In this document: positions 1-64,000 of the stretch, piece after piece
Layout of the letters: every line of letters begins with the position of its first letter
How positions within the stretch are numbered: the first letter of the stretch is position 1
Origin: Octopus sinensis
Taxonomy: Eukaryota
DNA: 64,000 nt
Direction of reading: 5' to 3'
Assembly (NCBI RefSeq): GCF_006345805.1
Contig: NC_042998.1
Coordinates: forward strand, 5,332,001-5,396,000
The notes under the pieces: model-generated
The model's input: only the letters and a program-made list of their open reading frames with translations
Told to the model about the DNA's origin: nothing
Databases searched by the model: none
Program-made: the position numbers and the translations under genes

Positions 1-1039
1 GTGCTCAGGTAAAGGGAAATGTAATGGCTGTTGTTTGTTTATTGCGTCAAATGTTTTATTAACCATATTGAAATTTTCTGTTCCTCTGAAATTGTTCACT
101 TGCGTACCGCTGATGCGCGGATACAAGTAACTATAATATGAATGTTTTATACACTTATGTTTATGAGAATTTTGTACCCGGGTAGTTTTTAAACTAATCA
201 CTTGACAAAAATCAAAGGTATTTAAAGATCTGAAAATAAGAAAAGAATACCTCCAGAAAAATATAGTAGCTGAATGAGAAATAAGCATTCTACTAATACA
301 TACATCAGTCATGAGCAAACCCGGTCCGCGGAGCAATTCTCAATGGCATACCTATCGAAAAATTACCTAGAATTTATTTAGTAGAACAGCCCGCCTGGTG
401 AGAAACCGTGTCTCATTCGATCTGTTTCTCAAAAAAGGTTCCTAATAACCGTACGTTTTATATCACCATCCACTGGAATGTGTAAGTCTCCGAAATATAA
501 AATATGGTAATACAGCTTGCAGTTCATCGTAATAGTATTGAGCAGCAAAGCCTAAGTTGAGTTAAACAATAACAGTAGTGATGGGCTGATCGGGCCCATA
601 TAAGCCCTCTTTGAATTTGTTCCCACGCCAGATACCCAGAGCCCTCATGAGAAGCCAAGTGTTTGCAACACCTACCTACTTGTATTCGGTTGGGTCACTC
701 AAGATGAAACTGAGGTCTCACCAGCTAATGGGAAAGAGGAATTCCTGGTGCAGTGTCTTAAGAATACATATCTGTTACTCTCGACTGGGAAATTATCTAC
801 TCAACTTACATACACCCTACTAGTATATACGCAACTGACAGCGACGTTAATATATTCACGTCTTCTATCTACATATGGATTCATGTGTTTACACACGCAC
901 ACATAATACATATAAAAGTGTTTGTATGTGTGTACATATTGATATATATGCCTTGGTCGTCGACATCTAGAATCAATATTGTTCCTGAAGATAGTATTAA
1001 TATCTGGGACCGTTGGCTGCCGCTTCAACTCAAGATCAC

Positions 1040-1900
1040 TTGAATCAGTTTAAACACTCTCTGTTTTCGAACTTCACTATGTTGATGATCTAACTGCTTC
1101 ACCTCATGACCCGTCTCACTTCCAGTACATCGTGTCGTCTGTGCTCAATGCTTTTATTTACTGGAACTTAACATCAACCCCCAAAAGACTGGGATCAGGC
1201 AAATATCACTCACGGACAATAACCTTACTCAACAACTGCATTTAAACAATATACCTTAGAAAAATGTATCATCATTTTTGGAAGAAGGATTTCGGATTCA
1301 ACACTTATTGATGAAACCAGCCGCATCAATCTGGCTGCTAATTAGCTTCGAAAATTCAGATCCAGGGTATTCGCCTACTCAAATCTTCGTCTTCATACAA
1401 AAATTTTAGTGTATCGAACTGCTGTCATCTCCCCACTGTTGCGATCAATGCTGTTGTATGGCAGCGAATATTAAACAACTTGAAGCTTTCTATGTTCGGT
1501 ACATTCAACAAAATCTTGGTATCACTTGGGATCAAAAGATTCCCCAATATAACATCCTTCAACGTACAGGAATCTCAATTATTAAATGCATCTTCAACCA
1601 TCGTCTTCTACGCTGGGTAGGACATATAATCCAGTTGCCTGAAATTCGCCTTCCGAAAATCATCTTTGGATATATCGAAGCTGTAGATCGCCCTCAAAAA
1701 AGAGAAGTGGACATCAATTGAAAAAGATTCTTCAGGTTTGGAACATTCTTTCCTTCCAGCTTTAAAATTTCTCATAAGATAGGAGTCAAAGTCTTCGACC
1801 AGCGTCAACACCACCAAATCGAGGGAAAGCAATAAGGTCGCCATGAATCCCGATACTAACCAACACAACCTAAACATCTCCCTACAAGCATTTTTCCCTC
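1040..1900 (+). mobile_element. Decayed RTE-type LINE reverse transcriptase, C-terminal part
   Basis: Codons at 1078-1089 give YVDD (YADD-like) in ELHYVDD. ORF 1458-1721 (IKQLEAFYVRYIQQNLGITW...LLRWVGHIIQLPEIRLPKIIFG) follows the RTE pattern LE.FH.RCLR.IL.I.W...LRW.GHV.RM...RLPK. Contains stops and frameshifts. Confidence 0.75.
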
Positions 1901-2785
1901 TGTACCTGTTTATCGATAGTTTAGTGGTCTTTAACTCGGTGAAGGTATATGTCGTGCCAGCTTTAATCACGCGCTACCGTCTCTGTTCATTTTGTTGACT
2001 ATATTGTGCCAAATTCCATCCCATCCTGCCTAATAACTTCTACGTCCACTCCCTAGTCCTTCTTCCTCAGAATGACATCCTTCTGGGTTTCTTTTCTTAA
2101 TTATATTTTTTGTAAATGTTGATATGCAATTATTCAGGAAAGTGTTAACGGCATCGTCTTAAGAAGATTTCCAAGACCATGAAAATAGCACCTCCTTCAT
2201 ACCAAACAAACAAACACAGATATCACCCTTCGCATTTACACACACAAACACTATATCAAACCACACCCTCTTTTATTAATATTATATTTTATTAAATTAT
2301 TCTTTTACATTATTTTGAAAATATTTAATAAATCGCATTTATAATGTATTTATTTACAGCAAATAGATGTTTTTGCTTTCTTTTTTTGGGAAAATTATAT
2401 AATTTCGAATCACAAAATTACATTAAATACTTTTTAAAAAATTGTAAAACTTATAAAACACATTCAGGTTTCTATAGTAATGCAAACATTAATATTATTT
2501 CTTATACTGCGAACATTTTGTGAGATGGTTATTTGAATGTAACCCGTGAATCAATCTTTATCCGTCAAAACAATCAGAAATGGCAATAAGATCTGCAGAG
2601 ATAGTGAATTTACAACCAAAAGTATGATAAAAAAAATTGGAGATATCTAAATATATCTTTCAGTCGGTGGAAGTAATTTATTCTTCTTAGGAATGGCTTC
2701 TTCGGAAATGGCCGTTTTATTTAAATGTTATTTAAGGCACTGCTTAAAGATACAGAGTTACATGTACATACATGTATGTGTGTGC

Positions 2786-2816
<31 letters not shown>

Positions 2817-3201
2817 AAAATGTATGTGTGTGTGTTTGGATATGCATGCGTGTGTGTGTGTGTGTGTGTACTTTTGCAAGATAGTATCAAGGAATTTAGA
2901 CACAGATCTTCTGGAGTGTTTCGTTCTATTTGTTTAAAAAAACGCATATTTATCTATTGCTCTCAAAAGGGATAGTAAACCTATCTCACTCGGTTTGCAA
3001 ATCATGAATAGGCCTATTTTCTATTCAATACTTATGTGAATAGAGTAGCGTTCGAGAACCGTTAGAACGCCAGAAAAAGAAATGAACGTGATATTTGTTC
3101 CGCCCGCCGGGGTTAACTTTACTTTACATTCCTCGGTGGAGTCGATATAAAGAACTACTAGAATACATGCTGTCGACCAACATCATAGACTCGAAAATTG
3201 C

Positions 3202-3232
<31 letters not shown>

Positions 3233-3289
3233 CGAACCGAGAGGTTAACTATGGTCCTTCCACAGCACTTACATAGCGTTATGTTCCAC

Positions 3290-3522
3290 CTTGGGTCTTC
3301 TGGATAACTCGTGTTACGACCGCGTGTGTACCGTTGGCGATTTTTTTCCGCCGTCTTCCCTTCTCTGGATCTTTCCTTTTCCTATGTTTCTGACGAAGAG
3401 CTCCGCTCGAAACGTAAAGCCCTCGTTCTTCCCTTCCTTCCTGAGCGTCCAATAATACTATATTTGTTCCACGTCCTCGCGTTGTTGTGTTTTCTGTTTG
3501 TGTTTTTATGTTTGGATTAACT
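3290..3522 (+). mobile_element. Penelope-type pLTR/non-coding element carrying a minimal hammerhead, bounded by (TA)n
   Basis: From about 3318 it is near-identical over ~200 bp to 26683-26890. Both copies end in ggattaacttt(TA)n. Contains the hammerhead at 3386-3420. Confidence 0.6.
3386..3420 (+). ncRNA. Minimal type I hammerhead ribozyme motif
   Basis: GTTT-CTGACGA-A-GAGC(TCC)GCTC-GAAA-CGTA-AAGC: intact CUGANGA and GAAA cores, 4-bp stem II, palindromic ACGU stem III (dimer type), GUA triplet, 4-bp stem I with one GU pair. There is one extra A after A9. Confidence 0.75.
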
Positions 3523-4169
3523 TTATATATATATATTTGTGTGTGTATTTAAAATTTGCATATATCTGTAAATATATGAAGGTATGTATGCATGCATGTA
3601 TGTATGCATGCACGTACGTATGTATGTATGCATGCATGCATTTCTCTACGAACGTATGTATGTATGTATGTATGTGTGTATGTATACAGAATGTCGATAA
3701 ATTACCTTCACAATGCAAAATACTCAGGAAAGATTAAGGATAACTCATCAGAGTTTATTGGAAGATACAGGCAAGCAATACATTTTTATTAGAAACCTCA
3801 GAACACTTCGACGTGGGCTCCATTGGTCACGCGCTAACTGTTGAGATACAACACACCTTTCTTCTGAATCTGTTATATTCTACAGGTAATTAATAGACAA
3901 ATGTATACATGTATTTGTGTGTTTGTGCGTGTATGTGTGTGTGTGAGTGAGCATGTGAGTATGTATAGTAACATACATAAACATACATGCGTACATGTTT
4001 GCGTCCGAGATTCAGTGTACTTCTTGGAGTTTACCCCATTTCAAAATGAGTTGCTTATTTTGTACCACTAACTTCTTTAACTTCGATTCAAGTTAAAAAA
4101 AAGAACAATCATTAGTATACTATTGGGTCAAAGGACAGTATTAGCTGGAATAAATATCACAAAATACGT

Positions 4170-6117
4170 CAATTGGGTACCATTCCGAAAAGTTTTTTAA
4201 AAATTGCCTTAAAAAAACACGCCTCTTTGAAAGTTTCAAATTCTTCATCTTCAACAGTTCTTAAATGATTGAAAGAAGTTGCGCCAGGGATATGCTGGAG
4301 TAGCATATTTAAGTAAAATTTATCTGCATTATGTAGACTTGTGGAGTACATTCTGGTTACAATATTATCGAAGCGCAGTCGCCGTGTCCACTTTGTAGTT
4401 TGCTTGTGAAACTCATATTGTTCAGGGATATCACAGTAAAGGAGATTTCTAGCATTCTCTTCAGATTGATTTAGCTTGAACCAAGCGATTAAATGTGTGT
4501 CACGCTCTTGTGCTCGTGCAGCTGCTTGTCGTTGCTCTCCTACTATGTAGTAGACTTGTTGTTCATCGGGTAAATGTAGAGCTAAACGGCATACTGTGTG
4601 GGACTGCCCATGCATTTTGAACTACGATAATCGTCAAAATGCTTCAGGTGGGGACACGTGCCTGCATGAAAATATATTGTTTGTTCGTTGTTTTCTGTCA
4701 TGTCATTCCTTACTTCCATCATTGCACAATCGTGTCCTTTATAGACATATTTAAAAAGATATTTCACACTTCAGCGTTATTGTGTGCATGTTATTTGTTT
4801 GAACAAATACCGATTATATGGAGCGCCAAATCTATTGTCCACTTGGTGAATTCCCTCTTGTAGAGTGTTTCCGTTGTTCCCCCCTCTGTATACGGGATAC
4901 TCTGAAACGTTATTGATATTCCTAAGGGAATTTCTTCTGACATTGTCCGTCAACCATACATACTGAATGTAGATTTGATACTCCACAAGGTCCGTGGATC
5001 ATCAGTGTTCAAACTAATTGTCTCAACTCCGGTTCTTCCATGGGTGGAATTCCAGCAGAGACTATGTTATTAATCTGTTCTCTTTTTTCTTCTAATTTTA
5101 TCTTCTTCGTGCAACATGATAAACATATAACATTTCGGAAGACCACTTTTCTGGAATGTAATCACATGTATATGGGCAATAGGTACACCAAATACAAGCC
5201 TTTCTTTAATATCAAACATCAATTCATTCAGATGTAATTTGTAAACGCGCACTACTAAATGTAGCCTGTTTTGAGCTGTTTCGGGTGGCCCTAGGTTTTC
5301 AGTAATTACTTGACATTCGGATTGCAAATAGGTCAGGACTTCCATATTTGCAAACTATCGCCATTACATCTTGATATTACTGTTGTATATTCCTTGGAGG
5401 TAGAATGACAGTGACTCCTGGCACTTCATTTTGATTGTTCTCCGCCAGGTGATCCATGAGGCCAGAGTACATTGTAACTCTCAACAATGCATGGTTATTT
5501 TGAATGAAATTCAAACAACAGCCCTCTACTTTGACATATGCATCAACAATATATTGTGGAAATAATTTTCCCGCTCAGTCAATTGCACTGAAACCGCCTC
5601 TTATGGCCAGACGTTAAAAGGTAGAATTCCTGCATTGTTACTTTGTTACGAACTCTTGTTTGATGATGTTGTACTTGCAGTATGTTGGTATGCCATCTTT
5701 GATCGCCATTCGGAAGAAGAAGAGGATGAACCATGAGGTCTAAACGGTAAGAAATCTACGATATTCCCTCTTTATGTTGTCCTATAGGATATACAACAAT
5801 ATCACGATGTACTGGCGGAGCTCCATCTTCACCAACGAAAATTGCTGCAGTATATTCTGCTCATTGTTCGTTGGATTATTGTATCTTTTTGTATCAAGAA
5901 CTGGGATGAAGTGCATGGTTACTTTTCTAGAAGGAATATCATTTTCTCTTGCAGCTCTTTCTTGCTCTTGCATTTCAATGTAGCTTGCTTACGAACCACA
6001 TGTTCCCGGGTTCAGTCCCACTGCGTGGCACCTTGAGCAAGTGTCTTCTACTATAGACCCGGGACAACCAAAGCCTTGTCAGTGGATTTGGTAGACGGAA
6101 ACTGAAAGAAGCCCGTC

Positions 6118-6165
<48 letters not shown>

Positions 6166-7170
6166 ATATATATGTATGTGTGTGTATATATGTATGTGTG
6201 TATGTGTGTGTATATGTTTGTGTATCTATGTTTGTCCCCCCAACATCGCTTGATAACTGATGCTGATGCTGGTGTGAATAAGTCCTGGGGTCGATTTGCT
6301 CGACTAAAGGCGATGCTCCAGCATAGCCACAGTCAAATGACTGAAACAAGTAAAAGAATAAAAAGGAAAGAGTAATATTATTGTATGCTGCTGCCTAAGA
6401 ATTATTATTCATTGCAACCGATATTTGTTCAAATACCGATAATAAACAATTAGCATTTTCATTAACATTAGCTCAGGTATGGATTGCTTCATTTGATTCT
6501 ATGATGTAGAGCTGACCATATCTTCTCTGTTCAGTTTCATTTGGATGCAGATTGCTGGCGTAATGATATATTCGACCTTGTAATCGGAAGCAATAAAAGC
6601 CAGGTCCTGTGGAGGTTTGATATTTGCACCAAAAGAAGCAAATGCAAAAGCAGAATTATATTTTCATATGTTGTTCCTAAAATGAGATCCTTCGTGATTA
6701 TTTATATCACATAATTGACTAAGATTACCTGGATATTCTTGTAAAGCAAGAATTAATACTTTTCCATTGTGACAAACAATTCAGGATCTCCCTTGAGAAT
6801 CTTGGAGCTCAATTCTATCGATAAATAACAATCATATCACCAATATGGAATCCTAAAGGTTGATCTTCGTTTATGGCATTTCTCCGCTGTTGAACTCTGT
6901 TTCTCATATTCTGTAGATAAGCTTCTCTCTCTCTCTTCGGGATTCACGTTATTTCTTCTCTCTTGATCTCCGTTTTTTTTTTCTATTCTGAAGATAAAGT
7001 TCTCTCTCGTATTGGTTCATACTATTCCTCATTCCTTGCATTTGTTCCCAAATACGGTTACGGATTACTTGCCTCTCTTCTGCTGGTAACCGTTGTCGTC
7101 ATCTTCTCTTCCCTGTCGCTCTCTTGCTGCCGCTCTTTGTTGACTTATTCTCTTTACCATTTTCAAGAAT
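4170..7170 (-). mobile_element. Decayed Helitron Rep/helicase ORF, Rep part only, interrupted by a SINE at 5980-6375
   Basis: Minus-strand pieces in the expected order: CHNGKV..., YNSAFAFASFGAN...GPGFYCFRLQGRIYH...YGQLYI (6400-6790), KRYNNPTNNE (5782-5973), GKLFPQYIVDAYVKVE...YQDVMAIVCKYGSPDLF (5340-5560), decayed HUH region FQKSGLPKCY (5070-5345), DNRFGAPYN, KYLFKYVYKGHD (4582-4767), TSFNHLRTVEDEEFETFKEAC (4169-4615). No Pif1 helicase follows. Confidence 0.92.
5980..6375 (+). mobile_element. CORE-like tRNA SINE (family A) with an internal (TA)/(TG) microsatellite
   Basis: B-box-like GGGTTCAGTCCC, CORE-like GGCACCTTGAGCAAGT, internal microsatellite and tail ...gcgatgctccagcatagccacagtcaaatgactgaaacaagtaaaag. 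Same family as 21912-22290, 27594-28040, 32722-33135, 40877-41379 and 58700-59140. Confidence 0.85.
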
Positions 7171-8012
7171 CGCTGAATGTGTAAGTGATATAAGAAAACA
7201 GTTCCCTTAGCGTGACGAACACCGACGGTAGAAGCGTAGAAATGCTCAAGAAAATTACATGTAATCAGTTGTAACTATACTACCATGAGTTTCTTCAGGA
7301 ATACAATGCAACGTTAAAATATCTTTAGCTACATGAAAAAATCTTTATTGTGGAAGTCTACGGTCGCATGCCACCATTTTTAATTTTCACAAACTGTACG
7401 CAAATTGTGTCCAGATGAAAAAATTGGGGAATGTTATGTATGTTTTTGTTTATTATTCAATATTTTCAATAATTTTGATGAATTATTTCAGATGTATCAT
7501 ATTTATGTGTCCAGTGAAAAACCAACAAAAGGACCTCAAAGCTCACACCTCCCGGGGATGTGGAAATGAGGTTTGTGCAATATGTAGCATATGAGCTGTC
7601 GAACTGAAAACATATAAAATTATATTGTATGAAAATATGATTATTTGAAGTATAACACAAAAATAATTTTTAAAAAATTATTCGCTAGTTAAATATGATC
7701 ACTATTTAAAGATGCTTACATTTTTTGCTCGGCGGAATTTAAACTCTGAACGTAATGGCAGATGTAATACCGCTAAGCATTTTTGTTTTCACGGCCCAGG
7801 TAGTTTATATAAATCTGTAGAATAAGTCAGCTATATTTTATATGATAGATAGAAAGAAGAAAAGAGAGTGAGAGAGAAACTGAGTGTGAATGAAACAGAG
7901 AGAGAAAGGGGGGCAGGCAGAAGGCATTTATTAATAATATAAGTATATATTAAGATACTCAGTGGAAGTGTATGTGAAATACATAAGTTACAGCACTTTC
8001 CTATATTACATA

Positions 8013-8172
8013 TATGTCCCCGTCACTTAGCGGTTCGGCAAAAGAGACCGATAGAATAAGTACTAGGCTTACAAAAGAATAAGTCCTGGGGTCGATTTGC
8101 TCGACTAAAGGCGGTGCTCCAGCATGGCCGCAGTCAAATGACTGAAACAAGTAAAAGAGTAAAAGACTAAAG
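8013..8172 (+). mobile_element. 3' half of SINE family A
   Basis: Matches the 3' half of 40877-41379 and ends in (gtaaaaga)n. Confidence 0.8.
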
Positions 8173-8289
8173 AGTACATCGCCATTTTCTTCTTTTCACA
8201 AAGCCAAGGGAAATAGCTCGAATTTAATCCTCACTTATCTCCCTTAGCGTGACAAACACAGACGATACAAGCGTATTAATATACAGATT

Positions 8290-9211
8290 ATTTCAAATTT
8301 TTGCCACAAGAGTAGCTTAGGGGAGGTGGGGATGTGTCGAGTACATCGACCCCAGTATTCAACTGATACTCATTTTATCGGCCCCGAAAGGATGAAATGT
8401 AGGTCGACCTCCACGGAATTTGAACTCAGAACGTAGTAACAGGCGATATACCGCTAAGCATTTCGTCCTGCGCGCTAATGATTGTGCCAGCTCGTCGCCT
8501 TATAGAGGTATCATAATAATCCTTTCTACTATAGGCACAAGGCCTGAAATTTGGTGGGTGGTTAAGTCGATTGTATCGACCCCTGTACTCTACTGCTACT
8601 TAACTTATCGACTCCGAAAGGATGAATGGCAAAGTCGACCTCGGCGGAATTAGAACTCAGAACGTAGCGTCAGGCGAAATACCGCCAAGCATTCTGTCCT
8701 GTATGCTAACGGTTCTACCAGCTCGCCGCCTTATAGACATATCATAATAATCATTTTTATTATAGGCACAAGGCCTGAAATTTGGGGGAGGGGTTAAGTC
8801 GATTATATCGACCCCAGTACTCTACTGGTACTTATTTAATCGACCCCGAAAGGATGAAAGGCAAAGTCGACCTCGGCGGAATTTGAACTCAGAGCGTAGC
8901 GACGGGCGAAATACCGCTAAGCATTCCGTCCTGTATACTAACGGTTCTGCTAGCTCGCCGCCTTCCAGTGTACTAACGATTCTTATTTCTTTATTGCCCA
9001 CAAGGGGCTAAACAGAGGGGACAAACAAGGACAGACAAGGGGATTAAGTCGATTACATCGACTCCAGCGGGTAACTGGTATTTAATTTATCGACCCCGAA
9101 AAGATGAAAGGCAAAGTCGACTTCGGCGGAATTTGAACTCTGAACGTAACGGCAGATGAAATATCACTAAGCATTTCGCCCGGTGTGCTAACGTTTCTGC
9201 CAGCTCGCCGC
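8290..9211 (-). mobile_element. Four head-to-tail copies of tRNA SINE family B
   Basis: Four heads (minus-strand GGCGGCGAGCTGGCAGAA-like) near 8499, 8730, 8960 and 9211. Each is followed by GAGTTCAAATTCCGCCGAGGTCGACTTTGCCTTTCATCCTTTCGGGGTCGAT. Confidence 0.9.
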
Positions 9212-9885
9212 TACATAGGACTAATAGCGTACCTATCAAAATTACAAGTTTTGAGGTCAGTGTTGAATTGATGAATGTGAAGACTGCCTTCGTGTAATAT
9301 GTTAAGAGCAGGTAAACGTATCAGGTAGTTAAAGAATATCCACTTAGAAATCACAAATTATAAGAGGCAACGAAGTGTAGCAATTTTACCGAGAATTAAG
9401 TGTGCGGTTCTTGGATGCTTATTTCATTTGAAGAGCCCTTTTACCACAGGGAATTAAGACAACATATGCAATGCAATCGTTGCAGTTAATTGTATTCTCT
9501 TTTGGAGGAAGCTTAACTTTGTATCTTGCCATTATTAGCACAATAAAATGTGTCAATGTTCTCTTAATATGCAACTCAATGATCCCCATTTACTTAAATT
9601 AAGTACTCTAAAGAATAATTTATTAAACAAGGAAATATATATGCAGTACATTAAATAAAGTGCTGATATGTTGTGTGTATTCTGATGTGGTTATATGGTT
9701 ACTACATAAGTTCAAAGATTAGTGCATCTACACGAACCAGGGGATACGAAGCTATGCACTTAAAGTTACTTAAATCATTACTTGTTTGCCAATTCAATCG
9801 GCGCAGTGTTATATATACAGGATTTACATTAATACCGGAACAAGACTGGTTCTTATTCTATTTCTCCCGTGAGTTAAACAGAAAA

Positions 9886-9928
<43 letters not shown>

Positions 9929-10050
9929 GTGTGTGTGTGTGTGTGTGTGGTGTGTGTGTGTGTATGTGTGTGCGTGTGTGTTGGTGTGTGTGAATAAATG
10001 CGCATTTATGTCAGCGCATGAAAGTGTAGGATATTTTTATCCGAACATCT

Positions 10051-10270
10051 AATAATGGTTTCAAATTTTGGCAGAAGGCCAACAATTTCAAGGGAGTGGG
10101 TTAAATCGATTACATCAACCTCTGTGCTCAACTGGTACTTATATTTATTGACCCCGATAGGATGAAAGGCAAAGTCGACCTAAGCGGAAATTGAACTCAG
10201 GCTGTAGAGACGGACGAAATGCCGGTAAGCATTTTATTGGGCGTGGTAACGACCATGCCAGCTCTCCACC
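10051..10270 (-). mobile_element. SINE family B copy with tail type B
   Basis: Same head and body as 43172; tail ...caaaatttgaaaccattatt. Confidence 0.85.
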
Positions 10271-11755
10271 TTCCGAAACGTCAAATGACAGTGATAATAA
10301 TATAAATAAGAGTTTCTGACTTAGGTTCATTGGTATATATCAGGAAAAGGGTATAGTTGATATAACGTCCTTCTATGGAGAAGCCTGTGTCTAGATGATT
10401 TTCATATTTGAAATAGCAGCCAAATACTTGTTTATATAAAACCCTATTGTCTTCAAAGAGATTAGACTGACTCTTGGATAGTGTGATCCTACATTGACTG
10501 TCTGAAAAAATGATGTAATGATCATGGCTGGAACGTCTTTGACCGTAGGTCAAGACAACCAAGTCTAACTTGAAGATGATAAATTGGAGGTTATAGTAAT
10601 AATGAAGATAATATCGTAGGGTAGAGTTGAGTCCCTTACCAGTGACATCGACTGTGTTTCTAGTCCTAATTGAAGGCATTTTATGACAATATCATGTTTC
10701 CCATTACTCTATAAATTTGTGGTTTTCTGCCGGATTGAGAAATCAATAATGTAATAAAGGGAAAAGGGAAAGATTGTCAGGAGGGGAAAAAATGAGATGT
10801 GTATTCCTCATTGCTTTCAATTTTATGAACCCCATTAAAAGAAATTTAATGTTTTCTTCGTACCAATAAGCTATGTCCTGTAATTCGAAGTAATATGAGT
10901 TATACTTATTGATAGTTCATGTCTTTTGTTGTTGTGAGCTTGTTTTCTTATTTATCTTTTTTCTTTTTGACGAAGGTAAGATTGCATCGTATGCCACAAG
11001 AGATGGTTTAGTAAAGTAAAGCTGTAAAAGGATACAGTTTGCAATAAAAATAATACGAAGGAAAATATGATACATAAAAAAGTAATATGAAGGAAAATAT
11101 ATTACATAAAAAAATAATATAATACAAATGGAATTGAAAAGCAAAAATAAATTTTCATAAAGTATAAAAATATATAATTTAATTATTTAAGATATTAATT
11201 TGTGAATGAATAAATTGCTATGGTTGCTCAGCTTCTCAAACTTTTCTGGAATAGAACTAGATGCCAATCATATTATATATATTCATGGAGACGGTAGTCA
11301 AAAGAATGCAGCGTGGCGAAAGAGTTGGTCGGGACTGGAGCATTTGCTAATATGAAAGGTGAGCAAATTTCATTAAACTGGTAAGATCGGATAAATAATT
11401 AGCAGCGCCGAGCATTGTTGTGTTATAGATTAGCTGCCAGTTATGCGAATTTGTTTCAATCGCAAATACAACCAATTTATTTCAGTTATACGTATATATA
11501 GACATATACTGTAATGGATGATAAATTTATGCATATTTGCATGTAGGTATCTTATCTTTTTATCAGTTTATCTATCTATTTAACCTGTTTACCCGGAGTG
11601 TCCACGCATCCTTTCTAAAGAATGGGATCAGATAGTGCGGACAAATTCTCACAATAAAATACTAAGCGCAGTCACGAAAATAAAGCCCTTTATCTTCATA
11701 CACAGAGTTACATAGCCACTTGATGGTGTGCCACACTAAGAAACTGCCACTCATG

Positions 11756-11826
<71 letters not shown>

Positions 11827-11980
11827 CAGATATGTATGTATGCATGTGTGTATGTATGCATGTGTGTATGTATGTGTGTATGTATTTATGTATGTGTGTA
11901 GTCATTTGTATAATTATTACTATTTTATACGTACACATGCCTCTTAAAATTATTGTTTCTTAATATTAAAATAAAAAAAT

Positions 11981-12479
11981 AAATGCGCCCTTTTAAAGCC
12001 TAGACAGGCTCATGGGCCCGGTTTCCGGGTTTCAATGGCGTATGTGTTCCCCAGCTGGATGGGACGCCAGTCCATCGGAGTGTTACTCATTTTTGCCAGC
12101 TGAGTGGACTGGAGCAACGAGAAATGAAGTGTTTTGCTCAAGACCACAACTTGTCGCCCGGTCCAGGAATCGAAACCACAATCTTATTTCTTTATTGTCC
12201 ACAAGGGGATAAACATAGAGGAGACAAACAAGAACAGACAAAGGAATTACGTCGATTACATCAACCTCAGTGCGTAACTAGTACTTAGTTTATCGACCCC
12301 GAAAGGATGAAAGGCAAAGTCGACCTCGGCGGACTTTAAACTCAGAACGTAAAGACAGAGGAAAATCTGATAAGCGGTTAGCCCGGCGTCCTAACGTTTC
12401 TGCCAGCTCTCCACCTTTCGAAACCACAATCTTACGATCATGATGCTGACATCCTAACCTCTAAGCCACGCGCCTCCAC
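11981..12479 (-). mobile_element. tRNA SINE (family C/D-type head, CORE-like body) split by a nested family B copy at 12186-12417
   Basis: Head gtggaggcgcgtggcttagagg. Body has gtcttgagcaaaacacttc and gatggactggcgtcccatccag. The nested insert is flanked by tcgaaaccacaatctt at 12170-12185 and 12418-12433. Confidence 0.8.
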
Positions 12480-12504
12480 TTCTTAATATTAACTGAATAT
12501 GAAT

Positions 12505-12610
12505 TCTCCTTATTTGACCCCATCTGACTATCATGTATTCTCCAACATGAAAAACCTCTTTGCTGAGAACCAGTATTGCTGTGATGATGACGTCATATCT
12601 GCCGTTGCTC
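12505..12610 (+). mobile_element. Mariner transposase fragment
   Basis: Translates SPYLTPSDYHVFSNMKNLFAENQYCCDDDVISAV, matching YSPDLAPSDYHLF..LK...DDDVI. Confidence 0.65.
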
Positions 12611-13587
12611 CCTGTGAAATTTAGTTATACCTTAAGACAGTCGCTTTGAAGATATTGAGAAAACGAAGGAGGTTTTGACAAGAGTCAAGTATACGTTCAA
12701 TCTGGAGGACTTCCATGGGGTATTCATGATGTGGTTTGAGTACTACAACAAGCGCATTGAAGTCAGATTAGAATTATGTACTTGATCAATGTCCCTCCTG
12801 AAAAACCTCCAGACATCTCGAATTCACCTCGTAGGGCAAATACTTTAAATTATGTTCCTACATTTTCAATAAATTTTGTGTGTTCTAGAGCTAAACTCTT
12901 AGCTTTATGCGATGTTTATTTAAACAACGCTCTTGAAAAGCGACGGATATTTTGTCCATATAAAAACGAAAAAAGCTGACATTTACTGAATAATACATTG
13001 AAGTTCCCACAACAGATTAGCATTTTCATAAAACTATTAAAAATTGTTTCTTTGTGGGGTGGGATTTTGTAATTAAAATGTTTACTTTTCATCAGAAGGA
13101 TACGTATTGCCTACATTGCTTACCCAGAAGACACGTCTATGATACACTCACACACACAAATACAAGTACATATATCTACACTCATATATGTAATGAATAT
13201 AAGGGTATGTTCTTGTCATTATGGTAGAGTCAATGCCATTTTTCGCCCCAGGCTATCCCTGATAGAGCTGATGTTCTATCAAAAATGTTCAAGCTATGAC
13301 CATCCTCAAGCTACCTTTTCTATTATGTTTCTTTTTATTTTGTCTTTATAATTCGATGTTGCTACTTAAAAGATATTCAGATGTTATTCCGATCAGGAGT
13401 AAAAATAATAATATTGTTTTATTTTATTTTATTCATTAATTTTATTTTATTTATCAATTTATGCGAGAATATAAAGATAAATTCATGTTAATGATTTTTA
13501 TCAGGTAGTCGGCACGCAATAAAAATTTATATGTAATATATCCATTACATTGATAATTATATATATGTGTGTATATAATTATATTAA

Positions 13588-13922
13588 GGGAGCAATGGCG
13601 AAAAACGACCTATCTCCAAAATGCTTGAATGCCGAGGCATTCATACAATCCGTGTACATGTTTTGGAGTTCTTCGGTAGTATCTGAATAAGTCGTCATTC
13701 AAGCATGTTGGAGACAGGTATTGTATTAACGAAGGAAAAAAGCTGTTTTACGGCTTTAATCTAGAATTGAACTCATTTCGCAATCAACGTGAAGTCTTTT
13801 TAATGTTTTGTTCACTCGCTCGCCTACAATCGAAGTATATTTTTGGAGCTTTACGGTAGTATTTAAAGGCCTCGGCATTCAAGCATGTTGGAGATAGGTC
13901 GTTTTTTTTCGCCCTTGCTCCC
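13588..13922. mobile_element. MITE with ~55-bp terminal inverted repeats and TTAA target duplication (Kolobok-like)
   Basis: TTAA at 13584-13587, then gggagcaatggcgaaaaacgacctatctccaaaatgcttgaatgccgaggc. The inverse copy ends ...gcccttgctccc, followed by TTAA at 13923-13926. Termini are GG...CC, not the piggyBac CC...GG. Confidence 0.8.
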
Positions 13923-13980
13923 TTAATATGAAAATTATAATATATATGTATTTATTAATTTAACGTATAAATATATATAT

Positions 13981-14043
13981 ATTCATATTCGTTTTATGTA
14001 TTGTCCTCTCTGTGGTGTCCTGTCTGTCCTTGTTTGTCCCCCT
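13981..14043 (+). repeat. LINE-type 3' UTR fragment; an inverted, longer copy lies at 14866-14963
   Basis: attcatattcgttttatgtattgtcc(t/c)ctctgtggtgtcctgtctgtcc...gtttgtcccc occurs on + here and on - at 14866-14963. Confidence 0.65.
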
Positions 14044-14044
14044 C

Positions 14045-14283
14045 GTAAAAAGCACCATCCGTTCGTGGCCGTTGCCAGATTCGTCTGGCACCTGTGCCGG
14101 TGGCACGTAAAAAGCACCCACTACACTCACGGAGTGGTTGGCGTTAGGAAGGGCATCCAGCCGTAGAAACATTGCCAGATAAGACCGGAGCCTGGTGCAG
14201 CCTTCTGGCTTCCCAGACCCCAGTTGAACCATCCAACCCATGCTAGCATGGAAAACGGACGTTAAACGATGATGATGATGATG
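14045..14283 (+). mobile_element. RTE-type retroposon 3' end with (GAT)n tail
   Basis: gttggcgttaggaagggcatccagccgtagaaa...gcatggaaaacggacgttaaacgatgatgatgatg resembles RTE/RTE-SINE 3' ends (recalled, not searched). Confidence 0.6.
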
Positions 14284-14865
14284 ATATATATATATACATA
14301 TATATGCGTCTGCGCGCCCACGCATGTGTTTGTGTGTCTATGTATATGTGTGTGTGTGTGTGTGTGTTTAGGCACACATATACAAACGTACTCATTCACA
14401 TAAATGCACATGCACTTGAACACACACACAGAACACTGCATATAAATGTATCCTGTCTGTCCCTGAGTGCAGAATTATATGTGCTTGTTAATCGTACGCA
14501 GTGTAATGTTAAGAACTGGGGTGATATGTCGTATTTTCTAAACTGTGCAAGGTTTCACTTGTTGTTTTACATTGCTGCTGTTATTGTTGTTGTTACTATT
14601 GTTGCTGTTGTTTTGTCTAATTTCTGAGTCTGGATGAAGGCACAAAACTCAGGACCTTTGCAGACCCTCTAAAACTGGTAACACCGATATCATTGATGTT
14701 CTTTGTAGGTACATACCTACAGGAAACATAACGGGTCGATATTATGTCGATGAAGGATTGGGCAAAATGATAAGTAATGAAAAAGTGAGAGGTTGGATGC
14801 ATCAAGGATGCCGTGAGACGGAAAGAGGAGTGAGACAGTTTACCTGAGTGGTAGAGGCAGGAAAC

Positions 14866-14963
14866 TATGTTTCTTTATTAGCCACAAGGACCCAAAATAG
14901 CGGGGGACAAACAGGGACAGACAGGACACCACAGAGGGGACAATACATAAAACGAATATGAAT
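14866..14963 (-). repeat. LINE-type 3' end related to both the Tx1 tail and SINE family B tail A
   Basis: Minus strand reads tgtctgtccctgtttgtcccccgctattttgggtccttgtggctaataaagaaacata. Confidence 0.65.
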
Positions 14964-15329
14964 GAGATGATCATATAACAATGAGGTTATGAATGGCTGC
15001 ATGCGCCCCTCATCACATGCAGAACCATTAATCCTTTTTTTCAGTCCATTTTTATCTTGTATTTACTTAACAATTAATTATCATGTTACATACCATTGCA
15101 AGTATTTGAACCGGTATATACATTATCTACAATTGTTCTTCTATTTTTCGATATTTTTTTTAAAGAAACATAACATAAAACACCTGACTCTTTCTTTTTT
15201 TCTTTTTTCTTTTCTTTTTTTCCTGTCAATTAAACATACTTATTTTCTTTTTAGTAGTACTTCATCAATGGTTCAATTTCTATTAAATCCACTACTGGTG
15301 GCAATTCTTTGAATTCCACCCTTACTCCG

Positions 15330-16330
15330 GGTAGGTCAGTACTAGTGGCAGGAGACTAACCAGCTTCGAGGATCTGAGTCCGTTATAATTGAAGAAGTTA
15401 AAATGGAATGATCTGCAACATATTTATGAAGGAAGTAAAATGGAATTATCTGTGACATGTTTATGAAGGAGTGAAAATGTAATCTTCATAAACATGTCAC
15501 CGACCATTCCACTTTAAGTCCGTTCTATTAGCGATGGGAAAGACAAAGAGAGCGGATACAGCATGCCTGTGAGTCAGAGGCAGGAATGTATCCATTAGTG
15601 ATTGAGTGCTACTCAGTTGAGTAGCCATTCCCTGGCTAGGATCTCGAAAGTCATTTTGAGCAGTAACGGCATCATCCCAATTGTGAAAAAGGAAATTCTT
15701 CCAACCCTAAATAGCAGTGGTAGTATTGGTGCCTTGTTAGCTATAATAAGGATCTACTTTCACGAGAAGTTAACCCATCATTTTCAGCGACCCATAGACT
15801 TTTGCTGTTTGTCGTTCATGTTTAGAATGGCTGTAATGCGGTGGCGTTTTCATGATATGAGGAGCATTTGAGGGTGTTTATTTATTTATTTGTTGTTAAA
15901 AGAAACAAGGTTGGTATGGCTCTACTGGAGAATGTTCTGAAGGTCTCTCTCTACATTTCTGAAATTAATGCAGGTTTGGCGTGCAGTGTCTAGATTGCGT
16001 GTGGATGATGCATTGTTAGGGAATGTTAAGGCGAAATGATAGTTGTGCTATCTGCGTAAGATTACAGGTTGTTGATTGTGACGTGAAATACATCATTAAT
16101 ATATAAAAAGAAGAGAGTGAAGCGCAGAAACGAACGCTTGGGCACACCAAATTTGGAAGTGAAGTGGAAAGAGCTCTGTCAATACCTGCAGCTTTGGTGT
16201 GCAATCTGTTACCGATGTTGTATCGACGTTCGTGTTTCTTGTTTAGCCCCAGTTTATCTCTCAAAAGTTGGCTCCTGGTGAAATACGTTGTAGCAATGAG
16301 CAACCCATGTATTTACCAGACATATAATAT
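15330..16330 (-). mobile_element. Old CR1/L2/Jockey-group LINE RT fragment
   Basis: Minus strand KFGVPKRSFLRFTLFFLYINDVFHVTINNL*SYADSTT (GVPQGS.LGP.LF..YIND...YADD-like) near 16040-16160, then DLQNILQ*SHTNLVSFNNK and KAPILPLL. Heavily decayed. Confidence 0.6.
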
Positions 16331-16751
16331 CTTGGAATACATTATTTAATATAATGTCTTTTATATATCTAAACGGAGTAATGAGAATCGAAAGAGATTT
16401 GCTTTCTATTTGTTAATAGCTAAATCAAAGTATTATTGTCGCTGTTTGGCTACTGGCTTTGCAGTCAAAAGACATTGTATTGATGAGTTAGCCATATATA
16501 TATATTTCAGATTTGGTATATCTAGGATTACATTATGTAATCCTCCTCTAGTTTATTTTAAATGAAATGTGTGACTCGAGAGAAATGTTGAAGTTGTTTC
16601 TAACAGATAGAATCAGAGTTTATTGTTGTTTTAAGGCATGGTTTAGCCCACAAACTGTAGACCCGTAACTAAGATGTTACCAACATGACAAAAACCATGT
16701 ACTTTCAGACATAATACATCTAGAACATTTTTGCGTTTATTTCTAATTATT

Positions 16752-17040
16752 GTTAGATTCACTTCAACATTTAAATGTAATTTGTCAAAATATTTTCGTC
16801 GCTTTGAGACCGCGACCTGTTCACTGACAAAATTCCATGCTGCATCGGAATTTTGTCAGTGAACAGGTCGCGGTCTCAAAGCGACGAAAATATTTTGACA
16901 AATTAAATTTAACTGTTGAAGTGAGTCTAACGGATTTTGAGTGTTTCTTAAATGACTTATAAACACCTTCCACACCGCAATTGCTTTCGTTCCAGCACAC
17001 GATCTCAGATCAGGTCACTTGCTATGCAAGTACATCTCCG
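16752..17040. mobile_element. Fold-back (palindromic) MITE, left arm truncated
   Basis: 85-bp arms 16752-16836 and 16847-16931 with about 3 mismatches around a 10-nt spacer. The right arm runs on to ...gcaagtacatctccg followed by TA. A half copy lies at 21734-21911. Confidence 0.8.
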
Positions 17041-17792
17041 TAATTTAAATTTTTATCGTTATCTTATGCGGTTATTGTGAATTGAAGGAAATTTAATTAC
17101 TATTTCTTGTAGGTTAAGCAAAAGTTCTTTTATTGGTTATCTTATTCTTCTGCTTGTTACGGTGGTTACTTTGGTACAGGAGTAACCTATGAAATAGATG
17201 AGATGTTTTATCATCATGCTATTAGATGGTAGAGAATAACAAGAATCGTGTGAGCGTCGGGCAACAACACAATGCCTTGCGGTATTTGTTACTACACTTT
17301 ACGATCGTTCGGAGCTGATTTGTCGTTAACAACAATAACAACAACATCTACTCCAACATACCACCAACTCGATCATTGCTGCTGCAATCATTGCTGAGAT
17401 CAACTTTACCTTTTGTCTTTATGATGTCGGTAAAATAAAGTAGCAATGAATTACTGGTCTTGTGCAAAAATTATTTAGTTTTGGCGCATGTGGTTTTCGT
17501 TTTGGTCATAGTGGTGTTGGCCGTCATAAGGTTGATGCTCACGTTAGAGGCAGTGAATAATTTTTTCTGTTGCAGCTGTTTAACTCCGGCTCTATTGTGG
17601 ACGAGTAGATTTATAATCAAAGCTTTTCCAACCGTGACCATCCCGTTATTTTCTGTGACCATAGGATCAGATTACTCAATATGCGTTTTTCTATGACAAT
17701 GACGTGTGTTTTGGGGAAATTTTAACTACTTTTCCTACCAGTAAAAGTTACCAAATGGTAAGGTAATTTATACGAACAGTACTTAGTAAGAC

Positions 17793-18049
17793 GTGGAGGC
17801 ACAATGACCCAGTGGTTAGAGCAGTGGACTCGTGGTCGTAGGATCTCAGTTTCGATTCCCAGACCGGGCATTGTGAGTGTTTATTGGGCGAAAACAACCT
17901 AAAGATCCACGAATCTCCGACAGGGGGTGGTGAACCCTGCTGTACTCTTTCACCACAGCTTTCTCTCACTCTTTCTTCCTGTTTCTGTTGTACCTGTATT
18001 TGAATGGGCCAGCCTTGTCAAACTCTGTATCACGCTGAATCTCCCCGAG
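17793..18049 (+). mobile_element. tRNA SINE family C, 3' truncated
   Basis: gtggaggcacaatgacccagtggttag (A box) and gtttcgattccc (B box). Same family as 30736-31071 and 54463-54843. Confidence 0.85.
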
Positions 18050-18642
18050 GTGGTGGTCATCGTCGTAGTACGTTGCTAGTAATGGTGATTGAAATGGTTG
18101 CAGTAACAGTGATCGAGATAACGTTACGTTAGAGCAGATTCTGTTGTTGTTATTGTTGTTAACATCAAATCAACTCCGAACTATCAGACATACGATCAAA
18201 GGTACTCCACCCATGAGCAATGCCATCGTTTTCCTTAACTTGCATTTTTTACAGGCAGCAAGGCATATTTGAAGGAGATTTGCCTGCCACTTCTAGCAAG
18301 TCGAACTACTACAAAGAACTCCCCAGTTGTGATGGAGGAAGCATTAATGGTAGGTAGTAATTACGGAGGTGGTGGTAGTCGCTGTTACTTCATCGAGTAA
18401 ACTCTAAGGTTAAAGATATTCCAGCAAGAGCCAAGCCATCTTATGGCGATGTATTCTGTACTTCCAAATAAGCTAGGATTTGGTCTGAGGAAGATTTTGG
18501 CAACTATTTCTAACAGCTTACATGTTAGTTGAGGGTAATGATAATACAAAGATAATACAGTAAAATTACCATTACCTCACAATACAGTGATTTGTTAAAA
18601 AGTTAATTTGGATGTGATGGTGGAGATGGCAGCGGCAGCAGC

Positions 18643-18678
<36 letters not shown>

Positions 18679-20452
18679 GGTGGTGGTTGTGGTAGTGGTG
18701 GTAGTAGTAGTAGTGATGGAGTCTAGTGGTAGTATCATCATTGGTCGAACCTGGAGTGAGGTAATGATGATAACCTCATCGTGGTGGTGGTGGTGGTTTT
18801 GACGATGGTTCTTGTTGTTGCCCTCCTCATCATAGCTTAGATATAAATGGATGTGGGTGGTGGCAGAAGTGTTGGTGGTAGTGGTGTTGATGATGGTAGT
18901 GATAATGGTGTTCGTTGTCGCCGCCTTCGTAGCTGAGAAGTAGGTGGTGGAGGTGGTGGTGGTAGTGGTGCTGCTGCTGCTGACAGTGTTGGTGGTGGTG
19001 GCGGCGGTGACACTTGTTTAGATATAATCGGTGGTGGTGGTGGCGGTGGTGGTGGTGGTGGTTCTGCTGATGTTTGAAATGCCTGTATGTGAAGAGGGCA
19101 TTGCTGGAAGGAGGTGGGGGAACAGTTGTCCGTCCGTCGTAGTGGAGACATCAGTTAATGTGACAACAACAAAAAAACAGTGTCCATCTTGTACAGATTG
19201 TCAGTACACACTTTAATCTTCCACGTGACATTCAACATGCAATGAAACCCTGCAAATTCTTTATATCCATTACCATTAACTTCTCTCCTTTTCTTTCTCT
19301 TCTCTTCTGTCTAAGATCCAACAAGCGTTTGTTTTGTTTAGTGAATTTATTTTCGTTGCCATTGTCGGTTCGCTTTGTGTTTCTCTGTAAGCCATTATTT
19401 TATTCTTCTTCAATTCATTTGCTTTATTCAGTTTTAGTTTTTAAATTTTTATATATTGATGTTTCTTTCTTATTTTCTGTTTCGTTTTGTTTTTGCTTTT
19501 TTTCTTGGTGTTTCGTTTGTTATTCTTCCCTAACATAATTCGAAAATTTCTAACATTTGAAAAACAAAGCTAAACTGAACAGCAAAAAAAAACTAATTAT
19601 ATTTGATAGGCCTAAGCGGGGAAACGGTCGGAAGCACGCTGCAGCCAAGCATAGAAGCTCAAGAGGGCAATAAAAACAGTCTATAGTTTAAAGAAGCCCT
19701 ACTTCAGTTATTGACAAAGCTAAATGCAGTCTAGCCAGTAAAAATTGTTCTGAAGATCTCGGGTAAAATGATTGTTTAAAGAATTCTAATCAAAGGAAAA
19801 TCTTTGAGAATCACTATTTCAACATTTTGAAATACCTTGACGCAAACACTCTTAGTTTTTGAATAATTTCAATGGAGATGATTATTATTTGTATTTGTTT
19901 ATTTGTTTATGTCAGAAGAGAGAAGCTTAAACATTTAAAACTACACAACTTATACAAATGTATATAAAAGCACGTTTGCACACATATGCATTCATAAATA
20001 CTGAAATAATGATGATCATACAGAAAATATATTCTAATTGCAGAGACGTACGTGCTTGGCTAATGGCTTGATCTAATCCAGTGTGTGTAACAGGAAGTAG
20101 TTACATCGAAGTGGTTTATACCATCCTAAGTTATAATTATACTATGAAGATACATTGGGCCCTACGCGTCCACATGCACCAATGCTAATCTCTGTATACT
20201 GTCTTAGTGTAATATAGGAGGTCCCAGTGTGTTACTTTTCTCCGTGGAGAGAGTTATAATGCCATTAAGACGTACCTTGTAAAATGTGTTATTTTAGCCC
20301 CTTATAACACATACAGCCTCCTATTTCGATCGATGGTGTTGACAATTATTAAAATGAATCCAACATTAGCTGTCAAATTTGCATTTCTATGTATAATTAT
20401 GTATATATTAAAGACCATAATCTAAGCTGTGACGCTCACTTAGATTACTGAA

Positions 20453-20680
20453 CGTGGTCTGATCAATAAGTATTTGGGCTGTTGCTATAGGAACGAAGCT
20501 AAAGCATGCAAAGTGAAGCTGCATGGCACAGATTCACCTTTAACTCTGCTCTGCATGTCCACTATGTTTAACGTGTGATATCTCATTGGCCATGACAGAG
20601 AAAGTTAAGCGGAGAATCTGCATCAAATTTTGCCAAAAGCTTGGTGATATCTGCTCAAAGGCCTGTACAAAGTTTTAAAA
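20453..20680 (+). mobile_element. Mariner-type element 5' end and transposase N-terminus
   Basis: TIR-like gtggtctgatcaataagt, then RRICIKFCQKLGDICS resembling mariner QR..IKFC.KLG. Confidence 0.55.
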
Positions 20681-20775
20681 AAGTTTTCCTCGTTCTCGAC
20701 ACAATCAAGATCTTGTTCAACCGAAACCCGAATGTCTTTTTCGTCAGCTGAAAGTTTGGTTCGAAATTTTCCCAA

Positions 20776-20821
20776 GACACCTGATGAAGGCTGGAGGGTA
20801 TATCAGCCGAAGCATTGTGTT
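20776..20821 (+). ncRNA. Degenerate minimal type I hammerhead motif (second family)
   Basis: GACAC-CTGATGA-A-GGCTG(gagggtatat)CAGCC-GAAG-CATT-GTGTT. Stems I and II pair. GAAA is mutated to GAAG, and the presumed CGT reads CAT. Confidence 0.6.
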
Positions 20822-21733
20822 AACAACACACAAGATGAGGACAAATATCCGTCAAATGTAAATAATGTACATAATTCCTCATCTCTTAAATATAGAACAA
20901 ATAAAAACCTTTCTTTACAATTTTATGTTAATCTATTTTCGAAACATATTTTGATAATTAATTGAAACAAAGGGATTCTATTTCAACGGAAATATAACAA
21001 TTGAGCTAAATAGTTATCAAGATATTTCCGCCTTCCAAGACCAGTTTTATGACTTCTTCAAGTTCTTATAAATGTAGTATATTACATTATATGTCAAGAT
21101 GTTACCGACATTGTAGTGAATACCACAGAGCAAGGGTTAAGAGAATAGTGATTTGGTGTCGATTGTGCTCTAACACTACTAATGTTTATTTAGAAGGATG
21201 TAAACAGCACAGGATTTTGATTCTCACTCCCAAACATGTGTAACCTCTGATGTTAATTAGTACAATATATGCTTTTACTTCTCTGTAGGATATAAGTGTA
21301 AGCATCAGATGTATAATCGAGCAAACCTCGAATTTCAACTTAATTGATTTTGTATCATATGAACAGAGAATATGAAAAATGAGATGCTGTGTTTCTATTC
21401 AATATTAAAACTAGCGCGCTTCTTAATTCCACTATTATTTGAGAGAACAATAAGAAGTTGAAAGACTCCCTCGAAATACAAACATAAAACAACAACAAAA
21501 AAGCTGAAACAAAAGTAGGAGTAAAAACCTATTCCACAAGAAGAAAAGAACTGCAAGCGATAGACTCTTAACGAAGTAGGATCCCCTAACGGAACACCGC
21601 AAACAACAACTAGAAAAGAAATAACGACAGTGTTAATCGACTCCTATTTCTTACAAAAGTTTCGTCAATAGAACTTATCAAATCATGACGCTAATATCTG
21701 GATGCCTGTTTCAATAAATACAATATGTCAATA

Positions 21734-21911
21734 CGGAGATGTACTTGCATAGCAAGTGACCTGAACGAAAACAATTGCAGCGTGGAAGGTGTTTATAAGC
21801 CATTTAAGAAACACACAAAAACCGTTAGATTCACTTCAACATTTAAATTTAATTTGTCAAAATATTTTCGTCGCTTTGAGACTGCGACCTGTTCACTGAC
21901 AAAACTCCGTG
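21734..21911 (+). mobile_element. Half copy of the fold-back MITE at 16752-17040
   Basis: TA followed by cggagatgtacttgcatagcaagtgacctga...tcactgacaaaactcc is the reverse complement of the right arm at 16847-17040, with a small deletion. Confidence 0.8.
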
Positions 21912-22290
21912 TTGTTTCAGTTATTTGACAACGGTCATACCGGAGCATCGCCTTAAAGGGTTTCTGTCAAAGAAATCGAACCCAGGACTTATTCTTTGTA
22001 AGCCTAGTACTTATTTTATCGGTCATATTTGTCAAATAGGTAAGTTACAGGAACGTAAACACAATAACATCGGTTGGCAAGCAATGGTGGCGGAGAAGCG
22101 CAGACACAACGACGAACACACACAAACGCATACATACACACACGACGAGTTGCTTTCAGTTTTTGTCTACCAAACCCACTCACAAGGCTTTGGTTGGCCC
22201 GAGGCTATAGTGGAAGACACTTGTCCAAGGTGCCATGCAGTGGGACTGAACTCAGGACTATGTGGTTGGAGGCAAGCTTCTTATCACACA
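21912..22290 (-). mobile_element. SINE family A
   Basis: Reverse complement of the 40877-41379 pattern. Confidence 0.8.
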
Positions 22291-22402
22291 CACATATACA
22301 TACATACATACATACATACACGCACATACACACACACACAAATATATATGACCGCAAGCCACTAAAGCTTTTTTTATTCTCTCTGTTTATTTTCTCGTGT
22401 CC

Positions 22403-22438
22403 TTTTCTGTTGAAGAGCGTAGGCTCGAAACATAAAAG
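22403..22438 (+). ncRNA. Degenerate minimal hammerhead motif related to the 3386 family
   Basis: TTTT-CTGTTGA-A-GAGC(GTAG)GCTC-GAAA-CATA-AAAG: A6 changed to U, presumed GTA reads ATA, stem II intact with a different loop. Confidence 0.55.
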
Positions 22439-22589
22439 ACCGTCTCACCTTCCCGAGCGTTAAGCTAATACACTTGTGTCTTGTATAGATTTATACAAGA
22501 AATTTTAATACAAAATGCAGTACTATCATTTTTTACTCCCAATGTATTCTACTAATTTTTCACCATGTGCGATCATGAGATGAAATAAT

Positions 22590-22791
22590 CTTTTTCTACA
22601 AGGCTTGAAATTTGAGCGGGGTGGGATAGTCGATTACATCGACCCCAGTACTCAACTGGTATTTAATTTATCGACCCTGAAGGGATGAACGATAAAGTCG
22701 ACCTCGGCGAAATTTGAACTCAGAACGTGAAGACAGACGAAATACTGCGAAGCATTTCACCAGGCGTGCTAACGATTCTATCAGCTCGCCA
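22590..22791 (-). mobile_element. SINE family B copy
   Basis: Head, B box and central domain as in 43172. Confidence 0.8.
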
Positions 22792-24697
22792 CTTAATCGT
22801 AAGATTAAATAATATTGCTTTCATAGAATAATATTAGTTAATCCTGGTTACTGCTTTAAACTGTTCCTAATGTCTGACTTTACAGTTTGGAAACCTCTGG
22901 TATTGAAAACAAAATGCTGTTACTTATTAATTGACAAAATCCCCCAGTATGTTCGAAACTGGTAACACCTGCATTTACGTGGGCTGCAGAGTAAATTACC
23001 TTAACACAACCTAGAGTCCTGGATTTGGTAGCACTTATCGACTAGTACACTATGCTAATGATCTCGTAACGTACCAACGGATAGTGTATAACTATGAAGA
23101 AGCAGGCGAGCTCAAAGTCAACGGCTAATAATAGGATAGAAGTTGGAAGTAAATCCCTCAAACCGAGAAAGGGTTTACTGAGGTAAAGCTAATTGGTGAA
23201 AATGTCAAACTAGGGAAGCGTTCGGTTGGAGCCACACTTCTTTCGCAGTATTGTTTGCTCAGTTGTTTGATGAACCTCCAAGGAATTTATAAGAGAAATT
23301 TTAATTTCTGGAGCAATCCTAGTATTTCTGGCTTTTGGTATTGTATTGTAAAGTGACTGCTAATTGACTTAGAATCATATAAGATCAGAGTTCGAAACAA
23401 TTTTCTATAGAATAATGTTGATTTATACGAGAAATTTTAAAGTATTAAGATTACAACTTTAGTGCATAGATGGAAATCATTGTCTTACAGTCTAGCTAGC
23501 AGTTTAGATGTGACAATAATGGTTACATTGTAACCATTATTGTCAATTCTCCGACAGACTTGAGAGATATATCAGATATTAGTAAATGGACACCGAGTAG
23601 CGTGACAACGTAAATGAATGACTATAGTAAAATACCAATGGACGCCAGCTGCATGAAAAGTAAATGGTAAAGAGAGCGTTAACATACTTAATAAAAAGAG
23701 CCGAAAATATTTACTTATCTAAATTACAATCATAATGAGGAGATAAAATCATTATCTTATTAATAAAGTAGAGAGAACAGTGCAGTGACAAATCTGGACA
23801 TGTTTTGGTATTATTAGACCTCCTCACTGAAGCTAAGTCTAACGCACCAAACGTCTCAGATTATTCTCCTGATTGCTTTAAGTTTATACGCTTCTCAGTG
23901 TTCATTAATTGAATTCCTAATAATTTCTCTAGACTTTCAAAGATCTGGGTGTAGATGACTATACTTCCTTGAGATCTTGTAAGACCTCACACGCCTGAAG
24001 CTATACTCATACTTCTCCAAGACAAACGGTCAATCCTTACTTATCTCGTCTTTTTCATTAATTTTAACTCATTTAAATTCAAATGTTGTCTCTCAAGTCT
24101 TCCATCTCCAGAATAACATGCATTTAGAAAAATTTAATTTTTAATTAGCATTTACTGGATGACTAAATTAAGAACTTTGGCGCACAATTTACTGCTTTGG
24201 GCATTTTCTCTAGAGTCATTGGTATATAAGAACTGAAAAAGCCTTACGCTCTGTCACTAGAGCTGCAAGAGATAGCCAGCAAGTCTCCCTAAAACCACAA
24301 CCTACCGTCTAAAAAATGGGATATCTTGGATAATGATACTGTATGTATATTATTTCTAAAATGAAAACAGAATAGAGTAAACATCTTTAATCAAAGATCT
24401 GGAATGATCTGACACCAACCAACTGCAGCAACAATACACCATTTCGTACACACAGAGACTTTGTAATATCTTTGTAATATTCTTTTATTCTTTTACTGGT
24501 TTCAAGTCTCTGTTATGAATTTTAATCATATCTTATTACGCAAAATATTCTTATATACACACGCTGACATAGAACCAGCATTGAACCCCTTATTCGCAAA
24601 ATTACCGAATCTGGAACTCAACTATGGTCTGTCTATAGCACTTATTCAGTATTACCTGACACCTTTGGGTCTTAATTATCTCTTATATATCTATATC

Positions 24698-24736
<39 letters not shown>

Positions 24737-24807
24737 GTGTGTGTGGGTGTGTGTGTGTGTGTGTGTGTATGTATGCATATATAAATCATATAATATTGTA
24801 TGTATGT

Positions 24808-24842
<35 letters not shown>

Positions 24843-25489
24843 TACATTATTATACACTCATACATAAATATATCTTGGCATTTGAGCGCTGGCAACTCGT
24901 TAGATGAGTATGACCATCCCTAGCAGGTATAGTCACCAATGCTCGTGCAAGTGCTTGCACAACACCACGACAACTCTCACGAGCAATACCAAGGAGCCTA
25001 GAGACAAGCAGAGTGCAAAGTATCCGGCTCAGTGGAACAGTGAGTTTCATATACGAGTTAGCATTCTCCGAGAGAAATAACTAAGAGGAATGACTAGGAG
25101 TCCCTCACTGCGAGAGGTATTATTGCACCTTTGAACTCCAACTGGAGCATTTCTAACGCCCCGGCACTCATGTGCTAGTTAACCCATTGCTGGAACCCTA
25201 AGAGATGCTACTATTCCGGATCAGAGTTGATTAGAGTAGTTCTGGGAACGTCTGGAAAGAATAGTGGCTAAGATGCGGTTCCACACTTCTCGAAACGCTA
25301 GAACCTGTAAACCAGAGTCCCACTACTGGATGCAGTTTAAAATCATACTCATACATGCATATATATGGGGGGGTGTAATCATATAGAGTGCAAGCCCTAT
25401 TTGAGAACAAACCTATTAAGGACTATAAGTAGCCAAGTCTTTGATTAAACATTTCCACTTTTTACCATCCCAACTTTGAATCTAACGCA

Positions 25490-26454
25490 AACGATGTCTT
25501 AGTCGCCAACAGCAGTGATTCCAAAATTGCAGCCTTCTTGAATATCTTCGGGTCCTTCGCATTTAAGATCAGAAAAGAGATCGGAGTCTCTAGTGGAAAC
25601 GTGTCTTCCGTGGCCAACAGATTAAAAAAAAAAACATTCTTGACCGTCCGCGTGTGTTATAACAGTCGAATTTATACAGCACGTTTAGGGTACAATCAAT
25701 GAAAACCCTAGCAAGTCAATGCTAGTCATCTCCAAGTGTCAGAGTCAAAGAATAGTCATGTAATGCACGAAGGCATTAGGTACAAATGCTATGTTATTAG
25801 AAGTGGGTGGTTCATGTCTGGTAACACCCGGGAGAATCGTGCGATCCGGTCGAAGCAAGGAGCCCGATATGCTATGGTCTTCCGAGGAAGAGGACTTTGT
25901 TCAAGATCAAAATGTCAACAGGCGGAATGATACATGGCTCTAAACAAATCCCATTTAAGTCCCCTCTGTTATGCACACCAAGTTTCCATCGTCTGTAATG
26001 ATCTAGGGGCTGTGCGAGAACAATGTAGACCACTACATGCCACCTCACGTTTTCCCGCATAGTCTAAGGGTCAATCCTACATCAAGACATTGGAAAAGGC
26101 TGCCAATCCTGGGTCTGAGGGAGCTGCTCGAGTGAGGCTATATATGTACGAAGAGACTCTGCTCCTTCTCACAAAACCTGTACGACCTAGAAGATGCCCG
26201 AGAATCTTCATGATCATGTTCTCTCTAGCATTTGGCCTCCTAGCTCTCCTCATTTAAATCCAAAGGACCACCACGCCCGGGGCGTCTTTGAGAGCGAGAC
26301 GATCAAGAATGCCCACAGTACCAAGAACTCGTCTATGTCTGCTATTGAGGACGATATGAATAAAGATCACCTGATAAACGCATTTAGACATTTCAGAATT
26401 CATATTGAAACTGATTGCGGTTTTATTGGATTGCATCTTAGTGTCTGTATATAA
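25490..26454 (+). mobile_element. Near full-length decayed Tc1/mariner transposase (DD37D/maT-like)
   Basis: Successive pieces SDSKIAAFLNI..., NENPSKSM, HEGIRYKCYVIR, LWSSEEEDFVQDQNVNRRND (WFFSDEKNF-like), MHTKFPSSVMI, MPPHVFP, RDSAPSHK (QDSAP), IWPPSSPHLNPKD (WPPSSPDLNPLD). Many stops and frameshifts; the D-D spacing was not counted. Confidence 0.85.
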
Positions 26455-26639
26455 AAAAATGAGTACCACATGTTATCAATATATATTGCTTCTTATTTCA
26501 AATTAATATTTTTTATTATCTTTCCTTAAACTAAAATTTTGTTGTGTGTGTGTATGTGCATGTGTGTGTACACACACATATATCTATATCTATATGTATA
26601 TATATATATCCTTGTTGGATTTACTTGTTGCTTATTTTG

Positions 26640-26682
<43 letters not shown>

Positions 26683-26683
<1 letters not shown>

Positions 26684-26890
26684 GACCGCGTGTGTACCGT
26701 TGGCGATTTTTTTGACTCCGTCTTCCCTTCTCTGGATCTTACCTTTTCCTATGTTTCTGACAAAGTGCTCCGCTCAAAACGTAAAACCCTCCTTCTTCCC
26801 TTCGTTCCTGAGCGTCCAATAATACTATATTTGTTCCACGTCCTCGCGTTGTTGTATTTTCTCTTTGTGTTTCCATGTTTGGATTAACTT
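26683..26890 (+). mobile_element. Second copy of the 3290-3522 element with an inactivated hammerhead (26753-26787)
   Basis: GTTT-CTGACAA-A-GTGC(TCC)GCTC-AAAA-CGTA-AAAC. G8 and G12 are both changed to A at CpG positions. Flanked by (TA)n. Confidence 0.7.
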
Positions 26891-27593
26891 TATATATATA
26901 TATATATACATATACATATACACATGTATATTCAAAACATATAACTGCATAATTACGATGTCTTTTGTTTTTTCTTTTCAAAGCGGGTGTTTTTATTTTG
27001 TTTCAGCAAACTTCTGCGTATCCAATTTTCTAATCTAACGTTGTTTACATTGTTATAAAAACTTTGCTGCTCGCAAAAACATTTCAAACAACTGTTTTAC
27101 ACTCGGATGCACTACCTATAATTAACAACTGTATCACGAATAGACAGTGGTATCTTGATTCAGCTAGCTTCAATTAAGCAAGCAGATCATATCTATTATT
27201 TCTTTGCTACGATAGTCAAGATAAATTTAGCACGTTTGGATATTTGTTTTAGAAACACTGAGAACAAAGTTCTTTTCTTTTAAAAGTTATTCTTTTATGT
27301 TAATCACTGAATTGAAAATGATAGGCGTTATGGTTTCTGTTTTCCTTGCTTTATATTTACACGAGGTAAAGTTAAAAGTTAACCCTATTACGAGCTTCCA
27401 TTGGGTTTGAGTGTAATCGTAATGTGGGCAGTGTGGATCATGTGCTTTCAGTATGACAAATAATGGATTACAATTATTGAGAAATAATTTCAGCTCATCA
27501 CTGCAATCAAACAACACGAAACTTTTAAAGTTCTGCTGCATAAAATAGTTACTTCTATCATTCGGTGGAAAAAGGATTTTGGTTTTATGAACT

Positions 27594-27813
27594 CTCTTTT
27601 ACTCTCTTTACTCTCTTTTGCTTGTTTCAGTCATTTGACTGCGGCCATGCTGGAGCACCGCCTTTAGTCGAGCAAATCGACCCCGGGATTTATTCTTTGT
27701 AAGCCCAGGACTTATTCTATCGGTCTCTTTTGCCGAACCGCTAAGTGACGGGGACGTAAACACACCTGCATCGGTTGTCAAGCAATGCTAGGGGGACAAA
27801 CGCAGACACACAA

Positions 27814-27851
<38 letters not shown>

Positions 27852-28040
27852 TATATATATATATATATATATACATATATACGACAGGCTTCTTTCAGTT
27901 TCCGTCTACCAAATCCACTCGCAAGGCATTGGTCGGCCCGAGGCTATAGCAGAAGACACTTGCCCAAGGTGCCACGCAGTGGGACTGAACCCGGAACCAT
28001 GTGGTTGGTTAGCAAGCTACTTATAACACAGCCACTCCTG
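27594..28040 (-). mobile_element. SINE family A, full length
   Basis: Complete reverse-complement copy with an internal (CA)/(TA) tract. Confidence 0.85.
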
Positions 28041-29070
28041 CACCTATAAAACTATTATTAACGCAACTGGTTAGTCGCACAAGATCATAGATCTACGTCT
28101 GGAAGACTTGCTTTGATCTCGTTGCACGAGTAGCGTCTACTGCGACTGCAGAGATCCACATTTGAAAGGCATTCTGACTACAGCAAATGTATTCGGAGAC
28201 TCAGTATTGTTCTAGTTTCGTTTTCCCGTCGGTTTTTCTTATCCTCGCCTGTATTGTATCACCATTTAACGTCCGTATAACACTCTCTGAAACAACTGAG
28301 CAACAAAGATATAAAGTGCAGATATGTCACAAAGATGACATAACTCACCATTCGAAGATCACAGTGGTGATATTCACATGACACGGGTATGGTGATGCCT
28401 TGGATAATAATCTTAGTAGATGACTGTAAAAGAACTTGAACATATATTGCTACGCTCAGTAATCAAGAACAAACTAAAATACTATGGTTTTGTAAACGAT
28501 AAAGAAAATCAGAGAGAGAAATTTTAAGATGATATCCAACATTCTATTATGTACAACAAAAACAATCAATTGGCTGATTCTAACTTACACGAAAGCAAAT
28601 CATGCATTAGAGGAAATAACTAATACAAAATGTTTTCAAGTCTAACAATTTATTTCATGGTTCATTTTGTTTGTGTCGGAATCTATTAATGAGACCGAAT
28701 ATCTTTTTGTTAGAATGTCACATTTACAGTAAATAATGTCTCACTTGGAAAGACAACGTTGTCAGCAAATATAGCTTCCGATAAGTATGCGGATTATAAC
28801 GGTAACTTACTCTGCTTGTGTTGCTATTGTTTTTCGAGATTCTAAGCCATAGAAAAGTAGTTTAGTTGGTTTTTTGGGGTTTTTTTTTTTTTTTTTATAG
28901 AAGCGTATGGTTCAGAGATTTCACTGCTATATATACCATGTCAGCCACGTCTTTGCATATGCAGTAATTAAAATGTGAGTGTCTTATATATATATATATA
29001 CTATCCTTTTTATTCTTCTCACTATATACATTTATGTATGTATATGCATATATATATATGTATATGTATA

Positions 29071-29105
<35 letters not shown>

Positions 29106-29107
<2 letters not shown>

Positions 29108-29237
29108 TTATTATATAGAAGGAGCTTCTACAGGACTAGTACTGTTTCATTCAAGAGAAATCTTCAGGAAGCTTCCTGAAGATTTCTCTTGAATGAAACA
29201 GTACTAGTCCTGTAGAAGCTCCTTCTATATAATAAAT
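29106..29237. repeat. Perfect 132-bp palindrome with no spacer
   Basis: 66-bp arms checked base by base, with the axis inside AAGCTT between 29171 and 29172. Confidence 0.97.
29170..29220 (+). ncRNA. Type I hammerhead ribozyme motif; a mirror copy lies on the minus strand at 29123-29173
   Basis: AGCTTC-CTGAAGA-TTTC(TCTT)GAAT-GAAA-CAG(TACTAGTC)CTG-TA-GAAGCT: 6-bp stem I, intact cores, 4-bp stem III (ACAG/CUGU), GUA triplet with predicted cleavage after 29214. Stem II has 3 bp closed by a U-U pair. Confidence 0.75.
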
Positions 29238-29307
29238 TAATTTTACTCTGCTATGTATTGAGTACCTTACTTACTGTGGTTAACCCCGAATCAACCCGGG
29301 ACCTACA

Positions 29308-29348
<41 letters not shown>

Positions 29349-29700
29349 TAATGAATAAATCCAAACTTACAGGGAAAAATTAGATTCAGGATTAAATCCA
29401 ATTTTATAGTATAAATATATTATATTATCTTTTATTAAACTTTTAATACTTTTCATATTTATATAAAAAAATAAATAAATTTAATTAATTAATTAATTAA
29501 ATAAATTAATATATAAATATAAAAATATACATACATAAATATATATATATATTTGTATATATATATATATATTTAAAATTTATAAGTTTAAATTATTTAA
29601 ATAATTTTTTAATTTTTAACTTTTATATTTTTTAATTAATTTTATGTATTGGCTTATGTTTTTCACTGTTTGATTTGCCTAATAGTGGTTTTATCTTTAA

Positions 29701-29750
<50 letters not shown>

Positions 29751-30283
29751 GCTTAACACCCTTCTTGTTTGTGTTACTGTTATTCTCCTTGTCCTGTCAT
29801 TACTGTTTATATTTTGTACTGTCGTTACTGTCCTGTTTTTGTTAACATTTTTACCCCTCCGCAAAAAAATCTCAAAATTTATTTAATTTGATGTTCGCGG
29901 GTAGGATTGTTTCATTAAAGACATGTATCGCCTTGACCTTCGAAACGTGGTGTAGATGAAACAAAGGCGACTGAAGAAGGGGAATTTTCCTTGTCTTGTA
30001 TGTCCTGTACTCTATTTTTTCGTTAAGAAAAATGTCCATTTCCTTGGTTTTGTGTGTATGTTTTCGTTTCTCATTGTGTTCGACGTTTTTTTTTTGTGTC
30101 CTGTACCCATATATACATGTATATATACATGTAGAGGTAGGTACGTACATATATGTATGTATATATGCATATGTTTTATTTATTTATTAATTTATTATAT
30201 ATATATATATATATTACATATATATATATATACATATATATATACATATACATACACACACACACACATACACACACACACAC

Positions 30284-30318
<35 letters not shown>

Positions 30319-30735
30319 TTCCTTGCTACTTAGGAATTTAGTACCTTTACCGAAAAACGAAACAAATACTTTCCCATATTTATTTATTTCGAGTCACGGT
30401 AACGAGCGGCTCACAGTCACAAAATTTTCGACTTGAATCAAATATAACAAACTACTCCAAGTCCTTGTTACAGTACCCGATTTAGCAGAGTCTCGACTGA
30501 CTAGTAATAATTAAGTAAAACCAAAAATTGATATTTTTAAATCATTTTTACGCACGTTTCGGGCCTGCGTAATATATAATAGGATATGCATCCATTACGT
30601 AAGACCTTCTTCAGTTACAACATTCGGTTCGATTCAATATTACAAACTGCATATAATATGTGTGTGTGTGTGCGCGTGTGTGTGTGTGAGTATGTGCGTG
30701 TGTGTATGAGTGTGTGTGAGTCTCTGTGTGTGTGT

Positions 30736-31071
30736 GTGAGGCGCAATGACCCAGTGTTTAGGGCAGCGAACTCGCGGTCATCGAATCGCGGTTTCGATTC
30801 CCAGACTGGGCATGGTGAGTGTTTATTGAGCGAAAACACCTAAATCTCCATTAGACCTCGGCAGGGGATGGGTGGCGCACCCTGCTGTATTCTTTCACCA
30901 CAACTTTCTTTCACTCTTTCTTCCTGTTTTTGTTGTATCTGTATTTCAAAGGACCAGCCTTGTCACACTCTGTATCACGCTGAATCTCCCCGAGAACTAC
31001 GTTAAGGGTACATGTGTCTGTGGAGTGCTCAGCCACTTGCACATTAATTTCATGAGCAGGCTGTTCCGTTG
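30736..31071 (+). mobile_element. tRNA SINE family C
   Basis: Same as 54463-54843 in the opposite orientation. Confidence 0.85.
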
Positions 31072-31435
31072 TAAAATTTTAGTGGTCTCAGTCCAAATAT
31101 CCACGAGGTTAAATTTGCCCGCTATATATTCAGAGTTGATAAAAGTAGTACGAGCTCACCATAGGCAGATTTGTTGCGTCAGAATTCAAGACAACTTGCT
31201 CATTTGTTTAAGCACTTTGTACTCAGATGGCAATATTGGTGACAAAACATGTGCCACGCTGTACAGGCGCTTGTATTTCTCTTAGACAGCATCGGTGCAA
31301 CTAGCAAACCTACAAGTCTAGGCAGCCATTGGGCTTTACCACAAATCTTACTGCAGCCTGAAGTTTGAGAAAGTACTGTAAACATGTATTAGAATAACAT
31401 GTGCGTATGAATTTGGACTATAATATGAATAAACA

Positions 31436-31487
<52 letters not shown>

Positions 31488-31747
31488 ATATATATATAAG
31501 AGTTGGTCATTCTTTATCAAAGATTCTTTTTGCAATTAAATCCTCAATTAATAATAGAAAACTAGATACTTTCTATAACAATCGTAACCTTAATGAAAAT
31601 AGTGGTAAGGTAAATAGCCAGTAATATCTCGCTTCCTAACCCTAATAATAAAAATTTTAAAAATAAAAACATAGACATGTTACCACTACTCGGAATGCCT
31701 TTAACATGAATTGTGAATATAAGGTTAAAGAAAATTGTAAACAAGAT

Positions 31748-32110
31748 AACAGTATATAAGGGCTTAGTTAGATCTGAAGGGAAGGAATACCATTACATAG
31801 GTTCGACCGAAACTAGATTTAAGCGAAGAATCGCAAACCACGGAAGTTGTTTTAGAAATTGACGAAAAATTAATAATACTAGTCTCAGCAAATTTATATG
31901 TATATTAAAGGATAATTGTAAAGATTATATGATTAAACAGGAGGTTGTAAGCCATATCATGGCTTATCATATTTCATATATAAAATGCCTCTTGTGCAAC
32001 GAAGAGATTTTTCAAATATTAAAAATCCAAGCACAAATTATTGCATTCTCGGAAAGAAAATATTTTAGCTTGATGCCGCAACTCAAAATGTCTTTAGAAA
32101 ATTTGATTAA
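31748..32110 (+). mobile_element. Decayed Penelope-like GIY-YIG endonuclease
   Basis: NSIYKGLVRSEGKEYHYIGSTETRFKRRIANHGSCFRN*...TSLSKFICILK...KCLLCNEE: IY...YIG, R...H and a C-terminal C.LC..E motif. Confidence 0.8.
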
Positions 32111-32721
32111 TTAGGACATTAATATTAAATTGAAAATTGTTAGTATAGACATATTACCACTACTCGGAATGTGTCTTTAGAAATGAAAATTATGAGTATA
32201 ACTTGCATATAAAATAAATAGTAATAATTTAAGCATATAGCATCAAAATGTAACTTGACTGACTTGGAAAAGATGCATATTTTGTTTGCAGTGATTAACT
32301 TTAATATAATCTAAGAAAATCAAATAAATTTATTAAATGGATCAAAAACGTAACCAAACATTAAACTATCTTAATTTGTTATAATAAACCTAGATATAAT
32401 CTAGAAAATTAAATAAACTTATCAAACAGATAACAAATTAAACCTAACATTAAAAACACAGAACTAACATAGTATCTATGGCTTAACTTAAAAATCAAGC
32501 ATTAATCAAAATAATTGTAAATAGCAAATATGAATAATATATACTATGTCATATTACATAATGCTTGAATTTCTTTTCAATAATGATAGAGAACAAGAAT
32601 CCTTACTATCTATCGGAGAATATAGCTACAAGTATGGATATTAACCATGCAAGGATATTAACATAAATAAAAATGAAAATAATATATATCACATTACATT
32701 ATGTCATATTTAAATATATAC

Positions 32722-33135
32722 TTACTCTTTTACTCTTTTACTTGTTTCAGTCATTTGACTGCGGCCATGCTGAAGCACCGCCGTTAGTCGAGCAAATCGA
32801 CCCCGGGACTTATTCTTTGTAAGACCAGTACTTATTCTATCGGCCTCTTTTGCTGAACCGCTAAGTGACGGGGACATAAACACACTAGCATCGGTTGTCA
32901 AGCAATGTTGGTGGGACAAACACAGACACACAAACACACACATACATACATACATACATATATACATATATACGACGGGCTTCTTTCAGTTTCCGTCTAC
33001 CAAATCCACTCACAAAACATTGGTCGGCCTGGGGCTATAGTAGTAGACATTTGCCCAAGATGCCATGCAGTGGGACTGAACCCGGAACCATGTGGTTGGT
33101 TAGCAAGCCACTTACCACACAGCTACCCTGCGCCT
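32722..33135 (-). mobile_element. SINE family A, full length
   Basis: Reverse-complement family A copy. Confidence 0.85.
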
Positions 33136-34238
33136 ATATACTTAATAATAGTAATAATAACATTGGGCATTAACATTCACAAATTAACCAAATATGATAC
33201 ATTTTCATTTTAATACAAATTTTTAGGAAGATATAAATCAAAATTTAAGTATAATTAGTATAAGTTCGTATAACTGTACTTACAAACCTAACATAATATA
33301 ATCATAAATAGTATACAGCATGATATATTAGATTATGCAATACTAAAAAATCAGTTTAATAGTTATGGTAATAATAAAACTGAGTTAACCGTATAACATT
33401 CTACATTTTAATTTAGATAAAATATTACATATCTATCCGTGAAAACAATTTTGATGACGTAATAGACCAAGTAAATCCAAGTAAATCCGCGTAATAATCA
33501 TAATATGAATACCAAGGATACCATCTCAATATATACATCTAAATGTATAAATATATAATCCTATAATATAGTAACTAGTTATAAAGATAATCATTAATGT
33601 AATTACTTTGATAATCTTTCTATAATATGCAAATACGCACGCGCACACACAGATATGTCAATTACGTAAAATCCGTTCAGTGTGTGTGTATGTGTGTGTG
33701 TGTCTTCAAAATATCTCGGGCATCCTCCATCCGATGGCGCTCAAATTAGATGTGTAGATACTGATGGCATCAGGGCATGTATAACTTGAGAAAATTACAA
33801 AAATCGATTCCAGGTGAGAATGCGATCAATAAAGGCGTTTTCGTCCTGCTTTACTTCCGTTAACCTCTGCATAACTGCACCTTCTATTTTCTGTTGTTTT
33901 TGTACTGCTTAAAGGCACGTTTCTTTCCTGTCAAGCTTACTGTTTAAACCATCTTTATGTTCTCCCAGTCAACAGCCTTATCATTACTGGTACTTTAAAC
34001 TCTTCGGTTACATATTTGTGTGAATAAAATCACTTTTCTTTGGAATAGAAAAAATATCTATCTTTATTTCTTCTTTTGGTGGTGTCTCAATTTAGGTTAA
34101 ATCTCAAATTTAGATTAAATCAGTGTTTCTCAAATGACAGGTTTATGGGACGGTCGGACAAGTTGTTTTGAGAAAATGTGGTTTAAATGTTTGACAACTC
34201 AGCACCGTCCATTGCACGGGGGCGTTTTGCTCGTATAT

Positions 34239-34288
<50 letters not shown>

Positions 34289-34760
34289 TATATACCAATA
34301 CATAAACAGATAATATATACGCATACACACATCCACGTGTATAGACAGAAACATGAGCATATGTGATCTCAAAAAGTATTGAACAAAATTTTGTATCTAA
34401 ATATAAATTATATATAATTAATTAACGTCTCACCATAATGAATGCATACTTCAGAACCAATATAATAACTTAAGAAGAAAACACACACGCACACATATAA
34501 ATATACACGCGCACACACAATAATACGTAAACAAAGGCGTCCATACTTGTTTAATATATTTAAGATTTATCTAATATAATTAAAACATGTATATATATAG
34601 AGAGAGAAATAGATAGATACATACATACATACATACACACACACATATATATATAATATACATATATATATATTAATATATATTATATAATAATATATAT
34701 ATATATATTAATATATATATATAATATATATATATATAGATAGATAGATACATACATACA

Positions 34761-34794
<34 letters not shown>

Positions 34795-35120
34795 AACACA
34801 AGTATACACACATGTATATGGATTAATTTCAGTTTATTTCATTTTATTTTATTTCTGTTTATTCCTTTTTTACTTGTTTTTATTTTCATTTTATTTTTAT
34901 TTTTTATATATTTTATTTTTTATTTCTTTTCATTCTTATCTTTACTGTATTTCTGCTCATATATATATATCAGTCTATATACCTAAAGACGTAAATTGGA
35001 AAGGAACATATATACCAGTACGCATACATATTGATGTACATATTGACATACATACATGTTGTGTGTGCGTGTGGGTGTGTATATGTATATATGTGTAGGT
35101 ATATGTGTATGTATATATAT

Positions 35121-35565
35121 ATAATAGAACTATTAAAATTACTAAGTCTCTCTAAAAGAGATCACGGCAGCGTTCCTGGAAAATAATAGTTATCGCCATA
35201 CTAATATGGCATTCTTATAAAAATAAGAATAAAGCTGTCCGCTTATTAGCTCCATGAGGCCATCGCCTTAAGTTAGCTATTTGATACACAAACTGTATCC
35301 ATATAACCTTCGAACAAGGGAGGTCAGTTGCTCCACACTACTTGATCGAAGGTACAGACGCGTTTCGGGGTATTGCCCCTTTTCAATGTAGCGTAGTCAG
35401 ACCAGTAGGTGTCGCTTCCGACAATCTCTGTTCGAAGGTTTTATTTACCTAGTTTCAGTGGAATACATCCACTTGTTTTCAATAATAGAAATATTAAAAT
35501 TACTAAGTCTCTCTAAAAGAGATCACGGCAGCGTTCCTGGAAAATAATAGTTATCGATCGCCATA
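35121..35565 (-). mobile_element. Non-coding 361-nt unit with ~80-nt terminal direct repeat and a hammerhead (retrozyme or Penelope pLTR-like)
   Basis: 35121-35200 recurs at 35482-35565 (offset 361; one substitution and a 4-nt insertion). Hammerhead at 35353-35390 on the minus strand. Bounded by (TA)-rich tracts, no ORF. Confidence 0.7.
35353..35390 (-). ncRNA. Minimal type I hammerhead motif, U3-A8 variant
   Basis: Minus strand TACA-TTGAAAA-GGGG(CAATA)CCCC-GAAA-CGCG-TC-TGTA: 4-bp stem I, 4-bp stem II, palindromic CGCG stem III, GUC triplet. The core reads UUGAAAA in place of CUGANGA. Confidence 0.65.
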
Positions 35566-35628
<63 letters not shown>

Positions 35629-35649
35629 ATATATATATATATATATATA

Positions 35650-36000
35650 CTGCATGGTGCCAAGGATTCCAACATCACCATCAAAATACAGGTCCAGATA
35701 CTGCAACAGCTTCGGTTTCAGAGGACCACAGCTCTTTAACATCCTCCCTAAATGCCTGAGAGACTTACATGGTGTGGATGTGGGTTTCATTAAAACTAAA
35801 CTGGATCTCTTCTTGTTGGGAGTCCCAGATGAACCTACCTCACGACAGGAGACTCGGATGCGGGCAACAGCATCGAACTCTCTAGTTGATCAAGTGCCAC
35901 CTATCAGAGGTGGATTCACAAATTAGTGTAGCTCATTCAGCGGTGGTGCCCCAGCATGGCCGCGGCCTTCGAGCTAAAACATTTTTAAGGATTTAAGGAT
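35650..36000 (+). mobile_element. 3' end of a CR1/L2-group LINE (end of ORF2 plus 3' UTR) inside (TA)n
   Basis: NSFGFRGPQLFNILPKCLRDLHGVDVGFIKTKLDLFLLGVPDEP...SNSLVDQ matches the F..R...FN.LP...FK..LD.FL C-terminus. The UTR has ggtggtgccccagcatggccgc. Confidence 0.8.
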
Positions 36001-36001
36001 T

Positions 36002-36049
<48 letters not shown>

Positions 36050-36580
36050 TGTATGTATGTATTTATGCACTTATACGACTGCACTTAGGCGCATATACAC
36101 GCACACGTGTACAAACGTAGGTATAAATTTTATTTCACTTCTACTTTAGTTTATTACATGAACAGAAATTTCATTTTCCTTTATTTTCTTTTATTCATTT
36201 ATATTACTTTACCCATATATAATATAACCCATCACTCATGATTGTTACTATCATTATTATTGAACTGAAACAAAAGGAGTAATATTAACGCATGCGTACA
36301 TACACACAAGTATACATACACGCATTGTAAACATGTTTATATATTCTGCGTATTCCGAAAGTATCCTAATGTGATCCTTATTGTGCTCTTAACCCCCTGA
36401 TGGTTTTCCTTATATGGTATTCAAAATGCAAAATTATATTTTTATATAGGTTTCGTAATTTTAATCGTATTTGAGAAATGAAACAATTGTTGGTCACTAT
36501 GCTGATTAATTAATAAACTAATTTCTAACCATTAGACCTCTGTTTTCTAACACAATAAATATATTTATATATGTACGTAT

Positions 36581-36632
<52 letters not shown>

Positions 36633-37279
36633 ACACACACACACACACAATGCATACATATATACAGATATATATATACACACACACAGTGTTTATTGAA
36701 ATTTTGAAATTAATGCCTATATATATGTTTCATTCACTGCAATCTTCTGGCGCGAATGTTCTCCGCAGAAGATTGCAGTAGTTCGAATCGCGAGAGAAAT
36801 ATTCAGTTTCCAAAAGCCATATCCGCATTTCTCCTGTCTTCTTTTAACACATTTCAACGTCTGTATATGTATACATACATGTGTGTGTCTATGTGAATGT
36901 GTGTGTGTGTGTGTGTGGTGATTAGCAGACGTGTTAGCGTGTCAGATAGAAAGTCTGTCGGTATTTGCTCCATCAAGCAACACTTTAAGCTCAAATCCTA
37001 AGAAGGCCAAATCTGCTTTTCATCTTTCACGCTCAATAAAATAACACTCCAGTTCTGTGGAATGGAGGAGTTGTCGGAATGTCAGATGAGGTGATTTGCA
37101 TATCTGTTCCAACACTTTTCTTTGCGATGGCGTTCATGCTTAGAAAAAAACCTTTTTCCTTTCCAGCTGCAGTTACTCAGACTGCCTAGAACGGATGACC
37201 AAGCCACTGATGTACACTTACAGATACATGCTTGTTTGTGTCAATGTATATGTATATATGTATGTATATATATATAGAT

Positions 37280-37346
<67 letters not shown>

Positions 37347-37397
37347 TAGATAGATAGATATAGATAGATAAATAGATAGATAGATAGATAGATAGAT

Positions 37398-38951
37398 ATG
37401 TTTCTTTATTAGCCACACAGGGCTGCACACAGATAGAACAAATTACAAGGTAGAGCTTTTCTTTTGAAGGTTTAAAAAAAAAAAAAAATAAAATAAAATA
37501 AAATAAAAAATAAAAAAAAATAAAAAAAAATAAAATAAAATAAAATAAAATAAAAAAGGGGGGTCGATCAAAAGGGATCGTAAAAGGAGAGAAAGAGGAC
37601 AAAAAAAGGGGGGGGGTTAAAAAAAAGGGGGAGAGGAAAAAATTGATCAATAGGGATCGTTATCACAAAATGTCAATATGAAGTGTAAAGGGGGGGACAG
37701 GTGAGGTTTACCCGTGGAAAGAAAAGCCTACGGAAAAGACCACGGTAACCTCGGTCATGAAGTCACATGTTATATTTCTTTTTTTTTTTTGCAAATAAGC
37801 AACTCTCTGTATTAATTTTTACGGTTCATAGAATCATAGTCAAGGTGGCTTCGTCATTCATACGTGCCATCCTTGCTACATTCACCCATCTTTTTTAAAA
37901 CATTCACTAGACAAAACTTGCCTCTCTACTCTCACTTTTTTCTTCAAGTGATACTTGAAGAAGTTGATGAGAGATTGACCAGAGAGGAAGTGTTGTCTCT
38001 AATCCTTTCAGACGCGTCCACCAGATACATTCTTTCGCCATAGCCACAAGTATGATAAAAATAGCTCTTCCTTCCCGTTTGAAGGAAGGAGGCGTGACGA
38101 TATTAACGATAGACTCGGCTGATAAACCGACACGTCCCACACGTGACAGCAGTCGTTCGACATAAGCCCACAGGTGGGAATTGCTGGACACTGCACGATT
38201 GCGTGCAGAGCGTTTTCGTCGCTCTGCCGCATTTCGGGCAGGTCGGCCCCGTTTTCTCGAGCCATGCCTATAGAGCTTATCCCGAACGGGTAGCGCTTCT
38301 CGGTAGCACCGCCAGGCCAGGGATCTCTGGAAGTTGTCCATAGGTCCCGGGCCGAAAGTCGTTTGAAACAGGCGGGTCAGGTATTCCTCGTCGACGCCCA
38401 GGTTTGCCCCGAGCTCGTCGTCGTACCTCCCCTCCACTAATCCCCTATAGAATGCTTTGGTTGTGTTGAAGTCACTCAAGGTCGACCCGGGACGGCAGAG
38501 TTGCTTGAGAGCAACGCGACACCTCGCGGTGCCATTCGCCCTTCTTCGGCCTCTTTTTGATCCACGACTGTAGTTCGGTCATGGAGACGAGTTGCGGGAA
38601 TGCGTGCCTCACAAACGGCGACCACACCTGTTCACCGTCGTCTACATAGAGCCGGAGATGTCGCAGTCTCAGCGCGTGTCTGCGCATCATCAACCACGGC
38701 ATGCCCAGCCCTCCTTTTGACGGGTTGTGACAGCAAATGGATCGCCTGACCATCGGGACGCATCCTTTCCACAAGAAGCGGAAGAGGATGCGTTCTAGTT
38801 TGGTGATGGTAGGGTCGGGACAAGGTACGACGGTCAGGCGGTAGTAGATGATGGACGCGATGTACGCGTTCACCACCTCCGCCCGACCTTTTAGGGACAG
38901 TTTCCTCTCGGCCCATTGCTGGGCGAGAGTGACCACCCTACTCGTTATCTC

Positions 38952-38952
<1 letters not shown>
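37398..38952 (-). mobile_element. 5'-truncated L1/Tx1-clade LINE (RT C-terminus, CCHC knuckle, 3' UTR) inside (GATA)n
   Basis: QQWAERKLSLKGRAEVVNAYIASIIYY...FLWKG...KGGLGMP; RSLAWRCYREALPVRDKL; CPKCG...ALHAIVQCP knuckle in a shifted frame. 3' end gccctgtgtggctaataaagaaacat. (GATA)n lies at about 37277-37397 and 38953-39050. Confidence 0.9.
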
Positions 38953-39014
<62 letters not shown>

Positions 39015-39154
39015 TAGATAGATATAGATAGATAGATAGATAGATAGATACGTTATGCATGCATATTCATATATATGCATGTGTGTATGGGTGTGTGTTG
39101 TGCATTTAATTCATTCGATCGATTTCCTATATAATACTGCATATAAAAGACACC

Positions 39155-39186
<32 letters not shown>

Positions 39187-40876
39187 CGCACACATTTATA
39201 CATACATACATTTGTGAGAGTCTGTTTTACTTATCTGTTTGTATATATGCATTTTCTTGAATGCATATGTATGTGTGATTCTCTTTGTCAATCGTTTCTT
39301 GTAAATTACTGTGCATTTGTTTCAGGAAATTTCCATCTCTGCGGAGCTTCATACTTAAAACGTGTTCCTGTTTTTCACCAATTTTAACAAGAAATATATA
39401 AAAGCAAAAAAATTTATCCAAAATATAAATAGCACTTCTTTGTTGCCATTGACCTCTTATTTTGCTCTTCCAGATTACGAAGATGATATAAATACTGATG
39501 CAAATTTTCTGGGCTTGTCTATTCTGTTTTGCGTTTTGCATTAAATTTTGTATGTGAATAATTTTCTTTTACTTTATATATATTTTGCTCAGTATAAATA
39601 TTAAAATTTTAACATTTAATTTTTTTTTCTGTTTAGTAAGACTTTAATTATCACAATTTCTACAACAAAATTCTCTAACCATGTTATTGAAATGCTAAAT
39701 TATTTCAAAATATCTCAAACAAAATCCTTCACTTCAATATCGAAAACAAAATTTTCAATGGAATATTTTGCTTTTCTTTGCATTGTAATTGAAAGCAATT
39801 ACAAACTGAACTTTCTCCTGAAGTGTTCTTTTGTTTCTTAGAGTTTTACTGTTTCGCAATATCAATTTAGATTGTGAGATATGCATAATACCTACCTTGA
39901 ACCAATCACTGCTTTTCAAGATTCTTCCTGAAAATTTCTTGTATAAATTTTCAATGTGCTAATAGTTTAAGAATATAATTTATTGACAATTATCTTGAGT
40001 TTTTAGTTATTGTTTTATTTGAAACGATGTCCTTATTTCCTTTTCGATTACAGCATTATTCATCAATAGAATCCTGAACCAAACGCAGAAAGCCAAATTC
40101 ACTGTTTGTAATGGGGAAAATATTTGCTGATTTTGCTAAGCTACGTAATAATATTCAAAGTAAAATTTGAATAATGGCAATCCAAAGAGAAATATTTGAA
40201 TGATTATACAATCTTAATTAACTGATTACATCAAATTTGTTAGAATATTGCATTGTTTCGTTAGCTTAAAGTTTAAAATAATTACAGCACTGTCTTTCTG
40301 GTGCGCAACATTAATATCATATTACAGCTCTTCATAGAAATTCAGATTTATTTCTTTGGCAAGTCAACATCTATTACACAAGAGTAGTTCCAGCTTATAA
40401 AATGGTATACAACAGTCACTGTTCAAATATTTTTTTATAATTTATCTCAAATTTGAAGGACAGAGTTTGCAAACTTCAGACCTTCCTAGATTTGTGAATT
40501 TGGTAATGCAGTTGTTCATATTCAGCTTAAATATCAGTTGTAATTAAAAAGATGGTGGCTGATGGAAAGATGTGCGTACGGAGCTTGAAGATAGGAAGGA
40601 TTATTTGTTTCCAGTGTTTAATATGCGGGTCGTAAAGTGGAGTAAAGCAAGCATCTATGAGGGAAAGTGATGTTACATGGCAGTTGTTTGCAGTGGTACA
40701 ACACTTAACATTGCAGTGGATTGGGAACTATTCTAGTAATGAAAAAGGAACGAACTGAAACAGTAATCTTATTTTATGTTAGAAACATTGGTTTCTAATT
40801 TTGGCGCAATCTCAGCAATTTCGGAAGAGAAGGAAGTCAATTACACCGACCTTAATTAATCAGCTGGTACTTAAGC

Positions 40877-41042
40877 GTATGAGTGGCTGTGTGGTAAGTA
40901 GCTTGCTTACAAACCACATGCTTCCGGGTTCAGTCCCACTGCGTGGCACCTTGGGCAAGTCCCTTCTACTATAGCCTCGAGCCGACCAAAGCCTTGTGAG
41001 TGGATTTGGTAGATGGAAACTGAAAGAAGCCCGTCGTATATA

Positions 41043-41115
<73 letters not shown>

Positions 41116-41379
41116 TTGTGTGTCTGTTTGTCCCCCAACGTCGTATATATGTGTGTGTATATATATATGTGTGTGTGTGTGTGTGTTTTTGTCCCCCAAC
41201 ATCGCTTTACAACCGATGCTGGTGGGTTTATGTCCCCGTAACTTAGCGGTTCGGCAAAAGAGACCGATAGAATAATAAGTACTAGGCTTACAAAGAATAA
41301 GTCCTGGGGTCGATTTGCTCGACTAAAGGCGGTGCTCCAGCATGGCCACAGTCAAATGACTGAAGCAAGTAAAAGAGTA
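40877..41379 (+). mobile_element. SINE family A, full length, inserted into a family B remnant
   Basis: gagtggctgtgtggtaag (A box), gggttcagtccc (B box), ggcaccttgggcaagt (CORE-like), internal microsatellite, tail ggcggtgctccagcatggccacagtc...aagtaaaagag. Confidence 0.9.
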
Positions 41380-43171
41380 TCCTGAAAGGATGAAAGGCAA
41401 AGTTGACCTCAGTGGAATATATTAGAAATATTACGCGTAACACACCGTTGCAATCGTGCTATTCCCTTATCTTCGTTGTTAAAATCCCATTTCAGCTGTT
41501 GTGCTTTCTGGCTTTCTTCTCGCGTGTGTCATATTTAATAATTTTCGCTTTTACCTTTTATTCAGTTCGTGGAAAGTAAATTGTTTTCATGCTGCTGTTC
41601 ATGCTTGGAATATTTTTGTATTGGTTATTCTGGTGCTTTTAGTGTCCCTTGCTTGTGATTCTTGAATCAAGTACAGAAAGAATCACTGAACAAGGGTTGA
41701 GCTGACACCGACTAAGTAATTGAAGACATTTAACATTTAGCACTTCATCACTGCTTTTGTTCATTATATCACCGACCCAAAGGTCAATTAGGTGATGGAA
41801 GTTAAGAGCTTTACACCTAATAATTTTATGGTCTTATGGAGGAAGAAGGATGTTATCAATCTCTGTGGAACGAGGTCAAGATAATAGGGAACAACACAGA
41901 AAGATATGGCATCTGATAACTAAGTTTTGATAGCCATATTAGGTTTAGCATAAAGATGAAAATCAAATAGGAACCTTCAGTTACGAAAGAACAGTAAATC
42001 TAAAACCCTAAACGAGGTGACTGTAAATCTCCTAACTTTCATTATCTAATTGTCCTAATCGTCAATTATATAGTGAATATAAGAACTGATTATATACCAA
42101 GCTAGTCGGGTGTGTGTTCCTGAGTCGGAGATTCTATATAGAATCTAGTTAAAATGTAATGAGCAAGCGGCATCGCATGCACGAGAATAAGTAATACGAG
42201 AATACCCCAAGAGTGGACAACAAAACGAAAACAATCTACTTCATATATTAAATAAAGAGTTGGTTTGAAAGTACAAGATGATACCGAAAACAAGACGGGC
42301 TTGAAGAGGGCAGTACAAGAGGTGAAAATTTCTAACTAAAGCAACTGAAGAGAGAACACTAGTCCACAAATATCAGTATGTTATAATTCCTGATCACAAA
42401 AATTTCAACAATTACAATATTAAAGATTCTACATATATTAGACGGTTCTAGACAAAAATATACTTGTCTACAGCAGTTTTCATATGAAAATATCCCTGGT
42501 TTCAATACTGCAATGCGATAATGGACTTTGTTTATCAAAAGATCATAACGGGTATTTATAATTGTGTGACATTTGTTTTTGTCACTACAACAAAACTAAT
42601 ATAAATTGTTTCTAGGGAGAATCCTTGAGCGTCTGTAAAATAACTTCTGATATTGGTCTGGACCATTCAACGTTCAAATCTCGCTTGGTTCAACTTAGCT
42701 TTTTTCTTTTTCAATCCTTCGTCTTCATAAAGTAAAGGACCAGTCACGTTCTGAGTTTGACGATATTGATTGATATCATCCACTCAAAATAGCTGGCCTT
42801 GTACTGAAATCAGAAGCAGCTATGTATTGATTCCCTAATCTATTATAAATACTTCATCTTGACATTATACATGAAACGTTGAGAAGAGATTTAAGAAAAG
42901 TAAACTGAAGTGTGTTCCGCTTTCAAAGCATGATAATTTTTGCGATCCGTACTATAAACTAATGAGATGGGTGTTAATGGTGGAGCGCTTTAATTTCATT
43001 GGGTTACATGGGCCACAGGGACTCATGTGTACTTTTTAATGTATTACTGTTAATTGATCATTCATTAGGACGTTCAATAATTTACTTACTTGACTATCAT
43101 CAACCAAAAGAAATGTAGCTTATCATATTCTTTTCCCCAACTCAATACTCACCATTATTAGGACTTACTAA

Positions 43172-44660
43172 GGCGGCGAGCTGGCAGAATCGTTAGCACG
43201 CCGGGTGAAATGTTTAGTGGTATTTCGTTTGTCGCTATGATCTGAGTTCAAATTCCGCCGAGGTCGACTTTGCCTTTCATCCTTTCGGGGTCGATAAATT
43301 AAGTACTAGTTACGCACTGGAGTCGATGTAATCGACTTAACCCCTTTGTCTCTCCTTGTTTGTCGCCTCTATGTTTAGCCCCTTGTGGGTAGTAAAGAAA
43401 TAGGTATTTCGTCTGTCGCTATGTTCTGAGTTCAAATTCCGCCGAGGTCGACTTTGCCTTTCATCCTTTCGGGGTCGATAAATTAAGTACTAGTTCGCAC
43501 TGGAGTCGATGTAATCGACTTACCCCTTTGTCTCTCCTGTTTGTCGCCTCTATGTTTAGCCCCTTCTGGGTAGTAAAGAAATAGGTATTTCGTCTGTCGC
43601 TATGTTCTGAGTTCAAATTCCGCCGAGGTCGACTTTGCCTTTCATCCTTTCGGGGTCGATAAATTAAGTACTAGTTACGCACTGGAGTCGATGTAATCGA
43701 CTTAACCCCTTTGTCTCTCCTTGTTTGTCGCCTCTATGTTTAGCCCCTTCTGGGTAGTAAAGAAATAGGTATTTCGTCTGTCGCTATGTTCTGAGTTCAA
43801 ATTCCGCCGAGGTCGACTTTGCCTTTCATCCTTTCGGGGTCGATAAATTAAGTACTAGTTACGCACTGGAGTCGATGTAATCGACTTAACCCCTTTGTCT
43901 CTCCTTGTTTGTCGCCTCTATGTTTAGCCCCTTCTGGGTAGTAAAGAAATAGGTATTTCGTCTGTCGCTATGTTCTGAGTTCAAATTCCGCCGAGGTCGA
44001 CTTTGCCTTTCATCCTTTCGGGGTCGATAAATTAAGTACTAGTTCGCACTGGAGTCGATGTAATCGACTTAACCCCTTTGTCTCTCCTTGTTTGTCGCCT
44101 CTATGTTTAGCCCCTTCTGGGTAGTAAAGAAATAGGTATTTCGTCTGTCGCTATGTTCTGAGTTCAAATTCCGCCGAGGTCGACTTTGCCTTCATCCTTT
44201 CGGGGTCGATAAATTAAGTACTAGTACGCACTGGAGTCGATGTAATCGACTTACCCCTTTGTCTCTCCTTGTTTGTCGCCTCTATTTTAGCCCCTTGTGG
44301 GTAGTAAAGAAATAGGTATTTCGTCTGTCGCTATGTTCTGAGTTCAAATTCCGCCGAGGTCGACTTTGCCTTTCATCCTTTCGGGGTCGATAAATTAAGT
44401 ACTAGTTACGCACTGGAGACGATGTAATCGACTTAACCCCTTTGTCTCTCCTTGTTTGTCGCCTCTATGTTTAGCCCCTTCTGGGTAGTAAAGAAATAGG
44501 TATTTCGTCTGTCGCTATGTTCTGAGTTCAAATTCCGCCGAGGTCAACTTTGCTTTTTATCCTTTTTGAGTCGATAAACTAAATCCCAGTGGAACACTGA
44601 GGTCGATGTAATCGACTCTTCCCCTCCCTCAAAATGGCTGCTCTTGTGGAAAAATTTGAA
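43172..44660 (+). repeat. Tandem array of SINE family B: one head, seven ~184-bp units with tail A, and a last unit with tail B
   Basis: The motif tctgagttcaaattccgccg starts at 43241, 43425, 43606, 43790, 43974, 44157, 44337 and 44521. accattattaggactta flanks both ends (43151-43167 and 44661-44677). Confidence 0.97.
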
Positions 44661-45038
44661 ACCATTATTAGGACTTAATACAAAATACCTTGTTCAAATT
44701 CCACACTGTTCTTCTAATCCAAGACGGATTATTCTATATAATATGGGCAATACCATTCATTAAATAAATACGAAGAGGAAATAGCTTTTACTTTTTACTT
44801 GCTTCAAGCATTAGATCTCGGCATGGCTTGGGCACCACCTGAAAGTGTTTGTCAAACAAATCGACTCCAGCAGTTATTGTTTTAATATCTGGTACTTACT
44901 TATTCTATTGGTCGCTTTTGCCGAGCCATTTTGTTGCGGTGAGGTAAACAAACCAACACCGGTTGTACGCGATGAATGTGGACAAAACAGAACGCAATGA
45001 GACATGCACACACACACACACACACACATACACATATA

Positions 45039-45310
45039 CTCGCGGTCGGAGGATCGCGGTTTCAATTCACAGACCGGGCGTTGTGTGTTTATTGAGCTAA
45101 AACACCTAAAAAGTTCCACGAGTCTCCGGTAGGGGTGGTGGTAACCCCTGTTGTACTCTTTCGCCACAACTTTCTCTCACTCTCTCTTCCTGTTTCTTGA
45201 GTAACGCTGCGATGGAGTGGCGTCCCGTCCAGCTGGGGGGAATACATACGCCACAGAAACCGGGAAACCGGGCCCATGAGCCTCGCTAGGCTTGAAAAGG
45301 GCGACTTTAT
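45039..45310 (+). mobile_element. Mosaic SINE: family C head and body joined to the 3' module of the 11981-12479 SINE
   Basis: Family C sequence runs to ...cttcctgtttc, then gagtaacgctgcgatggagtggcgtcccgtccagctgggg...ccgggcccatgagcc...aaaagggcg. Confidence 0.7.
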
Positions 45311-45846
45311 CGTTTTATACATGTATGTGTGTGTGTGTGTGTGTGTGTATTTATACTTTCCGTATACGAAATTCAACAAGTCATAGGCCTGCTCAGGACT
45401 ATAGAAGAAAATACTGGGCACTAAGCCTCATGGTAGCAAAGCAAACTTCTTAAGCCTACAGTTATGCCTGCACCTATTTGTAAACTAATTTAAAGAAAAA
45501 TGATTTTCAAAAATTCATTGTTACTTTCCTTTAGCACCTGAACAACTCTGGCTATGTGGTATATGATTAAAGGCATTTCAACCATCAGCGCCTCTCATTT
45601 GGAAAATCAGGAACTCCGTTGTTCAATGCATCTGTCTTTAATTACGACTGTAGGCTGTGAATTGAGGGACAATCGATTGATCACATTGACAGTTTTCTTT
45701 CCATAGCTGGTTGCTTGCATGAGTATTGATCTCAAGTCTCTACTTTTGTATAGCATAAGTTCTAAATATATGTGAGATCTTTAAAAAAATTTGTTCACGA
45801 AAGCTTTAAAATTGTATACTGTTTATTAAATTTCTACTTTACAATC

Positions 45847-45927
<81 letters not shown>

Positions 45928-48236
45928 CAAACTATTTCTATTGTATCAAATAAAAAGAAAAATGTAACACAGTAAGTAAATAAACTATCTTTTATCAGCT
46001 CCTTCACTAAATGTGTATTAATAATCAATAGCAGAAAGCATAAATAAATGATTTTTTCAGCCAGTAAAGCATCGTATCAGACCAAACTTTGCTCATGGGG
46101 TAATGAACAGATTCTTCATAATTACAGCCGAACTGTACTTCTCTCAATGCAAAATATTTGCTTACTTTCATATTTAATTGAATTTTTCAGCAGTTTCTGA
46201 AAACCATTTTGTAAATTTTTATATCCGTTTTTTTTTTTCTCGGAATATGGTGGAATGCGTAGACTCCAGGGCATTCGCTTTTATTTTTTGTATAGCCTTG
46301 TTAAAATTTCGATGTAGAAATACTAGTTTTGTCATTATGCAGTTATATGAATATTTTTCTTATGAAAGTAAAATTTGATTTCAGAATCCCCTTCGGGAGA
46401 TTGTTTGCTAGATAAAAAGAAAAACAGGGCTAAAACATAACAAAAATGTTGGTGGGTCTTGATTTAGCTAAGAGATATGGCAACGAACAATAGAATTAAA
46501 GATGACAAAAAATTTGAGCCAAGCAAAACTACTTTTTTTTACCCAAAACAAAGCATTTTGTTGAAGTTCCCTTTCTACAGAATATACCTTCCCATCAATT
46601 ATTTAAGCTTCAGCAAGTCAACATTTAAAATCTCGCCAAATGCATGAGAAGAAGTGTTTCAAAGGAACAGAACAGCCCATCATCTATAAAATGTACATAT
46701 CAAAAAATATCAAACGAAACGAAGCAGATCACAAAACATATAAAGACTTATAAAAAGTATTCGACTCAACAGTGATGTGTAGAGATATTTTTTTACTTTT
46801 ATTGATAAAATAATTGTTCAGAAAGACACCCACATTCAAAAGATGTTTTATTAGCATTGCCTGATTCAGTTTTCAAAAATAATAGTAAAAGTTGTTCAAT
46901 TCAGCAATGTCGTCATATGTTTATTCCAAAAGCTTCAAGTTCAAGTCTTCAGCCTGTAAATTTGAGAAAAAATTCCTTTGAATTGCATGAAGAACACGAC
47001 TTCAAATATTTATTTTCGTACTTGTCTAAATTTACAAATTTGAATCAGTCTCTGGTATAACATACGTGGGTCGTATGCGTTTTTGTTCTCTTTGCTTCCA
47101 GTTAAATTGAATATTTTTCAATATGAAGATACCCATTCCTGCTTTAGCTGGTGGATATCTTCATACTTCGGCGAAATCTGATATTTTCTACACGCACCAG
47201 ATATAAACTATTTTCAGGCCTCCGGTTTGAAGATATCTTCTTCCCTTCCGTTCAATCTGTTAAAGACAATGGACACTATCTTCTTTCCTGATTAAAAGAT
47301 AGAAAAATCTGCATGAACCTGTATCACTTTTAGTTATCTTCACACTTGCAGCATGCCCGTAATGCGTCGTAAAGTTAACGAAACAAGGATCAATATCATT
47401 TCCATTGCTTCTGGATGAAATTTTGTATTCCATCACCCCGTATTCAGCAATGCAAGACTGTGCGCAGGTATGTTGGAACACCATCTCAGTTGTTGCTTCG
47501 CTTCTTTCTAGTTTTTTTTAAACCATAGACATAGTCTCATGCGCCTTCCCTCAATTGATTAAAATAACATTATTCCATATTTCAACCAAAGCTTCTTTCT
47601 TTTAAGAACATGTTGAAAATCCCTCCATTTTCTTTTGCATTTTCATTTCTTTTGGTAAGCAGAATTAAGTTACTTTCTTCCGTGTTCTTTCTTCAATAAA
47701 ATCATCTAGCAAGGAGGCGGAATATTTCGTGACATACCTGTTTTGCATTCCTTTTAATTCTGCGGATTGAACCATATTCATAACTAGTTCTTCACTGGCA
47801 ACAATGGTTAAAGAATTTCTGCTTTTGTTGCTATCTTCATCGTTGATTCCCATGTAAATGTTTATGCTTGCTCGTTTAAGTGTTATATTTTTTATATGCT
47901 TGTCAAGTTTTCTTTTCAGATTCATGTTCTTGTTTACAAAATATTCGAAAACCCATTCAAAATTCTTGAGGTGTGTAAGTTAACAGAAAACACGTTCGTA
48001 TACAGGTAAGCAAATATTTATAAAATGAATTTATCTACCCAACCACAAATCTTATTCTCCACCCAACGTAAAAAGAGTAGATATTCAAATGTTTCAAAGT
48101 ATAATATTTTTTTTTAATGTTTTTTTTATTAAGTATAAACACGATGATTTTTTTCTGTAGCAAAGCTGTGTCTAATCACGCTCGCTCTCTTCAATACAGA
48201 ACAATAACAAGAATTAAATCACCAACAACAACTACC

Positions 48237-48274
<38 letters not shown>

Positions 48275-48289
48275 TTCTACTGAAGGTAC

Positions 48290-48475
48290 AAGGGCTAGAT
48301 TTTGAGGGGAGGGGCTAGCCGATTACGTCGACCCCAGGGTTTCACTGGTACTTAAGTTATCGACCCCAAAAGGGATAAGTCGAACTCGGCGGAATCTGAA
48401 CTCAGAAGGTAGCGACGAGCGAAATACTGTTAAGCATTTCGTCCAGCTTGCTAACAATTCTGCCAGTTCGTCGCT
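48290..48475 (-). mobile_element. SINE family B copy with a (TAA)n tail
   Basis: Family B head and body; tail runs into (taa)n at about 48238-48272. Confidence 0.8.
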
Positions 48476-48479
48476 CGTA

Positions 48480-48950
48480 TTTACCTATCTGCTAGCTGAA
48501 AACGGTTAAGTAGTTTTATGGAGCCCTGTCTCCCCTTCTAACAGTATTCGAGCCGACACAATCCACACGTGCATGGCAAATTGCGTTAAAGTCACCTAAC
48601 ATTATTATAGAGTGAGACGAACAAAGAAATGTCTCCAAGCTTCGAAAAAATAAAAGGCTTTTCCTGCTCCTGCAGAGGCATAAACCGATACCAACCTGAA
48701 GGTCTTACCGCTGAACGTCACATCCACGACGACCAGCTCGCCCTACGGGTTGATAAAAATTGTTTTACATTCAACGCCCATGTTTTTTCTGAACAGCATA
48801 GCAACATCTCCACTCCAGAAATAATGTTCTCGTAGCCATTTAGGAGTGGGGGAAAATCCCTCTGACTGCTCAACCTGGACTCTGTGGCAACTATATCTAT
48901 TCGGTGCGACCTGAGGTCATGTAGGAAGCGGGCTTTGCCTTTCACCCTTT
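48480..48950 (-). mobile_element. Apurinic-type (APE) endonuclease fragment of an L1/Tx1 LINE
   Basis: Minus strand KARFLHDLRSHRIDIVATESRL...ELVVVDVTFSGKTFRLVSVYA...IIMLGDFNAIC, with LGDFN at 48585-48599. Confidence 0.8.
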
Positions 48951-49830
48951 TATGGTCGGTAACATAAGTACCAGTTGCGTACTGGGGCCTATGTAATCGA
49001 CTTAACCCTCCCCCTATCTTGCTGGCCTTCTTCCAAAATTTGAAAGCATTATTGGTAGGGGGTGAGCTGGCAGAATCGTTAGCTCGTTGGATGAAATGCT
49101 TAGCGATATTTCGCCCGTCGCTACGTTCTGAGTTCAAATTCCCTCGAGGTCGACTTTATCTTTCATACTTTCTGGGTCGATAAATTAAGTACCAGTGAAA
49201 CCCTGGAGAGTCGATGTAATCGACTTCTCTCCTCCACCAAAGTGGCTGCCATTGTAGCAAAATTTGAAAGCATTTTTATAATTTATGTCCCAATCATTCG
49301 ATTCTATTATAAATTTTTAATAGATTTTTTCATATTTGTGTTTTTCATTGTATCGTCCACTCTATGTTTGCCCTCCACCCCTGTGGGCAATAAAGAATTA
49401 AGAATCGTTAATCGGGCGAAATACTAAGCGCTATTTCGTCTGCGTTACGTTGTGAGTTCAAATTCCGCCGAGGTCGACTTTGCCTTTCATCCTTTCGGGG
49501 TCGATAAATTAAGTACCAGTTACGCACTGGTGTCGATGTAATCGACTTAACACCTATGTATGTCCTTGTTTGTCCCCTCTGTGTTTAGCCCCTTGTGGGT
49601 AATAAAGAAATAGGTATTTCGACTGCCGTTACGTTCTGATTTCAAATTCCGCCAAAGTCGACTTTGCCTTTCATCCTTTCGGGGTCGATTAAATAAGTAC
49701 CAGTTATACACTAGGATCGATATAATCGACTTAATCCGTTTGTCTGTCCTTGTTTGTCCTCTCTGTGTTTAGTCCCTTGTGAGTAGTAAAGAAATAGGTA
49801 TTTCGTTTGCCGTTGCGTTCTGAGTTCAAC
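48950..49830 (+). mobile_element. Cluster of family B SINE copies including tail A-to-GGTATTTCG junctions
   Basis: Head near 49060 with tail B, then body-plus-tail A units joined at aaagaaata/ggtatttcg near 49612 and 49797. Confidence 0.85.
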
Positions 49831-50784
49831 TTTCGCACGAACATTTGATCATTATAAATAAGTCATTTGTGAAGGTCGTTTAGCAAAAGATGGACGCTCA
49901 TACGTACTCTTCGACGAGAGAAACCATCATACGCGCACACACACACACACACACACATACACACCCACCCGCGCGCGCGCGACTTTGCTTTCATCCTTTT
50001 GGAGTCGATTAAATGAATACCAGTAACTACTGGAGTCGATGTAATCGGCTTAATCCGTTTGTCGATCCTTGTTTGTCCCTTCTATGTTTAACCCACTGTG
50101 GGCCATAAAGAAATAACAATTTCATTCTGCAAACTGAGTGTGTGTGAGTGTCGTTGTTATATCAAACGTTGTTACTAGAAACATTCTCACTCATGTTGCT
50201 GGCTTCAAAAATCTCATTTGTTATCGAAAAATCGTTTCGTTCATTTTCTTTCATTTCCTTTTTTTCTTTTCTTTTCTGCATGACAAAGTAAATACCAATT
50301 CCTTTTGGTTCAAATTTTCTTCACGTGATCTGTAGGATCCTATTGGAAAAAAGCAAAACAATCTTGTTTGTTTATGAATAATGAACGAAATATTTTCTTC
50401 GAAAATTAAAGAACTTTTCACCGCTGGTGAAGAATTGTTGCAATCCTTTCTAAGTAGAAATTCTGCAATAAATAAAACAATTTTCCGTCTAATTTCACAC
50501 GTTTCATACTTTTATTGTGTTGAAAGAGCAAGAAATAACAGGTCTAGCTGACACATAAACGAAAATAATATAAATAGCCGCAGTAAAAAGAAAATATTAA
50601 AGAAAGGGTGTATGGCGTACAACTTGACGAAAAGCCCCTTTACAAAGTTTCAGATGCTCAGATGCAAAGCAGGATAAACATCTTAGAACATAGATATACA
50701 CATACTATTACACAGACATGCATATTTATATATATACACACATATATATATATACAAACATACATACATGCATATATATATATG

Positions 50785-50822
<38 letters not shown>

Positions 50823-50850
50823 AACATACATATATGCATATATATATATG

Positions 50851-50895
<45 letters not shown>

Positions 50896-50899
<4 letters not shown>

Positions 50900-51390
50900 A
50901 GCCTAAATCACTTAAAAAGATTCTCACAAAGGCAAAATTGTCTTCTAAAATTACGGATGCAAAAGTTAAAAAATGTGGTAGATCGAACTGTGCAACATGT
51001 CCTAACCTATTGGAAGGATCAGAATTCTTCTTTAAAGAGGGACAGAAATTTAAGATCAAATCTAACTTTACTTGTGCCTCTGAAAACATAATTTATGTTA
51101 TTAAATGCTCGGGCTGCCACCAAGACTACGTGGGTTCCACGGGACTATCACTCAGGCGCAGATGCACACTGCATCGACAACAGATTGCATTCCCAGAATA
51201 TAGAATGATACCTTTTAGTGAGCACATCGAGAAATGCGCAAAGCAACTACTGCCACAATTTTTAATCTTCCCATTTTACCAATGTGCTTTCGGATCATCA
51301 ACACAAATGAGACTGAACAAGGAAACATTCTTCATTGAAAAGTACAAACCCAGACTCAACCATCCGAACATACTGACACAGAGAAATTAA
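50896..51390 (+). mobile_element. Penelope-like GIY-YIG endonuclease, open over ~165 codons
   Basis: [14 protein letters not shown]...[11 protein letters not shown] (Cys linker)...[36 protein letters not shown]...FSEH...[17 protein letters not shown]. Confidence 0.92.
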
Positions 51391-51751
51391 CAAGGAAATG
51401 GGAAAAAAAATTTTTTAAGCGATTATCTCCCCTACACCGGAAAAATCAATCACTACCTCCCCTTATTTAGAAATCTCCTGGAAATAAAAACAACGATAAT
51501 TCCATACAATATAAACATAACGTCACAAGAAATTTGAAAAGCTACACGCGAAACCGGTAATTTCTTTAAAAATTTTAAAATTATGTCATTTTAAGGAAAG
51601 GAAAAAAATTTTTCCAATATTCTCCAGACATTTTGACACAAATATATATATTTTTTAACATTTAAGCCTTCTGTCGTTTTTTCACACTTTACTATTTTCT
51701 TATATATATATATATATATACAAACATATATACATGCATATATATACATAC

Positions 51752-51786
<35 letters not shown>

Positions 51787-51879
51787 CATACATATATATA
51801 TATACATACATACATATATATATATACATACATACATATATATATACATACATATATATATACATACATACATATATAT

Positions 51880-51924
<45 letters not shown>

Positions 51925-51977
51925 CAAACATACATACATGCATATATATATATAATACATACGCGTTTGTGTATAAA

Positions 51978-52220
51978 GGTGCATGGCTTAGTGGCTAGAG
52001 TATTACCCTCACTACCGCTAGTTCGTGATTTCAATTCCTAGGCGGTGTGTTGCGCTGTGTTCTTGAGCAAAATACTTCATCTCACTTCGCTCTACGATCA
52101 CTTCGACTCCTGACATGTGCTACATCGTGCGCCTGTTCAAACAAAGTCGATTTGATGGAGAGAGAGTGAGCTAATGTGCGGCACGAACATTTGATCCCTA
52201 AAAACAAATCGTTTGTGAAG
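51978..52220 (+). mobile_element. tRNA/CORE-like SINE (family D)
   Basis: A box tggcttagtggctag, B-box-like gatttcaattcc, CORE-like gtgttcttgagcaaaatacttcatctcac. Confidence 0.65.
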
Positions 52221-53920
52221 GTCGTTTAGCAAAAGATGGACGCTCATACGTACTCTTCGACGAGAGAAGCCATCATACGCACACACACACGAGTGAGTAG
52301 GCAAACGAAAGAAAAATGCGCTCAACACACTTGGTAGCAATTATGTACATTATTATTATTTAAAACACTTTGATTCGGTTCCACGCAGGTTTCTGACAGA
52401 AACCCGGCTTCTTCGTGTCAGAATCATCGGTTTGAAGCTGTTTGTGATGTTCCTTTCTTTCAGATCCTTCCTCAGTAACGACGCTACTCACCTGCTGGTT
52501 TGCTACCAGCTACAGAAAACAGCTGTCAACAAGCGATTTATTCATTGTGCAGAAGCTCAATACGTTTGTTACTTCTCTGCTGAAATCTGCGTTGTGCAGA
52601 GACCTGTGTTTTCATTCGTGTTTTCTGTAGAATATCGAGGTAAGCATTGAAGTATATATTTTTTTTCTGCGGCTATTCGCAACCAATTCGGCAAAAGGGT
52701 GAAAAACTGCACTTTTCTTTTTGATATCAGATAACAGGCAACCACTACGGTACATCAGGTATCGAAATATTAATATAATGTTATGCACGCGCAGCTACCA
52801 CTTGAGCTAATCAAATGGCATTCATATTCAGAGGCTTCAGAGCATGCGTCCTTGTACATAACTCACCCTTCGGGTTTCGAGTTCCGAGAGAATCTCACAG
52901 CTACTGCGTCATGTGCGGTGCCTTTTCTACACGCCACTTCTAAATCCTTTGACTAGCTTCTCCTCTATTGTTCTCCTTCGCTACTACTCTGATAAGGTTA
53001 ACAGATGTTCTAATTTTTCTCCTTGTCGAGACCTGAAGCTTGGCGTTGGTAATTGGCCCCCATTAAATTACGCTTAACATGTTTGTTACTGTGCTCTCTG
53101 AAATCCTTTTATTCCGGTAAGATGCTTCCAGCTTCCGTTATTCAGCTCACTGGCTGATGGTCTTCTCTAAGCAGCCTGTACAAATCCCGAATTTGTGCTT
53201 TATGTAACCAATTGCTCAAAATTTTGGATTGTGTCAGCAAAATTTGAAGTACGATTATGTACGTCATCTTGTCATGGATCCTTTTCTACATCAGCGCAGA
53301 AGGGATGTTAGTCGAAATTGCTTGAAGTTTGCAAGACTTTTTCTCTGTGCATTCAAATCTAATTTGATTTAATCGATGAAAACCGTCCCCAAACATTTGC
53401 GATCTTATATTAATGTTAGAAGTCATTATCTTTTGACTGGCAGAGTTACTTACGAACTCACATATGTCTACAAAACGCAAACACAAGGAAAGGAAAAGAA
53501 AATTTACATATTACCATACCACTAAAACTTTTGTGTAAATCATAATGATTTCTGACACTAATTTATTAGTGTTATTAGAAACTTAATGTGCTGTGTCTGG
53601 TCAGGGAAAGAATTTAGAAACCAGGTGACTATCCTAATTCTTTTTTTTTTTCTAATTTGATGTGGTGCATTATGAATAATCAGTGGCTGTGATAACTTTA
53701 AAAAAAAAGATAATTAAATTACTGAATGTGAGTTTTAGGAAAAGAGTTTAAAATAATCAAATAAAGGGAGAAAGAAAGAACTATCGGCAAAAGTGGATGA
53801 TACATTTTAGCATAGCAGTGAGTATAACCGAAGAAAATGCGAGAACTTCAACGGTAGCCAAAGCTTAGCTGAGAACTTTATACGTTAGTAAAATGCAAAC
53901 AAAATAAAGAAGGGTATAAC

Positions 53921-54856
53921 TATTGGGTTGTCCGGAAAGTTCGTACAGATTTATAGTAGCTTACCTTTCGACTTATTTTAGAACATGGTTGAGTCTATAA
54001 AATAGGATTTGACTACACCTCCATTTAGAGCACAGTTTAAGCTATCTTTTCGTGGGTGAAGCTTTATGTTCCTATAATCTGTGTTAATTTTGTAACCCTT
54101 TAAAATGGAAGAGAAGAAAGTTCATTTTCGGCATTTGATGCTTTGGGAACCAGACAAAAATTCCTGCAGCTCGGCTGGGATGTGCTACCCCACCCTCCAT
54201 ATTCACCAGATTTCCACTTAGTCAGGTCTCTGCAGAATAGATTTAATGGTAAAAATTTCAATTCCTTGGATGACGTAAAAAGATACCTTGATGAATTCCT
54301 TGCCATGAAACCACGTCAATTCTGGGAAGAGGGTATTTTCAAGTTAAAGGAAAGAGGGAGACGCATTGTGCAACAAAATGGTCCATATTTGATTGATTAA
54401 AAATGTAATGGCAAGAATTTATTGACCTTTTTCTTTCCTTTAAACTTTCCGGACAACCTAATGTGGAAGCACTCCGTCGGTTACGACGACGAGGGTTCCG
54501 GTTGATCCGAATCAACGGAACAGCCTGCTCGTGAAATTAACGTGTAAGTGGCTGAGCACTCCACAGACACGTGTACCCTTAACGTAGTTCTCGGGGATAT
54601 TCAGCGTGACACAGAGAGTGACAAGGCCGGCCTTTTGAAATACAGGTAGAACAGAAACAGGAAGAGTGAGAGAAAGTTGTGGTGAAAGTGTACAGCAGGG
54701 ATCACCACCATCCCTGCCGGAGCCTCGTGGAGCTTTAGGTGTTTTCGCTCAATAAACACTCACAACGCCCGGTCTGGGAATCGAAACCGCGATCCTATGA
54801 CCGCGAGTCCGCTGCCCTAACCACTGGGCCATTGCGCCTCCACGGACAACCCAATA
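53921..54856 (+). mobile_element. Internally deleted mariner element; right TIR interrupted by a SINE
   Basis: TIR tattgggttgtccggaaagtt and aactttccggacaacc(c/t)aat. N-terminus MEEKKVHFRHLMLWE (54105-54149) is fused to the C-terminus TRQKFLQLGWDVLPHPPYSPD...NGPYLID. Confidence 0.9.
54463..54843 (-). mobile_element. Full-length SINE family C with a 12-bp target duplication
   Basis: Flanked by ggacaacctaat (54451-54462) and ggacaacccaat (54844-54855). Confidence 0.9.
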
Positions 54857-55845
54857 CTATTTGTTGAATTAAGATGATTGTGTAAAACAGCACTTTATTA
54901 TGTTTCTGAAAAATGATTAAAGTGACTCAATGTAAGATATTACTGAGACGAATTTGCATATTTGCACGTATGTGGCACCAATGCACACGAGAGTCACTTG
55001 ACTATGTATCACAATTATCAGAAAAAAAAGATATATGACGATTCAACTTCAAATGTAGGAAGAAAATTATTTGTGAATTTTCTTATGAATTCAATGAAAA
55101 TTTATCAGAATTCTTCCCTCTAGAGTTACCATGTGCACTAGAAGCAGTGTTCTCCCATGATCTCCTCTGTTTATCGAAAAAGGGAGAGATAGCATTGTTA
55201 AGAACTAATGCATTGAGAGGAAAATAATTGAATGCTTGGCACTACCAAACCTCTGTGTCCAGTTCCAAAATACAAAATATATTGTATGGCTGAGAGAACT
55301 ATGCAGCATAATCTCCACCAATCTGTTGAAAACACCAGAGAACGAGCTGGGTCAAAACCAAACATTGTTCTACTTGTTTCAATCATTAGACTGTGGCCAT
55401 GCTAGAGCACCGCCTTGGGGAATTTTTGTCGAAGTAATCGACCTCAGGACTTATTTTCTTTTTAAGCCTGATACTTATTCTATCAGTCTCTTTTGCCGAA
55501 CCTCTATGTTACAGAGAAAGCCCACTGTTTTGTATCTTGTTTTGCACTGTTCCCAACGTATTTAGAGGGACTTTGTAATTAATAAATTAATTGATACTAT
55601 GGTTACTGTATTGCCAAATTGTTATAGATTCATCCAAACGGCCTAGCGGTAGTTTTCTGATCCTTTACACTCTAACTTCACCTTAACCTTTTTATCAGCT
55701 TTACTCAACTCTGGTTGTTTTTTTTTTGTTTTGTTTTTTGTTTGTTTTTTGGGTGTCAACAAAATAAAACATCAGTCAAATATTGGCCTCGATATAATCG
55801 AATATTTCACTCCTGAAAACCTCTGGCCTTGTAACTGCATGAAAA

Positions 55846-55893
<48 letters not shown>

Positions 55894-55894
55894 A

Positions 55895-56056
55895 GAACAA
55901 GTGGAAAGATAAATTTTATTCAACGCATAGATACTGAAGAGTATATATAAAGGATAAAATCCTTTTTTTCTGCTTTAAAAAGAAAAACGCATTTTATCCT
56001 TTATATATACTATTCAGTATCTATGCGTTGAATAAAATTTATCTTTCTACATGTTC
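55895..56056. repeat. Inverted repeat with 66-bp arms and a 30-nt spacer at the 5' side of a LINE-type 3' end
   Basis: 55895-55960 pairs with 55991-56056 (about 3 mismatches). The right arm runs into ggaggtgcaacagcatggtcgcagc...aaaaaaaaaa. Confidence 0.85.
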
Positions 56057-56182
56057 TACAATACAGGAGGTGCAACAGCATGGTCGCAGCTATGAGCTGA
56101 AACTACAGCAAAAAAAAAATACATTTCAACGCTTCGAAAGCAAACTTGCTTGTTTACATGCGACGTATTATTATTATTATTA

Positions 56183-56216
<34 letters not shown>

Positions 56217-56223
56217 AGTGATG

Positions 56224-56284
<61 letters not shown>

Positions 56285-56305
56285 AAGGAGGAGGAGGAGG
56301 AGGAG

Positions 56306-56515
56306 GGCGGTGAGCTGGCAGAATCGTTAGCCCGCTGGGCGAAATGCTTAGCGGCATTTCTTCCGTCTTTATGTTCTGAGTTCAAATTCCGCCGAGGTCG
56401 ATTTTGCCTCTCATCCTTTCGGAGTCGATAAATTAAGGACCAGTTACGCACTGGGATCGATGCAATCTACTTAATCCCTACCCCCAAAAAATTTGAAGCC
56501 TTGTGCTTCCAGTAG
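56306..56515 (+). mobile_element. SINE family B copy between (GTA)n tracts
   Basis: Full head and body with tail B; (gta)n on both sides. Confidence 0.85.
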
Positions 56516-56518
56516 ACG

Positions 56519-56570
<52 letters not shown>

Positions 56571-57211
56571 ATAATTATTTCATATTTTATTAGTGAACAG
56601 AGATGTTGTCTTGGGGTTTGATGATGACAACAAACCACCTCAAATTTGAAGAATCTTTCTTAGGATTCTTAGGGAATGCAGAATTGCACTTTATGCAAGA
56701 CGACAGTGCAAGGCTCAGTTTCGGTAACTTTCAGTCTTTTAGATAAGAACTTGTGTGTGGAACTAGGTTCTCAAACTACCACAGGAAGGAGTGTTTTTTT
56801 TTCTTTCAACAACTTTTCATTTCTCTGGTGAGGTCCAGTACATCATATCTTACGCAGTTTTATACTAGCTTCTATTATACCACGAGATAAGCCTCCACTT
56901 TTTGGTGTGTGTACAACATCTGCTTTTCGCGATGTGAAATAGCAACTCCGTCTTCCTTTAATGTATGTGTGCAATATCTGCTTTTGGCGAAGTATAATTT
57001 CATTTCCGTGTTTCTGGTGTATGTATACACTATCTGCTTTGGGGGATGTAGAATTGTATTTGTATATAGCAGAATTGATTTCGTGTGGAATTTGTGTTAT
57101 TGTTTCTGTTTTATTTTGGTGTTTCGTATTGGATGTATTGAGTATATGCAATGCGAATTGTGATTTGCATTTCGTGTATACTGTTTGTTCTTTACATATT
57201 CTGCTTGTTTC

Positions 57212-58260
<1,049 letters not shown>

Positions 58261-58699
58261 TACTGTGTGTGTATTATATATTCTGCTTGCTGTGTGATTG
58301 ATGTTACGAGTCTGTGTGTCGAATTCTGATTATGAAGACTGCACGTTTCGTGGATTGCTTTATATTATTGGGTAGCAATTGCGTAGAAGTTGAGCTGTGT
58401 TAGTTGTTGATGTTTACAGTGCGGAATATTGATTATATCAGGGTATGTTGTTGTATTACTTTATTGAGCGTTGATTGCATAGACTGTGTTGTCTATAGAG
58501 AATATGCTGATGTCGTGTAATTGGATCGAAAACGCTATGTGTAGAATGGACGTTGCGCCAAGCAGAGCCCTCTTGTGGAGTGTATATAAAGTTGCGAGCC
58601 TTATTATGGCTACATGATTTTGTTTATAATTTATGAAGATATTTATACTGTGACAGCTTCTCGATCTTCTTTGAGATGTTTTGCATTTCATTCTTACAC

Positions 58700-59140
58700 T
58701 CTCTCTCTTTTACTCTTTTACTCTTATACTTGTTTCAGTCATTTGACTGCGGCCATGCTGGAGCACCACCTTTAGTCGAGCAAATCGACCCCGGGACTTA
58801 TTCTTTTGTAAGCCCAGTACTTATTCTATCGGTCTCTTATTGCCGAACCGCTAAGTGACGGGGACATAAACTCACCAGCATCGGTTGTCAAGCAATGCTA
58901 GGGGGACAGACACACAAACACACACACGCATATATATATATATATATTATATATATATATATATTATATATACATATATACGACGGGCTTCTTTCAGTTT
59001 CCGTCTACCAAATCCAGTCACAAGGCTTTGGTCAGCCCGAGGCTATAGTAGAAGACACTTGCCCCAAGGTGCCACACAGTGGGACTGAACCCGGAACCAT
59101 GTGGTTGGTAAGCAAGCTACTTACCACACAGCCACTCCCG
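58700..59140 (-). mobile_element. SINE family A, full length
   Basis: Reverse-complement family A copy. Confidence 0.85.
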
Positions 59141-59779
59141 CGCCAACAAAGTACATCAAAATAGAACGATACATTCGACCGTTCTACTGCCTTCTAATTC
59201 AAAGCCTTCTGTATATGTTACAGAATAATTACAGCAATAGACAAAATGACATACAATATTTTTTCCCGGCACTTTAAGTTCTGAGTTCCAATTGACTTTA
59301 CATTCCATCCCTATGGTGTTGAGAAAATAAGATACCAGTCAGTACTGCAGTCGATTTAATGAACTAAACCGCCCCTCACCAAAGACGTTGGGCAGTCAGT
59401 ATATACAGGTGGTCAGTTCAGATGTAACACTTAGTGATATTTGAATGGGTAGAATCACTAGGGACTTATAAATCCTCGTGAAACCTTCAAAATACAAAAC
59501 AATAATAGAACTATGTTTTGTACAGAGAAATAAGATGAAGACTTTGAAACACAGAATCCAACTGTTAAACATGCCGTAGCAAAAGACATTTGCGGGCCTT
59601 CTTCATAGAATCCTGTAAGAACAAAAACAACAAAAACAAATTATGGAATGTGATGCACCAAAGCGACACCAGATACAAACCATGAACCGGCAAATCGAAT
59701 TGTTTCCATCCGCCTTACCAGGAGCAGGCCATGAGACCCAAGACTCCCTCTTCTAATTACAACTAGCGAAAACAAGAAA

Positions 59780-60660
59780 AGTTCCTCCCGTGATTGTACC
59801 ACTCCATCAATTTATAAAGATGGGGACCAAAGGGGTGAAGCAGATTGTCTAAAAAAAATGAAAGCCAACTGAAAAAAAGTTCAAATGACGCGATAAGTAA
59901 TTGTGAAGAGGGATACATCTCCTGTGATGAAAAGACAGTTCCTGCCGAGGCCAAACTCATATTTTATGGAGGAGAGAAGATATTTTATGAGAAGAAACAA
60001 GCCTTTTCTTCTGAAGGAAATGAAAATCGAAGTCTTTCACAAAGAAACCAAAGCTACAATAAAACTCATATACAACATGTGCAAAATATTTCTTAACGAG
60101 GAACTCTGGATAACAGGCAGTACAACCGGGGAGGAGTTCGAGATGATGTAAAACATGGAAATTCTGTCAACCCTGCATGCCCGAGATGCGTGTAGAACGA
60201 GGAAGCTGTTCTTCACGCTTTCATCCACGCTCGTGAATTGGCGACTTTTGGAATTATGTGAACATCTGCTATCTTGTGTGGGTCAGATTCAGCTATCAGC
60301 CGAGTCCATTGTGAAAATCTTTCTACCAACTTCCTTTGACCGAGAAGGACAGGTATTATTTATATGTCTGGTGGCTTTGGCGAAAGAAGTCGTGTGACGG
60401 ACAAGTTTGAAAGAATTGAAGACCGGCATCTTTGACTTGATTCTCATCAACTTTTCAAGTTTCTCTTGAAAAGAAAAATGAGGACGGAGAAGTAACTGCT
60501 GCTTTTGAGTAAATTTACTGGAAAGTGGATGTTAGTGACTAGCATGGCCGCGGTGAATGGGCCTGCTCTGAGCATGGAGGAGAAGAATCGGGGAAGAGTA
60601 GGGTGACCCGAGATTTAATGAGATTTCGTCTGGGAATTATTTTTGTTTGAATTTCCGGTT
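59780..60660 (+). mobile_element. Older L1/Tx1 LINE 3' fragment, paralogous to 37398-38952
   Basis: ACPRC..EEAVLHAFIH knuckle, and EHLLSCVGQIQLSAESIVKIFLPTSFDREGQVLFICLVALAKE versus ERLLSRVGRVGLSAESIVNIVTPPSFKREGRAIFIILVAMAKE. Confidence 0.8.
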
Positions 60661-60804
60661 TATTTCTTTCCGCAATTCTCTTTCATACACGCTTGTTATG
60701 TAATCTGATCCTCGACATTTCGCCATCCCTCGTAGTTAATAATGAAAAGCAGTATTATTATTATTTTTATTTTTATTTTTATTGTTATTATTATTATTAT
60801 TATT

Positions 60805-61195
60805 CAGTAGTTTTATTTTTATAGCATGCTTTCACTTCACTGCCGAGCGCAGCTCTGTGTGCCTTGGGTATGTGCTGTGATTTGTTGTGATGCTCTGATG
60901 GTTATTGTATGGAAAGTGTTCTGCGTAGGATGTGTGCAGTGCCTAGTAGTGCAATTTTCTGTATGTTATATGTGTTTGTAAGTCCTGGTGTTTTTGTTAT
61001 GTATTTGTCTGAATATTTTTTTATCATGCCTAATGCACCTACTATGATAGGAATTGTTTCTGTTTTCAGATTCCACATTCTAGTTACCTCCATTTCCAGG
61101 TCTTTGTATTTTGAGAGTTTCTCCATTTCTTTTAGAGACACGTTGTCATCTGCCGGTATTGATACATCAATTAGAAAGCATTTTTTTCCTTCATG
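60805..61195 (-). mobile_element. 3' end of an R4/Dong-type LINE with restriction-like endonuclease, inside (TAA)n
   Basis: KKCFLIDVSIPADDNVSLKEMEKLSKYKDL...IPIIVGALG...IQKIALLGTAHILRRTL*, a short UTR, and (taa)n on both sides. Confidence 0.85.
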
Positions 61196-61213
61196 TTATT
61201 ATTATTATTGTTA

Positions 61214-61299
<86 letters not shown>

Positions 61300-62306
61300 A
61301 TTATTGTTATTAATATTATTATTATTGTTTTTATTATTATTATTTTTATTATTAATATATTGACATTACTATGATCCGGAGAACCATTAATACTGGTGTT
61401 ATCATCATTATCATTATTGTTGTTATCATTTGGCCATTAAAATTATCACTATTATTACCATTATCATTATCGATATTGTTATTATGACAATAAACTTATG
61501 TAAAAAAAAAAAAACACAATTAAAAGGAAATTAATTTTAAAAATATTTAAACAATGAGATGCCACGAGATAAGTTAAGACTCTGAGATCAAATATTGACT
61601 CCTGCCCTTTCCCAACACCTCTTTCATTGATCATACTCTTTTTATAGTGAACCTGCAAGCTATTTTTCATATGGTATCTATGAAACTCACAAACTTTAAA
61701 TTACATTCATTGTTTCATTAAAGATTTCTAAATGTGAAATCTATTTCTTACTTTTTCTTTTGTTTTTGTATTTTTTATTATTTTTATTTTATTATATATA
61801 TTATTTTTTTCTTTCTCGTTCGTTCTCTTATTCTTTCATCATTATCAATTTGTTTGCTTCATGCGTTCCATTACTTTACGAACGCTCGCAGACACCGCAG
61901 CCACCAAATTAACCAAACAAACTGCGTCGGCATCAGGTCATGCAGTACAATTCTATGTCTGAAAATGGTTAGAGTTAAAAGATGTTGGCATTTCTATAAC
62001 TTTATTTTCAGAGCAGATATCTAAAATAATGCCACAGCAATTGTGAATTGTATTTGTTGATTTTAATGAGGTGCAGCATATCATACGCCACCTAGCGATC
62101 CATCCACCAATGAACCGTCTATCCAATTTTGTTTGTCAATTTGAGGCTGCTATCATGTCGATTGTTGCTTTCATTTCCATCTCCTTCAGAAGTACAATTC
62201 TACGTTCCTCCTCCTCCTCCACCTCATCGTCATCATCAGCAGCAGTAACAACAACAGCAGCAGCATCACGACAGTTGTTAAATATGCATTAACATTTCAT
62301 TTAATA

Positions 62307-62706
62307 CTATCAGTATCGCCCGGCGTTGCTCGGGCTTGTAAGGGAAATAACTATATAAGCATTTTTAGAGAGTTATAGCCAAAAAGTAGCAAAACAATGC
62401 ATTGAAAATGGAAAAAAAATTATGGTAAACTTTTTTTTAAATCATTGACTCATCGTAGACATTTTTAGAGAGTTACTTCGCTTATATAATAGCGAAAAAA
62501 TGCATTAAAATGGAAACAAATGATGGCAATTTTCTTTTTAATCGGTGACTCATCGTAGACGCGCGCTAATACCCAGAAGGGCTCGATATGAATCACGACT
62601 ATAAGATACCCGGTTTTGGTTAAACTGCACCGCAAAATGTGGGAGTAGTTAGGAATCTAAATTGTAGGAGACAGACAGCACACAACCTCACTTTCATATA
62701 TAAAGA
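62307..62706 (-). mobile_element. Non-autonomous Helitron (~400 bp)
   Basis: Minus strand a/TCTTTATATATG start, 3' hairpin GCCCG(agcaacgc)CGGGC, end ...ctgATAG/t (CTAG-like), inserted between A and T. Has an internal ~105-bp duplication. Confidence 0.75.
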
Positions 62707-62734
62707 TTAGTTTAATAGGTATAATCTTAATCAA

Positions 62735-63170
62735 GGCGGCGAGCTAGCAGAAACCTTAGCACGCCGGGCGAAATGCTAGCGGTATTTCGTCTGCTGCTAC
62801 GTTCTGAGTTCAAATTCCGCCGATGGTAAATTTTTTTTTAAATCGTTCGACTTTGCCTTTCATCCTTTCGGGGTCGATTAAATAAGTACCAGTTACGCAC
62901 TGCGGTCAATATAATCGACTTAATTCGTTTGTCTGTCCTTGTTTGTCCCTTCTGTGTTTAGCCCCTCGTGAGTAGTAAAGAAATAGGTATTTCGACTGCC
63001 GTTACGTTCTGAGTTCAAATTCCGCCGAGGTCGACTTTGCCTTTCATACTTTCGAGGTCGATTAAATAAGTACCAGTTACGCACTGAGGTCGATGTAATC
63101 GACTTAATCCGTTCGTCTGTCCTTGTTTGTCCTTTGTGTGTTTAGCCCCTTGTGGGTAGTAAAGAAATAA
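62735..63170 (+). mobile_element. SINE family B dimer (head, unit, GGTATTTCG junction, unit)
   Basis: Junction aaagaaata/ggtatttcg near 62985. aggtataatcttaa flanks both ends (62717-62730 and 63170-63183). Confidence 0.9.
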
Positions 63171-64000
63171 GGTATAATCTTAAGCTTCTGTTAACTTGAT
63201 GTATTTAGTTCGATTCTTTCCACTCTTATAAATAATTTGCAACACAGACTTAACTCATGATTCAGATTTATAAGAGTTTGTAAGGGAGAATAGAACCGGT
63301 CATGTGACGTGCATAACTTTCTCAATGCTTTTCCAATGCAAACAAAACTGATACGGTAGCAATTTAGATTCAAAATTTACCTTCTAATTTCCCTTTCATC
63401 ATTTCTGTAAGAGTACCTTATCGTAACTCATTTCTTTAGTTTTAGTATCGATTGCTTTTTTGTTGTTTTTGTTTTGATAAAATATACTGCAAAGGTAAGT
63501 TATGGTTAATTACATCGATATCAGTTTGTAATTAGTACTCATTTCATCAATAGGATCAAATAAAACAGTAAACCTGGCAGATTTTCGAAACGAGAATGAG
63601 AACTGACCCATACAACTTAAATCGTGAAGCTTTCTACAGCTGTCTTTTCTGCCTATCAGCCATAAGCAAAAGAGTGAATCAATACATTAGTACAAGATAA
63701 CAGATTTGTAAAGGATGGGTGCAACTGATCGTATCAATTATAATATATTTCCAAAGCTAATTTTCTCAGCCTCAGATGAATGTCATTGAAGGTCGACCCT
63801 AGCAGGATTTCAGCTTGGAACACTGAAGTTTAAAATCAAAAACTATGTACTCTTGCTGCTAAATTGGCACTTTTCCTTTGCTCTGATATTGACATCTTAC
63901 ACAGATATACTATTTGAAACTTGTAGAAAAGGAGAGATGCAAACGATTTAATATTCATTATTTAGTCAAAGTAAGGAGGCGAGCGAACAGAATTGTTAGC

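What the first reader, a model, noticed from the sequence alone, without database searches (positions are those of the whole stretch)
43151..44680. Eight-unit SINE multimer enclosed by a single apparent target-site duplication
Seen: one full tRNA-like head, seven 180-184-bp units each restarting at GGTATTTCG inside the head, and a last unit ending in a different tail. The array is flanked by accattattaggactta(c/a)ta on both sides. Units share variants (gtactagtt, gtcgcctct) absent from most dispersed copies, and differ mainly by single-base deletions in runs. Inference: either the multimer was inserted in one event (template jumping or rolling-circle reverse transcription of a ~184-nt RNA) or it expanded in place, as a SINE becoming a satellite. 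Each unit keeps a B box but lacks the A box.
Basis: partly seen in the sequence, partly recalled or inferred. Interest (0 to 1): 0.8.

Follow-up and report, generated by a model that had tools for sequence, protein, structure and literature searches.

The report
Octopus SINE expanded into tandem array
At one site in an octopus genome, a 184-base piece of a short mobile element (SINE) is repeated seven times in a row; this is a clear but fairly ordinary example of a mobile element seeding a satellite-like repeat, a process already described in clams and reptiles.

Summary
At 43151-44680 there is one SINE head, seven 180-184-bp units each restarting at GGTATTTCG, and an eighth unit with a different body and tail. 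A 17/17 (19/20) direct repeat flanks the whole. The window is Octopus DNA, about 98% identical to O. vulgaris chromosome OX597815.1.

The single flanking duplication does not tell one-step insertion from local expansion. The internal anatomy does. The homogeneous zone (43241-44545) ends inside the first and last units. Units 2-7 equal the first 47 nt of unit 8 plus the rest of unit 1, which is what one unequal crossover in the conserved B-box segment would give. Units differ by 0.4% in substitutions, while the single-copy edges are as decayed as other dispersed copies.

The best reading has two stages. An old composite element was made by reverse transcription: the exact 3' end of one SINE was joined to nt 48 of the next. 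The same 18-nt junction occurs at three loci in the window. A recent in-place amplification then took it from 2 to 8 units.

The architecture matches the TSD-(SINE)n-TSD multimers of a blood clam and the SINE-derived satellites of squamates. It is a new member of a known kind. I could not check copy number against reads or the orthologous site.

The parts
43151..43170 (+). Left flanking direct repeat accattattaggactta+cta (the target-site duplication of the outer element)
   Evidence: The 17-mer occurs only at 43151 and 44661 in the window. Local alignment of the two flanks finds only this 20-nt match, 19/20.
43170..43218 (+). SINE head (aaggcggcgag...), with a box-A-like motif TGGCAGAATCG at 43182-43192. 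Present once only.
   Evidence: No tRNA match from ARAGORN or Rfam.
43219..43402 (+). Unit 1 (184 nt). Carries two private substitutions, at 43229 (T) and 43240 (A). From 43241 onward it matches the later units except at one site.
43403..44498 (+). Units 2-7, starting at 43403, 43584, 43768, 43952, 44135 and 44315. Each runs from GGTATTTCG to the exact 'B-type' 3' end ...GTAGTAAAGAAATA. Only 2 substitution sites vary among them. There are 8 one-base deletions, in units 2, 5 and 6.
   Evidence: Mean pairwise substitution divergence is 0.37%.
44499..44545 (+). First 47 nt of unit 8, identical to units 2-7. This is the right edge of the homogeneous zone 43241-44545.
44546..44670 (+). Old 'A-type' body and tail of unit 8 (...cagtggaacactg...cttcccctccctcaaaatggctgctcttgtggaaaaatttgaa + accattatta). 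Two T5 runs at 44554 and 44563.
   Evidence: About 20% from the family consensus, like other dispersed A-type copies. The tail consensus TTTGAAA[CG]CATT is shared with the copies at 10050-10065(-), 49039 and 49263.
44661..44680 (+). Right flanking direct repeat accattattaggactta+ata. Its first 10 nt overlap the A-type tail consensus.
62717..63183 (+). Independent locus. A B-type dimer with the same junction (62977-62994), ending in AAAGAAATA and flanked by its own 14-bp duplication AGGTATAATCTTAA (62717 and 63170). Its two units are 92% alike.
49350..50115 (+). Independent locus. A composite of: a 50-nt B-tail fragment; a second junction type (tail joined to AGAATCGTTA in box A, at 49392); a unit; J1 (49604); a unit; J1 (49788); and a unit interrupted at 49837-49974. 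The units belong to different sub-types (87% alike).
12170..12432 (-). B-type monomer with a 15-bp duplication AGATTGTGGTTTCGA. With the dimer at 62717-63183, it fixes the true 3' terminus of the B type as ...AAAGAAATA.
   Evidence: The ortholog is present in O. vulgaris at L005 2089-2321.

Best explanation
The array has a two-stage origin.

**Stage 1 (old, inferred).** One LINE-mediated insertion placed a composite SINE at this site. It consisted of a head, one unit with the 'B-type' body and tail, and then a head-less unit with the 'A-type' body and tail. The two units were joined at junction J1. In J1 the exact 3' terminus of the B-type SINE (...AAAGAAATA) abuts nt 48 of the next SINE (GGTATTTCG), which is the first base after the loop of the conserved hairpin in the head. 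A junction that uses the exact RNA 3' end is the signature of reverse transcriptase moving onto the 3' end of a second SINE RNA, not of a DNA duplication.

**Stage 2 (recent, largely shown by the sequence).** An unequal crossover, or replication slippage, between the two units occurred in the only long stretch they shared, the B-box segment at unit positions 23-47. This created a hybrid 184-bp unit. Further unequal exchange multiplied that unit until there were seven near-identical units, all inside the original target-site duplication.

The array is most likely a neutral proto-satellite. Its eight box-B-like motifs could bind TFIIIC, but that is speculation.
For: **Shown by the sequence**
1. 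The homogeneous zone runs from 43241 to 44545, which is 7 x 184 + 25 nt minus 8 deletions. Its edges fall inside unit 1 and unit 8.
2. Units 2-7 equal unit 8 positions 1-47 plus unit 1 positions 23-184. That is the predicted product of one crossover in positions 23-47. Both private substitutions of unit 1 lie in its first 22 nt, and there are none in the next 162 nt. By chance that has probability (22/184)^2 = 0.014.
3. Units 1 and 8 differ at 2 sites in positions 1-22; only 2 of 119 other copy pairs are that close (mean 5.8). They differ at 0 sites in positions 23-47, and at 19 sites in positions 48-127, which is about average.
4. At alignment column 190, units 1 and 6 keep the ancestral G found in every other B copy. 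Units 2-5 and 7 share a derived C. Identical copies of one template would not show this.
5. The units are far younger than the edges. Mean substitution divergence is 0.37% among units 2-7, against 1.35-2.07% between this window and the orthologous O. vulgaris DNA. The B part of the unit is 11/137 from the B consensus, like dispersed copies (8-14/137, one at 20/137). Unit 8's 3' part is about 20% from consensus, like other A copies.
6. Four array variants (gtcgcctct, ctctcc, gctatgttc, aacccctttg) are absent from all other copies in the window, L005 and L006. This fits a unit that aged in place before it multiplied.

**Evidence that J1 was made by reverse transcription and recurs**
7. The B terminus AAAGAAATA is fixed by copies with their own flanking duplications, at 12170-12432 and 62717-63183.
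8. The identical 18-mer occurs at three loci. At these loci it joins units of different sub-types.
9. Of 9 B-type tails in the window, 6 abut one of two fixed sites in a SINE head.
10. A 5'-truncated B copy in O. sinensis starts within 6 nt of the J1 site and has its own 16-bp duplication.

**Known precedent:** the same architecture is described in Scapharca broughtonii (PMC11481361) and in squamates (PMC10702118).
Against: - I could not obtain the orthologous site or any reads, so neither the ancestral dimer nor the present copy number has been seen directly.
- The flanking repeat is nearly perfect (19/20). That is better preserved than expected if the outer insertion is as old as unit 8's roughly 20% divergence suggests. 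CpG-rich SINE DNA does decay faster than AT-rich flanks.
- 'Private' variants were judged from only about 94 kb and roughly 10 other B copies. They could mark a subfamily instead.
- Units 1 and 8 are unusually alike in positions 1-47, although their remainders belong to different types. A simple jump between unrelated RNAs does not predict this. It implies either later conversion or a homology-guided step when the dimer formed.
- The eight one-base deletions cluster in three units and may be long-read consensus errors.
Confidence: 0.6

Rival explanations
1. The whole 8-mer was inserted in one retrotransposition event. Either reverse transcriptase jumped seven times from nt 48 of one SINE RNA to the 3' end of the next, or it copied a multimeric RNA transcribed from a multimer elsewhere.
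For: - A single flanking repeat encloses everything.
- J1 uses the exact RNA 3' end and recurs at other loci. One is a dimer with its own duplication. Another is a composite whose left end, a 50-nt tail fragment joined at the second junction type, is easiest to explain by serial jumps.
- The units contain no T4 run, so a long Pol III transcript is conceivable.
Against: - It needs an A-to-B template switch at unit position 47 plus six or seven precise jumps.
- It does not predict that unit 1 differs only in positions 1-22, nor the G/C pattern among units.
- The other J1 loci have only 2-3 units, and those are 87-92% alike, so old multimers are short.
- The initiating A-type RNA would have to be a heavily decayed copy.
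Confidence: 0.12
2. An old A-type monomer received the B-type array by ectopic gene conversion, or by break repair copied from a B-type multimer (or its cDNA) located elsewhere. Both ends of the tract lie in the conserved B-box segment.
For: - The head plus unit 1 positions 1-47, joined to unit 8 positions 48 onward, reconstruct a normal-looking A-type monomer.
- Both borders of the homogeneous zone lie in or next to the most conserved 25 nt.
Against: - Positions 1-22 of the repeated unit carry the local, A-like version GTCGCTATG. They do not carry the GCCGTTACG found in most of the other B copies. The unit was therefore built from this locus's own sequence.
- No donor with the array's variants turned up, although only about 94 kb could be scanned.
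Confidence: 0.12
3. The copy number is an assembly artefact. The real locus has fewer units (for example 2-4), or a different number.
For: - Two units are identical.
- The only indels are one-base deletions clustered in units 2, 5 and 6, a pattern typical of imperfectly polished long-read consensus in repeats.
Against: - A 1.3-kb array is well within a single long read, and assemblers tend to collapse such repeats rather than inflate them.
- The units carry a structured set of substitutions (unit 1, unit 7, and G/C at alignment column 190).
- Shorter arrays with the same junction exist at two other loci.
Confidence: 0.08
4. Rolling-circle reverse transcription of a 184-nt circular RNA (GGUAUUUCG...AAAGAAAUA).
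For: - The last 6 nt of the unit (GAAATA) are the reverse complement of TATTTC, which lies 2 nt after the junction. The two ends of such an RNA could therefore pair next to each other.
- The period is constant.
Against: - The product carries a head at one end and a foreign, diverged tail at the other. Each is joined at a homologous position, not at the circle junction.
- The units are not uniform at alignment column 190.
- At the other loci J1 joins units of different sub-types.
- No RNA data are available.
Confidence: 0.03

Closest known systems
TSD1-(SINE)n-TSD1 multimers of HCD SINEs in the blood clam Scapharca broughtonii (PMC11481361)
   Same: The architecture is the same. One flanking duplication encloses a first unit with a complete head, middle units that lack the head, and a last unit with the same head truncation and the complete tail. 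Arrays there reach 4-15 units. The host is also a mollusc.
   Different: - In the clam the middle units are truncated in the tail as well. Here each unit ends at the exact 3' terminus of the SINE, and the last unit belongs to a different tail type.
- The clam authors propose unequal recombination between TSDs. That cannot make the J1 junction seen here.
SINE-derived satellites (sSat) of squamate reptiles (PMC10702118)
   Same: - Tandem repeats are derived from part of a SINE, with longer terminal units that reach the SINE termini.
- There are many short variable loci and a few long homogeneous ones.
- The proposed route is a primary duplication, then amplification, then homogenisation.
   Different: - Squamate arrays reach up to 1000 units and favour subtelomeric regions. 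Here there are 8 units, and the chromosomal context is unknown.
- The SINE family and its LINE partner are different.
Complex (dimeric or multimeric) SINEs that amplify as such, for example Alu and the Dip/B1 multimers of jerboa (as summarised in PMC10702118 and PMC3531059)
   Same: - A dimer with its own flanking duplication exists at 62717-63183.
- Two post-junction units at different loci share a private base (A at unit position 10). This hints that some dimers were copied as dimers.
   Different: - Those elements are made of whole SINEs or two heads. Here the second unit lacks the head up to nt 47.
- The 8-unit array shows the marks of local amplification, not of transposition.
End-to-end template jumping by non-LTR reverse transcriptases (R2, L1); cited from general knowledge, not tested here
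   Same: It joins the 3' end of a new RNA to the point where the first template ends. That is what J1 and the second junction type look like.
   Different: Here the donor end is not the RNA's 5' terminus. It is one of two fixed internal positions, nt 48 and nt 15. That requires a processed 5' end or a strong stop at those positions, and neither has been shown.
PcH-Sat satellite of the limpet Patella caerulea, proposed to derive from a Nin-SINE (PMC11121367)
   Same: It is a mollusc satellite traced to a SINE (title and abstract only).
   Different: It is a mature, abundant satellite. The locus here is at a nascent stage, with its SINE ends and flanking duplication still intact.

Membership tests
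SINE (LINE-mobilised short interspersed element) | Short, interspersed, many copies | tested here: met
   BLAST found 27 hits in the 64 kb on both strands. Further copies are present in O. vulgaris L005 and O. sinensis L006. The genome-wide copy number was not counted.
SINE (LINE-mobilised short interspersed element) | Variable target-site duplications flank individual copies | tested here: met
   Duplications of 14 bp (62717/63170), 15 bp (12170/12418), 17-20 bp (43151/44661) and 16 bp (L006), each with a different sequence.
SINE (LINE-mobilised short interspersed element) | Head derived from a tRNA, with internal Pol III boxes A and B | tested here: inconclusive
   Box-A-like and box-B-like motifs each match 9/11, but equally weak matches are frequent in the window (88 and 109). 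There is no tRNA call from ARAGORN and no Rfam match at E<=10. The head folds as a long hairpin.
SINE (LINE-mobilised short interspersed element) | 3' region shared with a partner LINE | tested here: inconclusive
   A homolog of the B tail without a SINE head lies at 14868-14960(-). A homologous tail ends a different SINE in Argonauta hians. No LINE open reading frame was linked to this tail.
SINE-derived satellite / TSD-(SINE)n-TSD multimer | Tandem units that are a portion of a SINE, with terminal units reaching the SINE ends | tested here: met
SINE-derived satellite / TSD-(SINE)n-TSD multimer | Units within a locus more alike than copies between loci (local amplification or homogenisation) | tested here: met
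   Units are 98-100% alike within the array, against 81-93% to B copies at other loci. Four variants are private to the array.
SINE-derived satellite / TSD-(SINE)n-TSD multimer | Recurrence at several loci of the genome | tested here: met
   The same junction occurs at three loci in the window, with 8, 3 and 2 units. This is the only long array seen.
SINE-derived satellite / TSD-(SINE)n-TSD multimer | Long arrays, heterochromatic or subtelomeric location | not testable with these tools
   Only about 94 kb of non-redundant Octopus DNA was accessible. The window's ortholog lies at 209.7 of 215.6 Mb on OX597815.1, about 6 Mb from one end. That fact alone settles nothing.
Dimeric SINE family that transposes as a dimer | Dimers with their own duplications at many loci, and position-specific diagnostic bases | tested here: inconclusive
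   There is one clean dimer (62717-63183). Second units at two loci share A at unit position 10, and their first 22 nt are identical. Overall identities do not cluster by position.
Rolling-circle reverse-transcription product | Uniform units, both array ends at the circle junction, junction-spanning circular RNA | tested here: not met
   The array ends are joined at homologous internal positions to a head and to a foreign tail. Units differ at alignment column 190 in a G,C,C,C,C,G,C pattern. RNA could not be tested.

The most novel reading that the evidence does not exclude
Octopus SINE RNAs may be cut, or reverse transcription may stop, at two fixed places in the head: nt 48, at the loop-stem border of a conserved hairpin and reminiscent of tRNA-half cleavage, and nt 15. 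The partner LINE's reverse transcriptase would then jump from there onto the 3' end of another SINE RNA. That would make a site-specific, RNA-level mechanism that routinely produces head-less SINE multimers across the genome and so supplies the seeds of new satellites. The complementarity between the tail end (GAAAUA) and UAUUUC just after the junction could help dock the next RNA.
Probability: 0.25. Interest if true: 0.6.

Novelty: new member of a known kind. Interest (0 to 1): 0.35.

Why it matters
- **A caught intermediate.** Octopus genomes are crowded with SINEs: about one copy per 2-3 kb in this window. This locus shows the transition from interspersed element to tandem repeat at an early stage. 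The SINE ends, the flanking duplication and the crossover signature are all still readable.
- **An argument from sequence alone.** It shows that the first junction was made at the RNA level and the later units at the DNA level.
- **A possible seeding route.** If the recurrent junction reflects a fixed RNA end or a reverse-transcription stop in the head hairpin, it would explain why some SINE families seed satellites and others do not. The squamate study left that question open.
- **A practical point.** Such arrays are likely to vary in copy number and to be mis-assembled, and repeat annotators will split them.

Tried and rejected
**Searches that led nowhere**
1. *More junction-bearing loci.* A 50-aa translation across the junction found nothing in the protein collection. 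The one metagenome scan for the 20-mer returned a chance match inside a bacterial gene (L001).
2. *The orthologous site.* TE open reading frames from the window led to O. vulgaris (L005, orthologous to window 1-14493), O. sinensis (L006, paralogous) and Argonauta hians (L002). None reaches the 43-kb site. Exact look-ups of window ORFs next to the array found nothing on record.
3. *A tRNA origin for the head.* ARAGORN and Rfam gave no match.
4. *A decayed SINE just upstream that could explain ACCATTATTA in the left flank.* Alignment scores fell below those of shuffled sequence.
5. *Literature.* I found no paper on octopus SINE multimers, and no paper text containing this SINE's sequence. PMC4795812 is not held.

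**Ideas considered and set aside**
6. *J1 as a nested insertion into a preferred DNA target in resident SINE heads.* The 14-bp duplication at 62717 begins AGGTAT, like the J1 site. However, this model fails at the left end of the 49350 composite, where no resident head precedes the tail fragment. It also gives no primer-tail homology for J1.
7. *J1 as a deletion between the GAAAT repeats of a head-to-tail pair.* This predicts a different junction sequence.
8. *A higher-order repeat.* The shared deletions (units 2 and 5; units 2 and 6) do not fit any single block size.
9. *Covariation support for the head hairpin.* It is weak: 2 of 23 pairs.
Full report
**What is there**

Window 43151-44680 holds the following, in order:
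- a 20-nt direct repeat, accattattaggactta + cta;
- a 49-nt SINE head (43170-43218);
- seven units of 180-184 nt, each running from GGTATTTCG to ...GTAGTAAAGAAATA;
- an eighth unit that starts the same way but continues with a different body and tail;
- the direct repeat again (ata in place of cta).

Tandem Repeats Finder reports period 184, 7.6 copies and 96% matches. The 17-mer occurs only at these two places in the window. The junction 18-mer has 10 exact matches, against 0.13 expected by chance.

**Which genome**

A Helitron-like ORF at 4169-4615 is 98% identical to a hypothetical protein of Octopus vulgaris. Its locus, L005 (OX597815.1, 209.69 Mb), aligns with window 1-14493 with 1.35-2.07% substitutions. 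The window therefore comes from Octopus, either O. vulgaris or a very close relative. I could reach only about 30 kb of further Octopus DNA (the remainder of L005, and L006 from O. sinensis), plus one Argonauta locus (L002).

**The SINE family**

BLAST finds 27 pieces of this element in the window. All share a head and a core. Two tail types follow the core.
- *'A-type'* ends ...CTTGTGG(C)AAAATTTGAAA(C/G)CATTATT..., or in related variants that run into (ATT)n.
- *'B-type'* has about 30 extra nt and ends ...CCCCTTGTGGGYARTAAAGAAATA.

Two B copies with their own target-site duplications fix the B terminus as AAAGAAATA: 12170-12432(-) with 15 bp, and 62717-63183 with 14 bp. The head has weak box-A-like and box-B-like motifs. 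It is not recognised as a tRNA. It folds as a long hairpin whose apex, GAAAUGCU-UAGC-GGUAUUUC, is conserved in sequence.

**A recurrent junction**

In the array, each unit's exact B terminus abuts GGTATTTCG. That is nt 48 of the SINE, the first base after the hairpin loop. I call this junction J1.

The same 18-mer, without a mismatch, occurs at two other loci:
- a dimer with its own duplication (62717-63183; units 92% alike);
- a composite at 49350-50115 with two J1 junctions, whose units are of different sub-types (87% alike).

A second junction type joins the B tail to AGAATCGTTA at nt 15, inside box A. It occurs at 8973-8992(-) and 49392-49411.

Of the nine B tails in the window, six abut one of these two head positions. 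An O. sinensis copy is 5'-truncated within 6 nt of the J1 site and has its own 16-bp duplication.

The junction uses the true RNA 3' end, and it joins unlike units. I therefore infer that it is made during reverse transcription: cDNA synthesis leaves one SINE RNA at a fixed point and continues on the 3' end of another. The left end of the 49350 composite is a 50-nt tail fragment with no resident head in front of it. That fits this reading better than insertion into a preferred DNA site does.

Why nt 48 is not established. Three ideas remain open: an RNA cut at the loop border, a stop to reverse transcription, or docking through the 6-nt complementarity between the tail end GAAAUA and UAUUUC 2 nt after the junction. 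I tested none of these.

**How the eight units arose**

The enclosing duplication cannot decide between the models, because internal expansion leaves it in place. The pattern inside the array can.

1. Among units 1-7 only four columns carry substitutions. There are also eight one-base deletions, confined to units 2, 5 and 6. Units 3 and 4 are identical.
2. Both private substitutions of unit 1 lie in its first 22 nt (43229 and 43240). There are none in the following 162 nt.
3. Unit 8 is identical to units 2-7 for exactly 47 nt. It is then 76% alike at best over its length, with an A-type body and tail.

The homogeneous zone is therefore 43241-44545. Each internal unit equals unit 8 positions 1-47 plus unit 1 positions 23-184. 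That is what a single unequal crossover between unit 8 and unit 1 would produce, within the 25 nt they share exactly (the B-box segment). Further unequal exchange between the now near-identical neighbours would add the rest.

Supporting numbers:
- Units 1 and 8 differ at 2, 0 and 19 sites in positions 1-22, 23-47 and 48-127. Other copy pairs average 5.8, 2.6 and 17.0.
- The chance that both private substitutions of unit 1 fall in the first 22 nt is 0.014.
- At alignment column 190, units 1 and 6 keep the ancestral G, and the other five share a derived C.
- The unit's B part is as far from the B consensus (11/137) as dispersed copies are.
- Four of its variants occur nowhere else in the sampled DNA.
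- Unit 8's 3' part is as decayed as other A copies.

Unit-to-unit divergence (0.37%) is a fraction of the divergence between this window and O. vulgaris (1.35-2.07%). I therefore predict fewer units at the orthologous O. vulgaris site.

By contrast, the older tandem of four full-length SINEs at 8328-9211 has the same four copies in O. vulgaris.

**What remains uncertain**

- The ancestral dimer is inferred, not seen.
- The flanking repeat (19/20) is better preserved than the decayed A-type part would suggest.
- Its first 10 nt equal the A-type tail consensus. Either the target resembled the tail, or the duplicated target proper is only about 10 nt.
- Units 1 and 8 are unusually close in their first 47 nt. 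This hints at a homology-guided step or at later conversion.
- Import of the array by ectopic conversion, insertion of the whole 8-mer in one event, and assembly error in the copy number are not excluded. I give them 0.12, 0.12 and 0.08. Rolling-circle reverse transcription fits the composite ends poorly (0.03).

**Comparison with what is known**

The architecture matches the 'TSD1-(SINE)n-TSD1' multimers of the blood clam Scapharca broughtonii: a full head first, head-less middle units, a complete tail last, and arrays of 4-15 units (PMC11481361). It also matches the SINE-derived satellites of squamates, for which a route of primary duplication, amplification and homogenisation was proposed (PMC10702118). 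Multimeric and dimeric SINEs and a SINE-derived limpet satellite are also on record.

Two things differ here. The unit boundary is the exact SINE 3' terminus joined to a fixed position in the head hairpin, and it recurs at independent loci. The last unit belongs to another tail type, and that is what exposes the crossover history.

I found no description of this in cephalopods, but the search covers open-access text only.

**Verdict**

This is a real feature and a new member of a known kind. Interest is moderate. The locus is a textbook-quality intermediate between a SINE and a satellite. The recurrent junction is a lead worth a genome-wide census.

Noticed in passing
window 8328-9211 (-): Four full-length SINEs lie head to tail with a period of about 232. 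The first is a B-type followed by a 19-nt head fragment joined through the second junction type. Then come three A-types, two of which are each followed by the same ~10-nt spacer ta(t/c)(g/c)tctata. This is the '(SINE-TSD)n' pattern. The same four copies are present in O. vulgaris (L005 5323-6208).
   Followed up: partly
window 49350-50115 (+): A composite of a B-tail fragment and three units, joined by one junction of the second type and two J1 junctions. The third unit is interrupted at 49837-49974 by about 140 bp that end in (CA)n/(CG)n. A weak 7-nt flanking repeat (TTTCATT) may mark a single insertion.
   Followed up: partly
window 14868-14960 (-): About 70 nt homologous to the B-type tail (…tgtctgtccctgtttgtcccc…ccttgtggctaataaagaaaca) with no SINE head or core in front. 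This may be the 3' end of the partner LINE.
   Followed up: no
window 56303-56520 (+) and 48270-48478 (-): One A-type copy is flanked on both sides by (GTA)n. Another ends in a long (ATT)n. These SINE tails merge with microsatellites, which suggests either insertion into simple repeats or their growth from the tail.
   Followed up: no
window 12100-12500 (-): The B-type monomer here sits inside what looks like a different tRNA-like repeat (ggaggcgcgtggcttagaggttagga…gtggtttcga | ttcctggaccgggcgac…).
   Followed up: no
window 4169-4615 (-), 37907-39080 (-), 50608-51390 (+), 35654-35926 (+): Open reading frames derived from transposable elements: a Helitron/PIF1-like fragment (98% to an O. vulgaris hypothetical protein), a frameshifted LINE reverse-transcriptase C-terminal fragment (64% to an Argonauta hians zf-RVT protein), and, judged by eye only, a Penelope-like GIY-YIG fragment and a LINE 3' end.
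   Followed up: partly
window 57212-58259 and 57457-57540: A 1-kb (AT)n tract. ARAGORN's only 'tRNA' in the window (tRNA-Ile, anticodon tat) lies inside it and is almost certainly spurious.
   Followed up: no
L002 (Argonauta hians BAAFZT010000007.1) 4903-5362: Three full copies of a different SINE with a more tRNA-like head lie in tandem. Its tail is homologous to the B-type tail (…cttgtggctaatagagaaatc). The copies are joined tail to 5' end, with period 157 and 96% matches, and are preceded by (ATT)n. Tandem SINEs may be a general trait of elements that use this tail.
   Followed up: partly
L006 (O. sinensis CM016860.1) 15526-15688 (-): A 5'-truncated B-type copy that begins within 6 nt of the J1 position. 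It has its own 16-bp duplication TATATATATACCGTAT and GTAT microhomology at the 5' joint.
   Followed up: partly
window 43394-43411 and the other J1 sites: The J1 18-mer, which includes a CpG, has no mismatch at the three old junctions (49604, 49788, 62977), although the surrounding units are 8-13% diverged. It forms a near-palindrome, GAAATA-GG-TATTTC. This could be chance, conversion or constraint.
   Followed up: no
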